A stretch of 64,000 nt of DNA, from assembly GCA_965661345.1 (NCBI GenBank), contig CBFIDK010000005.1:17301-81300 (forward strand). The letters run 5' to 3'. The position numbers and the translations under genes were made by a program. This stretch comes from Flavobacteriales bacterium (GTDB lineage Bacteria > Bacteroidota > Bacteroidia > Flavobacteriales > UBA7312). Below the pieces are notes generated by a model. It searched no databases. It had not been told where the DNA came from and was given only the letters and a program-made list of their open reading frames with translations. Below, in pieces: positions 1 through 64,000 of this stretch (positions are counted from its first letter, which is position 1; the number at the start of each line of letters is the position of its first letter).

Positions 1-1
1 C

Positions 2-148
2 TGCTTAATAATTATTGTTACTATGATTGGTGCGCTATTTTTGCATATCGTGCGAAAAGATGGTGGTAAAGCTATACTTGTTAACTTTTTGTATATCTTT
101 ATCTCTTCAGTTGTACTTTTTGGTAACCTCTATTTTAACTATTTATGA
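2..148 (+). CDS. 3' end of a small multi-pass membrane protein (DoxX-like paralogue of the next ORF), cut by the window edge
   Basis: Frame 2 is open from the window edge to TGA 146-148. The translation ...TMIGALFLHIVRKDGGKAILVNFLYIF... parallels ...MLGALVMHIKVKDPIKKSVPAL... in the next ORF. There is an ATGA stop/start overlap at 145-148. Confidence 0.4.
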   Translation, partial: CLIIIVTMIGALFLHIVRKDGGKAILVNFLYIFISSVVLFGNLYFNYL

Positions 149-510
149 ATGTATTTACACTAATTAATCTAATTATAGCTTTAGGCATCTTAAACGTTTG
201 GTTTTTTCGGTTTAACAAGAAAACACCATTTAGGGGTGGAGAATCTAACACACTAAAAGAAGAGTTTTTGGTGTATGGATTGCCAACTTGGTTTATGTAT
301 GTTGTTGGCTTCATTAAGGTCTCTCTAGCTGTTTTACTAATTGTCGGCATTTGGGTTAAGGAAATTAACCTCTATGTTATTTCATTAATGATTTTGTTAA
401 TGTTGGGCGCTTTAGTGATGCACATTAAAGTAAAAGACCCTATTAAAAAATCAGTGCCTGCATTAAGTATTTTATTATTGCTATTGGCTATATTTATTAA
501 TAACGCATAG
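145..510 (+). CDS. small 4-TM membrane protein, DoxX-like
   Basis: 121-aa ORF that is hydrophobic throughout with about four predicted helices. The family call is from general resemblance only. Confidence 0.5.
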   Translation: MNVFTLINLIIALGILNVWFFRFNKKTPFRGGESNTLKEEFLVYGLPTWFMYVVGFIKVSLAVLLIVGIWVKEINLYVISLMILLMLGALVMHIKVKDPIKKSVPALSILLLLLAIFINNA

Positions 511-544
511 GCTAAAACAAGGACCCTTTGGTCCATCAAAAGAC

Positions 545-576
545 ACCCTCTTTCTAAAATAGATTGAGGGTTTTTT
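545..576 (+). terminator. rho-independent terminator after the DoxX-like genes
   Basis: Stem ACCCTC (545-550) / GAGGGT (566-571) followed by a T-run at 571-576. A second small hairpin GGACC-CTTT-GGTCC lies at 521-534. Confidence 0.5.
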
Positions 577-585
577 GTTAGACGC

Positions 586-617
586 TTTGCTTATCTGACA
601 TAAAATAGATAGATTTG
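586..617 (+). promoter_or_regulatory. Bacteroidota sigma-A type promoter inside the left repeat, pointing into the cassette block
   Basis: TTTG at 586-589, then a 20-nt spacer, then TAGATTTG (TAnnTTTG) at 610-617. Confidence 0.4.
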
Positions 618-664
618 AGGTGGAAAAACGTTTAAACTTAAAGCCGCTACCGCCATGAAAAAGC
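586..664 (+). repeat. left copy of a ~79-bp direct repeat bracketing the cassette block (partner at 8671-8748)
   Basis: By-eye alignment of tttgcttatctgacataaaatagatagatttgaggtggaaaaacgtttaaacttaaagccgctaccgccatgaaaaagc against the right copy gives roughly 85 % identity. Confidence 0.8.
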
Positions 665-981
665 TAGGTTTTTTTGCCAATACCTTTCAATTACCCAAGA
701 AATATCTTTTTCTGACTGGACTAGAATTTAGTTTTGCAACGCATTTATTGGAACAGGGTTTGAGCCTAAGACATATACAAACCCTGTTGGGACATAGTAG
801 CTCAAAAACAACAGAGCGTTACACACAAGTATCAACGCAAGAAATAGGACGTATAGTTAACCCTTTAGAGGCTTACTACAGCAGCATGAGTGGCACAATA
901 CATTCCAAAAATGGAAGTATCAAACCACTAAAAGAAAGAGATAACGAAAATAAACACCATAAAGGTGTACATATACAATAG
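655..981 (+). pseudogene. tyrosine recombinase/integrase remnant (C-terminal box II region only) inside a chimeric ORF
   Basis: Only aa ~20-65 ([36 protein letters not shown]) resemble the catalytic C-terminus (H/R...Y). The N-terminal ~250 aa of a normal integrase are absent. The ORF start (atgaaaaagctaggttttttt) is repeat-derived, with a similar sequence at 8651-8676. Confidence 0.7.
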
Positions 982-987
982 TTAGCT
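968..987 (+). other. first cassette junction (attI-like or attC 3' half): catatacaataG|TTAGCT
   Basis: It matches the 3' consensus of the downstream attC elements (..ATAC..A.(C)GTTRRR). TTAGCT at 982-987 is exactly complementary to the 5' box AGCTAA(C) of the first attC at 4273-4279. Confidence 0.55.
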
Positions 988-1020
988 GCAAGCAAAACGA
1001 ACATCGAATAATCTAAACAA

Positions 1021-4000
1021 ATGGAAATAAAACTACCAAATATTGAAAAGCTTATTTTTTCAAATGGAAGTAATAGTATTAAACAATACTATCATCAAGC
1101 TCCAACGTTAGATTTTGAATTTGTTCAAAGCAATCCATTCATCCTCTCTTCGAACGGAGAATCCTTCTTTATTACAAGTAATATTGATGACGATATTCCA
1201 GAAAATTGTAGTTATGCGCTACTATCTGCAAGAAAACCGCAAAAGAAGTATTTTTTATCTGATTCTTTAAAAATTAAAAGGTGGTTAAAACATCCATCAT
1301 TTGAGGATTTAACTCCGCAAAATGTATTAGCCTCATGGAAAGATAATTTTAAGTTTATTAAAGAAGATACCGAAAATGAAATTAAGGGATTACGTCCTCC
1401 CCAAATAGGTGCTCTATATTCCATACTTGCTCATGTGCAAGCTCCTGAAGACAGAGGTATTGTTGTAATGCCAACAGGGACTGGGAAAACAGAAACAATG
1501 CTATCAACTTTAGTCGCTAATATGTGCGAAAAGTTATTGGTAGCCGTTCCTTCTGATTCATTACGTACACAACTCTCAAACAAGTTTAACACACTTGGAT
1601 TGTTAAGAGAATTTGGAATGGTGGATGAATCTTGCCACAACCCAATTGTAGCTGTAATCAATCAAAAATTCGAAAATGAAAATGAGCTATTAGAGTTCGT
1701 TTCAAAAGCGAATGTCGTTGTAACAACTATGAGTATTCTCGCTGGTAGTCAATATCAACAACAAATAACTTTCGCCAATTCCTTTAGCCATTTTTTTGTT
1801 GATGAAGCTCATCATTCAGAAGCGACTACTTGGAAAAAAATCATAACACAATTTGATAAGAAGAAAGTGTTTCTCTTTACTGCTACACCATTTAGAAATG
1901 ATGGTAAGAACTTGGATGGAAAATTCATTTTTAACTTCTCTCTAAAAGAAGCACAAAATCAAGGGTATTATAAAACAATAAATTATTTGCCAATAAGAGA
2001 GTATGATAAAGAAGAGGCAGATAAGAAAATAGCAGAAAGGGCTGTAAATCAATTAAGGGAGGATATTGCAAATGGTTATCCCCATATAATCATGGCAAGA
2101 TGTGTTTCAAAGAATAGAGCTAAAGAAGTCTTTGCCCACTATGAGAGTCATGAAGATTTGAAACCAATAATTGTTTATACAGGAATACCGAGTTTAAAGG
2201 AAAAAGTAGAAGCAATAAAAGCAAAGAGACATAGTATTGTAGTTTGTGTAAATATGTTAGGTGAAGGGTTTGACCTTCCAGAACTTAAGATTGCGGCAAT
2301 TCATGATGAAAGACAAAGCTTACCTATTACTCTTCAATTTGTAGGTAGGTTTACTAGGACATCTTTTGATAGATTGGGTAACGCAAGCTTTATTACAAAC
2401 ATGGCCTACCCACCTATTCAACAAGAGTTGAATCATCTTTATGCCAAAAATGCCGACTGGAATCTCCTACTTCCTAATATGAGTGAAGGTGCCACAGATA
2501 AAGAAATTGATTTTCAAGAATTCTTAGATGGATTTAATGATCTTGAAAATTCTAAAATACCATTTCAAAATATCAATCCTGCTATGAGTTCAGTTGTTTT
2601 TCGAAATAATGGAAGCGATTGGCATCCTACTAACTGGAAGGAAGGAATTAATAACCTAGGTACATATGAACATCAATTTAGTAAACACAATTCTGAAAAA
2701 AATACTCTGGTAATAATCTTAGGTAAAGTTGAAAAGGTTGAATGGGGTGATTTTGATATGGTTCAAAACATGGATTGGAATATGATTGTTGTTCATTGGG
2801 ATTTAAGACCAAACAAAAATTTGGTATTCGTACATACGTCTCTGAAAAATCTATCATACACGAAGTTAGTTAATGCAATTTTTGGAGATGATACTACTCA
2901 AATCAAGGGCATGGATATGTTTAAAATTTTCCATGATGTGAAAAGACTTACCCTCTACAATGTAGGTGCAAGAAAAGGTACAGGACGAGATATAAGCTTT
3001 CAATCGTTTTTTGGAAAAGGAGTTCAAGATGGATTAAAACTCTTGGAACAAGGAACTTTAATTAAAAACAATGTCTTTGGTGTAGGCTTTAAAGAGGGTG
3101 AAAAAGTTTCATTAGGATGCTCTGTCAAAGGTAAAGTTTGGTCGTATTTAAGAGGTAACCTAAATGAGTTGACACAATGGTGTCAAAACATTGGAGATGT
3201 GCTTGTTGACCCAAATATCAATCCAAATACTGTTTTGGAAAACACCCTTATACCCATAACAATATTTGAAAGACCTAATGTTATTCCAATTGCAGTTGAA
3301 TGGCATCATGAGATGTTTGAACATTCTGAAAATAGATATAGAATTATTATTAAAGATACTAATTACGACCTATCTAATTCCGAATTAAACATCATCGAAA
3401 GTCCTATTAATTATCCTTTACTCTTTTGTTTCAAATGTGAAGATTACACCATTGAATATGAGTTTGTATTAGGTTCTAGAATTGTTGAAGGGGAACGAGT
3501 TGCTTTTCATGAAATCAGAAAGGTTTCAGCAGAGAATCCAATTATTACTTACGGAAGTAAGAGCGTAACTCTGACTAGTTTCTTGCAAGAATTTACTCCT
3601 ACTATTTGGTTTGTAAATGGTGGGCAGTTATTTCAAAATAGCTATGTTGTGCCAAAACCTTGGGTTGATGGAATTTCTATTGATAATATTATTTCTATGA
3701 ATTGGGATGGTGTTTCTATAAGAAAAGAGGCACAGGGTATCGCCCCATATGAAAAGGATTCAATTCAATATCATTTTATTAATAAAATTAGAGATGATTT
3801 TGAAATCATTTATGATGATGACGGTTCAGGAGAAATTGCAGATGTTATAGGGATTAATGATGGAGATAATAAAATAGATATTCATTTATTTCATTTGAAG
3901 TACGCTAAAGAAGGGCGAACGGGAAACGATATTGGAAATTTTTATGAAGTATGTGGACAAGCACAAAAATCACTTAATTGGAAATATCGAAATGGTAGAG

Positions 4001-4263
4001 ACTTTTTTAATCATCTTTTAAGACGTGTGACTAAAACAAAAAATGGAGCCACCTGTAGTAGAATAATAAAAGGGACTGAAAATGATTTAGAATTATTATT
4101 AAATGCGGCTAAATGGACCAAAGAAATGAAATTCCACATTTACATTGTTCAACCAAGTTTAGTAAAAGGAAAAGGTTCAGATAACATAATGTTACTTTTG
4201 GGAAATACTCATCACTACCTTCATACAGTGGGTAATGTAGAATTAAAAGTATATTCCAGTTAA
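1021..4263 (+). CDS. 1080-aa SF2 (DEAD/DEAH, type III Res-like) helicase with a large uncharacterised middle region and a C-terminal nuclease-like module
   Basis: Motif I MPTGTGKTE (1468-1494), motif II DEAH (1801-1812), motif III FTATP, motif V MLGEGFDLPEL, motif VI QFVGRFTRT (2335-2361). The C-terminus has GSGEIADVIG...IHLFHLKYAK (3820-3909). Confidence 0.85.
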   Translation: MEIKLPNIEKLIFSNGSNSIKQYYHQAPTLDFEFVQSNPFILSSNGESFFITSNIDDDIPENCSYALLSARKPQKKYFLSDSLKIKRWLKHPSFEDLTPQNVLASWKDNFKFIKEDTENEIKGLRPPQIGALYSILAHVQAPEDRGIVVMPTGTGKTETMLSTLVANMCEKLLVAVPSDSLRTQLSNKFNTLGLLREFGMVDESCHNPIVAVINQKFENENELLEFVSKANVVVTTMSILAGSQYQQQITFANSFSHFFVDEAHHSEATTWKKIITQFDKKKVFLFTATPFRNDGKNLDGKFIFNFSLKEAQNQGYYKTINYLPIREYDKEEADKKIAERAVNQLREDIANGYPHIIMARCVSKNRAKEVFAHYESHEDLKPIIVYTGIPSLKEKVEAIKAKRHSIVVCVNMLGEGFDLPELKIAAIHDERQSLPITLQFVGRFTRTSFDRLGNASFITNMAYPPIQQELNHLYAKNADWNLLLPNMSEGATDKEIDFQEFLDGFNDLENSKIPFQNINPAMSSVVFRNNGSDWHPTNWKEGINNLGTYEHQFSKHNSEKNTLVIILGKVEKVEWGDFDMVQNMDWNMIVVHWDLRPNKNLVFVHTSLKNLSYTKLVNAIFGDDTTQIKGMDMFKIFHDVKRLTLYNVGARKGTGRDISFQSFFGKGVQDGLKLLEQGTLIKNNVFGVGFKEGEKVSLGCSVKGKVWSYLRGNLNELTQWCQNIGDVLVDPNINPNTVLENTLIPITIFERPNVIPIAVEWHHEMFEHSENRYRIIIKDTNYDLSNSELNIIESPINYPLLFCFKCEDYTIEYEFVLGSRIVEGERVAFHEIRKVSAENPIITYGSKSVTLTSFLQEFTPTIWFVNGGQLFQNSYVVPKPWVDGISIDNIISMNWDGVSIRKEAQGIAPYEKDSIQYHFINKIRDDFEIIYDDDGSGEIADVIGINDGDNKIDIHLFHLKYAKEGRTGNDIGNFYEVCGQAQKSLNWKYRNGRDFFNHLLRRVTKTKNGATCSRIIKGTENDLELLLNAAKWTKEMKFHIYIVQPSLVKGKGSDNIMLLLGNTHHYLHTVGNVELKVYSS

Positions 4264-4272
4264 AAAGCCAGC

Positions 4273-4340
4273 AGCTAACAATGTATAAAAATCATAGCCA
4301 CCCTGCGGGATGTCTACGCTTCTTATACTGAACGTTAGCA
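4273..4340 (+). repeat. attC-like site 1 (68 bp)
   Basis: AGCTAAC-aatgtataa ... ttatactgaac-GTTAGCA. It starts 10 nt after the helicase stop and has no T-tract. Confidence 0.7.
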
Positions 4341-4344
4341 TTCA

Positions 4345-5115
4345 TTGATAAAATTTATGTATAAAAACACAATCTTAAAAATCAAGGCATTTCTATTAAA
4401 TGAAACTCTTTCAATAAGCGAAAGAATAAATTTGTTATCGAAGGATGCTGTATATCGAATTTTCATTCATCCTTTTTGTAGTCAAATTAGTTCTGAAATA
4501 TTGCACTATACAGATTATAAGTTCAATAACATTGTTGAACTCAAAACAAAGATTAAGGAAATAGTGAGAACAATACAACCAAGACCTCTTGGATTGCACA
4601 GCTATAAAGACTTTGAAATAGCCGAATTATCAAAAATATTTAATCAGATTGAAGTCAAAAGAGAATCAATTATCGATTTTATTGAAAATTTAGAGATAGC
4701 TACAACTGACTATTTCTATTTTAGGAATATTGACTTACAGGAATATTTAAAAGTGATCAAGACATTGGAACAAAAATTTCAGTTCAAAATATGCTTTGAT
4801 GCATTTGAACAAAATAGTTATCCATTGAAATCAATGACAATGCTGGAAAAAAATAATGTAGACTATTATTTTAATGAAACGTTAAGCGATTTAATCAGTC
4901 CTCAATTTTCCAGGTTTTATAATTTGGATAAACATGGTGGTAATGAAGCTGATCGCATTGATTGTTTAGAAAATGATTTGTCATGTAATAGAAACTGTGA
5001 ATGGTTGATATTATGTACAAACGAATATGTGTATTTCTTTGGAGATTGGATTATAGAATTTATGACGGATAAATGGGGGCAAATTAAATTGAACGAATGC
5101 CAACACCGTGTATAA
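4345..5115 (+). CDS. hypothetical protein (cassette 2 cargo); the true start may be ATG 4357
   Basis: 256-aa ORF with a TTG start in the track and an in-frame ATG 12 nt later. I recognise no motif. The last codons (..QHRV*) are encoded by the attC 5' box. Confidence 0.6.
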   Translation: MIKFMYKNTILKIKAFLLNETLSISERINLLSKDAVYRIFIHPFCSQISSEILHYTDYKFNNIVELKTKIKEIVRTIQPRPLGLHSYKDFEIAELSKIFNQIEVKRESIIDFIENLEIATTDYFYFRNIDLQEYLKVIKTLEQKFQFKICFDAFEQNSYPLKSMTMLEKNNVDYYFNETLSDLISPQFSRFYNLDKHGGNEADRIDCLENDLSCNRNCEWLILCTNEYVYFFGDWIIEFMTDKWGQIKLNECQHRV

Positions 5116-5229
5116 GTAATAGCGGTTTAAGTGATAAAACAAAAGTATAAACATAAAACAAAGGTCAGTGCAAAACCGAAAGGCTTGTGAGTAAAAATCC
5201 GCTACTACTCATACACAAGACCGTTATAG
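5098..5229 (+). repeat. attC-like site 2 (132 bp)
   Basis: TGCCAAC-accgtgtataagtaatagcgg ... ccgctactactcatacacaagacc-GTTATAG forms a long imperfect stem. Confidence 0.7.
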
Positions 5230-5238
5230 CCAATTAGA

Positions 5239-6081
5239 ATGAACAGAAGAAAATTTATAAGACGAACTTTTTTGGGAACAGTTGGGATTGGGTTTTTAAC
5301 TGGACTTTACACTTGGCAAATTGAACCTTTTTGGTTAGAATTTGTGAAGCGTAAAATGCTAATCTCTAATCTACCTGATAATCTGATTGGAAAAAAGCTT
5401 ATGCAGATTAGTGATATACACGTTGGGAATAGATTTGATTATAATTATATAATTGAATCATTTAAAAAAGCACAAAAGTTCAACCCTGATTTTGTTGTTT
5501 ACACTGGAGACTATGTAAGCTACGAAAACGAAAAGCAATTTAAACAATTAGAAGAAGTATTGAAACACACAGTTAAAGGAAAAATTGGAACTGTTGGAAT
5601 ACTCGGCAATCACGATTATGGAAAAAATTGGGCAGAACAAAATGTAGCTGATAAAATTTCAGAGCAATTGACTAACGCAGGAATTGAAGTGCTTAGAAAT
5701 GAACAATTAGATATTTCGGGGTTGAATATAATCGGATTTGATGATTATTGGGCATTGAATTTTGAACCCGAAAAAGTGATGAAAAACTATGACCAGAACA
5801 AAGCCAATTTATTGTTATGCCACAATCCTGATGTCTGCGATTTAGACGTTTGGAATGGATATAAAGGTTGGATCTTATCTGGACATACGCACGGAGGGCA
5901 GTGTAAACCACCATTTTTAAACGCACCAATATTACCTGTTAAGAATAAGAGATATTCGCAAGGCGAAATTGATTTGAATGACGGGAGAACCTTATATATT
6001 AATAGAGCGGTTGGGCACTTATGGCAAGTGAGATTTAACGTCAGACCTGAAATAACAATATTTGAACTTGAAAAAGTATAA
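5239..6081 (+). CDS. Tat-signal metallophosphoesterase (calcineurin-like), cassette 3 cargo
   Basis: MNRRKFIRRTFLG is a twin-arginine leader. The phosphoesterase motifs are DIHVGN, GDYV, GNHDY and GHTHGGQ. Confidence 0.8.
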   Translation: MNRRKFIRRTFLGTVGIGFLTGLYTWQIEPFWLEFVKRKMLISNLPDNLIGKKLMQISDIHVGNRFDYNYIIESFKKAQKFNPDFVVYTGDYVSYENEKQFKQLEEVLKHTVKGKIGTVGILGNHDYGKNWAEQNVADKISEQLTNAGIEVLRNEQLDISGLNIIGFDDYWALNFEPEKVMKNYDQNKANLLLCHNPDVCDLDVWNGYKGWILSGHTHGGQCKPPFLNAPILPVKNKRYSQGEIDLNDGRTLYINRAVGHLWQVRFNVRPEITIFELEKV

Positions 6082-6090
6082 AATAACTGG

Positions 6091-6221
6091 CTACAACACC
6101 GTGTATAATTCATTGCTAGTTCTAGCCTACTTACGAAAATCCTGGCGGATTTTCTATTTGGTTTGTATTTGCTAAATTAGTTACTGAAACACGCAACGAA
6201 ATCATACACAAACCGTTAGGC
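6091..6221 (+). repeat. attC-like site 3 (131 bp)
   Basis: CTACAAC-accgtgtataa ... catacacaaacc-GTTAGGC. It shares the 15-mer caacaccgtgtataa with site 2 and has an internal perfect hairpin gaaaatcc-tggc-ggattttc. Confidence 0.7.
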
Positions 6222-6236
6222 TACATTAAGAAAAAA

Positions 6237-6413
6237 ATGGGTGAACTCAAAAAACTTGATACTTCTCATATCGGAGGAAGAATATTTGAAGTCACAAAAA
6301 ACAACTTATATATTTTTGAAAAGTTTTCTAATTGGCTTATAAAAGTTTCATCTGAATTAAATGAAAATAGGTATAAAATAGACACTGAAAATTTTAAAAC
6401 AGTCTTTGAATAA
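6237..6413 (+). CDS. 58-aa hypothetical protein (cassette 4 cargo; below the ORF-track cutoff)
   Basis: Translated by hand: MGELKKLDTSHIGGRIFEVTKNNLYIFEKFSNWLIKVSSELNENRYKIDTENFKTVFE*. The ATG is 21 nt after the cassette junction. Confidence 0.4.
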   Translation: MGELKKLDTSHIGGRIFEVTKNNLYIFEKFSNWLIKVSSELNENRYKIDTENFKTVFE

Positions 6414-6467
6414 ATGAAAGTAAAATTACTGGATGGAAAATCAAAAAAACAAACTAGATTAAAAAAC

Positions 6468-6540
6468 GGCTAACAATAGCTGCAAAGCATAGGCCTAACC
6501 AACCAAACCGTTCCTACTCTTCATAGCAGGAATGTAAGCA
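6468..6540 (+). repeat. attC-like site 4 (73 bp, degenerate 3' box GTAAGCA)
   Basis: GGCTAAC-aatagctgc ... gcaggaat-GTAAGCA. An alternative perfect 5' box GCCTAAC lies at 6493-6499. Confidence 0.55.
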
Positions 6541-6562
6541 GCACTTAAAAAAGACAAAAAAT

Positions 6563-7615
6563 ATGATTAGAAAAATCTTAATTTCAGTAATAACAATTTT
6601 AACTTTTGTTTTAAACGCCAAATCACAAGATACTCTTGTGTCGGCTTTTTTTGGACTTGATAATGGACTACCAAGTTTATTATGTGGTACACCGGGAAGT
6701 CAGTTAGATGGTATGCCTGTGAATTTTATGTTTCCAATAGATGTATCCACCTTGTCAGAATCTGATTTTGAAGTTATAGATAGCCTTGGGAATATACACA
6801 TACCGATGTGTGCTGTTCTAGCACCAGCAAATGAAAACGGAGAAAATCGAACTGTGCTTCTGTTAGGTGAATTTGGTACCGCTGTTACCAATCCTCCTGT
6901 TGAAGTTAGAGTTGTAGGGGATTTATTTACGACTGATACTTTATCCGGAGAGTCCGCTTGTTCAGAAATCATAAACCTAAACGGAATCTCTACCAAGAAT
7001 ATTATTCCGCTCGCTGATGGTCCAAGTCTATTTTTTGCCCAAAAAATTTATGGTACTCTGAATGAATGTAGTTCAGGAACACAGACGATTCAAGTTGCTT
7101 GGAATGGTGGCATTACACCGTTTATAAGTGGGGATACCGAATCTGACTTATTTCAATACTATATTGGTTATTCTGATAGTTCGGGAGTTCTAATTCCACA
7201 TGTACCTATGTCGATAGCAGATATAAATGACAACGACAACTTTCACCAACTTTGTTTTTCTACAAGTGATAAAATTGTTAAAATTTCAATGATGGCTAAC
7301 ACGGTCGAAGACCCAAACCAAGACCCAAATTTATACAGCGAAATTGATGTTAGTTCCTGCCCTACTTTGACAAATATTGAAGAAACCCTTTTCGAAAAAG
7401 GGTATAAAATTTACCCGAATCCGTTTTCAGATGAAATTTTTGTTGAGAATCTTCTTGGTGATGAATACTTCATTATTTATGACTTTTTAGGGCGAAATAT
7501 TACAGAAGGAAAATATTCAGGAACAATAAAAATACCAGAAACAAAATCAGGTATATACTATATTACCATCCTAAACAATACCAATCAGACAACCTACAAG
7601 TTAATTAAAAGATAA
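6563..7615 (+). CDS. secreted protein with a T9SS C-terminal sorting domain (cassette 5 cargo)
   Basis: There is an N-terminal signal peptide. The C-terminal ~75 aa (KIYPNPFSDEIFVENL...GIYYITILNN...YKLIKR) fit the Por secretion tail pattern. Confidence 0.75.
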   Translation: MIRKILISVITILTFVLNAKSQDTLVSAFFGLDNGLPSLLCGTPGSQLDGMPVNFMFPIDVSTLSESDFEVIDSLGNIHIPMCAVLAPANENGENRTVLLLGEFGTAVTNPPVEVRVVGDLFTTDTLSGESACSEIINLNGISTKNIIPLADGPSLFFAQKIYGTLNECSSGTQTIQVAWNGGITPFISGDTESDLFQYYIGYSDSSGVLIPHVPMSIADINDNDNFHQLCFSTSDKIVKISMMANTVEDPNQDPNLYSEIDVSSCPTLTNIEETLFEKGYKIYPNPFSDEIFVENLLGDEYFIIYDFLGRNITEGKYSGTIKIPETKSGIYYITILNNTNQTTYKLIKR

Positions 7616-7616
7616 C

Positions 7617-7687
7617 TGCTTACAACAATGTGTATAATGTTCATGCCTCCCATTCGGTAGGCACGCCACATACACTAACTGTTGGGC
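7617..7687 (+). repeat. attC-like site 5 (71 bp)
   Basis: TGCTTAC-aacaatgtgtata ... catacactaact-GTTGGGC, with central stem gcctccc/ggtaggc. Confidence 0.7.
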
Positions 7688-7700
7688 GTAATTAAAACAA

Positions 7701-8576
7701 ATGGGATTCAAAAATTTTGACTTACTAGACTTTGAATTTGTTGAAGTACGATTTAATTGCTCAAATTGTGGAACACGTCTGCTATCCGAAAAAATTGAAA
7801 TTCCGGAAATATTTGACCCAGAATATCACGACAAAGAAGACTTTTTTTACACAAATGCTAGAGAAAAAACTTGTCCTAAATGCGATAAATGGCATATCAT
7901 TCACGTAGGCTTTGAAGATAATGAGGAAAGCGGTTATATCGAAATAGAAAAAGTTGAGAAAAAGGACATTCTAGAAGCTATTACTTATGACTATGGACTA
8001 TATTCCTATGAAGAAGACCAAGTAGACGCAATTCTTCGCTCTGATAATTCAATTGAAAGATTTGAGGAAGAGATAAAAAGTCTAATGGAACTTAACTCAC
8101 AATCTTTTAAAAAAGAAACACACGAGAAAACTATAAGAAAATTGGTTTTTTCAGGTGGTATAACCTGTCTTGAAGATTATTTATCTTCTACATTAATCAA
8201 GGAAGTCATTCAAGATGAAGTATTCTTCAGGAATTTTGTAAAAACTTACAAAAGAATAAATAACCGAAAATTCGAATTGGGAAATATTTATGACCAACTA
8301 GATAGCTTGTATGATATCGTCAAAAAAGAACTTTTAGATGTAATTTATCACGACCTCCCAAAAGTCAGAGGAATGTATAAAGATTCATTGGGAGTAATTT
8401 TTCCATCAATTGAGAATCTAATGAAGAACATTAAAACAAGACACGATATAGTGCATCGAAATGGAAAAACAAAAAATGGTAAATTTATTTTATTGAATAA
8501 GGAAGATATAGAATCACATTTAAAAGAAATTCAAAAATTCGTAAATAATATCGAAAAACAGATTAAAGAAATATAA
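7701..8576 (+). CDS. zinc-ribbon + HEPN-like protein (cassette 6 cargo)
   Basis: CxxC...CxxC (C20/C23, C58/C61; nt 7758-7883). The C-terminal helical domain carries R247-HDIV-H252 (Rx4H, nt 8439-8456). Confidence 0.6.
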   Translation: MGFKNFDLLDFEFVEVRFNCSNCGTRLLSEKIEIPEIFDPEYHDKEDFFYTNAREKTCPKCDKWHIIHVGFEDNEESGYIEIEKVEKKDILEAITYDYGLYSYEEDQVDAILRSDNSIERFEEEIKSLMELNSQSFKKETHEKTIRKLVFSGGITCLEDYLSSTLIKEVIQDEVFFRNFVKTYKRINNRKFELGNIYDQLDSLYDIVKKELLDVIYHDLPKVRGMYKDSLGVIFPSIENLMKNIKTRHDIVHRNGKTKNGKFILLNKEDIESHLKEIQKFVNNIEKQIKEI

Positions 8577-8584
8577 AAAACTAC

Positions 8585-8737
8585 GCCCAACAATGGCTAT
8601 AAGTAATTGCTTGTTCTCGCCTACACTTCAACTGGCTCAAGGCATAGCTTATGAAAATCCAGCTAGGTTTTTTGCCTATCTAACATAAAAAAGATAAATT
8701 TGAGTTGGAAAAACGAATAAACTTAAAGCCGTTAGCC
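8585..8737 (+). repeat. attC-like site 6 (153 bp), terminal site of the array
   Basis: GCCCAAC-aatggctataagt ... acttaaagcc-GTTAGCC. Its 3' two-thirds coincide with the right direct repeat. Confidence 0.65.
8671..8702 (+). promoter_or_regulatory. Bacteroidota-type promoter in the right repeat, facing the 8816 gene
   Basis: TTTG at 8671-8674, then a 20-nt spacer, then TAAATTTG at 8695-8702. Confidence 0.4.
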
Positions 8738-8748
8738 TCATGAAAAGC
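8671..8748 (+). repeat. right copy of the ~79-bp direct repeat (partner at 586-664)
   Basis: tttgcctatctaacataaaaaagataaatttgagttggaaaaacgaataaacttaaagccgttagcctcatgaaaagc. Confidence 0.8.
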
Positions 8749-8815
8749 CCACCCAAACTAGCCCTTTTTATGCCCCAGCAAATACATTGAATTAATTTAT
8801 TAAACCCTTAAAGAA

Positions 8816-10114
8816 ATGAAATTACCTTCCATTAGTTACCTCCTGAACAAATCCAAAGAATCTTTCTTGCGATTTCCCGCTACTCTTATTAGTGCATTGG
8901 TATCGGTCTGCGCCGCTATTTTCCTCATAGAGTATAGCAATGATATTACCAATACGTTTCCCTACATAAACATTCTAATAACATCGGCTTTGGGAATCCC
9001 CTTGTTCTTTGGTTTATCAATGTTTAACTCAAGCCAAAACTTCAACCGCACAAAAAGTGCCTTTAGCCACCTTTTGTGTCTGGCTATATTAGTGGTCATT
9101 TACTACACCCTTCCCGATTCTGACACCACTCACAACACCAGTATACCATACATCAGATACGGCATATTTAATGTAATTGTTCACCTTCTGGTTTCTTTTA
9201 TTCCATATCTAAAAGGCAATGCGCTAAACGGCTTTTGGAATTTTAACAAAATACTATTTATCCGCTTCTGGACGTCTGCTCTTTATTCAGGCTTCCTATA
9301 CATTGGGCTAATCCTGGCTTTATCGGCTCTAAACTTACTTTTTGACGTTGATATTGACGATGACCTATATTTTGAATTCTATGTCGTCATTATAGGGCTG
9401 TTTAACACATGGTTTTTCGTTTCTGGAATACCAAGCTCATTAAAAAACCTTGAAAACAACCACGAGTACCCCAACGGATTAAAAATATTTGCACAGTATG
9501 TTTTACTGCCTTTATTAACCCTTTATTTAATTATCCTTTATGCCTACGGAACAAAAATTATCGTTTTGTGGAATTGGCCAAAAGGAATAGTGTCGTATTT
9601 AATCTCTTGTGTTTCGGTGTTGGGAATACTTACCGTCTTGCTTCTGTATCCTTACGGTCAGCTAAAAAACAATTCTTGGATTAAGAAGTTTTCCCGAATA
9701 TTCTATTTCTCATTAATTCCACTTGTCGCAATTCTATTTATAGCCATCGGCTTTAGAATTGGGGATTATGGGTTTACCATCAACAGGTATGTTATTGTGT
9801 TGTTAGGCGTTTGGCTAAGCTTTGTTGCCTTGTATTTTTCTTTCGGAAAAAAGAATATAAAACTAATTCCGATGTCTTTGGCACTCATCCTTGCGCTAAT
9901 GTCTTTTGGGCCTTGGAGCGTGTTTAGCGTGGGCGAAAAGAGCCAAATTAATAGACTTGTATCAATACTAGAAGAAAACAATTTACTACAAGATGGGAAG
10001 GTTGTAAACGAAGTCATTTGGAAAACCGATAAGATACCCTCTCTTTATTCTAACGAGGTAAGAAACCCAAATGATGGTGTTCTAGTTGACTCTTTGCACA
10101 ATGAGGTTCTATAA
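8816..10114 (+). CDS. multi-pass membrane protein (DUF4153-like), possibly the 5' part of a frameshifted gene
   Basis: 432 aa with about 11 hydrophobic segments. The next ORF's frame is already open from 10105, overlapping this stop. Confidence 0.6.
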   Translation: MKLPSISYLLNKSKESFLRFPATLISALVSVCAAIFLIEYSNDITNTFPYINILITSALGIPLFFGLSMFNSSQNFNRTKSAFSHLLCLAILVVIYYTLPDSDTTHNTSIPYIRYGIFNVIVHLLVSFIPYLKGNALNGFWNFNKILFIRFWTSALYSGFLYIGLILALSALNLLFDVDIDDDLYFEFYVVIIGLFNTWFFVSGIPSSLKNLENNHEYPNGLKIFAQYVLLPLLTLYLIILYAYGTKIIVLWNWPKGIVSYLISCVSVLGILTVLLLYPYGQLKNNSWIKKFSRIFYFSLIPLVAILFIAIGFRIGDYGFTINRYVIVLLGVWLSFVALYFSFGKKNIKLIPMSLALILALMSFGPWSVFSVGEKSQINRLVSILEENNLLQDGKVVNEVIWKTDKIPSLYSNEVRNPNDGVLVDSLHNEVL

Positions 10115-10188
10115 TTAATTACCTCGACAAACACCACGGGTTTTCGGGGATTTCGCACTTATACGCTCAAAACATAGATTCTTTAATC

Positions 10189-10692
10189 GTGCTTTGCTTG
10201 GACTCAAACAAATACACCGATGAGTCCAACATTTATACCCGCTCTTTGGGCTTATCTCCTTACGAAAAATACTCATCACATTATGATTACTACACCTTTA
10301 ATGTTGAAGACATTATTGTTACCCAGGTTACATCCTACGATTACGTATTAGATTTTGACCTAAGTCAGTATGGAGGAATCTTGGATAGGGTTGATTTTGA
10401 ATTAAATGGAGAAGAATATTTTATAGAATTCAATCCTTCAGATCCAAATACACTAATGTTTGTTGAAAATAATAATCCGTTAGAAATTAGTGTTGAAAAA
10501 ATGCTGTCAAGGCTAACCAATACATATGGGTTTAAATCGGAATCGAGAATACATCAATCAGAAATGGAGATTGAAAAAAAGACAAGTCGCTTTGATATAA
10601 AAATGTTGTTTCATTCTATTGACTATAAAACCTCCAATGACTCAACCTATATTTCCTCCATGCACGGTAAAGTTCTTCTTAAAATACGGTAG
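10189..10692 (+). CDS. soluble domain ORF, probably the 3' part of the preceding gene
   Basis: GTG start in the track, frame open back to 10105, same strand, 75-nt gap. Confidence 0.45.
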   Translation: MLCLDSNKYTDESNIYTRSLGLSPYEKYSSHYDYYTFNVEDIIVTQVTSYDYVLDFDLSQYGGILDRVDFELNGEEYFIEFNPSDPNTLMFVENNNPLEISVEKMLSRLTNTYGFKSESRIHQSEMEIEKKTSRFDIKMLFHSIDYKTSNDSTYISSMHGKVLLKIR

Positions 10693-10733
10693 TAGCTTTC
10701 TTTTAATGAGTAAATAATCAAACTAAAAATAAA

Positions 10734-11954
10734 ATGAAAAAACAAATTTTACTTATTGGGGTGGCGGTACTGCTTCTCTCCTGCTCTTCACCGCTTGATA
10801 AAAAGTTTAACAAAGACACAGCTGAGGAAGCTGAAACAATAAAAAAGGCAAATGACCTTATCACAGAAAAGAAATACAATACCGCATTCAATTTACTTGA
10901 TAAGTTTGACCCAACAAACGATAAGCCCAACGTTGTTCTGCTAAAAGAGGAAATTTTGCTGAATTATTTTGTTACAAGCATTTTACACCAAATGTTTTCA
11001 TTAGTAGACATTAAAAAAAATGAGGATATTTTAGATTATAGAGGGAAAGAAGGGTCGTTTAACACTCAACTGTTTGCCGTGGACAGTATTCTAACAAGGC
11101 TTATCACTATGTATCCGACAAACTGCGAGCTTAAAAAAGGACTAGCTAATTATTATTATGAAGTGCATTTGAAATATGGTGGACGATGGCTAAAAGATGA
11201 CAAAGAATTATTTCCAATAATACAAACGAATTTTGAAAAAGCTATTGATGAGGGTTGTGCAGATTATTTATCGCATTACGTTTTAGCTTACATAAACCTA
11301 TTGCAAGAAAAAAATGAAGAAAGTATTCCGCATTTTCTAGCCTCAATAGAACTGAACGACAAATATGCCAGTTCACATTACAACTTAGCATATGCTTATT
11401 ATTTTACAAACGACGAAGAGAAAGCGTTGAAACACGCTAAACGCTCGCTTGACTTATACAGCGATAAAATATATAAAAGCGATGCTGCTCGAATGATTGG
11501 TCAAATTTATACCGAACTCCAAGATGATAAAAATGCTATCGCTTATTACGAAGAAGCAGATAAAATTGACCCTGAAAATTATTACAATATTAAGCCGATT
11601 CTCCACTTATACTTAAAGACAAATAATAAAAACACAAAGCAAACCACAAATGCATTTTTCAACCTTGATCCAACAAACCCAACAATTTACTATGACCTTG
11701 AAGAGGTTTATTTCAGCAACAATAAAGGCAACGAACTAATTGATTTTTACAAATCACAATTTCCTATGTTCAAAAACAACAACACGGTTCAGGGAGGGTT
11801 AAATTTTGGTTTAGCAAGAATCTATCTCCAAACCGACAAGAATATTGCGAAAGGTTTTTTTATCAAAGCGAAACAAGATTTTGAAAAGGTATATGATAAA
11901 AATCACGACGTTTTTAGAGTAATTGACGCGGGTCTAGAAAGGTGTGAAATTTAA
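10734..11954 (+). CDS. TPR-repeat lipoprotein
   Basis: Lipobox LLLSC and TPR-like A..Y/NLAYAYY repeats. Confidence 0.65.
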   Translation: MKKQILLIGVAVLLLSCSSPLDKKFNKDTAEEAETIKKANDLITEKKYNTAFNLLDKFDPTNDKPNVVLLKEEILLNYFVTSILHQMFSLVDIKKNEDILDYRGKEGSFNTQLFAVDSILTRLITMYPTNCELKKGLANYYYEVHLKYGGRWLKDDKELFPIIQTNFEKAIDEGCADYLSHYVLAYINLLQEKNEESIPHFLASIELNDKYASSHYNLAYAYYFTNDEEKALKHAKRSLDLYSDKIYKSDAARMIGQIYTELQDDKNAIAYYEEADKIDPENYYNIKPILHLYLKTNNKNTKQTTNAFFNLDPTNPTIYYDLEEVYFSNNKGNELIDFYKSQFPMFKNNNTVQGGLNFGLARIYLQTDKNIAKGFFIKAKQDFEKVYDKNHDVFRVIDAGLERCEI

Positions 11955-12034
11955 TTGTTACACGAAATACCTTTGCCAACTGTTGAATAATTAGTTAATT
12001 CGTTTTTACAAAAGCAGTAAAGACAAGGTACATT

Positions 12035-14497
12035 ATGAAAAAAATTATTTACTCGTTATTTATTTGTCTTTTTACGTTTATTTTTTGGAAAGAAAGCGTT
12101 TCACTAGAACTCTCGTTTTTACATGCCTGTGTGTGGTTTTTATTTTCTTATTTTTTATGGAAAACGGCTTACTATGGGTTATTAGCTTATGGTCTTTTTA
12201 CATATTTAATCCTTTCACTCACAGAGTATTTTCAATTTTCTGCTGATGTAATTAGCTACGGCTATAGCGCTTTGGTTTTTTTCTTGTCTAGCGCCTACAT
12301 CTTAATAAGCCAAAAAGTATCTTCGGTTTGGAATAATGTTCTTAAAATAACGTATTGGTTTTGTTGTTCCCTAGTTCTTTTTGTTCCCTTGATGTTTATG
12401 CTTTATTACGTTCAATTTGGAACAGCCGTTACCAACGAAACATTATACGCCTTGTTTCAGACTAACCGACAAGAGAGCTTCGATTATATCAACGACTTTA
12501 TTTCGGTTTACCTCCTTGTTTTACTAGCTGTAACAATAGGGGGCTCTTGGTTTTTTATTGCTTCGCAAAAGGTCAAAAAAACTCGTCTTCTATTACCAAT
12601 TATAATACTTGTTTCCAGTGCATTTTTTCTTGCTATAAGCCCACCACCCGCCTTGCCAAAAATGTTTTGGGAGGCAGTAAAAACGTACAAGCAAGAACTT
12701 GTTTTATTCAACAAAACAGCCTCAGAAATGGCCGTTAATAACATTCCGATAGAGGCATTCAAAAAAGAAAACGGCGAAACGCATATCGTGGTTATTGGCG
12801 AGTCTTTACACAAAAACCACATGAGTTTGTATGGATATCCCAGAAAAACGACGCCCAAACTAGATAGTCTACAGTTTGTTGACGGATTTATTTTGTTCAA
12901 TAACGCCTACGCCAACCATACCCATACAATTGAAGTGCTAAAATTGTCATTAACTGAGGCAAATCAATACAATCAAAAAGAATTTTATGAGTCCTTATCC
13001 ATTTTGGATATGCTAAACGCTAGCAATAACGAAACCTATTGGATAAGTAATCAAAATCTAAAAGGAGCATGGGATAATGTTGTTGGGGTAATCGCTGAAA
13101 GGTCAAATCACCTCTTAATGATTAATGCTTCTATTGGAAAAACCTCAAAAATGCAACACTTTGATGGGCAATGCATCGAGGAAATCAAGCGAATCGTAAA
13201 TACCCCAAGCAAAAAAAACAAAGTGATTTTCGTGCATTTAATGGGTAGCCATAGCCCTTATGATAGCCGATACCCAAGAGCTGAATTTCGTGCTTTTAGG
13301 GAAGCGCATCAAGGGGATGTTGGTTTTGTAGGTGCACAAATCAAGAATTTATCTGACTACGACAATAGCATCTTGTACAACGATTATGTGGTAGGCAGTA
13401 TCTTAGAGCTTCTCCAAAGCCAAAAAGGCGCCAACAGTTTCTTTTATTTATCAGATCACGCCGATGATGTCTTACAACAAAAAGGACACAATTCAGGCTC
13501 TTTCACTTATGAAATGACTGAAGTTCCAATGATGAGTTGGATGAGTGAAGAATACAGAAACAAGTACACCGCCACACACCAGCAGCTATTGAAAAACCAA
13601 AACAAATGGTATTCTAACGACTTGTTGTTCAATACCCTATTGGGTGTTTTTCAAATTGAAAGCCCAAAGTACGACAGTAAATTTGATCTCACTTCGGCCA
13701 ACTATCAACCAACTGACAGTAGCATTAAAGTTTTACATAACGCACTTTATACTGCCGATGACAATTACATTTATTGGCAAAAAGTCAACATTGACTATCT
13801 GATTAAAAACAAATTACATAAAAGAGTGTATCCACATCGCATAAATTCAATAGCTAAATTACAACAGGTCTGGAAAAGCGGTATGCGTTCGTTTGAGCTT
13901 GATGTTTTTTTTGAAAAGGATAGTGTTCAGCGCTTTAGGGTTGGTCACCATAAAGGAAAAATGGGGCGCGAGCTTGAGGTTTTATTAAACAGCATTAACC
14001 ATTATGAGCTACAAAATATTTGGATCGACTTTAAAAACTTAAACAAAAAAAATGCTAAAGCAGCTTTAAATGAATTAGAACGGTTAGACGACTTGTTCAA
14101 TATTAAAGAAAAGGCCCTTATAGAATCTAACACAGATGACGCTGTTTTTAGCTTGTTGAGTCAATATGGTTGGAAAACATCCTATTATCTTCCGACCTCA
14201 AAAGTGTTGGATTTAATGAGCGCCAATAATAAAGAAGGTCTTTCAATATTGTCTAAGGATATCAGTCAGCAAATTTTAGATCAAAAGGTTTCTGCTATTT
14301 CATTTGACGATAGGCTATACCCCTTTGTTAAAAATCACCTTGAAAACCTCATCTCTAAGGAAATAGCATACCACTGTTGGTACGGTCCAGAACTAAAAAG
14401 CCCAAGCTTTGAAACTGAACTAAAAAACAATCCTCTTTTTAAAGACCGAAGAGTTCACTCCTTGCTTTCGCCTTACTACTCCTTATTTCATTTATAA
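12035..14497 (+). CDS. membrane-anchored sulfatase-family phosphoethanolamine-transferase-like protein with an extra C-terminal GDPD/PI-PLC-like domain
   Basis: N-terminal TM bundle and HIVVIGESLHKNHMSLYGYPRKTTPKLD (12782-12860). The C-terminal extension has PHR (H601 R602) and FELD (E621, D623). Confidence 0.65.
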   Translation: MKKIIYSLFICLFTFIFWKESVSLELSFLHACVWFLFSYFLWKTAYYGLLAYGLFTYLILSLTEYFQFSADVISYGYSALVFFLSSAYILISQKVSSVWNNVLKITYWFCCSLVLFVPLMFMLYYVQFGTAVTNETLYALFQTNRQESFDYINDFISVYLLVLLAVTIGGSWFFIASQKVKKTRLLLPIIILVSSAFFLAISPPPALPKMFWEAVKTYKQELVLFNKTASEMAVNNIPIEAFKKENGETHIVVIGESLHKNHMSLYGYPRKTTPKLDSLQFVDGFILFNNAYANHTHTIEVLKLSLTEANQYNQKEFYESLSILDMLNASNNETYWISNQNLKGAWDNVVGVIAERSNHLLMINASIGKTSKMQHFDGQCIEEIKRIVNTPSKKNKVIFVHLMGSHSPYDSRYPRAEFRAFREAHQGDVGFVGAQIKNLSDYDNSILYNDYVVGSILELLQSQKGANSFFYLSDHADDVLQQKGHNSGSFTYEMTEVPMMSWMSEEYRNKYTATHQQLLKNQNKWYSNDLLFNTLLGVFQIESPKYDSKFDLTSANYQPTDSSIKVLHNALYTADDNYIYWQKVNIDYLIKNKLHKRVYPHRINSIAKLQQVWKSGMRSFELDVFFEKDSVQRFRVGHHKGKMGRELEVLLNSINHYELQNIWIDFKNLNKKNAKAALNELERLDDLFNIKEKALIESNTDDAVFSLLSQYGWKTSYYLPTSKVLDLMSANNKEGLSILSKDISQQILDQKVSAISFDDRLYPFVKNHLENLISKEIAYHCWYGPELKSPSFETELKNNPLFKDRRVHSLLSPYYSLFHL

Positions 14498-14604
14498 TGT
14501 GTTCAATTGAATTTCTGTTGACTTCAAAAAGGGTTTTTTGGTAAACACGGCCTAACGTTTCTTTTTTATACTTTTACAACTACTAATCCACTAAATCTTT
14601 TTAG

Positions 14605-15108
14605 ATGTCGATGTTTGAAAATAAGTTTGAAAAAGCGCTATGGAACTTGAGGTTTGTGGTAATTCTTTCGGTAGTATTATCAATAATATCGTCAATTACC
14701 CTGTTTGTAATCGGTAGTTGGGACATTCTGTATGCAATCGTATACCAAAACCCACTGTTCAACGCAGACATTAACAACAACACCGATTTACTGTTTAAAA
14801 TTATCTCCTCAATTGATTTGTTCCTTATCGGCATAGTGTTGCTTATTTTTGGTTTTGGTGTATACGAACTGTTCATCAGTGAAATTGATTTTGCAAAAGA
14901 TAAGTTTGCTGAATCTACACTAAAGATTAGTAGTTTGGATCAGCTTAAAAACAAAATAATTAAGGTTATTATCATTGTCTTGATTGTTAAGTTTTTTGAA
15001 AAAATATTGAAGTTAGCCCCAAACTTTACCACCCCTATGGACGTTTTATATTTTAGCCTTTCTATACTGTCTATCTGCCTGGGGTATTATTTGATAAACA
15101 GAAAATAA
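14605..15108 (+). CDS. YqhA/UPF0114-family membrane protein
   Basis: The FENKFEKALWNLRFVV start and the 4-TM layout are typical of UPF0114. Confidence 0.55.
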   Translation: MSMFENKFEKALWNLRFVVILSVVLSIISSITLFVIGSWDILYAIVYQNPLFNADINNNTDLLFKIISSIDLFLIGIVLLIFGFGVYELFISEIDFAKDKFAESTLKISSLDQLKNKIIKVIIIVLIVKFFEKILKLAPNFTTPMDVLYFSLSILSICLGYYLINRK

Positions 15109-15161
15109 ACTCCTCTTTTTTGTCCGTTTGAGGTTTAGGGTTTATCGGCTCTTCCGTATCT

Positions 15162-16640
15162 TTGTACCTCATCCACACCTTGACACAAAAACTAAATATC
15201 GTTTGGCTTAAAAGAGATTTGAGAACCTCTGATCATGAGCCTTTTTTTCATGCCGAACAGCATGAACACGATTACCTTCCTATATATATTTTTGAGCCCT
15301 CTATTAATGCCCATCCAGACACTAGCCTAAGGCACCGACAGTTTGTTTACCATTCCATTTTGGATATGAACACCACCCTCCAGCCCTTTAACAGAAAGGT
15401 ACACGTCTTTTATGCCGAAGCAGAAGAAGTCTTTGCCTATTTGACAGAGCATTACAGTGTTTCTAATGTATTTTCTTACCAAGAAAGCGGCGTAAAGGTG
15501 AGTTGGGATAGGGATAAGGCGGTCAATAGTTTACTGAAAAAAAAAGGAGTTAATTGGCAGGAGTTTGAGAATCAATCTGTAAAAAGAGGGGTTAATCACA
15601 GAAAGGGATGGGACAAAGAGTGGTATATGTATGCTCATTCTGAGCGCATTAAAAACGACTTTAGTAACGGTCGTTTAATGATAAAAAAAAGCCCTTTTGA
15701 CTTCGACATCAGCAAACAGTACGAATTAAAAAATTACCCCAAACAATACCAGCCTGCTGGGGAGTCTTTCGCTCATAAATACCTCAAATCCTTTCTAGAA
15801 AAAAGAGGCAAGAATTACTCCAAACACATTTCAAGCCCACAAAAAAGCAGACTCTCATGTAGCCGTTTATCTACGTATTTGGCCTGGGGAAATATTAGTG
15901 TTAGAGAAGTGTTTCAGGCTGTTAAAAGCGCTCCTAACTACAGTTCTCATAAGCGTGCTTTTGATGCTTGTCTGGCGCGTCTCAAGTGGCGCTCGCACTT
16001 TATTCAAAAATTCGAAACGGATTGTAGCTATGAATTGTATTGCATTAATAAGGGTTATGAAAAAATGGAATACGAAAACAACGATGAACTTTTACAAAGG
16101 TGGAAAGAAGGTAAAACGGGCTTTCCTCTTGTTGATGCAAGTATGCGCTGCCTCATCAATAATGGATGGATAAACTTCCGAATGAGAGCAATGTTGGTGT
16201 CTTTTCTTTGTCACCACCTCAATCAAGATTGGCGAAGGGGTGTGTACCATATTGCCCAACTGTTTTTAGACTATGAACCCGGCATACATTTCACCCAATT
16301 TCAAATGCAAGCTGGTGTTACCGGCATCAATTCCATTAGAATTTACAACCCCATAAAGCAGTCAATTGAAAAAGATGCTGACGGAGAGTTTATAAAAAAC
16401 TGGGTGTCTGAACTTAAAGAAATTGACCCTCCTTTCGTACATCGTCCTTGGGAGCTAACGCCTATAGATTTGCTTTCTATGGGGCTAACATTGGATTATC
16501 CTCCGCCAATGGTCGAACCCGTTAAGGCAGCCCAGACAAGTAGAGCCCAATTGTGGCGTTTGCGCAAAGACCCTCTAGTTAAGGAAGAGTCCAGAAGATT
16601 GCTTCAAGTTCATGTCAGACCCGCTAGCAAAAAGCGATAA
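15162..16640 (+). CDS. cryptochrome/photolyase-family FAD-binding protein
   Basis: IVWLKRDLRTSDH N-terminus and FPLVDASMRCLINNGWINFRMRAMLVSFL FAD-domain signature. The start is TTG. Confidence 0.8.
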   Translation: MYLIHTLTQKLNIVWLKRDLRTSDHEPFFHAEQHEHDYLPIYIFEPSINAHPDTSLRHRQFVYHSILDMNTTLQPFNRKVHVFYAEAEEVFAYLTEHYSVSNVFSYQESGVKVSWDRDKAVNSLLKKKGVNWQEFENQSVKRGVNHRKGWDKEWYMYAHSERIKNDFSNGRLMIKKSPFDFDISKQYELKNYPKQYQPAGESFAHKYLKSFLEKRGKNYSKHISSPQKSRLSCSRLSTYLAWGNISVREVFQAVKSAPNYSSHKRAFDACLARLKWRSHFIQKFETDCSYELYCINKGYEKMEYENNDELLQRWKEGKTGFPLVDASMRCLINNGWINFRMRAMLVSFLCHHLNQDWRRGVYHIAQLFLDYEPGIHFTQFQMQAGVTGINSIRIYNPIKQSIEKDADGEFIKNWVSELKEIDPPFVHRPWELTPIDLLSMGLTLDYPPPMVEPVKAAQTSRAQLWRLRKDPLVKEESRRLLQVHVRPASKKR

Positions 16641-16690
16641 TAAAATTCTAGCTGATTAACAATAATTTGCAACAGCTAAGCCATATTTTA

Positions 16691-16698
16691 TATATTTG
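16691..16698 (+). promoter_or_regulatory. candidate -7 box TATATTTG upstream of the OmpA-family gene
   Basis: TAnnTTTG match 64 nt upstream of ATG 16762. Confidence 0.3.
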
Positions 16699-16761
16699 CT
16701 TATTCCTTAAAGCTTCGTTTATGATTGTTTTTGAAAATATTTAATACTAAACACGAAAAAC

Positions 16762-18144
16762 ATGAAAAAACATTTACTATTAATTTTCACTTTTTTATTC
16801 TCACTTATTTTATTTGCTCAATCTCCCGATAAAAAATGGAGCGTCGGTTATAAAATAGGGGCAGAACAGTTTGCGGGCTATGTTGGCGAAGGTTTTGATG
16901 GGCTTGATAAGTCTCACCTAATAAACGGCTTTACCCTTTCTAGAAGGATAAATAGCCATTTTGACGTTGGACTAAGCGCTTTACGTGGCGAAAACGACAG
17001 TCAGTATTATGACAATTATTATGTCGGTGAGAACATCTTGTTGCGCGATTTAACAATGTTTAATATGAACACTAAATTTAACTTTTTTAAATACGATGAT
17101 GTAAGGGTAAGGCCGTTTGTGTTTGCTGGCTTTAGCGTATTGGCCTATGATAATAATGGCCTTGACTTTGAATTAGACGATTTACAGTACCCTGATTTGG
17201 GCTTGGGTTTGAACATAAAGGTCTCTCCAACGGTAAATGTTACGTTTGATGAAACATTATTTTTTATAGATAAAGGTTTTGGCATCAATAATAAGTTAGA
17301 AAAATACCTAATGCATGCTGTAGGGGTTTCCTTTAATCTCGGTAAGCTAAAAGACTCAGACGATGATGGTGTCAGCGATAGAAACGACGAGTGTCCTGAG
17401 GTGTTTGGGCTAAAACAGTTTAGCGGTTGCCCAGACTCAGACAGCGACGGCGTCAAAGATTCTGAAGATAAATGCCCTAATGAAGCGGGATTAGTGAGCC
17501 TTGAAGGTTGCCCGGATTCGGACAATGATGGTATTCCTAACCGAACGGACGAATGTCCTAATAAGAAAGGAACAAAAGCGTTAGGCGGTTGTCCTGATAC
17601 GGATAACGATGGTATTGCTGACAATAAAGATGAATGCCCTAAGGCAAAGGGTTCAAAACAACTCAAAGGTTGTCCAGACTCGGACAATGACGGCATCGCT
17701 GATAAAGACGACAAATGCCCAAAAGTAAAAGGGTCAAAAAAGAATAAAGGTTGCCCAGAAGAGGTGGTTAAGCAAACGCCAAATCGAGAAAAAACCAAAG
17801 ACTCCTCTCCTCAAGTGTCTTTGTTTGTGGTAAACTTTGAAAGCGGTAGCAGTAAAATAAATAAAGAGTCAAAAACTATACTAAACTCTATTGTTGATGT
17901 ATTGAAGAAAAACCCGAATTACAAATTAGATATTAAGGGCTATACAGACACTGATGGTGACGAAAAAATGAACTTAAATCTATCAAGTTCAAGAGCCAAA
18001 ATTGTAAAGAATTATCTTGTAAATAAAGGGGTTTCTGCCAAGCGTTTATTCTCAAAAGGGTATGGCGAAGCAAACCCTATTGCTGATAATACGTCTGATG
18101 CAGGAAAGGCTAAAAATAGACGTGTTGAATTGTTTTTGAAATGA
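16762..18144 (+). CDS. OmpA-family outer-membrane protein with thrombospondin type-3 repeats
   Basis: Signal peptide and N-terminal beta-barrel-like region, then 5 x DxDxDG..D.CP repeats, then a C-terminal OmpA domain (GYTD..G....N..LS..RA....L...G, NRRVEL). Confidence 0.85.
   Translation: MKKHLLLIFTFLFSLILFAQSPDKKWSVGYKIGAEQFAGYVGEGFDGLDKSHLINGFTLSRRINSHFDVGLSALRGENDSQYYDNYYVGENILLRDLTMFNMNTKFNFFKYDDVRVRPFVFAGFSVLAYDNNGLDFELDDLQYPDLGLGLNIKVSPTVNVTFDETLFFIDKGFGINNKLEKYLMHAVGVSFNLGKLKDSDDDGVSDRNDECPEVFGLKQFSGCPDSDSDGVKDSEDKCPNEAGLVSLEGCPDSDNDGIPNRTDECPNKKGTKALGGCPDTDNDGIADNKDECPKAKGSKQLKGCPDSDNDGIADKDDKCPKVKGSKKNKGCPEEVVKQTPNREKTKDSSPQVSLFVVNFESGSSKINKESKTILNSIVDVLKKNPNYKLDIKGYTDTDGDEKMNLNLSSSRAKIVKNYLVNKGVSAKRLFSKGYGEANPIADNTSDAGKAKNRRVELFLK
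17353..17757 (+). repeat. five tandem 81-nt coding repeats (TSP3 calcium-binding motifs)
   Basis: The units are DSDDDGVSDRNDECPEVFGLKQFSGCP, DSDSDGVKDSEDKCPNEAGLVSLEGCP, DSDNDGIPNRTDECPNKKGTKALGGCP, DTDNDGIADNKDECPKAKGSKQLKGCP and DSDNDGIADKDDKCPKVKGSKKNKGCP. Confidence 0.85.
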
Positions 18145-18148
18145 CAAT

Positions 18149-18568
18149 ATGAGTAGGCTTAGTGTTGTATATAGCTTGGTATTTTTGATGTTAGGTATTG
18201 GTGTAAATGCTCAAAACAGAACCGACACCATTACTATTATAGAAGATTTTGGCACTAAGTTTTATCAAGACGGCTATCAATTAAACGTCAGTGAGTTGTT
18301 TTGGATAGCAAATCAAATTCCAGAAATGGATGATGCAAAAAGAACATACCGTATGGGTGTGTTGTTATCTTCAATTGGGGGTTTCTTAATTGGTTACCCC
18401 GTCGGACAACATCTTGGCGGGAACAATGAGGCTGTTTGGGAGTGCGCGCTAGTTGGTGTTGGAATAACCACACTATCCTTGCCTATTTTTACTAGCTCTC
18501 GTAAAAAAGCCGTTAAGGGTGTGCGTGCTTTCAACCGAAACATAACACATAAAAAAGCCCTCGACTGA
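18149..18568 (+). CDS. hypothetical exported/membrane protein
   Basis: 139-aa ORF with a signal-like N-terminus, starting 5 nt after the OmpA gene. Confidence 0.5.
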   Translation: MSRLSVVYSLVFLMLGIGVNAQNRTDTITIIEDFGTKFYQDGYQLNVSELFWIANQIPEMDDAKRTYRMGVLLSSIGGFLIGYPVGQHLGGNNEAVWECALVGVGITTLSLPIFTSSRKKAVKGVRAFNRNITHKKALD

Positions 18569-18580
18569 GGGCTTTTTTTT
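18551..18580. terminator. bidirectional rho-independent terminator between convergent genes
   Basis: A-run, then GCCCTC-gact-GAGGGC (18557-18572), then T8 (18573-18580). Confidence 0.7.
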
Positions 18581-19625
18581 ATTTAAAACTCCAATCGTAT
18601 TGGTCGAGTTCTTTGACCGAATAGTGAAGTAAATCAATGGCGTTTCGGATATCTGTTTTGTCAGCCATTTCTATTACCTGATGGATGTGTCTTGTTGGTA
18701 TAGATACTGCCCCTGCAATTGATCCGCCTGGAGTAAAGCGTTGTATCCCTGCGGTGTCTGTTCCGCCACCCGTAAGAATTTCTAATTGATGGGGAATGTT
18801 GTGTCTTTCAGAAACTTCTTTCATGTAGCTCACCATTCTATAATCACAAATGGTGGATGAATCCATTACTTTTATTGCTGCTCCTTTTCCTAATTCTGTT
18901 ATCTTTTCGTGCGGTGCTGCTCCTGGAACATCGTAGGCAATGGTGGTGTCTAAGCCAAATCCAAAGTCTGGTTGAACCTCTTGAGTAGCCACATTTGCCC
19001 CCCTAATTCCTACCTCTTCTTGAACTGTAAACACCCCGTAAATATCGTAGGGGTTGTCTTTTATTTCTCTTAGCATTTCAATAAGAATAAAAACAGACAC
19101 CCTGTTGTCAATGGATTTACAGTTAACGCAATTCCCCATTTCTATAAGTTGTCTTTCTCGAGTAATAGGGTTCCCTACACCTATGTATTTCTCGACCTCT
19201 TCCTTGGGCATTCCCATATCAATAAAATAGTCAGTGGTCTTTGGGGATTTGTTTCTCTCTTCTGGAGTCATTACGTGTATGGGCTTACTTCCCATTACTC
19301 CAATCAAGTCTTTTTTACCGTGAACAATTACGCGTTGAGCAGTTAGTGTTTTAGGGTCAAATCCTCCTAGGGTGTGAAAACGCAAAAAACCATTGTCATC
19401 AATGTGTGTAACAATAAAGCCGATCTCGTCCATGTGGGCCCCAATCATTACTTTTTTGTCTTTACGGCCTTTTTTTATGGCGGTAACGTTGCCCATATTA
19501 TCGACTTTTACTTCATCTACTAAAGGTGTTACTTCTCGTAGTACTATTTCTCTTATTCTTTGTTCGAAGCCAGGCGCTCCTGCTGCCTCGCAAATCTCTG
19601 CGAGTAATTTTACATTTATAGACAT
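18579..19625 (-). CDS. M42-family metallopeptidase (glutamyl aminopeptidase/FrvX-like)
   Basis: GAHMDEIGFIVTHIDDNGFLRF and VQEEVGIRGA motifs. Confidence 0.85.
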   Translation of the reverse strand: MSINVKLLAEICEAAGAPGFEQRIREIVLREVTPLVDEVKVDNMGNVTAIKKGRKDKKVMIGAHMDEIGFIVTHIDDNGFLRFHTLGGFDPKTLTAQRVIVHGKKDLIGVMGSKPIHVMTPEERNKSPKTTDYFIDMGMPKEEVEKYIGVGNPITRERQLIEMGNCVNCKSIDNRVSVFILIEMLREIKDNPYDIYGVFTVQEEVGIRGANVATQEVQPDFGFGLDTTIAYDVPGAAPHEKITELGKGAAIKVMDSSTICDYRMVSYMKEVSERHNIPHQLEILTGGGTDTAGIQRFTPGGSIAGAVSIPTRHIHQVIEMADKTDIRNAIDLLHYSVKELDQYDWSFK

Positions 19626-19636
19626 CTAATTTGTTT

Positions 19637-21055
19637 TTATTTGAGGTAACTCAACCTCATCATGTTAGTCATTCCTTTTTCTTTTATAGGCATACTGGCT
19701 ACGTTTAAGACTAGATCGCCCGATTTTAGTAGTCCCGTTCCCTTGAGTATTCGCTTTGTGTCTGCTACCGTTTCATCGGTACCCGTCTCGTTATCGTAAT
19801 AAAAGCCTTTTACCCCCCAAACCAAACTTAGCGTATTAAGTATTTCATGGTTGTTTGTAAACGCATATATTTTACACGGTGGTCTATGGCTTGATATTTC
19901 AATGGCGTTGTAGCCCGAGTGAGTCATTGTTATTATAGCTTTTGCGCTTACTTGTTCGGCAAGTTTACAAGAGTGGTAACAAATAGCGTCAGATATAAAG
20001 CGCTCGCCGTAGGTTTCTTTTAGTTCGTATGAGCGGGTTGAAGAAAATTCTTGTTCAACATTAGTAATAATTTTACTCATCGTTTCCACCGCCTGCAAAG
20101 GGAAAGCGCCTACCGATGTTTCTCCACTAAGCATAACCGCGTCTGCACCGTCCATTACAGAATTGGCTACATCGTTTACTTCTGCTCTTGTAGGAGTAAC
20201 GCTTTCTGTCATGCTCTCAAGCATTTGTGTAGCCACAATAACGGGCTTGGCTTTTTCCAAGCACATTTTGGCAATCTTTTTCTGAATTACAGGTACTTTT
20301 TGCATTGGTATTTCCACACCCAAGTCGCCTCGTGCAATCATTACCGCATCGGTTACATCAATAATGCTATTAAGGTTTTTTATCGCTTGTGGTTTTTCAA
20401 TTTTTGCAATTACCCTTGCGCTGTGGTTTTCTTTTTTGATATGCTTTTTGAGCTCAAGAATATCTTGTGCTGACCTTACAAAAGAAAGGCCTATCCACTC
20501 AATGGGTTGGGTTAAAATAAAGTCAAGATCTTTTAGGTCTTTTTCTGTCAAACAAGGTTGTGAAATTACTGTGTTTGGCAAGTTAACCCCTTTATTTGAG
20601 CTTAGTTCCCCTCCGTGTATCACTTTAGTAATCACAGTATCTTTGCTATTGGTGCTGACAACTTCTATATGAAGCTTACCGTCATTTATCAGTATTAGCT
20701 CTCCAGCCTTAACATCTTCAGGAAACTGTTCGTAGTTGATGTATGCTTTTGTACTGTCTCCAACACACTCTTTGGTTGTAATTACAAACTCTGTACCGTC
20801 AACCAGGCTTGAGCCTTCTTCTATTTTTCCTATTCTTATTTTTGGGCCTTGAAGGTCTGCTAAAATCGCCGTGTGCACATTTAGATCTTGATTAATCTCT
20901 TTGATTAGGTGAATCGTTTCTAAATGTGTTTTGTGGTCGGCGTGTGAAAAGTTTAGCCTGCAAACGTTTACGCCTGCTTTTATCATTTGGGTTAGGGTGT
21001 CTTTAGTTAGACACGCCGGGCCCATTGTTGCTACTATTTTGGTGTTATTCATCAT
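19637..21055 (-). CDS. pyk: pyruvate kinase
   Basis: KIVATMGPA, NFSHADH, MIARGDLGVEIP and ATQMLESM motifs. The start is moved to the MMNNTK Met so it no longer overlaps the upstream gene. Confidence 0.9.
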   Translation of the reverse strand: MMNNTKIVATMGPACLTKDTLTQMIKAGVNVCRLNFSHADHKTHLETIHLIKEINQDLNVHTAILADLQGPKIRIGKIEEGSSLVDGTEFVITTKECVGDSTKAYINYEQFPEDVKAGELILINDGKLHIEVVSTNSKDTVITKVIHGGELSSNKGVNLPNTVISQPCLTEKDLKDLDFILTQPIEWIGLSFVRSAQDILELKKHIKKENHSARVIAKIEKPQAIKNLNSIIDVTDAVMIARGDLGVEIPMQKVPVIQKKIAKMCLEKAKPVIVATQMLESMTESVTPTRAEVNDVANSVMDGADAVMLSGETSVGAFPLQAVETMSKIITNVEQEFSSTRSYELKETYGERFISDAICYHSCKLAEQVSAKAIITMTHSGYNAIEISSHRPPCKIYAFTNNHEILNTLSLVWGVKGFYYDNETGTDETVADTKRILKGTGLLKSGDLVLNVASMPIKEKGMTNMMRLSYLK

Positions 21056-21059
21056 ACGT

Positions 21060-21455
21060 TTAATATACAAATTGTTCTTTTGTTTTTCTGTCATTCTCCT
21101 CAAATACGGCTAAAACGTATTCAGACTGTTGAATCAGACGTGCATAGTGTTGAACGTCTTGTTTGTCAACCTCTTTTTGTAGTAATAGCCAATAATCCAC
21201 CTGCTTTTTCTTGGACACCAAAAAGCCGTCTTGTGATTTATTTGAAAAAACTAATATTTCATCTGAGTCCGATAGGTGTTGGTATCTTGAAAACTCAGCT
21301 TTTGAATCATAGGATATGTAAGGTGTTGTTTTGAAAAAATTTGTTCTTAATGTGTGGTTAAGTGTCCATGCAAAGCGGTAGTCTTTGAGGTGACAACTGA
21401 TCCCCAGTAAAGAAAAACTTACATCCAACTCTATTCTTAACATTTGTTTTCCCAT
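21060..21455 (-). CDS. small conserved protein, IPExxxVDY-family-like
   Basis: 131 aa located between rnc and pyk as in many Bacteroidota. It has a ..KKKQVDYWLL motif. Confidence 0.45.
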   Translation of the reverse strand: MGKQMLRIELDVSFSLLGISCHLKDYRFAWTLNHTLRTNFFKTTPYISYDSKAEFSRYQHLSDSDEILVFSNKSQDGFLVSKKKQVDYWLLLQKEVDKQDVQHYARLIQQSEYVLAVFEENDRKTKEQFVY

Positions 21456-21494
21456 AATAAATGCTAAAATAACCCTTTATCTTGAAATTTGATT

Positions 21495-22196
21495 TTAAGA
21501 GTGTGTTAATTCTTTATACGCTTCTTTCGCGGCTTGTTCTTCGGCTCTTTTAATGGATGTGCCAACAGCACGTCCTTTGTTTTTGTTGTCAATCATAATC
21601 ATCACCTCGTAGGTCTTTTCGTGGTCTTTGCCAAAAGAGTCTATAAGTCTGAATTTGATTTGTTTTTTGTTGGCTTGTCCCCACTCTAGTATTATGCCCT
21701 TATAGCTTACCACTTTTTTGACAAGTTGTTGTAGATTTATGTGTGGTTCTATTAGTTTATCTTCAATAAATTTTGCTGTAAAAGCATAGCCTTTGTCCAA
21801 AAAAATTGCTCCTATCAAAGCTTCGAGTGCATTGCCATAAATGGAACGGTTTGAACTTGCTTGGTGCTTGAGTAGTGTATTTAATTGGATGTCAAGCGCT
21901 AGTTTATTTAGTGTTTTTCGGCTTACAATTTTTGAGCGCGTTTGTGTTAAAAAACCCTCGTCTTGATCTGGAAAAGCATTATATAGCATTTCTGCAATCA
22001 CCGAACCAAAGATAGCGTCGCCTAAATACTCGAGCCGCTCGTTGTGTTTTGGGCTATTTTTGATAGACCTGTGGGTTAATGCTTCGTAAAAAAGATTAAT
22101 GTCATTAGGGCTATAGCCTATTACATTAATTAATTTCTTTTCGTATGTGGTTTTGGGTTTAAAGAGGTTTTTGATGTCGTCTAAAAACTTCATCAA
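21495..22196 (-). CDS. rnc: ribonuclease III
   Basis: ERLEYLGDA signature plus a C-terminal dsRBD. ATGA overlap with the fabF stop. Confidence 0.9.
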   Translation of the reverse strand: MMKFLDDIKNLFKPKTTYEKKLINVIGYSPNDINLFYEALTHRSIKNSPKHNERLEYLGDAIFGSVIAEMLYNAFPDQDEGFLTQTRSKIVSRKTLNKLALDIQLNTLLKHQASSNRSIYGNALEALIGAIFLDKGYAFTAKFIEDKLIEPHINLQQLVKKVVSYKGIILEWGQANKKQIKFRLIDSFGKDHEKTYEVMIMIDNKNKGRAVGTSIKRAEEQAAKEAYKELTHS

Positions 22197-23437
22197 ACTT
22201 TTTTAACCATTACACAGGCGTTGTGACCACCGAAACCAAAAGTGTTTGAAATGGCGGTGTTTACTTCTCGTTCTTGCGCTTTGTTTAGCGTAAGATTTAG
22301 CGTTGAGTCAATTTCAGGGTCTTCTGTTGAGTGATTAATTGTAGGGGGAACTATGTTATTTTTAACCGCTAAAATCGACGCTATCGTTTCTACAGCGCCT
22401 GCAGCGCCTAATAAGTGCCCTGTCATCGATTTTGTTGAGCTGATATTAAGTTTTGGTGCGTGTTCACCAAAGACCCCTTTTATTGCTTTAACCTCAGCAA
22501 TATCGCCAAGCGGTGTTGAGGTGCCGTGTACATTAATGTAGTCTATGTCTTCTGGGGTTAGCCCAGCGTCTTCAATGGCTAAGCGCATGACGTTCATTGC
22601 GCCAATTCCTTCAGGATGAGGGGCCGTTATGTGGTGTGCGTCGGCTGTCATTGCACCTCCTACAACTTCGGCATATATTTTTGCTCCTCTTGCTTTAGCG
22701 TGCTCGTATTCTTCGAGAATTATTGCGCCTGCTCCTTCACCTAGTACAAAACCGTCTCTTTCTTTGTCAAACGGACGTGAGGCTGTTTTTGGCGATTCGT
22801 TTCGTGTTGAAAGCGCATGCATGGCGTTAAACCCTCCTACTCCGGCTTCATTGATGGATGCTTCTGATCCCCCTGAAATAAACACGTCTGCTTTACCCCA
22901 TTTAATATAATTAAATGCGTCAATTAAAGCGTGGGTTGAAGAGGCGCAAGCTGATACGGTAGCGTAGTTTGGCCCTCTAAAACCATACTTAATTGATACA
23001 TGACCGGCAGCTATGTCGGCAATCATTTTAGGAATAAAAAACGGATTGAATCGAGGAACACCAGAGCCAGTAGCAAAGTCGCCACATTCTTTTAAAAAGG
23101 TGTCAAGCCCCCCTATTCCAGAGCCCCATATTACACCGGCTCTATCGAGGTTTAATTTTTCTAAGTCAAAAGACGCGTCCTCCATAGCTTCAGATACGGC
23201 TACCATTGCGTAAATGGCATACATATCGAGCTTGCGCGCCTCCTTTCTGTCCAAAAATTCCGTTGGGTCGAAGTCTTTCACTTCGCAAGCAAAACGGGTT
23301 TTGAAATGGGTTGCGTCAAATCGTGTGATTGGTCCAGCTCCGCTAGTTCCTTTAAGTAAGTTGTTCCAAAAATCCGAAACATTATTACCTATCGGAGTGA
23401 GAGCGCCCAATCCTGTAACTACGACTCGCCTTGACAT
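22193..23437 (-). CDS. fabF: beta-ketoacyl-ACP synthase II
   Basis: ACASSTHAL active-site Cys, HGTSTPLGD and GHLLGAAG motifs. Confidence 0.92.
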   Translation of the reverse strand: MSRRVVVTGLGALTPIGNNVSDFWNNLLKGTSGAGPITRFDATHFKTRFACEVKDFDPTEFLDRKEARKLDMYAIYAMVAVSEAMEDASFDLEKLNLDRAGVIWGSGIGGLDTFLKECGDFATGSGVPRFNPFFIPKMIADIAAGHVSIKYGFRGPNYATVSACASSTHALIDAFNYIKWGKADVFISGGSEASINEAGVGGFNAMHALSTRNESPKTASRPFDKERDGFVLGEGAGAIILEEYEHAKARGAKIYAEVVGGAMTADAHHITAPHPEGIGAMNVMRLAIEDAGLTPEDIDYINVHGTSTPLGDIAEVKAIKGVFGEHAPKLNISSTKSMTGHLLGAAGAVETIASILAVKNNIVPPTINHSTEDPEIDSTLNLTLNKAQEREVNTAISNTFGFGGHNACVMVKKV

Positions 23438-23452
23438 TATAAAAAAGTTATA

Positions 23453-23683
23453 TTAAGCCTTTTCGATAAACGAAATAGCATCTCCAACAGTGACAATGGC
23501 CTCTGCTTGATCGTCTGGAATTTGAATATCGAATTCTTTTTCGAATTCCATAATTAATTCAACAGTGTCTAAAGAATCAGCACCTAAATCATTGGTGAAG
23601 CTCGCTTCTGGTGAAACCTCTGCTTCGTCAACACCTAATTTATCTACTATAATTGCTTTTACTTTTGTTGCGGTATCAGACAT
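23453..23683 (-). CDS. acpP: acyl carrier protein
   Basis: [16 protein letters not shown] phosphopantetheine site. The start is trimmed to MSDTATK. Confidence 0.9.
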
Positions 23684-23800
23684 GAATGAAAGTTTTTTTA
23701 TTAAACAAGTTGCAAATAAATATACTTTTTGATTATAAAACAAGCGAAGACGTTTGTATTTATTGTTTATTTAAAATAATTGCTTTTAAAATAGTTGTTC

Positions 23801-23808
23801 TATTTTTG
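23801..23808 (+). promoter_or_regulatory. candidate -7 box TATTTTTG for purN
   Basis: TAnnTTTG match 11 nt upstream of ATG 23819, in the divergent acpP/purN spacer. Confidence 0.3.
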
Positions 23809-23818
23809 AGCTGTAAAG

Positions 23819-24406
23819 ATGGATAAGGTAAAAATTGCAATATTTATTTCAGGTAAAGGGTCAAACGCCCTGAACATCATCAGGTATTTTAGGGGTAATG
23901 ACGCCATTGAAGTGGCCTTGGTATTGAGCAATAAAGCAGACTCTTTTGGTCTTGAAAAGGCTCAAAAAGCGGGGGTGAACACCGTTGTTTTTAACAATGA
24001 GGCGTTCAAAAAGAACGGAGAGGTTGACACCTATTTGAGGTCTTTGGGTGTTAGTTTTATTGTTTTGGCAGGCTTTTTACGGCAAATTCCTGTTGATTTG
24101 GTTGAGTCCTTCAAAAACAGAATCATAAACATTCACCCTTCTTTGTTGCCGAAGTTTGGCGGCAAGGGTATGTTTGGGGAGCATGTTCACAAGGCTGTTC
24201 TAGAGAGTGGCGAAACAGAAAGCGGAATAACTATTCATTATGTAACAAATGAATACGATGAAGGAAAGGTAATTTTTCAGGAAACCGTTAGTGTTGATGA
24301 GAAAGACACTGTGCAAGGCTTAATAAGCAAAATTCAAAAGCTAGAACACGCTTATTATCCAGTAATAATTGAAAAAACAATTCATCATGGATTTAATCTT
24401 AAGTGA
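23819..24406 (+). CDS. purN: phosphoribosylglycinamide formyltransferase
   Basis: IAIFISGKGSNALNII and INIHPSLLPKFGG motifs. Confidence 0.88.
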   Translation: MDKVKIAIFISGKGSNALNIIRYFRGNDAIEVALVLSNKADSFGLEKAQKAGVNTVVFNNEAFKKNGEVDTYLRSLGVSFIVLAGFLRQIPVDLVESFKNRIINIHPSLLPKFGGKGMFGEHVHKAVLESGETESGITIHYVTNEYDEGKVIFQETVSVDEKDTVQGLISKIQKLEHAYYPVIIEKTIHHGFNLK

Positions 24407-24968
24407 GGTTTTAACTGTCTTTATGGTTTTGTTTGCGGTAATAGATATTTTTGGATCTATTCCAATAATTGTAGATATAAAGCAAAAAACAGGAGAAATT
24501 TCAGCCCTTAAGGCAAGCACTGTTTCTTTATTGATAATGCTTGGTTTTTTGGCTTTAGGAGAGCGTCTTATAGGATTTATTGGAATTGATGTAAACTCTT
24601 TTGCTGTTGCGGGTTCTATAATTATTTTTCTCATGTCGCTAGAGATGGTTTTGAATATACGGCTATTTAAGGATGATGGCTCTTCAGTTAAAACCGCCTC
24701 GATTGTGCCTTTGGCTTTTCCAATTATTGCTGGGGCGGGCTCCATGACCACTATACTATCCTTACGAGCAGAATTTGAAGCCATTAACATTGCAGCTGCT
24801 ATTTTCTTAAACATTCTTGTTGTTTTTGTGGTGCTAAAGCTCACGGGTAAAATTGAGCGGCTATTGGGTGTCGGCGGTATTGCTATTCTTAGAAAAGTAT
24901 TTGGTATTGTTCTTTTGGCTATCGCTATAAAGTTGTTTAGTAGTAATATAAAAGCCTTATTTAATTAA
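24387..24968 (+). CDS. MarC/UPF0056-family membrane protein
   Basis: Six hydrophobic segments. ATG 24387 is preferred over the TTG at 24369. Confidence 0.65.
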   Translation: MDLILSEVLTVFMVLFAVIDIFGSIPIIVDIKQKTGEISALKASTVSLLIMLGFLALGERLIGFIGIDVNSFAVAGSIIIFLMSLEMVLNIRLFKDDGSSVKTASIVPLAFPIIAGAGSMTTILSLRAEFEAINIAAAIFLNILVVFVVLKLTGKIERLLGVGGIAILRKVFGIVLLAIAIKLFSSNIKALFN

Positions 24969-25450
24969 TGAGCATTAAAATATATACCGACGGCTCTTCA
25001 AAAGGAAACCCTGGTCCCGGAGGCTATGGCATTGTGCTTCTTTCTGATGAAGGGCACCGAAAAGAGGTGGCTAAGGGGTTTAGAAAAACCACCAATAACC
25101 GCATGGAATTATTGAGTGTTATTGTTGCTTTAGAGATGCTAAAGGCTCGTCCCATGGATGTCCTTATTTTTTCTGATTCGAAATACGTCGTTGATGCTGT
25201 AGAGAAACGCTGGGTGTTTGCTTGGGAAAAAAAATATTTTGACAAAAAGAAGAACGCAGACCTATGGAAAAGGTTTTTAATTATTTACCGCAAACATAAC
25301 GTTAAGTTTATCTGGGTAAAAGGTCACAACAACAATGTCGAAAATGAGCGCTGCGATAAGTTGGCTGTAGCTGCTGCGGAAGCCGAAAAACACCACGGCA
25401 TTGACAGGGGTTACGAAAACTCTCTAAATCAAAACCAAAGCCTATTGTAA
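24968..25450 (+). CDS. rnhA: ribonuclease HI
   Basis: IYTDGSSKGNPGPGGYG, NNRMEL and DSKYV motifs. Confidence 0.9.
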   Translation: MSIKIYTDGSSKGNPGPGGYGIVLLSDEGHRKEVAKGFRKTTNNRMELLSVIVALEMLKARPMDVLIFSDSKYVVDAVEKRWVFAWEKKYFDKKKNADLWKRFLIIYRKHNVKFIWVKGHNNNVENERCDKLAVAAAEAEKHHGIDRGYENSLNQNQSLL

Positions 25451-25456
25451 GTCATT

Positions 25457-27895
25457 TTATTTTTGGGCTTTAAGCCTTTCTATGGTTTTCTTTCCTTCCA
25501 CCACAACTTCTTTGTTTTTTTCAGATTTTAGTTTGCTGTCAATAGCTGTTTTGAGGTCGTTGTACAAATAGGTTTTAACTCTAACCATCCACGATTTGGC
25601 GTCTTTCAGGCTTGATTCTAATGCTGGAACGCCGTCAACCAATACGCTTAAGTCTTGATTTTTTAAAAAACTTACATAATTGACGGATGCATAATATTGG
25701 TTATATCCGCTAGTGTTAAGAAGATTGTTTTTTAGAAAATCCATTTTGTCAATTCCACCGTGTTTGGCGTAAATACCCGATACAACTTTAGGTAGATCTT
25801 TTTCTAAATCTTTTGCTAGTTCTAGCGATTTTTCGACGTTAACTTTTGCTAAGCCCTTTAGTCCTGCGCCCGCAACATAAAGTGATTTTTCGGCAACCGA
25901 GGACTCAAAGAGGGCTTCAAATTCTGACTTTTCTTCTAGATCCGATAAAAACATTAATGCTTGTGACCTAACCTCTGTATTAGGGTTAAACTTGGCTTGT
26001 TGTTCCATTATTCCAATAAGGTCATCTTTATCTTCTAGGTTAGACGCTTCCTTTACACCCATAAGCTGAATTGGCCAATTAGAGTTGTTTAGGGCGTGAG
26101 ATATGGCATTTTTCTTCTCTTTTTTTCCAATGTTTTTTAGTGCAAAAACCATGTCCATGTAAAGGGGTGCGTGCATTTGCTCTAACCACCATTCGTCTGG
26201 TTTTTCATCAAATATTTCTGCTAATAAGACGTGTTCTGAATCTACAATGACATTGATAGGCTTGCTATCTACATCAAAAACAAATTCGTGTTTTGACTCA
26301 GTCATGATTACATCGTGTCTTTTGGTTTTTCCTTCTTCGTAAACATCAATGGCAAAAGGAAGCTTGTAAACAGGTGTTGTTGCTTGGTCTTGAATCTGTT
26401 CAATACTGACGGTTTGTTGTTTTTTAGCTTCGTTGTATTTGTAATCAACTACCAGAAGCGGATGCCCTGAGGCTAAAAACCATTGGTTGAAAAACCAATT
26501 TAAATCTTCTCCCGATACCTCTTCCATAGCTAATCTAAGCTGATGTATCTCTACCGTATTAAAAGCGTTGTCTTTAAGGTATTTTTGTAGCCCACTGTAG
26601 AAAGCGTCCTCTCCTAAATAATACCGTAGCATATGTAAAATTCTCCCCCCTTTGGCATAAGAGTGGTTGTCAAACATGTCTTCTTTGTCCTCATAATCAA
26701 ACCAAATCATGTCGTGTTGTTCTACCCTCGATTCTCTAAGGTAATTCTGAAGGTCTTTTTCGAGGTGCATATCTGCTTCTAATCTGCCTAGCCACTTTTC
26801 CCTCCAAATGTATTCGCCATATGTGGCAAACGACTCATTTAGAGGGAGGTTTGCCCATGATTCACAGGTGACTAAATCGCCAAACCAATGGTGAAACAAC
26901 TCGTGTGCAATAATGTCGTCTTCGTGCCTGTCTATAAGCTCTCGTTCGGTCATTTGAACAAACTCTCCATGAATTACTGCGGTGGTGTTTTCCATGGCTC
27001 CAGAAACAAAGTCTCTTACCACAACTTGAGCGTACTTTTCCCATGGGTAGTCTACCCCTAGCACCTCTGAGAAATAGTCTATCATTTCAGGGGTTCTACC
27101 AAAAATTGCTCTTGCGTTTTTGTGGTAATCGTCCTCTAAATAGTAGGTTACGTCTTTGTTTTTCCAGCTATCGTATGTTATATTAAACTCTCCGACGGCC
27201 ATCATTGCTAAATAAGGGGTGTGTCCAAGTTTTTGTTCCCAAAAATCTGTTCTTGTGCCATCTTCGTTTTTCACGCTTTTTACCAATAGTCCGTTAGATA
27301 GTGTAGTGAAATTATCTTTAACTGTTATGTCTATATCTTGTGTCGTTCTTTCGTTTGGAGAGTCAATTGTAGGAAACCAACAAGAACTGGCTTCTGTTTC
27401 TCCTTGTGTCCAAATTTGCATCGGCTTGTTCTTGTCTTCTCCAAGAGGGTTTATAAAATACAGTCCTTTAGCGTCTGTTATGGCGTTGCTTCCTTCCACA
27501 ATTAGCTCGTTGGGCTTTGCGGTATAGTCTATTATTATTGTGTATTCTTCTGTTCGGCTGTATGTTTTGTCAAGCTCTATGTTCAACATTAAGTTGTCAT
27601 ATTCGTATTTTAAGGCCTTACCATTCATTGTCACTGAATGAATATCAAACCCTTTTGCGTCAAGTGATAGTTTATTTGTTGAGTAGAAATATGGTTTTAA
27701 TGTTAATTCGGCCTTTCCTAACAAGTATTGCTTTTCCCAGTTAAAACGAACGGATAAGTCTGTATGAATAAGGTCGTTTAGCCGTTTTCTGGACTCATTG
27801 TATATTTCTTTTTTATCTATTTTTTCTGTGTATTCAACCTTTGGCGAAGCGGTTGTTACTAAAAGTGCTAAGGCTATTGCTATGAGTGTTTCCAT
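25457..27895 (-). CDS. M1-family aminopeptidase (aminopeptidase N-like) with a C-terminal helical-repeat region
   Basis: GAMENT and HELFHHWFGD-x18-E (NESFATY) motifs. Confidence 0.88.
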   Translation of the reverse strand: METLIAIALALLVTTASPKVEYTEKIDKKEIYNESRKRLNDLIHTDLSVRFNWEKQYLLGKAELTLKPYFYSTNKLSLDAKGFDIHSVTMNGKALKYEYDNLMLNIELDKTYSRTEEYTIIIDYTAKPNELIVEGSNAITDAKGLYFINPLGEDKNKPMQIWTQGETEASSCWFPTIDSPNERTTQDIDITVKDNFTTLSNGLLVKSVKNEDGTRTDFWEQKLGHTPYLAMMAVGEFNITYDSWKNKDVTYYLEDDYHKNARAIFGRTPEMIDYFSEVLGVDYPWEKYAQVVVRDFVSGAMENTTAVIHGEFVQMTERELIDRHEDDIIAHELFHHWFGDLVTCESWANLPLNESFATYGEYIWREKWLGRLEADMHLEKDLQNYLRESRVEQHDMIWFDYEDKEDMFDNHSYAKGGRILHMLRYYLGEDAFYSGLQKYLKDNAFNTVEIHQLRLAMEEVSGEDLNWFFNQWFLASGHPLLVVDYKYNEAKKQQTVSIEQIQDQATTPVYKLPFAIDVYEEGKTKRHDVIMTESKHEFVFDVDSKPINVIVDSEHVLLAEIFDEKPDEWWLEQMHAPLYMDMVFALKNIGKKEKKNAISHALNNSNWPIQLMGVKEASNLEDKDDLIGIMEQQAKFNPNTEVRSQALMFLSDLEEKSEFEALFESSVAEKSLYVAGAGLKGLAKVNVEKSLELAKDLEKDLPKVVSGIYAKHGGIDKMDFLKNNLLNTSGYNQYYASVNYVSFLKNQDLSVLVDGVPALESSLKDAKSWMVRVKTYLYNDLKTAIDSKLKSEKNKEVVVEGKKTIERLKAQK

Positions 27896-27950
27896 TATTT
27901 AATTTTATAAAGGTGTAAAAGTAACAACATTTCTTTGTTAAATTTGTGGC

Positions 27951-28418
27951 GTGAAGGCAGTAATAAATAACTCTTTTGAATTTTCATTGGAAAATGAAGT
28001 GGATTGGAATTGTATTGAAGTTAAAGACGGACAATTTCATATCCTATTCGAAGATAAATCATACTTGGCGGACGTGGTTAATTTTAACCCTTCTATAAAA
28101 GAGGTTAGTATTCAAATAAATAACAGGCAATATGATGTTTTGTTAAAAGATCGCTATGATGATTTGTTGAATCAGCTAGGATTAGATGTTGCTGCCAATA
28201 AAAAGGACAATGAAGTAAAAGCCCCAATGCCAGGTCAAGTTTTGGATATTTTGGTTAGGGCTGGAGATAGTGTTAATGAAGGTGATGGGCTTATTGTCTT
28301 GGAAGCCATGAAAATGGAAAACATTATAAAATCTACTAGAGAGGGTATAATTCAAAGTGTTAAAACAAAAAAAGGAAGTAGTGTGGAAAAAAACACAGCC
28401 CTGATTGTTTTTGAATAA
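27951..28418 (+). CDS. biotin carboxyl-carrier (biotinyl/lipoyl attachment) domain protein
   Basis: EAMKMEN biotinyl-lysine motif. The start is GTG. Confidence 0.75.
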   Translation: MKAVINNSFEFSLENEVDWNCIEVKDGQFHILFEDKSYLADVVNFNPSIKEVSIQINNRQYDVLLKDRYDDLLNQLGLDVAANKKDNEVKAPMPGQVLDILVRAGDSVNEGDGLIVLEAMKMENIIKSTREGIIQSVKTKKGSSVEKNTALIVFE

Positions 28419-28419
28419 A

Positions 28420-29343
28420 TTACACGAGTTGTATATCGAACTGTACTAAATCTACAAATTCAGAAATTCGCTGATTAACCTCATCTTTACTTAGGCCATT
28501 CATTCTTTCTGTTCCAAATTTTTCTACACAAAACGATGCCATTGCAGAACCTATAATAACTGCTCTTTTCATGTTTTCAAACGAGTAGTCTTTTGTTGCA
28601 CAAAGGTGGCCTACAAAACCCCCTGCAAAGGTATCTCCTGCGCCTGTTGGGTCAAAAACTTCTTCAAGTGGTAGCGCTGGAGCAAAAAATACTTCCTCGT
28701 TATTAAATAATAAGGCGCCGTGTTCTCCCTTCTTAATTATTAAAAATTTTGGTCCGAAAGAAAGAATTTTTTTTGCCGCTTTTACAAGCGAGTATTCTCC
28801 TGATAGTTGACGGGCTTCTTCATCGTTGATGGTAAGTACATCTACATTTTTTAAAGCAATCATGAGGTCGTCTAAAAAATTATCCATCCAAAAGTTCATG
28901 GTATCTAAAACAATCAGTTTTGGACGCTCCTTTAATTGGTTTAACACCTTTTGTTGAATACTTGGCATAAGGTTACCTAACATTAAAAGCTCACAATTTT
29001 GATATTCTGTAGGCACAATGGGATTAAATGTTTCTAATGCGTTTAATTGAGTATCTAAAGTGTCTCTGGTGTTCATGTCGTTGTGGTATTTTCCCGACCA
29101 GAAGAACGTTTTTTCTTCGCTTTTAATTTGAAGGCCTTTGGTATCAACATTATGCTCGTGTAACATATCTATTGCCGACTGTGGAAAGTCCCCCCCTACT
29201 ACTGAAACTAAATTAATATCTTCGAAAAACTTTGAAGCAGATAATCCTATATAGGTGGCTGCACCTCCAATAATTTTATCTGTTTTTCCGAATGGCGTCT
29301 CTATAGCGTCAAATGCTACTGTACCAACAACTAATAAGCTCAT
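28420..29343 (-). CDS. PfkB-family carbohydrate/nucleoside kinase
   Basis: GGAATY N-terminal motif and DPTGAGDTFAGGF C-terminal motif. Confidence 0.8.
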   Translation of the reverse strand: MSLLVVGTVAFDAIETPFGKTDKIIGGAATYIGLSASKFFEDINLVSVVGGDFPQSAIDMLHEHNVDTKGLQIKSEEKTFFWSGKYHNDMNTRDTLDTQLNALETFNPIVPTEYQNCELLMLGNLMPSIQQKVLNQLKERPKLIVLDTMNFWMDNFLDDLMIALKNVDVLTINDEEARQLSGEYSLVKAAKKILSFGPKFLIIKKGEHGALLFNNEEVFFAPALPLEEVFDPTGAGDTFAGGFVGHLCATKDYSFENMKRAVIIGSAMASFCVEKFGTERMNGLSKDEVNQRISEFVDLVQFDIQLV

Positions 29344-29418
29344 AGTTTTTTAAAATTTTATTTTTGCAAATGTATTGCATAATTATTAGCATTATACTAA
29401 TATTGCACACTGATTTTT

Positions 29419-29492
29419 TCCTCCTTAGCTCAGTTGGTTAGAGCATCTGACTGTTAATCAGAGGGTCCTTGGTTCGAGTCCAAGAGGGGGAG
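29419..29492 (+). tRNA. tRNA-Asn (GTT)
   Basis: The cloverleaf can be read by eye. Acceptor TCCTCCT/AGGGGGA (one G-U), D-arm TAGCTCAGTTGGTTAGAGC, anticodon stem TCTGA/TCAGA with loop CT-GTT-AA, T-arm CTTGG-TTCGAGT-CCAAG, discriminator G. No CCA is encoded. Confidence 0.9.
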
Positions 29493-29500
29493 CAAAAGAC

Positions 29501-29529
29501 AAAGCATCTGCGAAAGTGGGTGCTTTTTT
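29501..29529. terminator. rho-independent terminator after the tRNA (11-bp stem, GAAA tetraloop)
   Basis: aaagcatctgc-GAAA-gtgggtgcttt followed by a T-run. It also lies downstream of the minus-strand small ORF. Confidence 0.6.
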
Positions 29530-29551
29530 GCTTTTAGAGGATGAATGATTT

Positions 29552-29734
29552 TTAATTTTCCTCTTTATTTTTACTCTTTCTTAAAAGTTTATCAACACCA
29601 ATCCATATAAAGATTACTGGCCAGTAAACTCTTATTAACTCAGCTATGGATACTTGAATAAAATTCAGATTGTTTGCTAGAAATAATAACCCTATTAGAA
29701 TAAATAAAATTCCAATACTTTTTCCTTTTTGCAT
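29552..29734 (-). CDS. 60-aa two-TM membrane protein (LiaF/DUF5668-like)
   Basis: Two hydrophobic helices and a basic tail. Support is weak. Confidence 0.4.
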   Translation of the reverse strand: MQKGKSIGILFILIGLLFLANNLNFIQVSIAELIRVYWPVIFIWIGVDKLLRKSKNKEEN

Positions 29735-29832
29735 AATTTTAAGTTTAATGATATAATACTATTAACAAAATATGTTTGAAAGCTCTTTTGTTATTCTACA
29801 AATTAAGCACTTAAAATGTATATTTTCGTTTG

Positions 29833-31953
29833 ATGCCTAAAAAAAAGAAAAAAAGAATAGTATCTAAACAGAGTTTACAATCGCAAGTTTTAAATGTTTT
29901 AAGAAAAAATCCAAAGAAATCCTTTAACTATAAACAACTTTCAAAACAAATAGGGGTTGGAGATGAATCACTTAAACTATTACTGCAAAAAGTACTTTTA
30001 GAATTAGAGGAAAACGAAAAAGTTGTTTCTGTAGGTCGAGGAAAATATAAATTAAAAACCCAATCTGCAGTTATTGAAGGTATCGTTGATATTACTGCTT
30101 CAAAAAAAGCTTACGTAAGTGTAGATAATCTGGATGAAGATATCTTTGTAAATGGTAAATATTTACCAAATATTGTTAGTGGTGATCGGGTTGAGGTTTC
30201 TGTTTTTTCTTCCTTTAAATCGAGAAGATTAGAAGGTGAAATAGTAAATGTGATTAAACGAAATACACATCAATTTGTAGGTAAATTAGAAATATCTAAA
30301 ACCTTTGCTTTTGTTGTTATTAGCAATGCTAAAATACATTTTGATGTTTTTATTAATTCAAAAGAAATAAAAAAACATAATCTAAAAAATGGTCAATTAG
30401 TTGTTTGTAATATAGATGACTGGGGTGATAAAAAAACCAACCCTAGTGGTAGTATAAAAGAAGTTCTGGGTTATCCTGGAGAACACCATGCAGAAATTTA
30501 TTCAATTCTTGCCGAGTATAATATTGATAAAACCTTCGATGAAAATATTGAAGAAAAAGCAAAGAATATTTCTCAAAAAATAACAAAAGAAGAAATTAAA
30601 TCTAGACGAGATTTTAGACCAGTAACTACCTTTACTATTGATCCTTTTGATGCCAAAGACTTTGATGATGCATTATCTATTAAAAAATTAAAAAATGATA
30701 ATTATGAAATAGGTATTCACATTGCTGATGTCAGTCACTATGTTCTAGAAAATGATATTATTGACAAAGAAGCACAAGAAAGAGCAACATCCATTTATCT
30801 TGTAGATAGGGTAATTCCAATGCTTCCCGAAATTTTATCTAATAATCTATGTTCACTTAGACCAAACGAGGAAAAATTATGTTTTTCTGCTGTGTTTGAA
30901 ATAAATACGGATGGCAAAATACTAAATGAGTGGTTTGGAAAAACCGTCATTTTATCAGATAGAAGATTTACTTATGAAGAGGCTCAAGAACGCATAGAAA
31001 ATAAAGAAGGCGATTACTCTTCTGAACTTATATTACTTAACGAAATAGCAAAAATTCTAAGAGAAGAAAGAACAAAAAAAGGCGCTATATCCTTTCATAA
31101 ATTAGAAACTAAATTCAAATTAGATGATGATAATAATCCTATTTCTCTTTTTATAAAAGAGAGTAAAGATGCTCATAAATTAATTGAAGAGTTTATGCTG
31201 CTCGCAAACAGAAAAGTAGCTGAATTTATTGGTAAAAAATCACTTCCTTTTGTGTATAGAATTCATGATACTCCTAATCCTGAAAAATTAGAGACATTAA
31301 GCTTTTTTCTAAAAAGTTTTGGGTATCAATTGCACACCGAAAATAAAAATAGCATTGCTAAATCTATGAATAAAATACTTATGGATGTAAAAGGCAAAGA
31401 TGAAGCAAGTATGATAGAAACTCTATCTATACGAACCATGGCTAAAGCAATTTATTCAACAGAAAATATTGGTCATTATGGATTAGCATTTAATCATTAC
31501 ACGCATTTTACTTCTCCCATTAGAAGATACCCAGATGTAATGGTTCATAGGCTACTTTTTAAGTACCTAAATGATAAATCAAGAGTAAATAAAGAAGAAA
31601 TAGAAAAGTTATGTAAACATTCTTCAGAAATGGAAATAATTGCTTCAAGGGCTGAACGAGATTCTATAAAATACATGCAAGCTGTTTACATTTCAAAGTT
31701 TGTTGGTGAAAAATTAGAGGGTATAGTTTCTGGGGTAACAGACTTTGGAATTTTTATTGAAGTAAGTAATACGAGTTGTGAAGGCTTAATTCGCTTAAAA
31801 GATATTCAAGGCGACTTTTACAAGTACGATGAAAAAAATTACTGTATTAGAGGAAGTAAAGGCGGTAATACTTATAGAATAGGCGATAAAGTAGACGTCA
31901 AGATAAGATCTGTAAACATTGAAAAAAGAGAAATTAATCTTATATTATTATAA
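29833..31953 (+). CDS. rnr: ribonuclease R
   Basis: RNB motifs HIADVSHYV, IYLVDRVIPMLP and HYGLAFNHYTHFTSPIRRYPD, plus a C-terminal S1 domain. Confidence 0.9.
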   Translation: MPKKKKKRIVSKQSLQSQVLNVLRKNPKKSFNYKQLSKQIGVGDESLKLLLQKVLLELEENEKVVSVGRGKYKLKTQSAVIEGIVDITASKKAYVSVDNLDEDIFVNGKYLPNIVSGDRVEVSVFSSFKSRRLEGEIVNVIKRNTHQFVGKLEISKTFAFVVISNAKIHFDVFINSKEIKKHNLKNGQLVVCNIDDWGDKKTNPSGSIKEVLGYPGEHHAEIYSILAEYNIDKTFDENIEEKAKNISQKITKEEIKSRRDFRPVTTFTIDPFDAKDFDDALSIKKLKNDNYEIGIHIADVSHYVLENDIIDKEAQERATSIYLVDRVIPMLPEILSNNLCSLRPNEEKLCFSAVFEINTDGKILNEWFGKTVILSDRRFTYEEAQERIENKEGDYSSELILLNEIAKILREERTKKGAISFHKLETKFKLDDDNNPISLFIKESKDAHKLIEEFMLLANRKVAEFIGKKSLPFVYRIHDTPNPEKLETLSFFLKSFGYQLHTENKNSIAKSMNKILMDVKGKDEASMIETLSIRTMAKAIYSTENIGHYGLAFNHYTHFTSPIRRYPDVMVHRLLFKYLNDKSRVNKEEIEKLCKHSSEMEIIASRAERDSIKYMQAVYISKFVGEKLEGIVSGVTDFGIFIEVSNTSCEGLIRLKDIQGDFYKYDEKNYCIRGSKGGNTYRIGDKVDVKIRSVNIEKREINLILL

Positions 31954-32394
31954 TAGTTTTAATTATTAAATAATATGATTATATATATAGTCTGTTAGCT
32001 CTGTTATTACTTTATTTAGCTAATTTGTAGTTTTATTAAATATTAATACTTTATAACAATGAATTAACATATTTTATAATTTAAATAACTGAAAATTAAT
32101 AGTTTATAATAATATTAACAATACTTTATAATTTAAATTAACATTATTTATTTTATAAAAAACAAGCAATTTTAGGCATGTTTATTGTTAAAAACATCAG
32201 TACAATTTTTTAATATATTTAATAAAAATCTATTGCTAAACTTAGTAAATAATATAGCTGAAAATAATATTTAAAAAGTCAATAAAAACTTATTATTGTT
32301 TTTAACTCATATTAACAAAAAATGAATTTTGTTTGTTAATTAAATATCTGAGTATATTTAAAGTATTTAGTGATTATAAACACAATCAAAACTT
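31954..32394. other. 440-bp extremely AT-rich non-coding spacer with internal imperfect direct repeats
   Basis: There is no ORF of any length. aatactttataa..attaacat occurs at 32045-32076 and 32120-32150. Confidence 0.6.
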
Positions 32395-32829
32395 ATGAAA
32401 TACACAATTGGAATAGCCTGCGATCATGCTGGATTTGAATACAAAGAAAAACTTGTAAAATACCTTAAAGAAAAAGGACATACTGTTACTGATTTTGGGT
32501 GTTATAGTTCTGAAAGTGTGGATTATCCAGATTTTGCACATAAGTTGGCTAAATCTATCAAACAATCAGAAAATATAATAGGTATTCAATTTTGTGGAAG
32601 TGGCAATGGAATAAATATGAGTGCTAACAAACACCAAGAAATAAGGTCTGCATTGTGCTGGGAAACAGAAATAGCACAACTAGCGCGCTTACATAACAAT
32701 GCAAATGTATGTACCATGCCTGCAAGATTCATTTCATATGAGAAAGCCTTAGAGATAGTTAATGTATTTTTATCAACCGAATTTGAAGGAGGAAGACATC
32801 AAAAAAGAGTAGAAAAAATAAGCTGTTAA
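32395..32829 (+). CDS. rpiB: ribose-5-phosphate isomerase B
   Basis: GIACDHAGFEYKEKL and CGSGNGINMSANK motifs. Confidence 0.9.
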   Translation: MKYTIGIACDHAGFEYKEKLVKYLKEKGHTVTDFGCYSSESVDYPDFAHKLAKSIKQSENIIGIQFCGSGNGINMSANKHQEIRSALCWETEIAQLARLHNNANVCTMPARFISYEKALEIVNVFLSTEFEGGRHQKRVEKISC

Positions 32830-32839
32830 TCTTTTACCA

Positions 32840-33853
32840 ATGAAAACACTATTATTATTATTATTTCCAATCAGTTTGTTTGCACAACAAACAAGCTTGT
32901 CAGAAGACAACACCAAATTAAAATATGTTAATACCATTACAGCAAATGATCTAAAAGATTATTTATATGTATTAGCAAGCGATTCTTTACAAGGAAGAGA
33001 AACGGGTACTGCAGGACAAATAGATGCAGCAAATTACATTGCAAACTTTTTTAAAGAAATAGGAATACCACCTTATAAGTATAACACATATTTTCAAAAA
33101 TTTAAAGTTAGACTTGTTAAACGCTACGGAAAACAGAATAAGAAAAATAATAATAAATATGTTAAAGGAGAAAATATAATTGGCTTTATTGAAGGCAGTG
33201 ATTTAAAAGATGAAATAGTAGTTATTACAGCTCATTATGATCATTTAGGCGTAAAAGAAGATACTTTGATTTATAATGGAGCAGACGATAATGGTTCCGG
33301 AACGAGCGCCATAATGGAAATAGCTCAAGCATTTATGTTAGCTAAAAAAGAAGGAAATGGACCAAGAAGAAGCGTTTTGATAATGCCGGTTTCCGGTGAA
33401 GAGAAAGGGTTATTAGGCTCAAAATATTATACAGATAATCCCATTTATCCATTAGAAAATACCATTGCAAACCTGAATGTAGACATGATAGGTAGAATAG
33501 ATAAAAACCATGATAATCCAGATTATGTGTATTTAATTGGGTCTGACAGATTAAGTTCAGAATTACATCAAATAAGTGAGGATATTAACAAACAGTATTT
33601 TAATTTTGAATTGGATTATACCTTTAATGCTGAGGATGATCCAAACAGGTATTATTACCGTTCTGATCACTATAATTTTGCTAAAAATAACATACCTGTT
33701 ATTTTCTATTTCAATGGAATTCATGAAGATTATCATAAACCTACTGATACTGTAGAAAAAATAAATTTTGAAAAAATTCAGAAGATTTCCAGATATATAT
33801 TTTTAACAGCTTGGGAACTAGCCAATAGAGACGAACGTCCTAGACTAGATTAA
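32840..33853 (+). CDS. M28-family metallopeptidase
   Basis: ITAHYDHLG, GADDNGSGTSAIMEIA and GEEKGLLGS motifs, plus a signal peptide. Confidence 0.85.
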   Translation: MKTLLLLLFPISLFAQQTSLSEDNTKLKYVNTITANDLKDYLYVLASDSLQGRETGTAGQIDAANYIANFFKEIGIPPYKYNTYFQKFKVRLVKRYGKQNKKNNNKYVKGENIIGFIEGSDLKDEIVVITAHYDHLGVKEDTLIYNGADDNGSGTSAIMEIAQAFMLAKKEGNGPRRSVLIMPVSGEEKGLLGSKYYTDNPIYPLENTIANLNVDMIGRIDKNHDNPDYVYLIGSDRLSSELHQISEDINKQYFNFELDYTFNAEDDPNRYYYRSDHYNFAKNNIPVIFYFNGIHEDYHKPTDTVEKINFEKIQKISRYIFLTAWELANRDERPRLD

Positions 33854-35022
33854 TCTTTATAAAATAGAAAACGTTCATTATTTATTGAAAGCACATAAAA
33901 GCCTTGAGAATAATCAGAAATACTTAAACTAAGAGTATTTTCTTTTTCTGCTATTATTTTTCCATCAATAGAATAAATAGAAATACGGGAAGGATCTTTT
34001 AAGTAAACCACATTTCCATCAAAAAGGTATGTTGGACTAGTGTAAAGGTCTTTAACACCAGATATTTCTCCCCAAAGGACCAACCCACCCTCTGTTCCAA
34101 TCCAATAGTTATTACCTTCTTTTTCGATACACAACACCACATCATTAATTAAGCCGCTGTTTTGAGTATTATATGTCGTTGTGTTTTGAACTCCTGCCTC
34201 ATAATTTAAACTAAACATACCCGCACCACTCGATCCAATTAAATAGTTTTCACCATCTTTTATAACACAGTTTAAACTATTGCTGGGCCAAGTGTTAAAA
34301 TAGCCAGTATTAAAAATTAAAAAAGAACCAGTATTTAAATGGGTTAACAAGCCACCATAAGGCGTTGTAATCCATAAATTTTCAGCAGAAACCAACAAGT
34401 CAGTAGCGGTATTATCAATTAAACCATTACTACCATTGTACCATGAAATACTATCATTATAGTAATACGCCAAACCACCATTTACTGTACCGATACACAA
34501 TGAATCTCCCTTTTTTTCTAAACACCTTACATTAATGAATGTGGGCTCTAAAGAAGAGCTGTCCAACAGCAAAGTAATATTATCATTTTCCATTTTGTAT
34601 AAGCCATCTATAGTGCCTATATAAGCAATATTTTGACTGTCAAATACAATTTCATTTATATGACCAGGAAGAATGCTTTTTTCTGAGGTGATGGTGTACC
34701 AATCGGCGCCATTATACACCGCAATACCGTCTAGTGTACCAACATAAAGAAGACCGTTATTATCAACGCTTAAACAGCGAACTTGAGGGTTTGGTAAGTA
34801 TTCTGAATAATCTATCCACGTGGAATTATCAAAGGTATATAACCCCCAATTTGTACCAATCCATTTTATACCATCAACAATCAAAATATCATTAATTTGA
34901 TTATCAACAAGCATGGAGTTTTCAGTAGAATAACCAACCCAATTATCTTGTGCAAAAAGAGCCCCTAAGGGCCCTAATTGAAATAATATTATAGATATAA
35001 GGGCTATTCTATTGTAAAACAA
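33850..35022 (-). CDS. secreted seven-bladed beta-propeller (two-component-regulator propeller repeats) with a T9SS-type C-terminal tail
   Basis: Seven x (W/Y)IGT..GL repeats. The C-terminus is ..GFYVLSINNERFLFYKD. Confidence 0.6.
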   Translation of the reverse strand: MFYNRIALISIILFQLGPLGALFAQDNWVGYSTENSMLVDNQINDILIVDGIKWIGTNWGLYTFDNSTWIDYSEYLPNPQVRCLSVDNNGLLYVGTLDGIAVYNGADWYTITSEKSILPGHINEIVFDSQNIAYIGTIDGLYKMENDNITLLLDSSSLEPTFINVRCLEKKGDSLCIGTVNGGLAYYYNDSISWYNGSNGLIDNTATDLLVSAENLWITTPYGGLLTHLNTGSFLIFNTGYFNTWPSNSLNCVIKDGENYLIGSSGAGMFSLNYEAGVQNTTTYNTQNSGLINDVVLCIEKEGNNYWIGTEGGLVLWGEISGVKDLYTSPTYLFDGNVVYLKDPSRISIYSIDGKIIAEKENTLSLSISDYSQGFYVLSINNERFLFYKD

Positions 35023-37204
35023 TTTTTTTGAATGTTTTTTGATTATTAACTTCTAAACACACGCTGTATAATCCTTTTGGTAACATCGACCAGTCATATG
35101 TTTTATCAAACAGGTTAACCTTACCAATCTTATCTGTGTATAACGTTTGCCCAAGTGAATTAGTTAAAGTTAACCGAATGTTACTTTCTTTTTCTAAAGA
35201 AGCACTTACGCTAACAACTCCTTCTGTAGGGTTTGGATAAACGTCCATACCTAATAGAATTTCTTCAATAGAGTTACAATCTTCTACTGTAATTGGCACA
35301 GGAACAGGCGTGCAATTAATAGTATCAGCGCCAATTTCCCAGTCGTATAAGTAATAATAATAGGTGGTATAATCATCACCTCCAGAGTTATCTAATCCTC
35401 CCCCATAATATACCGCTTTTTCAATAGAAGCCACTCCATCTAAAACGTATGGATAAGATAAATTTCCATTTGTACCCGTTCGTTTTAATTGAGGATTTTG
35501 ACCACTAAGATTATTTTGATTAACAGTAGCATCTGTACCTATTAGATAGTCTTCCCCAGCAGGCACATCAAAGTTTAAAGTTACAGTTTGGGGTTCGTCA
35601 TCGGCAAAACCAATAAACTCAGTGTGCTCAGCGATAACATCACCGTTTGAATTCATTAAAATAAAGCTTCTATCAGCCGGCTCATCAGTATAAACTTTTA
35701 CGCTTACTAGCGTGAAATCACTCAAAGCATCGAAGGATAAGAAACCAATAGCATCGTCTCCGCCACTGTAATCAGAGTCACCGTTATGCTCTTCAGGACC
35801 CACCTTGTTTTCAGAAAAACTATTTGAAACATAGTAGGTAACACTTTCGCTTAGGTTTTGCGTTGTAAAGGTATTTCCACTACCAACCGCATTCATGTTT
35901 GCGTCGTACCAAGTCACTAAATAATCAGACTCAACAGATAGCTCAGCAGGCTCATTTTTACAAATAACAACCTCATCAACTTCAGGAGTGCTAATACCAT
36001 TAAGCGTTATGTTTCTTGTTGCTGCACATTCTGAATCAGGAGTATTAATAGTTACAGAATAGGCGCCTAAACTGTTCACGGTTATATTTTCTTCAGTAGA
36101 GCCGTTAGACCATAATACGGTAGAGTTTTCAGGAGCGTCAATAGACAGGCTTATTTCATCGCCTTCACAAACCATGCCACCAAAGTTTGAAGTTATGTTT
36201 GGAACGTTTGGCGCTTCAGTTTGCATTGATAAGGTAAATGGAAACCACGTATAATTGTTATCTAGTCTTGCTTCAACCATTACTTGCGGCACCTCTAAAA
36301 CGATAGCGTATTCTCCATTACAAGTTCCTAGCGGGATATTCAAAAACATTCCGTCTAAGTACGAGCCGTACGTATCATTATATCCAGAAGAAATACCTTG
36401 AGATATTGGGCTACAGCCATACGAGCCGCCACCAAGACCATAGTTAGGAAAATCATCTTGACTTAACAAATTACCCTGATTGTAAACGGTTTCTTCGTCT
36501 CTACAACCAGCATTTTCGCTGCTACAATTTCCTAAGTCCATTACACAAAATCCAACTTTAGCGCCATCGCCTACAGTTTCCCACTCTAGAGGGTTATCCA
36601 TATTGTTTGGATCAGGAATTCTTAATGTCATGATTGTCCACTCATCAAAGTGCATGTGTCCATGAGTAGGGTGATACTCCATGGTACCGACCATCTCTTC
36701 GTAGAAAGACATTGATCCATCAGCGTTTTTGTGATAGATTCTTTGCCAAGAAATATGTTTTGGGTTTGTACCGTCAGGACAGGCTTCTGTAGAGATTTCC
36801 CAGTTAGGGTCATATACTGTGAAGGTGTCCGCAACGCCTTCGTTATTGCAAACCATCCACCTGTACCCGTATTGGTCAGCGCCCCTCAAATTTAACGGCC
36901 CAACACCAATATTTGGAGTTCTTGCTGAGATACGAATTCTTCCCATTTCTTGAACTTCAGGGGTAATTTCAAACCAGTTTTCTGGATAGTTTATTTCACC
37001 ACCTTGCAAACCGTCACCAGGAGCATATTCTTGAGAACCATCAATGCCCGTTTGCCAACACACAGTGATATCAGGTAGTAAATCGCAGTCGTTTTGCTCT
37101 GAGTCAGCACATTCACACTCGATAGAATTCTCCAGCGTACACTGAGCGTTGCTTAATCCGAACGAAAAAAAGCCGACAATAAAAAAAAGACCTATTTTTT
37201 TCAT
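35009..37204 (-). CDS. T9SS-secreted multidomain protein with an N-terminal lysyl-oxidase-like catalytic domain
   Basis: EYHPTHGHMHFDEW (36650-36673), AKVGFCVMDLGNC and GYNDTYGSYLDG parallel the LOX WEWHSCHQHYHSMDEF, KASFCLED and YDTY motifs. The C-terminal sorting tail is VYPNPTEGVVSV...GLYSVCLEV. Confidence 0.6.
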   Translation of the reverse strand: MKKIGLFFIVGFFSFGLSNAQCTLENSIECECADSEQNDCDLLPDITVCWQTGIDGSQEYAPGDGLQGGEINYPENWFEITPEVQEMGRIRISARTPNIGVGPLNLRGADQYGYRWMVCNNEGVADTFTVYDPNWEISTEACPDGTNPKHISWQRIYHKNADGSMSFYEEMVGTMEYHPTHGHMHFDEWTIMTLRIPDPNNMDNPLEWETVGDGAKVGFCVMDLGNCSSENAGCRDEETVYNQGNLLSQDDFPNYGLGGGSYGCSPISQGISSGYNDTYGSYLDGMFLNIPLGTCNGEYAIVLEVPQVMVEARLDNNYTWFPFTLSMQTEAPNVPNITSNFGGMVCEGDEISLSIDAPENSTVLWSNGSTEENITVNSLGAYSVTINTPDSECAATRNITLNGISTPEVDEVVICKNEPAELSVESDYLVTWYDANMNAVGSGNTFTTQNLSESVTYYVSNSFSENKVGPEEHNGDSDYSGGDDAIGFLSFDALSDFTLVSVKVYTDEPADRSFILMNSNGDVIAEHTEFIGFADDEPQTVTLNFDVPAGEDYLIGTDATVNQNNLSGQNPQLKRTGTNGNLSYPYVLDGVASIEKAVYYGGGLDNSGGDDYTTYYYYLYDWEIGADTINCTPVPVPITVEDCNSIEEILLGMDVYPNPTEGVVSVSASLEKESNIRLTLTNSLGQTLYTDKIGKVNLFDKTYDWSMLPKGLYSVCLEVNNQKTFKKIVLQ

Positions 37205-37290
37205 AAACGAGGGTTGTTTGAGGTTTAGTAAGGTACAAAAATACCAAAAAATCTAACACTACAACACCCTACTTATACGAGACCTATGTG

Positions 37291-38070
37291 CTAATTGTTC
37301 TGTGCGCCTTGAGAAATCCATAGAAGTATGGTTTCTATCTCAAATGGAGTGAGCGTTGAATTTGGCGGCATAACGTATTCTACATTGCCATCAGAAACAA
37401 GTCTGTAAAGGTAACTTTCTTCGGGCTGAATGGTATTTATGTAAGGTACGCCGCCGTCGTTATTGCTAATGCCATTAATAAGTTCATTGTAGGCCATATC
37501 TGCTGGAACAAGTCGCATCTGCCCACCGTCATCGTTGTGGCAAGGCATACAACTCCCTTCTCCATTGTTGTAAAATATAGGTTCGTAAATATCATTTTTA
37601 AAGCTAACCATAGGTGCTTCGGCATTTATATCCAATAATTGATAATAATCTCTGTATTCTCTAAGGTAATCCCCGTTCAAAATAGAAGATTCCAAAACTA
37701 ATAAAGAGTCTGTTTTGGCAACAATTTTTAATCTTACAGTATCGCCACCAAATAAAAACAACGAGTCCCCTTCAACAGCAAAAGCGCCCTCTGTAAAACC
37801 TAAAAACGCCTCACCTTTATTTTGTTCTAAAAACGTCAGCCTAAAATTGTTGTTTTCGTAGCTTAATGTTAGAGTATCAGGAGACGATATGCCGTAAGTA
37901 GTAGTTTGTTGGTTAAGCTCAACACCCCCTTGATATAGGGTGTAAACCAAAGAGTCTTTTTTCCAATATTCAACAGGGTAAACAATAGGTGCAACCTCTA
38001 CTATTCGGTCTTTGGTACACGCTACAAACAATAACGCTACACTAAAAAGAAATAAAAAATAATTTTTCAT
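37291..38070 (-). CDS. lipoprotein with one c-type heme-binding motif
   Basis: LFVAC lipobox and CMPCH (CxxCH). The start is trimmed to MKNYFLF. Confidence 0.55.
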   Translation of the reverse strand: MKNYFLFLFSVALLFVACTKDRIVEVAPIVYPVEYWKKDSLVYTLYQGGVELNQQTTTYGISSPDTLTLSYENNNFRLTFLEQNKGEAFLGFTEGAFAVEGDSLFLFGGDTVRLKIVAKTDSLLVLESSILNGDYLREYRDYYQLLDINAEAPMVSFKNDIYEPIFYNNGEGSCMPCHNDDGGQMRLVPADMAYNELINGISNNDGGVPYINTIQPEESYLYRLVSDGNVEYVMPPNSTLTPFEIETILLWISQGAQNN

Positions 38071-38081
38071 ACTATCAGTTG

Positions 38082-38948
38082 TTAAAACCACCAAACCCTT
38101 CTAATATTAAAACCTAAAACAAACTCATTGGGACTATTAAAAAAATCATAAGGCTCTGAGGTATATATATTTGCTTCTCGTAAATAATAGCTATTGCTCA
38201 TAAACACCTGGAAAACATGTCCAGCGGTACCAAATTCAAAACCCAATGAAAACGGATTGTTCAGGGCTGACTCGGAGCGGTTGTTAAGTTTGTGTGCATA
38301 TTCGAAAAGAATGGCGCTACCAAAAGAATATTGAAACCTGCCGCTAAAGGGTAAAACAAATGTAAAATGGTCTTCATCCAAACCCAAAACAACGTTTTTA
38401 TACACCAGAGTTGGACTTAGCTGTAGGGATATTTTATCACTAAATTGTCTTGATAAAATTAACTCTGTGGTATAAGTAAGCCTGTGAGAAAACTTATTTT
38501 CATAAGGCGTAATACTATCGCCAAAAAAGGCGTTTGGACCATAGTTTTTGTCTTCCTCCGTATTAATTCCAGTATTATTAAATACAGCGACGCTAAGCGG
38601 TGTGGTGCCGTCCTTGGTTTGTCTAAAAAGCACGTACTTTCCTTCTAAGTCAATCGTTTTTCCAATTTTTGTTCTACCCACACCTACATAAGCCCTGTCG
38701 CTTAATTTGTAAGACAACGAAAAACGAATATTAGCAGGGCTATCAAAACCCAAAAAGTCTTTATAAATCCTATCGTCAAGACCAATTTTTCCAAAGCGAT
38801 GCATTATGGTAAAATCAAAACCCTCAGGAATAACAGCTGTTTGGGCGTTGATAAGCTGTTTGTTTTTAAAGGCATTTACATATTCTTTTTCTTGTGCATT
38901 TAAGCCAAGAAAACAAACCAATAAACCAAGCAGAGTAAAACGTCTCAT
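38082..38948 (-). CDS. outer-membrane beta-barrel protein (family not assigned)
   Basis: Signal peptide, alternating amphipathic strands and a C-terminal aromatic residue (..RRVWWF). Confidence 0.55.
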   Translation of the reverse strand: MRRFTLLGLLVCFLGLNAQEKEYVNAFKNKQLINAQTAVIPEGFDFTIMHRFGKIGLDDRIYKDFLGFDSPANIRFSLSYKLSDRAYVGVGRTKIGKTIDLEGKYVLFRQTKDGTTPLSVAVFNNTGINTEEDKNYGPNAFFGDSITPYENKFSHRLTYTTELILSRQFSDKISLQLSPTLVYKNVVLGLDEDHFTFVLPFSGRFQYSFGSAILFEYAHKLNNRSESALNNPFSLGFEFGTAGHVFQVFMSNSYYLREANIYTSEPYDFFNSPNEFVLGFNIRRVWWF

Positions 38949-38952
38949 TTTT

Positions 38953-39333
38953 CTAATTTAAAGTCCTAATATAATTGATTAACTGCCAACGCTTTTCTTT
39001 ATCTAGCGAGTGTTTATACGGAACCATCATCCCTTTACCATTAGAAAGTTTCCAGAATAGTTCGCCATCAGTTTGCTTTTGAACCTTTTCGTCAGCAAAA
39101 CTTATTGGTTTTGGTTTTAAACCCGCCCCAGCTGGGCCGTCTCCCAAACCGTTTTTACCATGACAGGTCCAACAAAGTTTAGCGTATAGCTGTTGACCTT
39201 TTTGCGCCGCGATAGTATTGCCATCATAGGGATTTATTATCTCTTTTGATTCCTCGGGAGCCACCCAACGGTCTTGAGCGCGCCCAACATTGGCAGCAAA
39301 CAACAAGATAAGTATAGCAACAAAGACTCTCAT
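38953..39333 (-). CDS. class I c-type cytochrome
   Basis: Signal peptide, CWTCH heme site and a distal Met in GKGMMVPY. Confidence 0.8.
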   Translation of the reverse strand: MRVFVAILILLFAANVGRAQDRWVAPEESKEIINPYDGNTIAAQKGQQLYAKLCWTCHGKNGLGDGPAGAGLKPKPISFADEKVQKQTDGELFWKLSNGKGMMVPYKHSLDKEKRWQLINYIRTLN

Positions 39334-39370
39334 AAGTTAAGGTTAAGGTACAAAAATAGGGACTAAAATC

Positions 39371-40915
39371 CTATAAATCGAATTTAATCCCCTGTGCTAG
39401 AGGAAGCTCATCCGAATAATTTATAGTGTTAGTTTGACGGCGCATGTAAATTTTCCAAGCATCTGACCCAGACTCTCTACCGCCGCCAGTTTCTTTTTCG
39501 CCACCAAAAGCACCACCAATTTCAGCACCAGAAGTTCCAATGTTTACATTAGCAATGCCACAATCGGAACCGGCATAAGACAAGAACTTTTCTGCGTCTT
39601 TTATCGTTGAGGTCATAATAGAAGAGGACAAACCTTGAGGAACATCGTTTTGTATTTCTATGGCATTTTCAACCTCCCCTTTATATTTTATTAGATAAAG
39701 AATAGGGGCAAAAGTTTCGTGCTGTACGATATCAAAACTATTTTTAGCTTCTACAATAGCAGGCTTAACATAACAACCGCTTTCGTATTCTCCACCCTTT
39801 AACACGCCACCTTCTACCAAAATCTTACCACCTTCTTTAATAGCATCTTCTAGCGCAGATAAATACATATTAACTGCGTCTTTGTCGATTAGTGGGCCAA
39901 CGTGATTATTTTCATCAAGCGGATTTCCAATTTTGATTTGCTCATAAGCACCAACAACAGCGTCTTTTACCTTATCATAAACAGATTCGTGTATGATTAG
40001 CCTACGTGTTGATGTACACCTTTGTCCACATGTTCCCACCGCACCAAACACGGCGCCAGGAACTACAATTTTTAGATCTGCAGTTGGTGTAATTATGATG
40101 GCGTTGTTTCCACCAAGCTCTAACAAGGATTTTCCAAAACGTTCAGCCACTCGTGAGCCTACGATTTTACCCATTCTAGATGAGCCAGTAGCAGAAATAA
40201 GCGGCATTCTTTTATCAGAAGTCATCATCTCACCCACTTTGTAGTCTCCTGTTACGATACAAGAAATACCTTCTGGTAAGTCATTAGCCTCTAATACCTC
40301 AGCAATTAAGTTTTGGCAGGCAACTGAGCAAAGCGGTGTTTTTTCTGAACCTTTCCACACGCATACATCGCCACATATCCAAGCCAAAGCGGTGTTCCAA
40401 CACCAAACAGCCACAGGGAAGTTAAAGGCAGAAATAATTCCAACAACGCCTAGCGGGTGATACTGCTCATACATTCTATGATTTGGACGCTCTGAGTGCA
40501 TCGTAAGGCCGTGAAGCTGTCGCGAAAGACCAACAGCAAAATCACATATATCAATCATTTCTTGCACCTCTCCTAATCCCTCTTGATAGGACTTGCCCAT
40601 TTCATAAGAAACTAATTTACCAAGCGCTTCTTTGTGGTTTCTTAACTTGTCGCCAAACTGACGCACAACATCACCTCTTTTAGGAGCAGGAAGAGTACGC
40701 CAAAATTTAAAAGCAGAAGTAGCGGCTTCCATTACTTTTTCATAATCACCTTCAGTGCTACACTTTACTTTTCCGATTAACTTTCCAGTTACAGGCGAAA
40801 AGGATTCAATGATTTCTCCATTAGAGAAACAGTCTTTTCCTGTTGAACTACCGTTATTAATTTTTTCTAGCCCTAGCTCTTTTAAAGCGTTGTTAATTCC
40901 AAAATTACCACCCAT
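39371..40915 (-). CDS. aldehyde dehydrogenase, ALDH7-like (aminoadipate-semialdehyde/piperideine-6-carboxylate dehydrogenase type)
   Basis: FNFPVAVW, LELGGNNAII and GQRCTSTRR motifs. Confidence 0.8.
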   Translation of the reverse strand: MGGNFGINNALKELGLEKINNGSSTGKDCFSNGEIIESFSPVTGKLIGKVKCSTEGDYEKVMEAATSAFKFWRTLPAPKRGDVVRQFGDKLRNHKEALGKLVSYEMGKSYQEGLGEVQEMIDICDFAVGLSRQLHGLTMHSERPNHRMYEQYHPLGVVGIISAFNFPVAVWCWNTALAWICGDVCVWKGSEKTPLCSVACQNLIAEVLEANDLPEGISCIVTGDYKVGEMMTSDKRMPLISATGSSRMGKIVGSRVAERFGKSLLELGGNNAIIITPTADLKIVVPGAVFGAVGTCGQRCTSTRRLIIHESVYDKVKDAVVGAYEQIKIGNPLDENNHVGPLIDKDAVNMYLSALEDAIKEGGKILVEGGVLKGGEYESGCYVKPAIVEAKNSFDIVQHETFAPILYLIKYKGEVENAIEIQNDVPQGLSSSIMTSTIKDAEKFLSYAGSDCGIANVNIGTSGAEIGGAFGGEKETGGGRESGSDAWKIYMRRQTNTINYSDELPLAQGIKFDL

Positions 40916-40936
40916 AAATTCTTATTGTTTTGTTAG

Positions 40937-42262
40937 TTAAGATAGAAGTTTAAATATATCGTTTCCGTTGGCGTAAAGAACCAAGCCTAATAGCAATATT
41001 ATACCCACCGTTTGAGCGTACTCCATTACTTTTTCATTTGGTTGACGTCCTGTTAATACTTCATAAAGAAGAAAAACGACATGCCCCCCATCTAATGCAG
41101 GAATTGGCAGTAAATTAAGCACCGCCAACATTATTGATAAAAAAGCGGTAAGGCTCCAAAAGCGTTGCCAATCCCAAACCGGGGGAAAAATACTTCCTAT
41201 AGAAATAAAACCACCCACAGACTCAGGAGACTGTTTTATTAGTTTAAACTGCTTGAGGTAGTTAACAATCTCATCGCCAGTTTTTGTTAGCGCAGCAGGA
41301 ATAACACTTATCACATTGTATTGTTCTTTTTCAAACTTATATAATGAAGAAAATGGACGTAGCTGAACACCCATTACCCCCTCTTCAAGGAAAACATCAA
41401 AAGAAATTTCTTCACCCCTTCTGTCAACCAAAACCGTAGCGGTGTCGCCTTTCAACGTTGGAGTGTATTCCATAACGTCACCGGCATACCCCATATCATT
41501 ATTGTTGATTTTAAGGATTTTATCGCCCACCCTTGCTCCAGCGGACTTCATTACAGAGGTTTCAGAAAAACCATCAATAATAAACGGGATGTTAGGGGTA
41601 AATAGTTTTGTTTTTGCCAACACTTGGTTTTTTACTTCTTCAGTAAAGGGGACGTCTATTTTATTTCCATTTCGCAATACGGTTACTACTTTTGCGTCGT
41701 CTAAAATTAATCGCTCAATAATCTCAGGATGAAGCGATCCGTTTTCAACAGCAAATCGACTCACGACATTATTGTCAATAGAATATATCATGTCGCCCTC
41801 TTGAAAACCAGCCGCTAAAGCCAATGAGTCGCAATGAATTCCGTAGGTTGCTTTTTCGCTTGAAAGGTATTTCTCTCCCCAAATGACTAGGCTAAAAGAA
41901 TATATTACAAAAGCAAGGATTACGTTTACGGTAACACCACCCAGCATAATAATTAACCTTTGCCAAGCGGGTTTTGAACGAAACTCCCAGGGCTGAGGAT
42001 CCTTTTTCATTTGCTCTGTATCCATGGACTCGTCAATCATTCCAGAGATTTTTACATACCCACCGAGAGGAAGCCAACCGACACCATACTCCGTGTCACC
42101 AACTTTCTTTTTGAACAACGAAAACCAAGGGTCAAAAAACAGGTAAAATTTTTCTACTCGTGTTTTAAATAGCTTTGCGGGAATAAAGTGACCCAACTCA
42201 TGTAAAACCACCAGAATTGATAAGCTTAAAAGTAATTGGCCAGCTTTAATTAATATTTCCAT
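40937..42262 (-). CDS. rseP: RIP zinc metalloprotease RseP
   Basis: HELGHF near the N-terminus, PDZ region and a C-terminal LNLLPIPALDGG motif. Confidence 0.88.
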   Translation of the reverse strand: MEILIKAGQLLLSLSILVVLHELGHFIPAKLFKTRVEKFYLFFDPWFSLFKKKVGDTEYGVGWLPLGGYVKISGMIDESMDTEQMKKDPQPWEFRSKPAWQRLIIMLGGVTVNVILAFVIYSFSLVIWGEKYLSSEKATYGIHCDSLALAAGFQEGDMIYSIDNNVVSRFAVENGSLHPEIIERLILDDAKVVTVLRNGNKIDVPFTEEVKNQVLAKTKLFTPNIPFIIDGFSETSVMKSAGARVGDKILKINNNDMGYAGDVMEYTPTLKGDTATVLVDRRGEEISFDVFLEEGVMGVQLRPFSSLYKFEKEQYNVISVIPAALTKTGDEIVNYLKQFKLIKQSPESVGGFISIGSIFPPVWDWQRFWSLTAFLSIMLAVLNLLPIPALDGGHVVFLLYEVLTGRQPNEKVMEYAQTVGIILLLGLVLYANGNDIFKLLS

Positions 42263-43429
42263 TTATTTGATTATTTTATTTGCTAACATTCGGCTTTCCT
42301 CGTTTGATGACACAAAATCGTCGTATGTGGGATTGGCCACAAAAGTACTCTTTTCCATACAACTATCAATGATATCAGACATTTCTAAAAAGCCAATTTT
42401 TTCTTTTAAAAAGGCATCCACCACAACCTCGTTGGCAGCATTTAAAACACAAGCCATGTTGCCACCTTTCGACATAGCCCTATAAGCCAATGACAGGTTT
42501 CTAAAGGTTTCTAGGTCGGGCTTTTCAAACGTTAAGCTGGGGTACTCCATGAAATCGAAACGAGGAAAATTAGACTTTATTCTTTGCGGATAACCCAAGG
42601 CGTATTGAATGGGCAACTTCATGTCTGGCAAACCCATTTGAGCCTTCATTGAGCCGTCTTCAAATTGAACGATTGAATGAATAATTGACTGTGGATGAAC
42701 AATAACATCAATCTGTTCTTTTTTAAGCCCAAACAACCATTTTGCCTCTATTACTTCAAGGCCTTTATTCATTAAGCTGGCAGAATCAATGGTAATTTTT
42801 GCACCCATATCCCAGTTGGGGTGTTTTAAGGCTTGTTGTTTGCTTACGTTAATAAGCTCGTCTTTCTTCCACCCTCTAAAAGGACCGCCAGATGCGGTGA
42901 GGTATATTTTTTCAATTGGGTTGTGAAACTCTCCGACCAAACACTGAAAAATTGCCGAATGTTCCGAATCCACCGGATAAATATTTACACCGTTTTCTTT
43001 AGCCAGTTCGGTTATCAAAGAGCCCGCCACAACCAAAGTTTCTTTGTTTGCAAGGGCAATGCTTTTCTTGGCTTTTATTGCGTTTATGGTTGGTTTAAGG
43101 CCAGAATACCCCACTAGCGCAGTTAAAACCACGTCTATTGTATCCATTTCAACAACCTGACTCAACGACTCTTTTCCAGCATATACTTTAATGTCGGCGC
43201 TATTCAAGGCGTTTTTTACCTCATCGTATTTGCTTTCGTTAGCAATTACAACCGCGTTTGGCTTGTATTGCAAGGCTTGCTGAATCAGCAGCTCACTATT
43301 TGAGTTGGCGGTGAGCACCTCAACCACAAACAAGTCTTTGTTAGCCTCTATTACGTCAAGAGCTTGTGTTCCAATTGAGCCCGTCGAGCCCAATATAGCT
43401 AGGTGTTTTCTAGTGTTTTCCATTTTCAA
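42263..43429 (-). CDS. dxr: 1-deoxy-D-xylulose-5-phosphate reductoisomerase
   Basis: LGSTGSIGTQALDV, DSEHSAIFQC and HPNWDMG motifs. Confidence 0.92.
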   Translation of the reverse strand: MKMENTRKHLAILGSTGSIGTQALDVIEANKDLFVVEVLTANSNSELLIQQALQYKPNAVVIANESKYDEVKNALNSADIKVYAGKESLSQVVEMDTIDVVLTALVGYSGLKPTINAIKAKKSIALANKETLVVAGSLITELAKENGVNIYPVDSEHSAIFQCLVGEFHNPIEKIYLTASGGPFRGWKKDELINVSKQQALKHPNWDMGAKITIDSASLMNKGLEVIEAKWLFGLKKEQIDVIVHPQSIIHSIVQFEDGSMKAQMGLPDMKLPIQYALGYPQRIKSNFPRFDFMEYPSLTFEKPDLETFRNLSLAYRAMSKGGNMACVLNAANEVVVDAFLKEKIGFLEMSDIIDSCMEKSTFVANPTYDDFVSSNEESRMLANKIIK

Positions 43430-44916
43430 AAATTGGTTAAGCCGTCTGCAAGTTTACGATTATTTGACAAACGAGGAGGTTTGTTTTGACCACCTAATTT
43501 ACCGATTGACTTCATGTAGTTGTAAAACCCGCCGCTACTAACTTTGTTTATTACAAGGGGCCTCAATACGTTTCCTTTTATCAAGTCATCATAATAACTG
43601 TTTTGTGAGCACATAAAACCGTCAAGACTCTTGCTAAAAGCCTCAAGGCTATTGGGTTCAGACCTAAACTCAATAAACCACTCATGATAGGGCAATCCTT
43701 CAGTGGGATTTACTTGTGGCGCCACATGAAATTCTTTTATTATTACTTCGGGGTACGACTCCAGAGTTTGTTGAACAGCCTTTTCAACCTCTTCTCCAAT
43801 AACATGTTCACCAAAAGCCGAGGTAAAATGTTTTATTCGTCCACTTACCACTACTCGATAAGGTTTGGTTGACACAAACCTTAGGGTGTCACCAATATTA
43901 TAACCCCACAAGCCGGCGTTAGTGTTTAAAATAACAACATAATTTTTCCCAAGCTCTACATCTTTAAGGGATATTCGTTTTCTGTTTTCATCAAAAAACT
44001 GATCGGCCTCAATAAACTCAAAAAAGATACCGTGATTAACACATAAAAGTAAGCCCTCTTCTTTCTGGCTGTCTTGATAAGCAATAAAACCTTCCGAAGA
44101 CGGATATGTTTCAACACTTGGCAATGCTTTTCCTGTTAACTCCAAGAACCTATTTTTATATGGCTTGAAATTAACACCGCCAAAAACAAACAAACTATAG
44201 TTGGGGAAAACCTCTGAAATGGTTTTGCTTGTCCTCTTGTTAATTTTTTCAAAATACATTTGAACCCAAGGCGGAATACCGCTAATTAGACTCATGGGCT
44301 TATTGATGGTTTCATCAACAATAGCGTCAATCTTTTTTTCCCAATCTTCAATGCAGTTGGTTTTAAAAGAAGGAAGGTTGTTTAATTTAAGGTACCAAGG
44401 CAGGTGATGGGCAACAATTCCAGAAAGCCGACCAGTAGGAATACCGTTCACATAATCCAAATGCGGACTTCCTTGAATAAAAATAGTTTTACCTTTTAAA
44501 AAAGATGTGTCTTTGGTTTCGTTGATGTAAGACAGCAGCGCCTCGCGCGCCCCCTTTAAATGAAAGGGCATAGATGATTTGGAGATAGGGATATACTTTG
44601 TCCCTGATGTTGTGCCAGAGGTTTTTGTAAAGTACAGTGGTTTGCCTTTCCACAATACATTTTGTTCGCCACCAATTACCCTTTCAATATAAGGTTTTAA
44701 GGCCTCATAGTCCCTTACTGGAACGTGCTTTTTATAGTCGTCATACGATTGTATTTTATCAAAAGAATGATCTTGTCCAAAAGCAGTATTTTGAGCCGAC
44801 CTTACCAATTCTTTAAATATCCTTTCTTGGAAAATTAATGGGTTGTTAATCCATTTTTTATTCCTTTTTACAATCCAATTAGAATAAGGAAGACTTAAAA
44901 AAGACAGTAAACTCAT
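43426..44916 (-). CDS. GH3 auxin-responsive-promoter family (acyl-adenylate-forming-like) protein
   Basis: TSGTTSGTKYIP motif. The ~500-aa size and position next to dxr are typical of Bacteroidota. Confidence 0.75.
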   Translation of the reverse strand: MSLLSFLSLPYSNWIVKRNKKWINNPLIFQERIFKELVRSAQNTAFGQDHSFDKIQSYDDYKKHVPVRDYEALKPYIERVIGGEQNVLWKGKPLYFTKTSGTTSGTKYIPISKSSMPFHLKGAREALLSYINETKDTSFLKGKTIFIQGSPHLDYVNGIPTGRLSGIVAHHLPWYLKLNNLPSFKTNCIEDWEKKIDAIVDETINKPMSLISGIPPWVQMYFEKINKRTSKTISEVFPNYSLFVFGGVNFKPYKNRFLELTGKALPSVETYPSSEGFIAYQDSQKEEGLLLCVNHGIFFEFIEADQFFDENRKRISLKDVELGKNYVVILNTNAGLWGYNIGDTLRFVSTKPYRVVVSGRIKHFTSAFGEHVIGEEVEKAVQQTLESYPEVIIKEFHVAPQVNPTEGLPYHEWFIEFRSEPNSLEAFSKSLDGFMCSQNSYYDDLIKGNVLRPLVINKVSSGGFYNYMKSIGKLGGQNKPPRLSNNRKLADGLTNF

Positions 44917-44919
44917 CGG

Positions 44920-45786
44920 TTAAAATAGGATATAATTCTCGGGATCAACGGCTTTGTTATTGTGCCACAATTCAAAATGAAGATGAGGACCGCTTGACCA
45001 TTTTCCAGAGTTTCCAATGATCGCAATAGACTCTCCAACCGACACCGACTCACCTTGCTGTTTCAATAAAGCCGAGTTGTGTTTGTATACAGAGATAAAA
45101 TTATTGGCATGCTGAATAGCGATAACGTTTCCTGTTTCTGAAGTCCAAGACGAAAAAACAACTATCCCGCTTAAGGTGCTTTTTATCAATTCATTTTCTT
45201 TAGAAACAACATCAACGCCATAATGTTCCTCATCGGCGTTAAACGACTGGGTAACCAAGCCGCTAACGGGTTTGAAAAACAACAACTTCTCCACGGTTGA
45301 ACTTGAAGAATTATCACTACCAAAGAAATTGAAACGCTCTTCAGACTCTATCCGTTCTCTTAGCATGGAGTCTTCATAAATCCTTTCTACCGCCCCATCG
45401 TTTTGGATGCTAATACTTTCAGGCACATAAAAATCCGAGGTGTCAACTGGCGTTCCTTCTATAATGTTTTTAATATTCTGTAAGTACCGCTCTCTACTGT
45501 CTAATTCTGTTTTTAGGGAGTCCGAAAGAACGTTTAAAGAAACCATTTGACGCCTAATGTTTGTACTGGTGTATCCAGGAATGTATTCTCGTAGTGGACT
45601 AAAAGCTATAATTGTTGCCGTACCGCCCACCAACAGCGTTAAGGACACACAGACAAACAAAAAAACGTTAAGCCTAGACATATTAAAGGCTAGACGCTCT
45701 TCAAAAGTTTCGCTGTTTAATACAACAAGACGGTATTTGAAGCGCCATTTATTCCAAAAGGATTCTTTTTTCTTTTTGTTTGACAT
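44920..45786 (-). CDS. M23-family metallopeptidase, membrane anchored
   Basis: HYGVD...GPHLHFELW motif. Confidence 0.85.
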   Translation of the reverse strand: MSNKKKKESFWNKWRFKYRLVVLNSETFEERLAFNMSRLNVFLFVCVSLTLLVGGTATIIAFSPLREYIPGYTSTNIRRQMVSLNVLSDSLKTELDSRERYLQNIKNIIEGTPVDTSDFYVPESISIQNDGAVERIYEDSMLRERIESEERFNFFGSDNSSSSTVEKLLFFKPVSGLVTQSFNADEEHYGVDVVSKENELIKSTLSGIVVFSSWTSETGNVIAIQHANNFISVYKHNSALLKQQGESVSVGESIAIIGNSGKWSSGPHLHFELWHNNKAVDPENYILF

Positions 45787-45882
45787 TTTCGCTGCAAATA
45801 TCCTAAAATTTTATCTTACAACACTTAAATACTATAATTCAGAAAATTAAAATAATTTTGCTGATTGAAAGTTATCTCAATA

Positions 45883-48459
45883 ATGCATAGCAAACGCCAT
45901 TATTTTTTTCGTTTTAATCTATTAGTGTTTTTACTAGTGCTAATGGGGTCGTGTAAAACCACGAAAAACACCTTTCTTAACAGGAATTTTCACAACACAA
46001 CAACGCGATATAACTGGTATTTTAACGCCAACGAAAGCTACAAATCTGGCGTTAAAAAGCTCCAAGACCAAAATAAAGACGACTATAATCAGCTTTTAAG
46101 GATATACCCAAGCGGCACAAAAAGCAACGCGCAATCGATAGCTCCACAAATGGATAAATCCCTGAAAAAATGCGCCAAAGCCATTAACAAGCACTCCATG
46201 TTAATTAAAGGTAAGGAGTATAACCGCTGGATTGATAATTCGTATTTACTGATAGGGAAGTCCTATTTTTATAAGCAAGAGTACATAAAAGCCATTGAAG
46301 CTTTTCGTTTAGTTACCCGTCAATTTGTTGGAGACATTACCTCTTACGAAGCGTTTATCTGGCTCATTAACACATACGTTGAGGTAAAGGACTACGGTTC
46401 TGCAGATTTGGTAATAGAAAACGTTTTAATGGACGAAACATTTCCACAAGACCTTAGTCAAGAGCTTTCACTAGCCCTTGCAAATTACCACATTGCTATT
46501 CAGGACTATGATCTCGCCATTGAAGAGTTAAACACCGCCGTGTCATTAACTAAAAAGAAAAGAGACAAATCCAGGTACCTTTATGTTTTAGCACAGCTCT
46601 ATTCTTCGCAAGACAACTTTGCCCTAGCCACAGAATACTTCACTAAGGTTATTCGCACAAGCCCAGATTATGAAATGGTCTTTAATGCAAAGATAAATAG
46701 AGCCCGTTCTTTTGATACCTCTGCTGGCAATTCGGAAGCAATAATTGCCGAGCTACAAAAAATGCTTAAAGACGACAAAAACATAGAGTTTTTAGATGTA
46801 ATTTATTTTGGTTTGGCCGAGCTCAACAACAGGCAAAACAAACTTAAAACAGCCATCCCTTTATACGAAAAGTCGGTTTCTTCAAGCGTTAAAAACGATG
46901 CCCAAAAAGCCCTATCAAGCGTGATTTTAGCAGATATTTATTACGATCAGCAAAATTACCGACCAGCCCAAGCCTATTACGATACTGCGGTGGCTTTTAT
47001 GGATCCTAACAATCAGAGGTATAAAAACGCCCAACAAAAAAAGGTTACCCTTACGGAGCTTATTTCTAACCTAGATATTATAGAAAAGCAAGACAGTTTA
47101 CAGCGCATAGCCCTAATGCCTGAAAAAGAGCGTTTAGCCTTCATTGACAACCTTATAATTAAGCTTCAGGAAGACGAACGGCTACAAAGGGAGTTAGAAA
47201 ACCAAAGGCGCTCGGAGAACAACTTTTTTAATGACCCTTCACAATCGTTAAATAAATTTAATACCAATCAAAACCGTGGCGGAGGTTGGTATTTTGATAA
47301 CCCAAATACGTTAAGTTTTGGTTTTTCGGAATTTAACAGAAAATGGGGGAAAAGAAAGCTTGAAGACAATTGGCGGCGATCAAACAAAAAGACACTTAGC
47401 GTTGAAGAGGCCCTAGCCGACACCATAGAGGAAGACGTTTTCGACCCCATGAGCAGAGATTCTTACATCAAAAACTTGCCCCTTTCCATTGACGCCATGA
47501 AGGAGTCAAACAATATGATTATTGAGGCCTATTTTGATGCTGGAGTCATTTATAAAGAGCAACTTAACGACGCGCCACAGTCCATAAAAACCTTTGAAGA
47601 ATTAAACAAAAGGTTTCCTTACAGCCAAAACCGAGTAATGGTTCTTTATTTCTTACACCGTTTGCACGACGAGAAAGGAAACATTGACTTTGCTAAAGAC
47701 TACAAGGACATGCTCATAAAAGAATTTCCTAATAGCGATTACGCAAAACTCATTATGGACCCTTCATACATTGAAGAGTTGTCAGCGGCAAACACCAGCC
47801 TAGAGTCATCATACGAGCAGGCGTTTTCACTATACACTAAGTCCAAATACAGCGAGTGCATAGCGATTTGCAAAAGAGTCAATACCAAAAACCCAAACAA
47901 CATACTTTTCCCAAACTTTGATTTCTTAAACACCCTAGCGACTGCGCACAAAGCCGATAAAAACACCTATATCGCCAAGCTTGAACAGATTATCCAAAAG
48001 TACCCAAAACACAGCGTGGCTGAATCCGCAAAAGAGATATTGACTCTTTTAAACTTGGAAGTTGAAACCGAAGCGCTTTCAGACTTTGGCGGCGATAGCC
48101 CATACGTTGTAAAGCCTGATGCGGCCCACTATTTCATTTTGCTCTTTAATGACTATGACCTTGAGTTAAGCGTTGCTAAATCCACGTTTTCTGACTACCA
48201 TTCCGAATATTATAGGTTAGACAGGCTAAACATTAGCAGCTTGTTGTTTTCAGAGCACACACACCTCATTACAATTAGAGAATTTGGAAACCAAGCAAAA
48301 GCCATGGAGTATTACCAAGCTTTTCAGAGCGGCGATGTAAGAGGGGTATTTGGAAATGACTACACCGCACTGGTAATAGCGGGGCCAAATTTCCCTTACT
48401 TTTTTAAAAATAAAGATGTTGACGGATACACGACTATGTTTAAACAAAATTACGAATAA
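45883..48459 (+). CDS. sprE: TPR lipoprotein, PorW/SprE-like T9SS/gliding component
   Basis: Lipobox LMGSC followed by KTTKNTFLNRNFHNTTTRYNWYFNA, ~860 aa of TPR. ATG 45883 is preferred over the TTG at 45865. Confidence 0.6.
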   Translation: MHSKRHYFFRFNLLVFLLVLMGSCKTTKNTFLNRNFHNTTTRYNWYFNANESYKSGVKKLQDQNKDDYNQLLRIYPSGTKSNAQSIAPQMDKSLKKCAKAINKHSMLIKGKEYNRWIDNSYLLIGKSYFYKQEYIKAIEAFRLVTRQFVGDITSYEAFIWLINTYVEVKDYGSADLVIENVLMDETFPQDLSQELSLALANYHIAIQDYDLAIEELNTAVSLTKKKRDKSRYLYVLAQLYSSQDNFALATEYFTKVIRTSPDYEMVFNAKINRARSFDTSAGNSEAIIAELQKMLKDDKNIEFLDVIYFGLAELNNRQNKLKTAIPLYEKSVSSSVKNDAQKALSSVILADIYYDQQNYRPAQAYYDTAVAFMDPNNQRYKNAQQKKVTLTELISNLDIIEKQDSLQRIALMPEKERLAFIDNLIIKLQEDERLQRELENQRRSENNFFNDPSQSLNKFNTNQNRGGGWYFDNPNTLSFGFSEFNRKWGKRKLEDNWRRSNKKTLSVEEALADTIEEDVFDPMSRDSYIKNLPLSIDAMKESNNMIIEAYFDAGVIYKEQLNDAPQSIKTFEELNKRFPYSQNRVMVLYFLHRLHDEKGNIDFAKDYKDMLIKEFPNSDYAKLIMDPSYIEELSAANTSLESSYEQAFSLYTKSKYSECIAICKRVNTKNPNNILFPNFDFLNTLATAHKADKNTYIAKLEQIIQKYPKHSVAESAKEILTLLNLEVETEALSDFGGDSPYVVKPDAAHYFILLFNDYDLELSVAKSTFSDYHSEYYRLDRLNISSLLFSEHTHLITIREFGNQAKAMEYYQAFQSGDVRGVFGNDYTALVIAGPNFPYFFKNKDVDGYTTMFKQNYE

Positions 48460-48479
48460 GCGTACTTTATTAGTTTTTA

Positions 48480-48487
48480 TATATTTG
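48480..48487 (+). promoter_or_regulatory. candidate -7 box TATATTTG ahead of bactofilin/atp genes
   Basis: TAnnTTTG match 24 nt upstream of ATG 48511. Confidence 0.35.
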
Positions 48488-48510
48488 TCGGTCCAAAAAC
48501 AAATTTCAAA

Positions 48511-48930
48511 ATGTTCTCAAACAATAAAGATAAAAGCATGGCAAAACAATTTGACAACACAGGAGTAGTTAACTTAATCGGAGTTGGAACTACAATTGAC
48601 GGCGAAATAACATCTTCTGGTGATATTCGTGTAGACGGTAGACTATCTGGTTCTATTAACACAAAAGGCAAAGTAGTTATTGGCTCAACAGGAATCGTTG
48701 AAGGCAATGTAAACGCTTCAAACGCGGATATTTCTGGCGAACTAAAAGGCGCAATTTCAGTTGCTGAACTATTATCGCTCAAATCATCAGCTAAACTAGA
48801 TGGTGATATTGTAACAAATAAACTAGCTATTGAGCCGGGAGCTGCTTTCACAGGTTCTTGTAGCATGGGCGCGGTTATTAAAGACATCAGCCATGCCGGA
48901 AAACAAGAAAAACAAGAAAAAACAGCCTAA
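48511..48930 (+). CDS. bactofilin (polymer-forming cytoskeletal protein)
   Basis: Repetitive G.I.G.V beta-helix pattern (ITSSGDIRVDGRLSGSINTKGKVVIGSTGIVEGNV...). Confidence 0.8.
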   Translation: MFSNNKDKSMAKQFDNTGVVNLIGVGTTIDGEITSSGDIRVDGRLSGSINTKGKVVIGSTGIVEGNVNASNADISGELKGAISVAELLSLKSSAKLDGDIVTNKLAIEPGAAFTGSCSMGAVIKDISHAGKQEKQEKTA

Positions 48931-49129
48931 TCGCTTTTTAGCCTTAAGTATGCTTGCCTCCCAGATGGGAATAACCGTTTACTTGGGCGCTTACTTAGGT
49001 AAATATTTAGACGAAAAGTACGCCACGCAAAAAGCCTGGTTTACCATCTCTTTAACCCTGTTTTCGTTGGTGATTTCCTTGTATTCGGTAATCAAGCAAG
49101 TCAATAAGTTAAACGATGACAAGCATTAA
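48893..49129 (+). CDS. AtpZ/AtpI-family small membrane protein
   Basis: MPENKKNKKKQPNRFLALSMLASQMGITVYLGAYLGKYLD. The start is trimmed to the internal Met, and the ORF overlaps the bactofilin 3' end. Confidence 0.65.
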   Translation: MPENKKNKKKQPNRFLALSMLASQMGITVYLGAYLGKYLDEKYATQKAWFTISLTLFSLVISLYSVIKQVNKLNDDKH

Positions 49130-49511
49130 GTTTATCCTCAATTTTAGTTGGAAGTTAGTGCTGGCACTAGCTCTTACGCTTGCCTTGCAAGTGTTAATTT
49201 ACCACCAATTGGCGTTGTCACTGCATTTCAACGCTCTTTTATTTTCTAACCTTTTCAACTTTTTTATGGCGTTGTTTGCGGTAATTTTGATACACCGCCT
49301 TCGCCATTCTCACACCCAAAGCCTTGGGTATATATTTTTGCTTTCAACCCTGTTTAAATTTTTAGGCTTTTATGTGTTCCTTTCCCCTATATTGGATGAA
49401 TTTTACTCAGAAGCCAATCGGTTCAGTGGTTTTATGTTGTTTTTCACGTCCTATGCAACCGCTTTAGTGGTCGAAATTCGGGCTTTAATAAAGCTTTTAA
49501 ACGAGCTTTAA
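49116..49511 (+). CDS. hydrophobic protein in the atp operon leader (function unknown)
   Basis: 131 aa with four hydrophobic segments, overlapping the previous stop. Confidence 0.5.
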   Translation: MTSIKFILNFSWKLVLALALTLALQVLIYHQLALSLHFNALLFSNLFNFFMALFAVILIHRLRHSHTQSLGYIFLLSTLFKFLGFYVFLSPILDEFYSEANRFSGFMLFFTSYATALVVEIRALIKLLNEL

Positions 49512-49585
49512 AGCATTGATTTTAGCGCTTTAAAAAAAGACGAAAATTATTTATCAATTTTATTTTTAGAATAAACATTAATATT

Positions 49586-49593
49586 TAGTTTTG
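49586..49593 (+). promoter_or_regulatory. candidate -7 box TAGTTTTG for atpB
   Basis: TAnnTTTG match 35 nt upstream of ATG 49628. Confidence 0.35.
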
Positions 49594-49627
49594 CACCGAA
49601 CTCTATAACAGCAATTTGTTGCCCGAA

Positions 49628-50794
49628 ATGAGAAGAAAAGTTAGTTTATTAGCCTTACTGTTTACACTATTAATTGGAAGTGTGGCATCTGCCCACGACG
49701 ACCACTCTCATGCAGGCGAACATAATGAGGCTCACACTCAAAAAGATACCCCTGAAAAAGTAAAAGGTTTTATCAAGCACCACTTAAAAGACGCCCATTA
49801 TTTTGAGCTCTTTCACGGTGCAAAAATGCCACTACCCATTATTGTATGGGACGAGGGCATAAAAGTATTTTCGTCAGGCGACTTTAAGAAAGTCGAAGTC
49901 AAAGAAGTTCGTGGTGCCGACTCAACAATCACTTTTGAGAAGCTTGGCGCTACCGATACCGTTGCTAAGGACGCTAAAGATTACCTTTATGAGTCTGTAA
50001 ACGCTAACTACTCCATATTTCACGGTAAAATATTAGCCGCCAAACACGCCGACCTTCAACTTAAATTAAACAAAGAAGGCAAGAAAAAGCTAATTAGCCA
50101 TTCCGCGTTAATTGACTTTTCTATTACAAAAACCGTCTTAATGACCTTTATAATTTGTGTTTTGTTGTTCTTATCCTTTAGGGGTTTATCAATCTCTTAC
50201 CGAAAGGGTCCTATTCCAAGCGGATTCGGCAGACTGCTAGAACCATTAGTCTTATTCATTAGAGACGACATCGCCATTCCTAACATTGGTGAAAAACACT
50301 ACAAAAAATACATGAGTTATTTATTAACCGTTTTCTTCTTCATTTGGTTTGTGAATTTAGCGGGAATGACTCCACTAGGAATTAACATAACAGGTAACAT
50401 AGCCATCACCCTTTCATTGGCATTGATTACTTACCTCATTACACAATTTACGGCTAACAAAAACTATTGGGGACACATCTTCTGGATGCCAGGCGTGCCC
50501 GTACCCATGAAGTTTGTTCTTATGCCCATAGAGCTTTTGGGCACCATCATTAAGCCATTTTCACTAATGATTCGTTTGTACGCCAATATTACGGCGGGTC
50601 ACGTGGTGTTGATGTCGCTTATTGGCTTGGTGTTTTTTGCTACCAATCTATTTTCGTTTGGCGCATTTTTTGGACTGACACTCTTTTTGGGTGTAATAGA
50701 ATTGCTTGTTGCGTTTTTACAGGCGTATATATTTACAATGCTGACGGCTCTATATTTTGGAGCGGCAGTAGAAGATCATCACGACGAACATTAA
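49628..50794 (+). CDS. atpB: F0F1 ATP synthase subunit a
   Basis: LMIRLYANITAGH essential-Arg motif and the long N-terminal extension typical of Bacteroidota. The ATG is 12 nt inside the TTG-started track ORF. Confidence 0.9.
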   Translation: MRRKVSLLALLFTLLIGSVASAHDDHSHAGEHNEAHTQKDTPEKVKGFIKHHLKDAHYFELFHGAKMPLPIIVWDEGIKVFSSGDFKKVEVKEVRGADSTITFEKLGATDTVAKDAKDYLYESVNANYSIFHGKILAAKHADLQLKLNKEGKKKLISHSALIDFSITKTVLMTFIICVLLFLSFRGLSISYRKGPIPSGFGRLLEPLVLFIRDDIAIPNIGEKHYKKYMSYLLTVFFFIWFVNLAGMTPLGINITGNIAITLSLALITYLITQFTANKNYWGHIFWMPGVPVPMKFVLMPIELLGTIIKPFSLMIRLYANITAGHVVLMSLIGLVFFATNLFSFGAFFGLTLFLGVIELLVAFLQAYIFTMLTALYFGAAVEDHHDEH

Positions 50795-50830
50795 TATTTT
50801 AACTAATTATTAACTTTAAATTTTTTTAAT

Positions 50831-51022
50831 ATGACTATTCCAAATATTGTAGGTGCAGGATTAATTGTAATCGGAGCAGGTTTAGGTATTGGTAAAATCG
50901 GTGGTTCTGCCATGGATGCTATCGCTAGACAACCTGAAGCGACTTCAAAAATCCAAACAGCAATGATTATTGCTGCTGCACTTATTGAAGGTATTGGATT
51001 TGCTGCATTATTTGCTGCATAA
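50831..51022 (+). CDS. atpE: F0F1 ATP synthase subunit c
   Basis: AIARQPEA loop and the AALIEGI carboxylate helix. Confidence 0.92.
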   Translation: MTIPNIVGAGLIVIGAGLGIGKIGGSAMDAIARQPEATSKIQTAMIIAAALIEGIGFAALFAA

Positions 51023-51102
51023 TTCATAAACATAAATCAAAACTGTAAGGGTTGCTTGCAGTTTTGATTTTAGCATTTTAAAAAGAAAAATAAAGATATA
51101 AT

Positions 51103-51600
51103 ATGGACCTATTTAACGATTTTTCAATTGGCCTGTTTGTTTGGCAAACCGTTTTATTTTTAGCCTTATTGTTTTTGCTAAGAAAGTATGCTTGGAAGCC
51201 AATTTTAGGAGCAGTAGAAGAAAGAGAAGAGGGCATCAAAGGCGCACTAGAAGCTGCTGACAATGCAAAGAAAGAAATGGAAGCGTTAAACGCTGACAAC
51301 GAAAGAATTCTTCGTGAAGCAAGAGCTGAAAGAGACGCTATTTTAAAAGAAGCAAGAGAAATAAAAGACGGCATTATCGCTGAAGCAAAAACACAAGCGA
51401 CCGAGGAAGCTGACAAGGTTATGACTTCAGCAAGAGAGCAAATTAACAACGAGAAAATGGCGGCCATTACTGAGCTAAAGAATCAAGTTGCCTCATTATC
51501 GGTTGACATTGCTGAGAAAATATTGAAATCGGAGTTAAAAAACGACAACAAGCAAAAGGAAATAGTGAACAATGCTTTAGAAGAAGCAAGCATAAACTAA
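51103..51600 (+). CDS. atpF: F0F1 ATP synthase subunit b
   Basis: One TM helix followed by a long charged helix, in operon position. Confidence 0.88.
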   Translation: MDLFNDFSIGLFVWQTVLFLALLFLLRKYAWKPILGAVEEREEGIKGALEAADNAKKEMEALNADNERILREARAERDAILKEAREIKDGIIAEAKTQATEEADKVMTSAREQINNEKMAAITELKNQVASLSVDIAEKILKSELKNDNKQKEIVNNALEEASIN

Positions 51601-51601
51601 G

Positions 51602-52156
51602 ATGAAGAACACTAGAGCAACATACAGATACGCTAAGTCGCTATTAGAGTTAGCCAAAGAGCAAGGCACTTTAGAGGCCTGCAAAGCGGATATGGAAACC
51701 GTTGTTTCTGTTTGTAAGGAATCTAGAGAGTTAATGCTGTTATTGAAAAGCCCAGTTGTAAAAACCGATAAAAAACTAGAAATACTTTCGGATATTTTTA
51801 AATCGTGTTCAACCCTTACAATGAGCTTTATTCAACTCATTACCAAAAAGAAAAGAGAATCTCTTTTATCAGATATAGCTGAACGTTTTCTACTCCTTTA
51901 CAAAGAAAGCTTAGGCATTGGAACCGCTGTACTTACCACAGCCACTTCCATTGATGAAGACACACGAAAAAACGTTATTGACTTTATCAAAAAGCAAGGC
52001 ATTAGTCAAGTAGACTTAACCGAAAAAGTAGATGAAAGCCTTATCGGTGGAGCAATTCTCCGACTAGGCGACAAACAACTAGACGCCAGTATTTCGCGTC
52101 AGATCAAAGACTTAAAACAATCGTTTAATAAAAACCTTTACATAAAGGACTTCTAA
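51602..52156 (+). CDS. atpH: F0F1 ATP synthase subunit delta (OSCP)
   Basis: YAKSLLELA start, [18 protein letters not shown] motif and operon position. Confidence 0.88.
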
Positions 52157-52166
52157 ATTAACAAAC

Positions 52167-53747
52167 ATGGCAGAAGTAAAACCAGCTGAGGTATCAGCAA
52201 TTTTAAGACAACAACTTTCAGGCTTCAAATCCGAAACAGATTTACAAGAAGTAGGAACCGTACTACAAGTGGGCGATGGTATCGCCCGTATTTATGGCCT
52301 TACCAACGTACAGTCTGGTGAGCTTATAGAATTTGAAAGCGGACTACAAGGCATCGTTCTTAACTTGGAGGAAGACAATGTTGGTGCAGTACTATTAGGA
52401 CCATCCAAAGGGATTAAGGAAGGAGACGTTGTAAAACGAACCAACCGCATTGCCTCTATTAACGTAGGAGAAGGCATGTTGGGCCGTGTTGTCGATACTT
52501 TAGGAAACCCCATAGATGGTAAAGGGCCAATCCAAGGCGAAACCTTTGAAATGCCTATCGAAAGAAAAGCGCCGGGGGTAATTTACCGTCAGCCAGTAAA
52601 CGAGCCTTTACAAACGGGTATCAAGGCTATTGACGCCATGATTCCAGTAGGAAGAGGACAAAGAGAGCTTATCATTGGTGACCGTCAGACCGGTAAAACT
52701 GCCGTAGCGATTGACACCATTATCAACCAGAAAGAATTTTTCGAAAAAGGCGAGCCAGTATTTTGTATTTATGTGGCAGTTGGTCAAAAAGGCTCTACAG
52801 TAGCCTCTATTGCCAAGACCTTAGAAGATGCAGGCGCATTGGCCTATACGGTTATTGTTGCTTCAAACGCTTCTGACCCTGCGCCTATGCAGTTCTACGC
52901 ACCATTAGCCGGAGCGGCAATTGGCGAGTACTTTAGAGATACGGGTAGACCAGCACTTATCGTATTCGATGATTTATCAAAACAAGCCGTAGCTTACCGT
53001 GAGGTATCTTTATTATTAAGAAGGCCTCCAGGTCGTGAGGCTTACCCTGGTGATGTATTTTACCTTCACTCAAGACTTCTTGAACGAGCGGCTAAGGTCA
53101 TTAATGACGACGCCATTGCTTCTCAGATGAACGACTTGCCAGAATCATTAAAAGGAAAAGTAAAAGGTGGCGGATCACTAACCGCATTGCCAATTATTGA
53201 AACACAAGCAGGAGATGTATCTGCATACATTCCTACAAATGTAATATCCATTACTGACGGACAGATTTTCTTAGACGGTGATTTATTTAACTCTGGTGTA
53301 CGCCCGGCCATTAACGTAGGTATTTCCGTATCGCGTGTAGGGGGTTCGGCACAGATTAAATCAATGAAAAAGATTTCGGGTACATTAAAGCTTGACCAAG
53401 CGCAATACCGTGAACTTGAGGCTTTTGCCAAGTTTGGCTCTGACCTTGATGCGGCAACCAATGCTGTTATTGAAAAAGGTAAGCGTAACGTTGAAATTTT
53501 GAAACAAGGACAATATTCCCCTTTAAGAGTAGAAGAGCAAGCCGCAATAATTTTCTGTGGAACAAACGGATTATTGATGGACGTTCCTTCTGACAAGATA
53601 AGAGAGTTTGAACAGGAGTTTATCGCTTTCTTACACGCTAAGCACCAAGGCACACTTGACGATTTAGCAGCGGGTAAATTAAACGATGAAATTACAAACA
53701 CACTACGTACTGTTTGTGCAGATTTATCTAAAAAATACGCAGCATAA
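52167..53747 (+). CDS. atpA: F0F1 ATP synthase subunit alpha
   Basis: GDRQTGKT Walker A and the overall alpha-subunit sequence. Confidence 0.95.
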
Positions 53748-53750
53748 AGG

Positions 53751-54602
53751 ATGGCTAACTTAAAAGAAATACGGGCAAGAATTACTTCGGTAGGTTCTAC
53801 TATGCAAATTACCAGTGCCATGAAAATGGTATCGGCAGCTAAACTCAAAAGAGCGCAGGATGCCATTACTCAAATGCGTCCGTATGCCAATAAGTTGCGC
53901 GAACTTTTAGTTAATTTAAGCTCTACACTAGAGTCTTCGGAAGGAGGCGCTTATTCGGATGCTCGTCCAGTTAACAAACAATTGGTTGTGGCCATCACCT
54001 CTAACAGAGGGTTGTGTGGCGCTTTCAACAACAACGTCATCAAACAATCCAAGTCCTTAGCGGCCGATTGCGATACCGCTTTTCTTACCATAGGAAAAAA
54101 AGGATCAGAACATTTTAGAAAGAATGGCTTTGAAGTTGTTTCCTCTCACGACGATTTGTACGCGGACTTAACCTTTGCGAACACCTCGGCAATAGCTCAG
54201 GATATAATGAGCCACTTTACCGAAGGCAGATACGATAAAGTGGTATTGGTGTATAACCAATTCAAAAACGCCGCTTCACAGACCATTATGTCTGAACCTT
54301 TTTTACCCGTTGAAACCCCTTCTGACGAATCGGCAACCATAGGCGATTATATTTTTGAGCCAGAAAAAGAAGAAATTGTAGCGGATCTTATTCCTAAGTC
54401 TTTAAAAATTCAGTTGTTTAAAGCCGTATTAGACTCTCACGCTTCTGAACATGGCGCGCGAATGACTGCCATGCACAAAGCCACTGATAATGCCGGAGAA
54501 CTCAAAAAAGAACTCACATTAACCTACAACAAAGCCAGACAAGCAGCCATTACTGGCGAAATTCTGGAAATTGTGGGCGGTGCTGAGGCTCTAAATAGCT
54601 AA
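53751..54602 (+). CDS. atpG: F0F1 ATP synthase subunit gamma
   Basis: IRARI.SV.ST.QIT.AMKMVSAAKL N-terminus and ITGEILEIVGGAEAL C-terminus. Confidence 0.93.
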   Translation: MANLKEIRARITSVGSTMQITSAMKMVSAAKLKRAQDAITQMRPYANKLRELLVNLSSTLESSEGGAYSDARPVNKQLVVAITSNRGLCGAFNNNVIKQSKSLAADCDTAFLTIGKKGSEHFRKNGFEVVSSHDDLYADLTFANTSAIAQDIMSHFTEGRYDKVVLVYNQFKNAASQTIMSEPFLPVETPSDESATIGDYIFEPEKEEIVADLIPKSLKIQLFKAVLDSHASEHGARMTAMHKATDNAGELKKELTLTYNKARQAAITGEILEIVGGAEALNS

Positions 54603-54625
54603 AATACAGCCACATAAAGAAGTTT

Positions 54626-54649
54626 AAAGCCCGTTCGTCGGGCTTTTTT
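54626..54649 (+). terminator. rho-independent terminator of the atp operon
   Basis: AAAGCCCG-ttcgt-CGGGCTTT followed by a T-run. Confidence 0.75.
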
Positions 54650-54765
54650 GCTAATGGCGCTCTAGTTTTATCAATTTAAAGCATAGATAATTCTTGTAGC
54701 AATCTATTTCTTTGGGTTTTGCTGTTTCTGTAAAAGACTATCTTTGCCTAAACAAAGCAAAAAAA

Positions 54766-55542
54766 ATGGCCTATCAATTTGTTATTTCTGAACACAAAGA
54801 CGGTTTAGCGACTATAACCATTAATCGTCCACAACAACTCAATGCGCTTAATAAAATAACCATTGAAGAGCTTAACGACGCCATCATAAAAGCCGATAGA
54901 GACAGTAAGGTCCGATGCATACTGCTCACGGGCTCAGGCACCAAAGCTTTTGTGGCTGGCGCGGACATTAAAGAGTTTGCCCATTTCAACGCCAAAGAAG
55001 GCACCCATTTAGCCACAGACGGACAATTTTTACTGTTTGATTTATTAGACAATTTATCCACCCCAAGCATAGCAGCAATCAATGGCTTTGCACTTGGCGG
55101 TGGATTAGAATTAGCCATGGCTTGCCACATGCGTGTGGCATCAACAAACGCCAAAATGGGTTTGCCAGAGGTGTCTTTAGGTGTAATTCCTGGCTATGGC
55201 GGCACCCAACGGCTCAGAGAATTAGTAGGCAAAGGAAAAGCCCTTGAAATGATTACCTCTGCTGGAATGCTAAGCGCCGAAGAAGCCAAAGAATGGGGCC
55301 TCGTTAATCATGTTTGTGAACAAGAAGAGCTGTTGGCTTTTTGTGAAAAATTAGCCAGCCGAATTGTAAAAAATTCGCCCATTGCCATTTCGAAAGCAAT
55401 AAAATCCGTCAATGCCGGTTGTAATACGGACGGTTATGAAGCTGAAAAACAAGCCTTTGGCGAATGCTTTGCAACCAATGATTTCAAAGAAGGCACAAGC
55501 GCATTTATGGAAAAAAGAAAACCAAACTTCACAGGAAAATAA
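54766..55542 (+). CDS. enoyl-CoA hydratase/isomerase (crotonase) family protein
   Basis: FVAGADIKEF and AAINGFALGGGLELAMACH motifs. The start is trimmed to MAYQF. Confidence 0.85.
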   Translation: MAYQFVISEHKDGLATITINRPQQLNALNKITIEELNDAIIKADRDSKVRCILLTGSGTKAFVAGADIKEFAHFNAKEGTHLATDGQFLLFDLLDNLSTPSIAAINGFALGGGLELAMACHMRVASTNAKMGLPEVSLGVIPGYGGTQRLRELVGKGKALEMITSAGMLSAEEAKEWGLVNHVCEQEELLAFCEKLASRIVKNSPIAISKAIKSVNAGCNTDGYEAEKQAFGECFATNDFKEGTSAFMEKRKPNFTGK

Positions 55543-55545
55543 GCG

Positions 55546-57012
55546 GTGAACCCACTCAAAAACCTACTAGGCCAAACGGCTATTTATGGACTGAGTAGTA
55601 TTGTTGGGCGTTTACTCAACTACCTATTGGTCCCTCTTTACACGCGGTATTTTACAACCTCAGAATATGGCGACGTTACCCTTTTGTATGCTTACGTTGC
55701 TTTTCTGTTAATTGTGCTTACCTACGGAATGGAAACAGCTTTTTTTAGGTTTTCACAACAGCACCCCAACAAACCCACGGTATACAGCACCTCGCTCATC
55801 TCCTTGATTGTTAGCTCATCTCTTTTTGTAGGGATTATGCTGTTCAATGCACAAGCCATAGCCGACGCTTTATCCTTTTCATCGCACCCAGAATACGTCC
55901 AGTATTTTGCGCTTATTCTAGGGCTAGACGCACTAAGCGCCATTTCATTTGCTAAGCTCAGAGAACAAAATCGAGCGTTGCGCTTTGCTACTATTCGCCT
56001 CATCAACATCTTTATAAACATTGGGCTTAACCTCTTTTTTATTGTGTATTGCCCATTAGTTATTGCCAATAACTTGGAAGGAATTGAATTCGTTCAAAGC
56101 ATTTACTCAGAAGATGTTGGAATAGGCTATATATTCATTTCAAACCTAGTAGCAAGCGGATTAACCTTGCTGTTGTTTGTACCAGAAATGGTAAAATCCA
56201 CCTGGCGTTTTGATAAGGTATTATGGCGCAAAATGATGATATACGCCCTACCGCTTATGCTTGCCGGTTTGGCTGGAATCACCAACGAAACCATTGACCG
56301 TATTTTATTAAACTATTTATTGCCGGCAGATATATCGGCTTCAGAAATAGGATTGTATAGTGCCTTTTATAAACTGTCCATTATAATGACCCTCTTTGTA
56401 CAGACCTTTCGTTTTGCGGCTGAGCCCTTCTTTTTTGCCCAAGAAAAGGAGAAAAACGCCAAAGCCGTTTACGCTTCAGTTATGAAATATTTTACCATTG
56501 TTACGGCTTTTATATTTCTATCAGTAACGATATATTACGACCTTGTTAAACAGTTTATTGGTTCAGACTTTCACGATGACAGAGGCGCCATAATTGTTCC
56601 AATTTTGCTTTTAGCCAATCTTTTTTTGGGCTTATACTATAACTTATCGGTCTGGTACAAATTGACCGAAAAAACACTTTTTGGGGCCTATATGTCACTT
56701 TTTGGAGCAGGCATTACCATAGTGTTAAACCTTCTTTTAATTCCCAAATTGGGTTTTGTTGGTTCAGCATGGGCAACGCTGTTCTGCTACTTCCTTATGG
56801 TGTTATGCTCGTATTTTTTGGGAAGAAAGCATTACCCCATAGCCTATCCCCTAGGGCGAATAGGCTTGTATTTTGCGCTCATGTTGGGGCTGTATTTTAG
56901 CAGCATAAATTGGTCCTTTGGGATGGTTAATAATACCCTTTATCTTATTATATTTATTGCGGTAGCTTTTGCCCTAGAGCGCCCTAAAAAACAAGCAGAA
57001 ACAACGCATTAA
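55546..57012 (+). CDS. MOP-superfamily polysaccharide/oligosaccharide flippase
   Basis: 488 aa with about 14 TM segments. The start is GTG. Confidence 0.7.
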   Translation: MNPLKNLLGQTAIYGLSSIVGRLLNYLLVPLYTRYFTTSEYGDVTLLYAYVAFLLIVLTYGMETAFFRFSQQHPNKPTVYSTSLISLIVSSSLFVGIMLFNAQAIADALSFSSHPEYVQYFALILGLDALSAISFAKLREQNRALRFATIRLINIFINIGLNLFFIVYCPLVIANNLEGIEFVQSIYSEDVGIGYIFISNLVASGLTLLLFVPEMVKSTWRFDKVLWRKMMIYALPLMLAGLAGITNETIDRILLNYLLPADISASEIGLYSAFYKLSIIMTLFVQTFRFAAEPFFFAQEKEKNAKAVYASVMKYFTIVTAFIFLSVTIYYDLVKQFIGSDFHDDRGAIIVPILLLANLFLGLYYNLSVWYKLTEKTLFGAYMSLFGAGITIVLNLLLIPKLGFVGSAWATLFCYFLMVLCSYFLGRKHYPIAYPLGRIGLYFALMLGLYFSSINWSFGMVNNTLYLIIFIAVAFALERPKKQAETTH

Positions 57013-57023
57013 TTTTTTAAAAA

Positions 57024-57461
57024 ATGACAGCAGTAAAAGTAATTAACCGTTCAAAACACCCATTGCCACAGTACGAAACAATAGCGTCTGCAGGCATGGA
57101 TGTTCGCGCTAACATTGATGCACCCATTGAGCTCGCCCCTTTGCAACGCCAATTAGTAAAAACAGGCCTATTCGTTGAAATTCCTGTAGGATATGAAATA
57201 CAAGTGCGCCCCCGCAGCGGTTTGGCATTTAAAAAAGGCGTTACCGTTTTAAATTCTCCTGGCACTATTGATGCAGACTACAGAGGAGAAATAGGCGTTC
57301 TATTAGTGAATTTATCATCCGAAACCTTTGTGGTTAACGATGGTGAACGCATTGCCCAACTTGTTCTTGCCGCCCACCAACAAGCGGATTGGCAAGAGGT
57401 TGAGGTTTTAGAAGAATCAAACCGTGGTCAAGGTGGCTTCGGAAGTACTGGAACAAAATAA
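57024..57461 (+). CDS. dut: dUTP diphosphatase
   Basis: [28 protein letters not shown] and [10 protein letters not shown] motifs. Confidence 0.93.
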
Positions 57462-57465
57462 GCAC

Positions 57466-59199
57466 ATGAGATTAATCATAATTCTTTTTCTATCATTCTT
57501 AATTGTTGAGGCAAAAGCCCAACAACACCCTTTTTATTCTGCCGATGACCCTATTATCCAAAAGGCCCTAAACGTTGTTGACCCCGTAGAATACCAAAAC
57601 TTTTACTTTCAAGGGTTGAAGTATAAAATTTTGGGAGATAATGAAAAAGCCTTAGAGGCTTTCAAAAACTGTATTCGATTGGATGGTGGCGAACCTTCCC
57701 CCATGTATGAGTCCGCCCTAATTTACTTTGAGTCTGGACAGCTTGATGAGGCTTTGTTTTTCATAGAAAGCGCCTGTGAAATTGATAAAAACAATAAATG
57801 GTTTCAACAACTTTTAGCCACGACTTATTTAGAAATTGGAAAATACAGCAAGGCCGTTACGGCATTCAAAAAACTCTTGGAGTTAGAACCAGGAAACGAA
57901 GACTGGCACTTTGAATTGGCCTCGGCATACTTGATGATGAATCAGGGGAAAAACGCAATTAAAGTCTACGATGACCTTGAAAAATACATTGGTCCATACA
58001 GCATGTTGTACCAACAAAAAAAACGCATCTACATGGAAATTGGCGATAAACCGTCGGCCATTGCTGAAATAGAAAAATGGGTAGAGTCTGAACCTAGAAA
58101 CATAGATGCCCTAAACGAATTAGCCGAACTTTACCTGCTTAGCGGTAAACAAGAAAAGGCCATTTCTACATTAGAAAAAGTACTTAAAGTAAATCCGAAT
58201 GACTCTAGAGCATTTATCATTCTTTCCGACTTATACCGAAATAACAATCAAGCGGATAAATCGTTTGAGTACACAAAAAAAGCATTTGCTTCTCAAGAGC
58301 TCAACATAGATACCAAGATGCGCACCCTTCTAACTTATTACGACTTTACAAACGAAGACACTTCGCTTTTGTCACAAACCTATGAGTTAATCGAAGTGCT
58401 AAAGCAAGCGCATCCTAAAGACGCTAAACCCTTTACAATCGCGGGTGATTTTTATTATCGAGATGGTAAAATTGATCAAGCCCAAACGAATTTTAGAAAG
58501 GCTGTTGAGCTAGATGCTAGCCGCTACCCCATTTGGCAACAACTCATGATTATCGCTTTTGATAAAAAGGAATACGAAGAAGTTATACAATTAGGTTTAG
58601 CATCTCAAGAACTTTTCCCAAGCCAACCAACAAGCTATTATTTTTCTGGAATAGCCTATTTACAACAAAAGAAACATTCGTCAGCTATCGATCAATTAAA
58701 TACGGGCAAACTAATGGTTATTGCTAACGACAACCTATTGGCTCAGTTTTATGCCTCTTTAGGAGACGCTTATAATGCAATTGAGAACTATAAAGATTCC
58801 GACAATTCCTATGAAAAATCCTTAGAACTTTCTGCCGAAAACACCTACGTATTAAACAACTACAGCTACTATTTATCCTTGCGCCAAACAAAACTTGATA
58901 GGGCCAAAGAGATGATGAGTCTGTGCGTGAAGATAGAACCCAATCAACCCTCCTACGAAGACACCTACGCTTGGGTGTTTTACCAGAAAAAAGAATACAA
59001 AGACGCTCTAATTTGGCTTGAAAAAGCCTTAAAAAATGGCGGGGACTCCAGCTCTACCATCGTTGAACACTATGGAGATGCGCTCTTTCAACTAAACAGA
59101 ACAGAAGAGGCTCTTGAGCAATGGATAAAAGCCAAAGAACTGGGCTCAGAATCAGAATTGATCGATAAAAAAATAGAAGATAAAACCCTTTATGAATAG
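57466..59199 (+). CDS. TPR-repeat protein with a signal peptide
   Basis: Many TPR units. The start is trimmed to MRLIIILFLSF. Confidence 0.7.
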   Translation: MRLIIILFLSFLIVEAKAQQHPFYSADDPIIQKALNVVDPVEYQNFYFQGLKYKILGDNEKALEAFKNCIRLDGGEPSPMYESALIYFESGQLDEALFFIESACEIDKNNKWFQQLLATTYLEIGKYSKAVTAFKKLLELEPGNEDWHFELASAYLMMNQGKNAIKVYDDLEKYIGPYSMLYQQKKRIYMEIGDKPSAIAEIEKWVESEPRNIDALNELAELYLLSGKQEKAISTLEKVLKVNPNDSRAFIILSDLYRNNNQADKSFEYTKKAFASQELNIDTKMRTLLTYYDFTNEDTSLLSQTYELIEVLKQAHPKDAKPFTIAGDFYYRDGKIDQAQTNFRKAVELDASRYPIWQQLMIIAFDKKEYEEVIQLGLASQELFPSQPTSYYFSGIAYLQQKKHSSAIDQLNTGKLMVIANDNLLAQFYASLGDAYNAIENYKDSDNSYEKSLELSAENTYVLNNYSYYLSLRQTKLDRAKEMMSLCVKIEPNQPSYEDTYAWVFYQKKEYKDALIWLEKALKNGGDSSSTIVEHYGDALFQLNRTEEALEQWIKAKELGSESELIDKKIEDKTLYE

Positions 59200-59926
59200 A
59201 GTAAGCCTTTTCATTTTTATCGTGTTTTTATCCTCTTGTGCTGGGATAAAATTAACCACTAACACCAGCTCACAATCTGCACAGCAGATTCTACAAAACA
59301 CCAAACTAAACACGGCTCAATTAGAGTGGGTTACCGCAAACATTAAAGGCAAAGTAGATTTTGATGGCAGCAACCTACCCATAAATGCCAATCTTCGACT
59401 AAAAAAAGACAGCGTTATATGGCTGTCCATATCAGCCATCATGGGTTTGGAGGCGCTTCGTGCCCACATAACGCCTGATAGCTTACACCTAATTAACCGA
59501 CTGAATTCCACCTATTTTGTGGGTAATATTAATGCCCTTTCTAGCCAGTATAATTTACCCTTTTCATTCTTTGAACTGCAAGATTTAATACTAGCTAGCG
59601 TTAACCCAAAGGAAAAAAACAGCTATACCGTTGATGTTTCCCCAGAAGCTTACACCCTGTTTTCATCCAATAATCAAAGCGTAATAAAGCTAAACACTAA
59701 CTATTTACCCTTAGAAGTTTTTCATTCTAAGTCCGATAGTCAATACGTCAAAACAAACTATCTAAACTACGCCCAAACCGATTCTGTTTGGTTGCCAAAA
59801 ACGGTGACTATTGACCTACAATCTTCGGAGAAGACCGCCAAGGCGACCCTTAACTATTCAAAGGCCACAATTAATAGGCCCAAAAAATTAAAATTCTCTA
59901 TACCTTCGTCATATGTTCCGATGTAA
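59192..59926 (+). CDS. DUF4292-like (LolA-fold-like) lipoprotein
   Basis: Lipobox LSSC, and the conserved Bacteroidota neighbourhood dut-TPR-DUF4292-M23. Confidence 0.55.
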   Translation: MNRVSLFIFIVFLSSCAGIKLTTNTSSQSAQQILQNTKLNTAQLEWVTANIKGKVDFDGSNLPINANLRLKKDSVIWLSISAIMGLEALRAHITPDSLHLINRLNSTYFVGNINALSSQYNLPFSFFELQDLILASVNPKEKNSYTVDVSPEAYTLFSSNNQSVIKLNTNYLPLEVFHSKSDSQYVKTNYLNYAQTDSVWLPKTVTIDLQSSEKTAKATLNYSKATINRPKKLKFSIPSSYVPM

Positions 59927-61172
59927 CACATACGTCTTGATTATCGCGCTTGTTTTTGGAGCACACCTAATTGGGTTTTCTCAGTCAAAAGAGGTGCTGC
60001 AAAACAAAAAAGCACAAATACAGAAGGAAATCCAATTGACCAACAAGCTGATTAACAAAGCAAAAAAAGAGAAAAACCAATCGATAAACATCTTATCTAC
60101 CCTGAATAAACAAATAGAGTCTAGAGACGAAATTGTAAAAACGCTAGACCTAGAAATCAAAATGACAATTATTCAAATAGATAATCTAAAAGCCGAAATA
60201 GAAGAAACCAATCAGTCTATTCAAGACCAACAAAATTTATTAGACACCCTAAAAAGTGAATACGCTCTAATGATCCGCCACGCTTATCATAACCGAAATT
60301 CCTACGATCGTTTAGCGTTTATCTTTTCAGCTCAAAGCTACAACCAAGCCTTTAAGCGCATACGTTATTTGCAAGAATACAGCCAGTTTAGACAAAAGCA
60401 GGTCGAAGAAATTAAGCGAGTAGAACAGCAGTTATCCGATGAGTTATTGAGTTTAAAACGCCAAAAGGTCTTGCTTACAGTAGCGATGAACGAAAGAAAC
60501 CAGACGCTCGGAGAGTCGCAGGCAGAAATAAGCCTATTAAGCCAAGAAAAGGAATCCCAAAACACCTTTTTGTTAAGCCTAAGAAAAAAAGAAAAAAAGC
60601 TAAAGAAAGAGCTTTCCAAACAACAACAGCTAGCCAAAACGTTAGACAATCAGATTAAAAAAATTATTGCAGAAGAAATCCGTAAAGCCAAAGAAAAGGC
60701 CAACCTAGGCGGCGGCAAAAGCCTTTCACTCACACCTGAAGAACAGCAGTTATCGGATAATTTTAGCTCTAACAAAGGTAAATTACCATGGCCAGTTGAA
60801 CGCGGAGTAATTATTGAACGTTTTGGCATTCAGCCCCATCCCGTTTTAAAAGGCATTGAAACGCTAAACAATGGCGTAAAAATCACCACCGAAGAAGGCT
60901 CTTTCGTTCGTGCTATTTTTGAAGGAACAGTGTCACGGATAATAGATATTCCCGGCTCGGGTAAGGCTGTAATTATCAGTCATGGTGATTATTTCACGGT
61001 GTATTCAAACCTTGTAGAAGTCTTTGTAAAGCGGGGGCAAACGGTAGCTCTTAAAGAAGATATTGCCAGAGTTTATACCAAATTATCTAACAAAGAATCC
61101 ATTACAGAGCTACAAATTTGGAAGGGCAGCGAAAAGCTTGACCCATCCTCATGGCTTTTTAAAGCTTACTAG
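59913..61172 (+). CDS. EnvC-like coiled-coil + M23 (LytM) domain protein
   Basis: About 250 aa of Q/K/E-rich coiled coil followed by a C-terminal LytM-like beta domain. Confidence 0.75.
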   Translation: MFRCNTYVLIIALVFGAHLIGFSQSKEVLQNKKAQIQKEIQLTNKLINKAKKEKNQSINILSTLNKQIESRDEIVKTLDLEIKMTIIQIDNLKAEIEETNQSIQDQQNLLDTLKSEYALMIRHAYHNRNSYDRLAFIFSAQSYNQAFKRIRYLQEYSQFRQKQVEEIKRVEQQLSDELLSLKRQKVLLTVAMNERNQTLGESQAEISLLSQEKESQNTFLLSLRKKEKKLKKELSKQQQLAKTLDNQIKKIIAEEIRKAKEKANLGGGKSLSLTPEEQQLSDNFSSNKGKLPWPVERGVIIERFGIQPHPVLKGIETLNNGVKITTEEGSFVRAIFEGTVSRIIDIPGSGKAVIISHGDYFTVYSNLVEVFVKRGQTVALKEDIARVYTKLSNKESITELQIWKGSEKLDPSSWLFKAY

Positions 61173-61184
61173 TAAAAAAATCTG

Positions 61185-61192
61185 TACTTTTG
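61185..61192 (+). promoter_or_regulatory. candidate -7 box TACTTTTG for tatA
   Basis: TAnnTTTG match 26 nt upstream of ATG 61218. Confidence 0.35.
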
Positions 61193-61217
61193 CTACACCA
61201 TAAACACCTTATTAATT

Positions 61218-61397
61218 ATGACATTATCTACATTACTTGTAATAGGTTGGCCACAAATCGTTCTCATAGTGGTTATTGTTCTAATTCTTTTTGGAGGCAA
61301 AAAACTTCCTGAATTAATGAAAGGTTTAGGAAAAGGCATGAAGGAATTCAAGGACGCAACAAAAGAACTAAACGACGATAATAAAGAGGAAAAATAG
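61218..61397 (+). CDS. tatA: twin-arginine translocase TatA/E subunit (59 aa; missing from the ORF track)
   Basis: Translated by hand: [59 protein letters not shown]. Confidence 0.85.
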
Positions 61398-61416
61398 AAT
61401 TACTCTTTAATACAAT

Positions 61417-62832
61417 ATGAATACTTACCGCTCTTTAGACGCTATTCAGCAGGATTTACACTCTGGAAAAACCACTTGTTTGTCCATTACTAAATCGTAT
61501 TTAAGCCGAATTTCAGAACATAAACACCTCAACGCTTTTCTTGAAGTTTTTGAAGAAGAAGCTCTTGAGGCGGCACAGCGAATCGATGTAAAAATTAGCT
61601 CTGGTACTTCTGGAAAACTTGCCGGCATGGTTATTGGCATAAAAGACAACATTTGCTATGAGGGGCATAAAGTTTCGGCATCGTCTAAAATTTTAGAGAG
61701 TTTTGAAAGTTTATTTAGCGCCACAGTAGTCGAACGGCTTATTGAGGAAGATGCTATTATCATTGGGCGATTAAATTGCGATGAATTTGCAATGGGCAGT
61801 ACGAATGAAAACTCTGCTTTTGGCGCCGTTTTAAACCCCCTCAATACAGACTGTGTGCCAGGCGGCTCTTCTGGCGGCTCGGCAGCAGCAGTAGCGGCTG
61901 ACCTTTGCTTGGCTACATTGGGTAGCGATACAGGTGGCTCAATCAGACAACCGGCTAGTTTTTGTGGCGTTGTTGGTTATAAACCGACATACGGTCGCGT
62001 AAGCCGATGGGGACTTATTGCTTACGCCTCATCTTTTGATCAGATTGGCCCACTAACGCATAACCTCAAGGATGCCGCACGTATAATGGAAGTCATTTCA
62101 GGCGGTGACAATTATGACAGCACCTGCTCCACTAAGGATGCTCCATCTTTTGATTTAGAGCCAATCAAAAAAGCCAGAGTTGGCTACCTAAAAAGCACAC
62201 TAGAAAACCCTATGCTTGATTCAGAGATTAAGCAACATATTTTAAAAACCGTAGACCACCTAAAAGAATTAGGCCATGAGGTCATTGAGGTAGATTTTCC
62301 TTACCTCGATTATGTTGTGCCAACCTACTATGTGCTAACCACCGCTGAAGCGTCTTCAAACCTTTCTCGATACGATGGTATTCATTACGGCCACAGAAGT
62401 AGTGAAGCAAACGATATACCGTCCGCCTATCAAAAATCCAGAACTGAGGGCTTTGGGCCCGAAGTACAACGACGAATTATGCTAGGAACCTTCGTCTTAA
62501 GTGCTGGTTATTACGACGCTTACTATACCAAGGCTCAAAAAGTAAGGCGATTGTTATCCGAAAAAACACAATCTATTTTTGATACATGTGATTTTATTTT
62601 ATCGCCAACCTCGCCTAACACAGCCTTAAAAATAGGACAAACCTATGATGATCCCACACAACTGTATTTAGAAGATATCTTTACGGTTCATGCAAATATA
62701 GTAGGGATTCCTGCCGTATCAATACCTACAGGAACCCATAGCAACGGTATGCCTTTTGGAGTACAGTTAATGGCGCCAGCATTCAAAGATGCTCAATTAA
62801 TGGCGTTTGCTAATCAGATAATGAACAAATAA
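61417..62832 (+). CDS. gatA: Asp-tRNA(Asn)/Glu-tRNA(Gln) amidotransferase subunit A
   Basis: Amidase signature GGSSGGSAAAVA..GSDTGGSIRQPA. Confidence 0.92.
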   Translation: MNTYRSLDAIQQDLHSGKTTCLSITKSYLSRISEHKHLNAFLEVFEEEALEAAQRIDVKISSGTSGKLAGMVIGIKDNICYEGHKVSASSKILESFESLFSATVVERLIEEDAIIIGRLNCDEFAMGSTNENSAFGAVLNPLNTDCVPGGSSGGSAAAVAADLCLATLGSDTGGSIRQPASFCGVVGYKPTYGRVSRWGLIAYASSFDQIGPLTHNLKDAARIMEVISGGDNYDSTCSTKDAPSFDLEPIKKARVGYLKSTLENPMLDSEIKQHILKTVDHLKELGHEVIEVDFPYLDYVVPTYYVLTTAEASSNLSRYDGIHYGHRSSEANDIPSAYQKSRTEGFGPEVQRRIMLGTFVLSAGYYDAYYTKAQKVRRLLSEKTQSIFDTCDFILSPTSPNTALKIGQTYDDPTQLYLEDIFTVHANIVGIPAVSIPTGTHSNGMPFGVQLMAPAFKDAQLMAFANQIMNK

Positions 62833-62894
62833 ACGTTAATAATTAAACCGTTTCTACTGTGTATGGCGGTCTATTTATTTTCATTTTTGTAGCT

Positions 62895-64000
62895 ATGAGA
62901 AGAATCACCACTTTATGTATACCCTTTTTGGCAATTATAGTATCGGTTACTACTGTAAAGTCTAACACCTCAAACGCTTTAAGGGTAGATTCACTTCCGT
63001 TTAATGTTGTTGCAGACCACCCCTCAAATGCAAAGAGAGACTCTTTATGGACGCATGAACAACTTGCCACACAACAAATAGAAACAGATACTAGCATCCT
63101 CAATAAATGGTCTTATGCTTCAGATAGTATACCTGCTTTTGTGGACAGTGTTATTGTCAAGCGTTTAGCCCTTTTAGACCAACACACCCCGTTTCGTCTA
63201 GATTACAACGAAGCGGTACAGCGCCAAATAAACATCTACGCCAACACTTACAGAAGACACGTTTCAACAATGTTAGGAAAATCAAATTATTATTTTCCAC
63301 TTTTCGAGTCGGTGTTAGACCAATACGATTTGCCATTGGAGTTCAAATACTTAGCAATTGTAGAGTCTGCCTTGAAACCACATGCGCGCTCTCGTTCTGC
63401 CGCAACAGGCTTATGGCAATTTATGTACACAACAGGAAAAATTTACGATTTAAACGTAACGTCCTATATTGACGAGCGAAGCGACCCTTTGCAATCCACC
63501 ATTGCGGCTTGTGAGTATTTCACATTTCTTTATAAAATGTTTAACGATTGGGAGCTTGTATTAGCAGCTTATAACGGCGGCCCAGGCTATGTGTCAAGAG
63601 CCATGCGAAAATATGGCGTTAGTGATTATTGGTCTCTTCGTCCTTATTTACGAAAAGAAACACAGAACTATGTGCCAAAATTTATAGCTGTAAACTACAT
63701 TATGAATTACGCTTCGGAGCACAACATTTATCCTACGCCCTACCCTTTTACACAGGCAGAAACGGATACCATTAGCATTAGCCAGTCGGTGACGTTTGAG
63801 ACGCTTTCAGAAACCCTCGATATAGATATAGAAATCCTTAAGGAGTTAAATCCTATTTATAAAACAAACCTGCTCCCCGTTTCGAAAGGAAAGACGGCAT
63901 TGCTAAAGTTGCCTATCAAAAAAATGGCACTGTTTGTGAATAATATGGATAGCATCTATGCTTTCACCGAGCGTTCCCAACAACGCTATGTGAGCGTTGA
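62895..64000 (+). CDS. MltD-like lytic transglycosylase (SLT domain, start of LysM region), 3' end beyond the window
   Basis: The frame translated by hand is open from ATG 62895 to the window end. It has IVESALKPHARSRSAATGLWQFM and AAYNGGPGYV motifs. It is absent from the ORF track because it has no stop. Confidence 0.8.
   Translation, partial: MRRITTLCIPFLAIIVSVTTVKSNTSNALRVDSLPFNVVADHPSNAKRDSLWTHEQLATQQIETDTSILNKWSYASDSIPAFVDSVIVKRLALLDQHTPFRLDYNEAVQRQINIYANTYRRHVSTMLGKSNYYFPLFESVLDQYDLPLEFKYLAIVESALKPHARSRSAATGLWQFMYTTGKIYDLNVTSYIDERSDPLQSTIAACEYFTFLYKMFNDWELVLAAYNGGPGYVSRAMRKYGVSDYWSLRPYLRKETQNYVPKFIAVNYIMNYASEHNIYPTPYPFTQAETDTISISQSVTFETLSETLDIDIEILKELNPIYKTNLLPVSKGKTALLKLPIKKMALFVNNMDSIYAFTERSQQRYVSV

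Follow-up and report, generated by a model that had tools for sequence, protein, structure and literature searches.

The question raised by this locus is whether a run of co-oriented genes in a 64-kb stretch of DNA (the whole of which we call the window), each followed by an imperfect palindrome, constitutes an integron in a member of the Bacteroidota. The first-pass annotation had read it as a G|TT cassette array, decayed and sedentary, and our analysis confirms this core reading: the array is real, and consists of six mobile gene cassettes beside the dead remnant of their own recombinase gene. We consider it highly probable that positions 655–8746 of the window belong to an integron-like system of gene capture that is spread across the Bacteroidia, and that this member of it, sedentary on the chromosome, is now decaying. 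This Bacteroidota system has a recombinase and hairpin sites that are unlike those of classical integrons and is apparently undescribed, with no prior description found in the literature that we searched. It operates as an integron does, yet of the features by which integrons are defined, the IntI-specific additional domain is missing and the extrahelical bases are mostly missing, so that what had been called an integron-style array is integron-like and not a canonical integron. The features of the locus are as follows.

586–661, plus strand: 76-nt direct repeat, copy 1; Bacteroidetes-type promoter motif TTTG (586–589) ... TAGATTTG (610–617); extends into the recombinase remnant's start codon
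655–981, plus strand: recombinase remnant, 108 codons, co-oriented with the cassettes; C-terminal homology only
954–987, plus strand: attI-like site; hairpin ACACC-ATAAA-GGTGT (954–968), then ACATATACAATAG|TTAGCT
982–4334, plus strand: cassette 1; ORF 1021–4263, 1080-aa ResIII/DEAD helicase; attC-like site 1 at 4273–4340
4335–5223, plus strand: cassette 2; ORF 4357–5115, 252 aa; attC-like site 2 at 5098–5229 (132 nt)
5224–6215, plus strand: cassette 3; ORF 5239–6081, YaeI/LpxG-like metallophosphoesterase; attC-like site 3 at 6091–6221 (131 nt)
6216–6534, plus strand: cassette 4; ORF 6237–6413, 58 aa; degenerate site 4 at 6468–6540
6535–7681, plus strand: cassette 5; ORF 6563–7615, 350-aa secreted protein with T9SS C-terminal sorting domain; attC-like site 5 at 7620–7687 (68 nt)
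7682–8731, plus strand: cassette 6; ORF 7701–8576, 291 aa; terminal site 6 at 8585–8737, hybrid
8671–8746, plus strand: 76-nt direct repeat, copy 2; promoter motif TTTG ... TAAATTTG; makes up site 6 on its 3′ side, with the DUF4153 gene downstream

The six cassettes, all co-oriented, together span 982–8731, and each unit consists of a promoterless ORF and a 60–196-nt imperfect inverted repeat of the form AAC...GTT that closes it. Six palindromes and seven boxes had been placed here at first reading and all are present at those positions, with ORFs beginning 15–39 nt past the junctions. The cargo is unannotatable or defence-like: the cassette 1 helicase is similar to restriction or defence enzymes, and the products of cassettes 2, 4 and 6 gave no family match. 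The stop codon of the cassette 2 ORF lies inside attC-like site 2.

The first ~13 nt of a cassette complement the box that precedes its own palindrome. Counting 10 positions beyond the triplet, complementarity is found at 8 for each of the pairs J0/A1, J1/A2 and J2/A3 and at 9 for J5/A6, with weaker pairs at J3/A4 (5/10) and J4/A5 (6/10). The total for the window is 44/60, which among 720 permutations is attained by the true order alone; with two related arrays added (three arrays and 24 cassettes in all) the total is 177/240, as compared to 87 ± 7.5 for permuted orders, and none of 20,000 attains it. The complementarity that the first-pass annotation had proposed is real, and at up to 13 nt it is longer than claimed. 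At the attI-like site, which overlaps the 3′ end of the recombinase gene, the crossover falls between G981 and T982; G981 ends the remnant's TAG stop codon, from which the first G|TT takes its G. In site 5 the conserved AAC occupies 7624–7626 and not, as had been stated, 7621–7623. Site 4 has GTA or AAT as its 3′ triplet, not GTT; in register with the site 5 AAC the triplet is AAT (6531–6533), followed by GTAAGCAG, which is the exact complement of CTGCTTAC at 7616–7623. Within the 64 kb the 5′ box motif is confined to five positions, 4276, 5101, 6094, 7623 and 8588, on the plus strand every time, and a family covariance model finds matches inside the array only, save for one 20-bit chance match at 60618; by either measure none of the palindromes is dispersed.

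On the top strand the sites are laid out as a 7-nt box ending in AAC, 3–4 unpaired nt, an arm of ~16 bp, a variable loop, the second arm, 5–6 unpaired nt and a GTT box, and their lengths are bimodal (60–68 nt and 130–132 nt). Over 14 sites, 92.8% of cells are paired, as compared to 74% in shuffled sequences and 23–54% when the partners are slid; compensatory changes are found at 10 of 15 stem pairs, and a G·T is conserved at two stem positions (in 13/14 and 11/14 sites). RNAalifold, applied to 19 full-length sites, independently returned the same structure together with an invariant AACG/TGTT wobble (19/19). Sites 1, 2, 3 and 5 fold better on the bottom strand than on the top, with values for site 1 of −12.7 kcal/mol (z −4.9) on the bottom strand and −5.5 (z −0.6) on the top. 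A computed comparison of the strands shows an asymmetry: at three or four fixed positions the bottom strand has conserved G·T wobbles where the other has A·C mismatches. Extrahelical bases are mostly missing, the majority of sites having an uninterrupted stem with no bulged bases.

Not all six palindromes are equally well preserved. With the R1 family covariance model site 1 scores 60.4 bits, site 5 52.7 bits, and site 2, scored on an identical copy in locus L001, 55.8 bits. Site 4 is degenerate, with a score of 16.3 bits (E 0.11) and a fold no better than that of shuffled sequences (z −0.27). In the hybrid site 6 a 5′ arm of the family type adjoins a 3′ part derived from the backbone, whose 76 nt (8671–8746) duplicate 586–661, and the usual 5-nt spacer is missing. 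Sites 4 and 6 give no clean fit to the site model. The earlier statement that the palindromes have no T-tract is nearly true: none lies behind the main stems, terminator-like features are found in site 3 only, which contains an internal hairpin and T-rich tail (6135–6154), and site 6 has a T6 run.

It had also been reported that no intact integrase is present. The copy present is indeed inactive, but the 108-codon remnant itself, and the attI-like site at its stop codon, had been missed. Positions 721–975 align at 66% identity to residues 317–401 of a 402-aa Polaribacter protein, the homology being confined to the C-terminal ~85 residues, and the remnant protein is inactive because the upstream catalytic Arg, Lys, His and Arg are missing. 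The adjoining recombinase is a tyrosine recombinase of the Xer/IntI branch; its family has an extra N-terminal domain of ~95 aa, and its relatives carry the NCBI name 'site-specific tyrosine recombinase/integron integrase'. In at least six loci the array is headed by a recombinase gene whose 3′ end carries an attI-like site, and the attI-like layout of the window is also found in loci L013, L012 and L044.

Complete versions of the system exist elsewhere. In Polaribacter sp. HL-MS24 a 402-aa recombinase accompanies 8 cassettes, and each of the R″ boxes there is the exact 9–10-nt complement of the junction before it; in Mangrovimonas yunxiaonensis LY01 the recombinase has 401 aa and the sites number at least 10; and a full-length recombinase together with an exact J0/R″ match is found in Draconibacterium mangrovi, in Marinoscillum and in two metagenome contigs of Flavobacteriaceae. 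Closer relatives vary at the level of single junctions, the comparison that the first-pass annotation had asked for. In a conspecific strain (L033), whose flanks are 98.6–98.9% identical to the window, a different first cassette is bounded by 981|982 and 4334|4335, the sequence being identical to the window up to G|TT and then divergent, and in L062 cassette 3 lies between two other neighbours, with identity beginning and ending exactly at two G|TT sites. These alignments show that the gain, loss and exchange of cassettes take place exactly at G|TT. Cassettes 4–6 are missing from L033, and in both L033 and L058 the terminal site lies directly 3′ of cassette 3; this 3′ difference between L033 and the window falls inside a site, not at G|TT, as would sooner be expected of homologous recombination between 5′ arms of similar sequence. 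Another species (L036) also has cassettes at this chromosomal position, upstream of DUF4153, but they are different ones, and the 76-nt repeat is missing.

We propose that the catalyst is the dedicated tyrosine recombinase encoded directly upstream of, and co-oriented with, the cassettes; the adjacency is observed, and the link between recombinase and sites is predicted from its recurrence in about ten loci. The recombinase would exchange strands at G|TT, and such exchange would explain why the first ~13 nt of each cassette complement the box upstream of its own hairpin. The probable substrate is the folded bottom strand, as in integrons, to judge solely from the sequence asymmetry. In classical integrons extrahelical bases mark the strand and are read by the additional domain of IntI; since both are absent here, strand choice would have to differ from that in classical integrons. 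Transcription of the cassettes probably comes by read-through from the promoter that precedes the recombinase gene. The window's array is decaying, with its recombinase dead, site 4 degenerate and site 6 hybrid. Because that recombinase is dead, the recent turnover in L033 and L062 needs an unseen copy acting in trans, and further cassette movement in the window would require one too.

Could the locus instead be the remnant of a canonical integron, or a CALIN, with standard attC sites and a normal IntI that has merely decayed? Its architecture, AAC/GTT triplets, G|TT crossover logic and bottom-strand AACG are all as in class 1 attC, IntI1 is the closest plasmid-borne relative of the recombinase (33% identity), and a full-length relative scores 214 bits on TIGR02249. 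That score, however, falls short of the cut-off of 265 bits, and the match is split in two, with profile positions ~180–238 left out; in alignment to VchIntIA, IntI residues 207–246 have no counterpart in the full-length relatives, which lack the IntI-specific additional domain. The bulge-free stem of most sites also argues against this explanation, as does a surrogate classical attC model, built from 7 GC-rich class 1 sites only, which gives its own sites 41–66 bits but site 1 only 11 bits, with no match to the others; nor does the family model, in the reverse search, recognize class 1 attC sites. Published papers report no integrons in the Bacteroidota except in Salinibacter (PMC9024848; bioRxiv 10.1101/2024.07.02.601686). 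Taken together, we consider a canonical integron unlikely.

The two 76-nt repeats (586–661 and 8671–8746; 86% identity) enclose exactly the recombinase remnant and the array, a module that lies between the DoxX and DUF4153 genes, and GC content is 5–7 points lower in the array (32.5%) than in the flanks (37.5–39.4%; the values first given, 25–33% versus 40–48%, were not borne out). Both observations would suit a single integrative genomic island with its own tyrosine recombinase, the repeats being attL/attR and the palindromes incidental. Conspecific strains nevertheless vary by single cassettes and not by the whole block, the other species has other cassettes and no repeat at the same place, the repeat is seen in the window's lineage only and is missing from all other loci of the family, and the junction logic inside the array far exceeds what chance would give. 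As an alternative the island is therefore improbable, though it could be compatible with the integron-like system as the history of its platform. The 76-nt direct repeat around the whole module is without explanation in the integron-like reading. Mobilization by host housekeeping Xer recombinases, as for Acinetobacter pdif modules and with no dedicated system, draws on the Xer-like relatedness of the recombinase (among solved structures XerC-like 4a8e and XerA 5hxy are its best relatives) and on recent cassette movement despite the dead copy in the window; yet the sites are 60–196-nt hairpins with a covarying stem, not 28-bp dif-like sequences, every one is co-oriented, and a specific recombinase gene with its 3′ attI-like site stands at the head of the arrays, so that we give this explanation very little weight. 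Least credible of all is that the palindromes are immobile REP elements or transcription terminators, as their position at gene 3′ ends and the terminator-like hairpin inside site 3 might suggest: their confinement to the array within 64 kb, the complementarity of each to the first bases of its own cassette, the swaps at G|TT and the lack of a T-tract after the main stem refute it.

The integron-like system that we favour is closest in form to the sedentary chromosomal integrons and CALINs (Vibrio, Xanthomonas) defined by Cury et al. 2016 (PMC4889954). Common to both are co-oriented arrays of promoterless cassettes, sites that form an AAC...GTT imperfect inverted repeat with unpaired central spacers and a variable loop and that resemble one another within an array, a G|TT crossover, a recombinase that is often decayed, cargo that is unannotatable or defence-like, and a fixed chromosomal position with cassette turnover between strains. 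Here, in contrast, the recombinase is without the IntI additional domain and has the extra ~95-aa N-terminal domain, conserved G·T wobbles are present and extrahelical bases mostly missing, the spacers measure 3–4 and 5–6 nt in place of 5 and 6, sites fall into the two length classes given above, R-box pairing reaches 13 bp, and site models (the classical one being that of 7 GC-rich class 1 sites) do not recognize each other's sites.

Reverse-orientation integrons, known from Treponema and other Spirochaetota (PMC3607928; mentioned in PMC9668308), likewise have a recombinase gene that is co-oriented with the cassettes and an attI downstream of it, and their integrases are described as IntI (PMC3607928, PMC9668308). 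In the present system, by contrast, it is the stop codon itself that the attI crossover overlaps. The IntI additional domain, which the Spirochaetota integrases probably keep, is absent here. The family is also akin to XerA and archaeal-type Xer proteins and to archaeal integrons (NCBIfam NF040815; PMC9668308): a full-length relative scores above the NF040815 cut-off (237 versus 220 bits), and XerA is among its best solved relatives. XerA acts at a single dif site in chromosome resolution, and an additional domain has been reported for archaeal IntIs. The recombinase described here, unlike these, heads a cassette array. The pdif sites of Acinetobacter plasmids are 28 bp long, alternate in orientation and are acted on by host XerC and XerD. 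Discrete gene modules bounded by recombination sites for an Xer-type recombinase are common to the two systems, whereas the sites of the Bacteroidota system are long, co-oriented hairpins that lie beside a dedicated recombinase.

The array carries six cassettes in one orientation. The six ORFs that the first-pass annotation had placed on the plus strand at 1021–8576 are indeed each followed by a palindrome, and all boxes lie at the positions it gave, save that the conserved AAC of site 5 is at 7624–7626. In the list below, J0–J5 are the G/TT junctions that open cassettes 1–6, A1–A6 are the 5′ boxes of sites 1–6 (the attC-like palindromes that close the cassettes), and each cognate pair of junction and box is scored by its matches over the ten positions following the conserved triplet.

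Features of the array and its borders (window coordinates)
586–661: 76-nt segment, first copy
655–981, plus strand: tyrosine recombinase remnant
Between 981 and 982: attI-like site, the first G/TT (J0)
4273–4340: site 1, closing cassette 1 (plus strand; 1080-aa ResIII/DEAD helicase with weak similarity to PbeA and to Dnd restriction); J0/A1, 8/10
5098–5229: site 2, closing cassette 2 (plus strand; no family match); J1/A2, 8/10
6091–6221: site 3, closing cassette 3 (plus strand; YaeI/LpxG-like phosphoesterase); J2/A3, 8/10
6468–6540: site 4, closing cassette 4 (plus strand; no family match); J3/A4, 5/10
7620–7687: site 5, closing cassette 5 (plus strand; T9SS-sorted protein); J4/A5, 6/10
8585–8737: site 6, closing cassette 6 (plus strand; no family match); J5/A6, 9/10
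8671–8746: 76-nt segment, second copy
8816–10692: DUF4153 gene

Each ORF is followed by an imperfect inverted repeat whose AAC (5′) and GTT (3′) triplets are invariant (14/14 and 19/19 aligned sites). The earlier claim that the bases after G/TT complement the 5′ box of the next downstream palindrome holds, and the complementarity reaches well past 6 nt. The cognate total in the window is 44/60, a value that the true order alone attains among 720 box permutations, and when the window is pooled with the arrays of Polaribacter sp. HL-MS24 and Mangrovimonas yunxiaonensis LY01 cognate complementarity is 177/240 versus 87 ± 7.5 permuted (0/20000 attain it). A scan of the 64 kb finds the 5′ box motif YAAC-AMY-GTGTATAA at 4276, 5101, 6094, 7623 and 8588 only, all on the plus strand. 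The GC content of the array was measured at 32.5%, compared with 37.5–39.4% in the flanks, which replaces the earlier estimate of roughly 25–33% against 40–48%. Part of the cargo leans towards defence: the helicase of cassette 1 (1021–4263) is restriction-like, the first Mangrovimonas cassette (L022 10620–12272) encodes an OLD-family nuclease (PADLOC Old, 1e-57), and a HepT/MNT toxin–antitoxin pair lies just upstream of the recombinase remnant on contig L009 (9050–9675). None of the window's cassettes was found by tblastn in the arrays of other genera.

Folded as single-stranded DNA, the bottom strand does better than the top for sites 1, 2, 3 and 5, with site 1 at −12.7 kcal/mol (z −4.9) versus −5.5 (z −0.6) and site 5 at −13.7 (z −3.0) versus −9.2 (z −1.1). 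When the bottom strands of 14 sites were aligned, with the R triplet and a 15-bp stem specified, pairs formed in 92.8% of cells, compared with 74% shuffled and 23–54% with partners slid; compensatory changes occur at 10/15 stem pairs, and two stem positions hold conserved G.T wobbles (13/14 and 11/14 sites). RNAalifold recovered the same structure unaided from 19 full-length sites of about 131 nt, including an invariant wobble beside the triplet (AACG paired with TGTT, 19/19), and the extended R pairing (GTT-N7-ATT versus GTT-N7-GTT) has a further conserved A/G difference at position 11. Because all of the conserved wobbles are A.C mismatches on the top strand, the bottom strand alone folds well. 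The fold is supported by covariation, its unpaired spacer has unequal sides of 5–6 nt and 3 nt, and site lengths are bimodal (60–68 nt and 130–132 nt). The first-pass annotation had proposed looking for extrahelical bases in the bottom-strand fold. The fold is there, but the bulges are absent from most sites: in place of an extrahelical G and T on the bottom-strand L″/R″ arm, 10/14 sites have an uninterrupted 15-bp stem, whereas both bulges are plain in class 1 sites taken from two plasmids for comparison.

R1, a covariance model of the family's cassette sites, scores site 1 of the window at 60 bits, site 5 at 53 bits and site 4 at 16 bits, and on the nearly identical contig L001 it scores site 2 at 56 bits. 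With filters off R1 did not span the window's 131-nt sites (default filters matched the same site in L001), so support for site 3 comes only from inspection by eye, folding and alignment. An R1 match at 60618–60647 (20 bits) was rejected as a 30-nt AAC...GTT coincidence within coding sequence, and no real match was found elsewhere in the 64 kb.

Cassette-by-cassette variation at G/TT, which the first-pass annotation had put forward as a check, is seen on two related contigs. L033 comes from a conspecific strain and shares the window's flanking genes (98.6–98.9% identity); it tracks the window to ...CAATAG/TT (981/982), then carries a different 422-aa cassette, and returns to identity at G/TTAGCA (4334/4335); it is without cassettes 4–6. 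L062 has cassette 3 between two unrelated neighbours, with identity running from 5223/5224 to 6215/6216. Single-cassette short-read contigs are numerous, and their ends cluster within sites. In another species (L036, DUF4153 79% identical) different co-oriented cassettes occupy the same place upstream of DUF4153, with the recombinase gone. L008, L044 and L045 share another conserved chromosomal location, which lies downstream of a Pyr_redox gene. Together, the junction-level variation and the conserved locations mark these platforms as sedentary. No empty site was found; in the nearest other species, too, cassettes lie upstream of DUF4153.

At the distal end, the window and L033 differ within a stretch where the 5′ arms of site 3 and site 6 resemble each other, and this difference looks like the product of homologous rather than site-specific recombination. 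We note that one cassette of L001 stands out: its T9SS protein has 95% identity to that of the window (L001 6960–8009 versus 6563–7615), while the remaining five cassette proteins are 100% identical and the contig otherwise matches the window at 99.7%. We also note that at the head of the L036 array (3100–3270) a ~30-nt palindromic unit (TGACAACCGAAGGTTCGTCA), repeated in tandem about five times, looks like a REP-like element.

The window has no intact integrase, as had been stated, but a tyrosine recombinase remnant had been overlooked. The ORF at 655–981 is the C-terminal end of such a protein, oriented like the cassettes and matching positions 135–171 of PF00589; 721–975 alone aligns with a full-length relative (residues 317–401, 66% identity), and there is no second recombinase copy elsewhere in the window. 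The catalytic residues upstream of box II are missing, and the remnant protein is therefore dead. The G of the first G/TT is the last base of the remnant's stop codon TAG (979–981), 5′ of which lie a small hairpin (954–968) and then ACATATACAATAG, which resembles a cassette site in its 3′ half. The backbone to the right of the terminal junction includes TGAAAAGCC both in the window (8741–8749) and in Polaribacter (L013 19320–19330); GTTACCTGC(AAGC) is a recurring junction sequence, present in Polaribacter (terminal), in Draconibacterium (L043 13383–13395) and on L009 (11353–11361), and the first junction of the window is GTTAGCTGCAAGC. This recurring sequence may derive from an ancestral attI, of which it would be the conserved right half.

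Directly before the remnant ORF lies the 76-nt segment (586–661), which holds a Bacteroidetes-type promoter motif (TTTG...TAnnTTTG). Its second copy (86% identity) forms the 3′ part of site 6, so that a direct repeat brackets the recombinase remnant and the array. The repeat is confined to the window's lineage, being absent from 11 other loci and from the Polaribacter flanks, and could be either a duplication giving DUF4153 a promoter or the footprint of whole-module movement.

Homologues of the remnant are nearly all short (60–186 aa) and are internal-deletion derivatives of 380–400-aa proteins. The same 108-aa internally deleted form, in which an N-terminal MKNLRLIP... is fused to box II, is found on many contigs at 55–99% identity (L008 10001–10327; P0016–P0029) and at two or more distinct chromosomal locations; shared descent, recurrent deletion and retained function are all candidate explanations. 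Selection on this form was considered, many clusters being of exactly 108 codons, and is not claimed because the database lists called ORFs only and shorter broken forms exist.

Taken together, these features indicate that the window's array is decaying: its recombinase is dead, site 4 is degenerate and site 6 is a hybrid. Site 4, which had been taken for an attC-like palindrome, folds no better than shuffled sequence and its 3′ triplet is no longer GTT; site 6, listed earlier as one more attC-like palindrome, consists of a family-type 5′ arm fused to backbone sequence and is missing the usual spacer. Recent cassette turnover implies a recombinase acting in trans. An intact homologue is present in the same metagenome (L044), although it is not assignable to the window's genome. 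L044 is scaffold_9 of ERZ23491261 (10001–12308), from the sample that also holds the window's contig (scaffold_2083); its intact 402-aa recombinase is at a locus other than the window's, and the 313-kb scaffold stops immediately past the first cassette. Beyond the array, a stop codon at 10112–10114 in the DUF4153 gene leaves a 432-aa ORF followed by a separate 167-aa ORF, whereas the conspecific contigs L033, L040, L049 and L058 encode an uninterrupted 626-aa protein whose first 432 residues are identical to those of the window.

Intact systems were sought by a scan of species-representative genomes. On the complete chromosome of Polaribacter sp. HL-MS24 (L013) a 402-aa recombinase ends in ...CATATACACTAG, followed across the junction by TTACCACAC and then by eight cassettes, and each 5′ box is the exact 9–10-nt reverse complement of the preceding junction. 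M. yunxiaonensis LY01 (L022) has a 401-aa recombinase and, after it, at least ten sites. Full-length recombinases with an exact first-junction match are also found in Draconibacterium mangrovi (378 aa; GTTGTGTGT/ACACACAAC), in Marinoscillum sp. (381 aa) and on the Flavobacteriaceae contigs L012 (409 aa) and L044, and recombinase remnants head cassettes on L009, L014 and L015. The system thus spans Flavobacteriales, Marinilabiliales and Cytophagales, and at all loci the recombinase gene has the same orientation as the cassettes and carries attI at its 3′ end.

We considered whether the array could consist of Xer/dif-type (pdif) modules. Such modules are flanked, in alternating orientation, by 28-bp sites in which a 6–8-bp spacer separates two 11-bp arms for recombinase binding; the sites here are 60–196-nt hairpins, all co-oriented, and do not fit this pattern. 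The reading as REP elements or intrinsic terminators does not fit either: genome-wide dispersal of the palindromes had been named as what would count against a cassette array, and within the 64 kb there are no copies outside it, nor are the sites GC-rich stems with a T-tract. The earlier remark that T-tracts are absent is right for most sites, but the internal hairpin of site 3 alone fits the terminator pattern. Elsewhere in the window, the tRNA-Asn gene at 29419–29493 is followed by the lowest-GC stretch (27.7%; 29419–34000). A second island at 30–34 kb was rejected, since this stretch encodes RNase R, RpiB and an M28 peptidase and is housekeeping.

Integrons are the textbook system for cassette-based gene capture. 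Surveys treat them as essentially absent from Bacteroidota (PMC9024848; bioRxiv 10.1101/2024.07.02.601686): in Bacteroidetes, IntegronFinder 2.0 reported a complete integron in Salinibacter only, beyond In0 elements found earlier (PMC9024848), and Bacteroidota belong to the clades that a 2024 preprint gives as "previously found without any integrons" (10.1101/2024.07.02.601686). Reviews that do list Bacteroidota do so without naming which members carry integrons. No description of the present family was found in the literature searched; subscription journals were outside its coverage, so an earlier description is possible. Such arrays are probably overlooked by current integron finders. If marine Flavobacteriaceae and related orders have a parallel system, this would bring cassette-based capture to a major phylum, would offer a natural experiment in folded single-strand recognition without the domain and the bulged bases thought essential, would bear on the origin of integrons from Xer-like recombinases and would reveal a cassette pool of which several members are defence-like (the window helicase and the Mangrovimonas nuclease). 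The system is directly testable, since intact copies are present in cultured strains (Polaribacter sp. HL-MS24 and M. yunxiaonensis LY01).

The recombinase belongs to the Xer/IntI branch and has a Phage_int_SAM_4 N-domain. Among proteins of solved structure its best relatives are a XerC-like protein, XerA and VchIntIA, its commonest plasmid relative is IntI1 (33% identity), and NCBI names its relatives, via NF040815, "site-specific tyrosine recombinase/integron integrase". Membership in IntI was judged on the full-length relatives by the additional domain near patch III (Messier & Roy 2001; intI_Cterm of IntegronFinder). TIGR02249 matches these proteins at 204–218 bits, short of its 265-bit cut-off, and the match is split in two with profile positions ~180–238 left out; VchIntIA residues 207–246 have no counterpart in them. 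The additional domain of integron IntI is thus absent from the full-length relatives; the window remnant stops short of the region. Turning to the sites, a model from seven class 1 sites, a surrogate much narrower than IntegronFinder's attC covariance model, scores its own sites at 41–66 bits; here it reaches 11 bits on site 1 and finds none of the other sites, and R1 gives class 1 sites at most 12 bits. An Rfam scan of 1–12000 (E <= 10) returned nothing relevant, Rfam being without an attC family.

The array shares with integrons the cassette logic, the AAC/GTT triplets, the G/TT crossover, unpaired spacers, a variable loop and the bottom-strand bias, as well as, with class 1 sites, the G following AAC on the bottom strand. 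It differs in that most sites have conserved G.T wobbles in the stem instead of the extrahelical G and T, and in that the canonical integrase gene is divergent from its cassettes, with attI and the Pc promoter between them, whereas here the gene is co-oriented and attI is at its 3′ end. Reverse-orientation integrons are a known exception to the divergent layout (PMC3607928), and those of Treponema have the co-orientation seen here. The integron-style reading of the first-pass annotation stands for the mechanism, and not for a canonical integron, from which the missing domain and bases set it apart. In the structural work of MacDonald and colleagues from 2006, the additional domain reportedly contacts the extrahelical bases, so that the absence of both together is coherent. 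This suggests that the strand is chosen by a different route, for which the conserved G.T/A.C asymmetry is a candidate.

We place the window array, as a decayed member, in a distinct and apparently undescribed family of integron-like systems of Bacteroidia rather than among canonical integrons. Beyond this one array, we lean slightly towards the view that Bacteroidia (Flavobacteriales, Marinilabiliales and Cytophagales) harbour an undescribed class of integron-like gene-capture platforms that lack the additional domain and the extrahelical bases. In such a class, with its recombinase of the Xer/IntI branch, the recombining strand would appear to be marked by the conserved G.T wobbles, each an A.C mismatch on the opposite strand. 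The standard detection tool likely misses the system, which would be either a lineage sister to integrons or an early version of them.

What the first reader, a model, noticed from the sequence alone, without database searches (positions are those of the whole stretch)
1021..4263. 1080-aa SF2 helicase with a nuclease-like C-terminus occupying a whole 3.35-kb cassette: candidate single-gene antiphage system
Residues ~120-450 carry a complete SF2 motif set: MPTGTGKTE, DEAH, FTATP, MLGEGFDLPEL and QFVGRFTRT. The first ~120 aa and a ~450-aa middle region match nothing I recognise. The last ~180 aa look like a degenerate Mrr/PD-(D/E)xK-type module. The gene stands alone between two recombination junctions (981/982 and 4334/4335), so it is mobilised as a self-contained unit. 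It is several times larger than typical integron cassettes. Helicase + nuclease on one polypeptide is the architecture of several described single-protein defence systems (Hna, Nhi, Hhe-type), and chromosomal integron cassettes in Vibrio have been reported to carry antiphage systems. I cannot assign this protein to any named family from the sequence alone.
Basis: partly seen in the sequence, partly recalled or inferred. Interest (0 to 1): 0.8.

Follow-up and report, generated by a model that had tools for sequence, protein, structure and literature searches.

The report
Uncharacterised helicase defence candidate in integron cassette
A 1080-residue helicase that fills one unusually large integron cassette belongs to a very widespread, unnamed protein family that repeatedly sits beside known anti-phage genes, so it is a credible but untested single-gene defence candidate whose proposed nuclease end is not yet demonstrated.

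Summary
ORF 1021..4263 (+) encodes an intact 1080-aa protein with a complete SF2 motif set. It is the only gene in a 3353-bp integron cassette (982..4334) bounded by G|TTAGC junctions, with a folding attC at 4270-4340.

The protein belongs to a large unnamed family: more than 1300 clusters at 50% identity, across many phyla, all annotated only as "DEAD/DEAH box helicase". The architecture is fixed:
- an optional N-terminal beta domain;
- a ResIII/XPB/RadD-like motor;
- a middle region with an RdgC/CENP-L/TBP-like fold;
- a beta domain;
- a C-terminal alpha/beta domain with invariant E938, D941, H958-x-K960 and Q980.

It is not Hna, Nhi, Hhe, HmaA or SauUSI, and no PADLOC (2023) model covers more than the motor. 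About 11 of 21 sampled homologue contexts carry known defence genes within 10 kb. Examples are an insertion inside a type I R-M operon, retron Ec78, Shango, CBASS, NACHT, TIR and SIR2. Most of the rest are mobile elements. E. coli carries the gene in only 8 of 5426 genomes.

The defence reading is therefore supported by association but untested. The "Mrr-like nuclease" label has no profile or fold-search support; only topology and invariant residues suggest a non-canonical PD-(D/E)xK-like site. The host looks flavobacterial, not Vibrio.

The parts
655..981 (+). 108-aa remnant of a tyrosine recombinase or integron integrase (C-terminal catalytic piece only). It is on the same strand as the cassettes, and its stop codon abuts the first recombination junction.
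   Evidence: Pfam Phage_integrase, profile positions 135-171 of 172, E 2e-9. NCBIfam integrase_gron, XerC and XerD match the C-terminal ~50 aa only, far below cut-off.
982..4334 (+). Integron gene cassette of 3353 bp holding a single ORF.
   Evidence: G|TTAGC junctions at 981/982 and 4334/4335. Homologous cassette ends occur in L003 and L002.
1021..4263 (+). Intact 1080-aa ORF, a member of an unnamed 'DEAD/DEAH box helicase' family with fixed architecture.
   Evidence: The AF2 full-length model has pLDDT 86.8 and pTM 0.70.
1021..1365 (+). N-terminal beta-rich domain (residues 1-115). No relatives by sequence; absent from the 996-aa enterobacterial homologues.
   Evidence: AF2 secondary structure with pLDDT >90. 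Profile versus PDB and Pfam finds nothing. Homologue matches start at residue ~88-102.
1378..2400 (+). SF2 motor (residues 120-460) with Walker A GTGKT (K156), DEAH 261-264, TATP 287-290 and QxxGRxxR 439-446.
   Evidence: Pfam ResIII 1e-26. Foldseek finds XPB, RadD, SauUSI and LlaBIII at E 1e-11 to 1e-14. The motif columns are invariant.
2533..3225 (+). Middle alpha/beta region (residues ~505-735) with an RdgC/CENP-L/TBP-like fold; presumed DNA-binding module.
   Evidence: The model of residues 505-1080 has pLDDT 92.2 and pTM 0.88. Foldseek BFVD: phage RdgC proteins, E 1.7e-5 to 2e-3, prob 1.00. PDB: CENP-L 7qoo_L, prob 0.98. The tools do not report which residues align, so these limits are inferred from secondary structure.
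3253..3675 (+). Beta-rich domain (residues ~745-885), unassigned.
   Evidence: AF2 secondary structure. No sequence match.
3718..4260 (+). C-terminal alpha/beta domain (residues ~900-1080) with invariant E903, Q916, E938, D941, H958, K960, Q980 and Q1044. It is a putative non-canonical PD-(D/E)xK-like site (D...HxK).
   Evidence: Invariant columns in 139 sequences. Topology H915-926, E929-932, E942-947, E951-959, H972-989 ... E1035-1043. The only sequence hint is Pfam DUF1064 (PDDEXK clan), E 0.035, in 2 of 36 members.
4270..4340 (+). attC site of the helicase cassette (R'' AGCTAAC ... R' GTTAGCA).
   Evidence: It aligns with the site downstream of the L003 homologue.
4335..8735 (+). Rest of the array: five further cassettes, all ORFs on the + strand. 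attC sites lie at 5101-5228, 6094-6220, ~6480-6556 and 7623-7686, with a degenerate last one.

Best explanation
The gene encodes a stand-alone ATP-dependent DNA translocase/helicase fused to DNA-binding and effector domains. Its most likely role is to protect its host from phages or other invading DNA. Here it has been captured as a single-gene integron cassette in a flavobacterial chromosome.

Proposed mechanism:
1. The ResIII/XPB/RadD-like motor hydrolyses ATP to move on DNA. The domain identity is shown; the activity is inferred.
2. The RdgC/TBP-like middle module, together with the optional N-terminal beta domain, holds or recognises the DNA substrate. The fold similarity is shown; the role is inferred.
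3. The C-terminal domain is invariant at E938, D941, H958-x-K960 and Q980. It cuts DNA or otherwise acts on it as a non-canonical PD-(D/E)xK-type site. This step is inferred from topology and conservation only.

No methyltransferase partner is conserved. Self/non-self discrimination would therefore have to come from DNA modification or structure (as in type IV restriction), or from activation by a phage factor (as in Hna). Nothing here tells these apart.
For: - The ORF is intact and all ATPase motifs are invariant.
- The family is very large with a constant architecture: 1313 representative clusters match residues 451-1080, almost always end to end within proteins of ~1000-1100 aa.
- AF2 models are confident.
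- The closest motor structures are mostly dsDNA translocases and repair or restriction helicases: XPB, RadD, SauUSI, type ISP LlaBIII and Mfd.
- The middle region matches RdgC and CENP-L.
- Distribution is patchy and MGE-borne: 8 of 5426 E. coli genomes and 206 plasmid records across many genera.
- Defence neighbours occur in ~11 of 21 contexts:
  - inside an HsdM-HsdS-[gene]-HsdR operon;
  - beside retron Ec78 RT-PtuA-PtuB;
  - next to AAA_15, an Eco57I-type MTase and HNH;
  - next to GmrSD_N and an MTase-HNH gene;
  - between a DUF4011 giant helicase and a NACHT protein;
  - next to an adjacent AAA ATPase/ATP-dependent helicase gene pair of unchecked identity;
  - next to GMT recombinases, SIR2 and DUF3800;
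  - next to Shango (SngA/B/C confirmed) with CBASS-like genes and AbiEi nearby, and again in Paracoccus;
  - next to a WYL regulator;
  - next to TIR and DUF3800.
- Integron cassettes are documented carriers of defence systems (refs 4-6 cited in bioRxiv 10.64898/2026.03.17.712381).
Against: - There is no experimental phenotype.
- No named defence model covers the protein. PADLOC hits are confined to the helicase core, so the assignment rests on guilt by association from about 20 hand-sampled contexts, not a statistical enrichment.
- The nuclease assignment lacks any profile or Foldseek support.
- Two canonical acidic positions are replaced: Q916 in helix 1 and H958 in strand 3.
- Some homologues lie in non-defence surroundings. 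Three are syntenic next to a Mn/Zn ABC transporter and one is next to radA.
- An alpha-proteobacterial subfamily is clustered with an AddAB-like pair. That could equally indicate a DNA-end-processing or recombination role.
Confidence: 0.55

Rival explanations
1. The protein is a DNA repair, recombination or replication-restart accessory helicase carried by mobile elements for their own maintenance or for host genome stability, not for immunity. The RdgC-like module would modulate recombination intermediates. The protein might cooperate with AddAB-type end-processing enzymes.
For: - The closest motor structures include the repair helicases RadD and XPB.
- The middle-region fold resembles RdgC, a recombination-associated DNA-binding protein.
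- The alpha-proteobacterial subfamily forms a tight cluster with a PD-(D/E)XK nuclease and a UvrD helicase.
- One homologue lies directly downstream of radA.
- Three lie in a stable syntenic, non-defence location.
Against: - The gene is rare and patchy within species (8 of 5426 E. coli), which is unlike a repair gene.
- It recurs in defence islands and sits inside an R-M operon.
- It is carried as an integron cassette.
- It falls far below every NCBIfam repair equivalog cut-off.
- There is no sequence similarity to RdgC.
Confidence: 0.2
2. The protein is a defence protein, but the C-terminal domain is not a nuclease. It would act as a sensor or regulatory nucleotide/DNA-binding module. Protection would come from ATP-driven remodelling or stripping of phage DNA-protein complexes, or from recruiting host nucleases such as AddAB/RecBCD-type enzymes.
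For: - Canonical acidic residues are replaced (Q916, H958).
- No nuclease appears among 100 listed fold matches.
- No PDDEXK profile match passes threshold.
- One subfamily is clustered with an AddAB-like nuclease/helicase pair that could supply the cutting activity.
Against: [quoted passage not shown] That is exactly the PD-(D/E)xK geometry.
- Extra invariant carboxylates D934 and E938, plus H958, could ligate metal.
- There is a weak DUF1064 (PDDEXK clan) hit.
- Most family members are stand-alone genes with no partner nuclease.
Confidence: 0.15
3. The protein is an orphan restriction subunit (type III Res-like or type I HsdR-like) that needs a methyltransferase or specificity partner encoded elsewhere.
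For: - The best Pfam match is ResIII.
- NCBIfam hits, all far below cut-off, include dnd_restrict_1, EcoAI HsdR and the type I endonuclease.
- One homologue sits between HsdS and HsdR of a type I system.
Against: - That operon already has its own complete HsdR.
- No Mod or HsdM gene is conserved next to the family in ~20 contexts.
- The C-terminal 630 aa has no similarity to Res or HsdR.
- The cassette holds one gene only.
Confidence: 0.05

Closest known systems
Hna (Sinorhizobium meliloti single-protein helicase/nuclease abortive-infection system; PMC13381803)
   Same: It is a single polypeptide with an N-terminal SF2 motor and a C-terminal PD-(D/E)XK-type domain. It is broadly and patchily distributed and has no methyltransferase partner.
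   Different: Hna is 845 aa, with a DinG/XPD-like motor and a reduced Arch domain. The protein here is 1080 aa with a ResIII/XPB/RadD-like motor and a ~400-aa RdgC/TBP-like plus beta insert. Its site reads D...HxK. No sequence hit appears in the PDB sequence search.
SauUSI-type ATP-dependent type IV restriction enzymes (PDB 7CLG)
   Same: SauUSI gives the best full-protein PDB sequence hit and a strong fold hit for the motor. It is a single-chain motor plus nuclease plus DNA-recognition domain with no methyltransferase.
   Different: From established knowledge, SauUSI has an N-terminal PLD nuclease and a C-terminal DUF3427/SRA-like reader. Neither is found here: Pfam finds nothing and the matches are limited to the helicase region.
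HmaA (Snf2 helicase with C-terminal NOV_C/PDDEXK nickase; PMC11232893)
   Same: It is a large SF2 ATPase with a C-terminal PD-(D/E)xK-superfamily effector, and it is active alone against T4.
   Different: HmaA has a Snf2 motor and a Pfam-recognisable NOV_C domain with canonical D/ExK, and it lies in a three-gene hma locus. Here there is no NOV_C hit and no PADLOC Hma hit.
Type III R-M Res subunit and type ISP enzymes (LlaBIII, PDB 4XQK)
   Same: They share a ResIII-type dsDNA translocase motor joined to a PD-(D/E)xK nuclease on one chain.
   Different: Those enzymes need or contain a methyltransferase and target-recognition domain. None is present here or conserved nearby.
RdgC (recombination-associated DNA-binding protein) and the CENP-L/TBP-like fold
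   Same: The middle region matches predicted phage RdgC structures (E 1.7e-5, prob 1.00) and CENP-L (prob 0.98).
   Different: The match is by fold only. There is no sequence or profile similarity to E. coli RdgC. TM-scores are modest (0.3-0.4 on the target) and rmsd is ~10 A. Here it is an internal domain of a helicase rather than a free ring-forming dimer.
Defence systems carried as integron cassettes (Vibrio SCIs and mobile integrons; Kieffer 2025, Darracq 2025 and Getz 2025, as cited in 10.64898/2026.03.17.712381)
   Same: This is a self-contained defence-type gene between attC sites.
   Different: Here the host is Bacteroidota-like, the integrase remnant is co-oriented with the cassettes, the cassette is 3.35 kb, and no helicase-based cassette is mentioned in the two integron papers read.

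Membership tests
Integron gene cassette | 3' attC with R''/L'' ... L'/R' imperfect inverted repeats, in which the bottom strand folds better than the top strand | tested here: met
   In 4270-4340 the boxes GCTAAC...GTTAGC are present. The bottom strand folds at -12.9 kcal/mol (z -2.6) against -5.5 for the top strand.
Integron gene cassette | Boundaries at G|TTRRRY, and usually a single promoterless ORF | tested here: met
   The junctions are G981|TTAGCT and G4334|TTAGCA. There is one ORF, with a 39-nt leader and a 71-nt trailer.
Integron gene cassette | Lies in an array next to an integron integrase | tested here: inconclusive
   There is an array of six co-oriented cassettes. Only a 108-aa integrase remnant adjoins it, and the window starts 654 nt upstream.
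Integron gene cassette | The same cassette is found in other arrays or genomes | tested here: met
   Two Aquimarina loci, L003 and L002, hold 83%-identical genes with a homologous 5' end and attC. In L003 the gene is internal to a co-oriented ORF array.
Hna | DinG/XPD-like SF2 motor with a reduced Arch domain, ~845 aa, and a canonical PD-(D/E)XK (K729) | tested here: not met
   The feature list comes from PMC13381803. Here the motor matches ResIII/XPB/RadD, the length is 1080 aa, and no Hna chain appears in the PDB sequence search. I did not check whether entries 9YKJ/10UJ are in that copy.
Nhi / Hhe (Gao) / ZorD / DrmD / Hma | Full-length match to the system's PADLOC model | tested here: not met
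   PADLOC returns only partial helicase-core hits: PbeA, mREase_IV, Cas3 and DinG. That the 2023 PADLOC library contains models for these systems is my own knowledge, not checked here.
SauUSI-type type IV restriction enzyme | PLD nuclease domain and DUF3427-type modified-DNA reader flanking the motor | tested here: not met
   Only residues 247-450 align to 7clg. Pfam finds no PLD or DUF3427.
Type III R-M Res subunit | Adjacent Mod methyltransferase | tested here: not met
   There is none in the cassette, and none is conserved across ~20 homologue contexts.
PD-(D/E)xK nuclease superfamily | [quoted passage not shown] | tested here: met
   AF2 secondary structure gives H915-926, E929-932, E942-947, E951-959, H972-989 and E1035-1043, with pLDDT >90. 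This is topology only; no superposition could be made.
PD-(D/E)xK nuclease superfamily | Catalytic D at the start of strand 2 and (D/E)xK in strand 3 | tested here: inconclusive
   D941 and K960 are invariant at the expected places, but the middle acidic residue is H958 and the helix-1 position is Q916.
PD-(D/E)xK nuclease superfamily | Statistically supported profile or structure match to a known member | tested here: not met
   The profile against PDB finds nothing. Pfam gives only DUF1064 at E 0.035 in 2 of 36 members. PHROGs finds nothing. hhalign against Mrr, HsdR and McrC gives probabilities below 1%. No nuclease is among the top 50 Foldseek hits in PDB or BFVD. The query model was multi-domain, which lowers sensitivity.
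RdgC family (PF04381) | Sequence or profile membership | tested here: not met
   There is no Pfam hit in 20 members. hhalign against E. coli RdgC gives probability 0.15%. Only fold similarity is seen.

The most novel reading that the evidence does not exclude
This is the founding example of an undescribed, pan-bacterial single-polypeptide immunity enzyme. It would consist of a ResIII-type translocase coupled through an internal RdgC/TBP-like DNA clamp to a non-canonical (D...HxK) PD-(D/E)xK nuclease. It is spread by plasmids, GMT islands, IS elements and integron cassettes, including integrons of Bacteroidota, where cassette-borne defence has not been described. In alpha-proteobacteria it has been recruited into a three-gene module with an AddAB-like enzyme.
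Probability: 0.4. Interest if true: 0.65.

Novelty: new variant of a known kind. Interest (0 to 1): 0.5.

Why it matters
If the family is confirmed as defensive, three things follow.
- It would add a very common system that current annotation misses. Residues 451-1080 alone match more than 1300 clusters at 50% identity, across Bacteroidota, Pseudomonadota, Bacillota, Chloroflexota, Planctomycetota and others.
- It would provide a new effector/sensor module to dissect: an RdgC-like fold joined to a D...HxK site.
- It would show that integrons outside Vibrio and clinical class 1 elements also carry defence genes, even as 3.4-kb cassettes.

An E. coli homologue sits next to retron Ec78, which makes a test straightforward. 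If the family is not defensive, it is still a large orphan helicase family whose C-terminal 630 residues have no characterised relative.

Tried and rejected
- **Hna membership.** Rejected after reading PMC13381803: 845 aa, DinG-like.
- **HmaA.** Rejected: Snf2 motor plus NOV_C domain.
- **PADLOC.** The window protein and the E. coli, Klebsiella, Bacillus and Phaeobacter homologues gave only helicase-core hits.
- **NCBIfam.** All hits were far below cut-off.
- **C-terminal domain (885-1080).** The profile found nothing against PDB, Pfam or PHROGs. hhalign against E. coli Mrr, HsdR and McrC found nothing significant.
- **N-terminal domain.** The profile found nothing against PDB or Pfam.
- **Middle region.** The profile found nothing against PDB or Pfam, and hhalign against E. 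coli RdgC found nothing by sequence.
- **Foldseek, full-length model.** It returned only helicases.
- **Foldseek, residues 505-1080 against PDB.** No match reached E below 1e-3. The model could not be cut into single domains, and model coordinates are not exposed, so the C-terminal and N-terminal domains were never searched on their own.
- **Rfam on 1-10500.** No match.
- **Sigma-70 promoter scan.** Fewer sites than in shuffles, and not applicable to Bacteroidota promoters.
- **Literature.** Searches for the E. coli accession and for helicase cassettes in integron papers found nothing. The GMT/GAPS preprint shows no occurrence of 'helicase' in the search counts. The domain-centric discovery paper excluded single-gene systems.
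- **Last attC.** The site at 8578-8660 does not fold convincingly.


Full report
**1. Observation**

The + strand holds an uninterrupted ORF at 1021..4263 encoding 1080 aa. The quoted SF2 motifs are all present:
- MPTGTGKTE at 150-158, with K156;
- DEAH at 261-264;
- FTATP at 286-290;
- MLGEGFDLPEL at 412-422;
- QFVGRFTRT at 439-447.

They coincide with invariant or near-invariant columns in alignments of 70 and 139 homologues. Pfam recognises ResIII at 123-292 (E 1e-26), plus DEAD, SWI2_SNF2 and a weak Helicase_C. It recognises nothing in residues 1-120 or 450-1080.

The intervening 3' element, 4270-4340, has the attC layout GCTAAC...GTTAGC. That pattern occurs once in 64 kb against 0.06 expected. 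Its bottom strand folds much better than its top strand, -12.9 against -5.5 kcal/mol, with z = -2.6.

A stricter two-box pattern finds four such sites. All are on the + strand between 4.2 and 7.7 kb, and none is on the other strand.

The cassette, 982..4334, is 3353 bp. The other five cassettes are about 0.33-1.14 kb.

**2. Setting**

The array is not in a Vibrio. Several features point to Flavobacteriaceae, though this is an inference and not a taxonomic assignment:
- G+C is 31-43%.
- One cassette protein carries a type IX secretion sorting domain.
- The closest homologues, at 79-92% identity, are from Muricauda, Aquimarina, Maribacter, Polaribacter and Kordia.

Upstream of the first junction lies only a 108-aa C-terminal remnant of a tyrosine recombinase or integron integrase, on the same strand as the cassettes. 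The array ends before a DUF4153 membrane-protein gene at 8816.

The same cassette exists elsewhere. In two Aquimarina loci, L003 and L002, an 83%-identical gene has a homologous 5' end (…ACAAT-GTTAGC/ATTAAC-…CAA[AG]CAAAA…) and a homologous attC. In L003 it is internal to a run of co-oriented ORFs. Other close homologues (Maribacter, Polaribacter, Kordia, Chitinophagaceae) have no attC. The gene has therefore been captured as a cassette rather than originating as one.

**3. The protein family**

Database searches return thousands of full-length relatives of near-constant length, all named only 'DEAD/DEAH box helicase'. Residues 451-1080 alone match 1313 representative clusters at 50% identity, with 878 at E below 1e-10. 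Almost all match end to end, at the same position in proteins of ~1000-1100 aa. The C-terminal 630 residues are thus an obligate part of the family and not a local fusion.

Named members come from:
- Bacteroidota;
- Gamma- and Alphaproteobacteria;
- Bacillota;
- Chloroflexota;
- Planctomycetota;
- Poribacteria.

Plasmid records add Cyanobacteria, Streptomyces and Leptospira. Enterobacterial and alpha-proteobacterial members lack the first ~85-100 residues, so the N-terminal domain is optional.

**4. Structure**

The AlphaFold2 full-length model has pLDDT 86.8 and pTM 0.70. The model of residues 505-1080 has pLDDT 92.2 and pTM 0.88. Together they indicate:
- a beta-rich domain at 1-115;
- two RecA-like lobes at 120-460;
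- a long helix at 480-503;
- an alpha/beta region at ~520-735;
- a beta domain at ~745-885;
- an alpha/beta domain at ~900-1080.

For the whole protein, Foldseek finds only helicase cores: XPB, RadD, SauUSI, the type ISP enzyme LlaBIII, Mfd and TFIIH XPB, at E 1e-11 to 1e-14. This agrees with the sequence hits to PDB.

For the C-terminal 576 residues, nothing in PDB reaches E below 1e-3. The only confident match is CENP-L (7qoo_L, prob 0.98), with CENP-N and TBP lower in the list. Against predicted viral structures, the top five hits are phage RdgC recombination-associated proteins, at E 1.7e-5 to 2e-3, prob 1.00, over ~300 aligned columns. I therefore read the middle region as an RdgC/CENP-L/TBP-like, presumably DNA-binding, fold. 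There is no sequence-level link to RdgC, and the tool does not report which residues align.

**5. The C-terminal 'nuclease'**

The predicted order of elements is the classical restriction-endonuclease-like core:
- helix 915-926;
- strands 929-932, 942-947 and 951-959;
- helix 972-989;
- an insert;
- strand 1035-1043;
- helix 1054-1071;
- strand 1075-1079.

Residues invariant in 139 sequences include D941 at the start of the second strand and K960 at the end of the third, which are the places expected for the 'D' and 'K' of PD-(D/E)xK. Also invariant are E903, Q905, Q916, E938, H958, C978, Q980, R1014, Q1044 and P1045.

The signature is non-canonical, however. H958 replaces the acidic residue of (D/E)xK, and Q916 occupies the helix-1 position.

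Every statistical test I could run was negative:
- the profile against PDB;
- Pfam, where the only hit is DUF1064, a PDDEXK-clan family, at E 0.035 in 2 of 36 members;
- PHROGs;
- hhalign against E. coli Mrr, HsdR and McrC;
- the listed fold matches, none of which is a nuclease.

The fold searches used a three-domain model, which reduces sensitivity. I could not search the domain alone.

My verdict is a conserved, probably catalytic or ligand-binding site with PD-(D/E)xK-like geometry. 'Mrr-like' is not supported, and nuclease activity is an inference.

**6. Genomic associations**

No partner gene is conserved around the family in most lineages. In about 11 of 21 contexts inspected, recognised defence genes lie within 10 kb:
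- The gene is inserted between HsdS and HsdR of a type I R-M operon.
- It is adjacent to retron Ec78 RT-PtuA-PtuB in E. coli CX21, among IS elements and integrases.
- It is next to an AAA_15 ATPase, an Eco57I-type methyltransferase, HNH and HATPase genes.
- It lies between GmrSD_N and an MTase-HNH gene.
- It lies between a DUF4011/AAA_11/AAA_12/DUF3320 giant helicase and a 1956-aa NACHT protein.
- It is beside an adjacent AAA ATPase/ATP-dependent helicase gene pair and an integrase on a B. thuringiensis plasmid; I did not check what that pair is.
- It is beside gamma-mobile-trio recombinases, SIR2 and DUF3800 in Acinetobacter.
- It lies between DUF3800 and a TIR protein in Bradyrhizobium.
- On Rhodobacterales plasmids it follows Shango (SngA/B/C, E 1e-103 to 7e-273), with AbiEi and CBASS-type genes nearby.

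Other contexts are mobile elements without obvious defence genes: an integrative element, a transposon, an IS5-flanked segment on a Klebsiella plasmid, and a pseudogenised copy on a Marivirga plasmid.

A minority of contexts are neutral. Three are syntenic loci beside a Mn/Zn ABC transporter, and one is downstream of radA.

In E. coli the gene is present in 8 of 5426 complete genomes. This pattern argues strongly against a housekeeping role and for an accessory, conflict-related one. It is still a hand sample and not a statistic.

**7. A complication**

On Phaeobacter, Paracoccus and Mesorhizobium plasmids, the 35%-identical homologue (1112 aa) is the last gene of a tight cluster: a PD-(D/E)XK nuclease family protein (884 aa), a UvrD-domain helicase (1131 aa), then the family gene. 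In Mesorhizobium a WYL regulator lies upstream. The pair has no PADLOC system assignment.

So 'single-gene system' is true for this cassette and for most sampled members, but not for the whole family. This link to an AddAB-like enzyme is the best argument for the rival DNA-end-processing reading.

**8. Comparison with known systems**

Functionally the protein resembles single-chain motor-plus-nuclease defence proteins. It fails the membership tests for each.
- **Hna:** DinG-like, 845 aa.
- **HmaA:** Snf2 motor plus NOV_C domain.
- **SauUSI:** PLD nuclease plus DUF3427 reader; only the motor matches.
- **Type III Res and type ISP enzymes:** these require a methyltransferase, which is absent here.
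- **Nhi, Hhe, ZorD and DrmD:** no PADLOC hit.

The integron literature documents defence cassettes in Vibrio SCIs and mobile integrons, and notes that large cassettes recombine poorly. The two integron papers I read mention no helicase cassette.

**9. Verdict**

The most likely explanation (confidence about 0.55) is a stand-alone ATP-dependent translocase with an RdgC-like DNA-binding module and a non-canonical PD-(D/E)xK-like effector, acting in anti-phage or anti-MGE defence and here mobilised as a 3.35-kb integron cassette.

- **Shown:** gene integrity, motifs, cassette structure, family breadth, fold similarities and neighbourhoods.
- **Inferred:** ATP-driven translocation, DNA cleavage, the defence phenotype and the mode of self/non-self discrimination.

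I rate it a new variant of a known kind, of moderate interest. Helicase-nuclease defence proteins are a familiar theme, but this family is large, unnamed and structurally distinctive, and it can be tested easily through its E. coli member.

Noticed in passing
window 586-661 and 8671-8746: A 76-nt direct repeat (86% identical, the only two copies in the window) brackets the integrase remnant plus the whole six-cassette array. Copy 1 supplies the ATG of the 108-aa integrase-fragment ORF. Copy 2 contains a GTTAGCC R'-like box. Its origin is unexplained; it could be a duplication, a recombination scar or a small repeat element. There is no Rfam match.
   Followed up: partly
L031 7538-16937 (Phaeobacter CP104101.1); L033 (Paracoccus); L029 (Mesorhizobium): On alpha-proteobacterial plasmids the family gene ends a tight three-gene cluster with an 884-aa PD-(D/E)XK nuclease and an 1131-aa UvrD helicase (AddAB-like). 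The cluster directly follows a Shango system in two plasmids and a WYL regulator in the third. The trio is not a PADLOC system.
   Followed up: partly
window 7701-8576 (+): The last cassette ORF (291 aa) has an N-terminal CxxC...CxxC zinc-ribbon-like motif and a C-terminal 'TRHDIVHRNG' (Rx4H) motif that resembles a HEPN RNase signature. It has no significant Pfam or PADLOC match.
   Followed up: partly
window 5239-6081 (+): The third cassette encodes a calcineurin-like metallophosphoesterase with an N-terminal membrane or signal segment. It weakly matches the PADLOC candidate single-gene system PDC-S10 (E 3e-7, partial).
   Followed up: no
window 966-986: The sequence just upstream of the first junction (ATATACAATAG|TTAGC) looks like the L'-R' half of an attC. 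It matches the attC-attC junction upstream of the L003 homologue (TATACACAATTG|TTAGC). The 'attI-side' junction may therefore be a former attC, which overlaps the tail of the integrase-remnant ORF.
   Followed up: no
window ~29800-34000: G+C drops markedly to 0.27-0.29, against 0.36-0.42 around it, over ORFs 29830..31953, 32395..32829 and 32840..33853. This may be a second horizontally acquired segment.
   Followed up: no
window 17352-17748: There are three to five tandem 81-nt units inside the OmpA-family gene 16762..18144. They encode thrombospondin type 3 (calcium-binding) repeats.
   Followed up: no
L015 6799-9717 and L023 6724-9648: In two related metagenomic genomes a 972-974-aa protein with no Pfam match is transcribed divergently from the family gene. 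It is absent from the third syntenic genome, L018.
   Followed up: no
L011 8001-11217 (Marivirga plasmid NZ_CP129969.1): The 73%-identical copy is broken into at least four annotated fragments (six tblastn pieces), so it is a decaying pseudogene.
   Followed up: no
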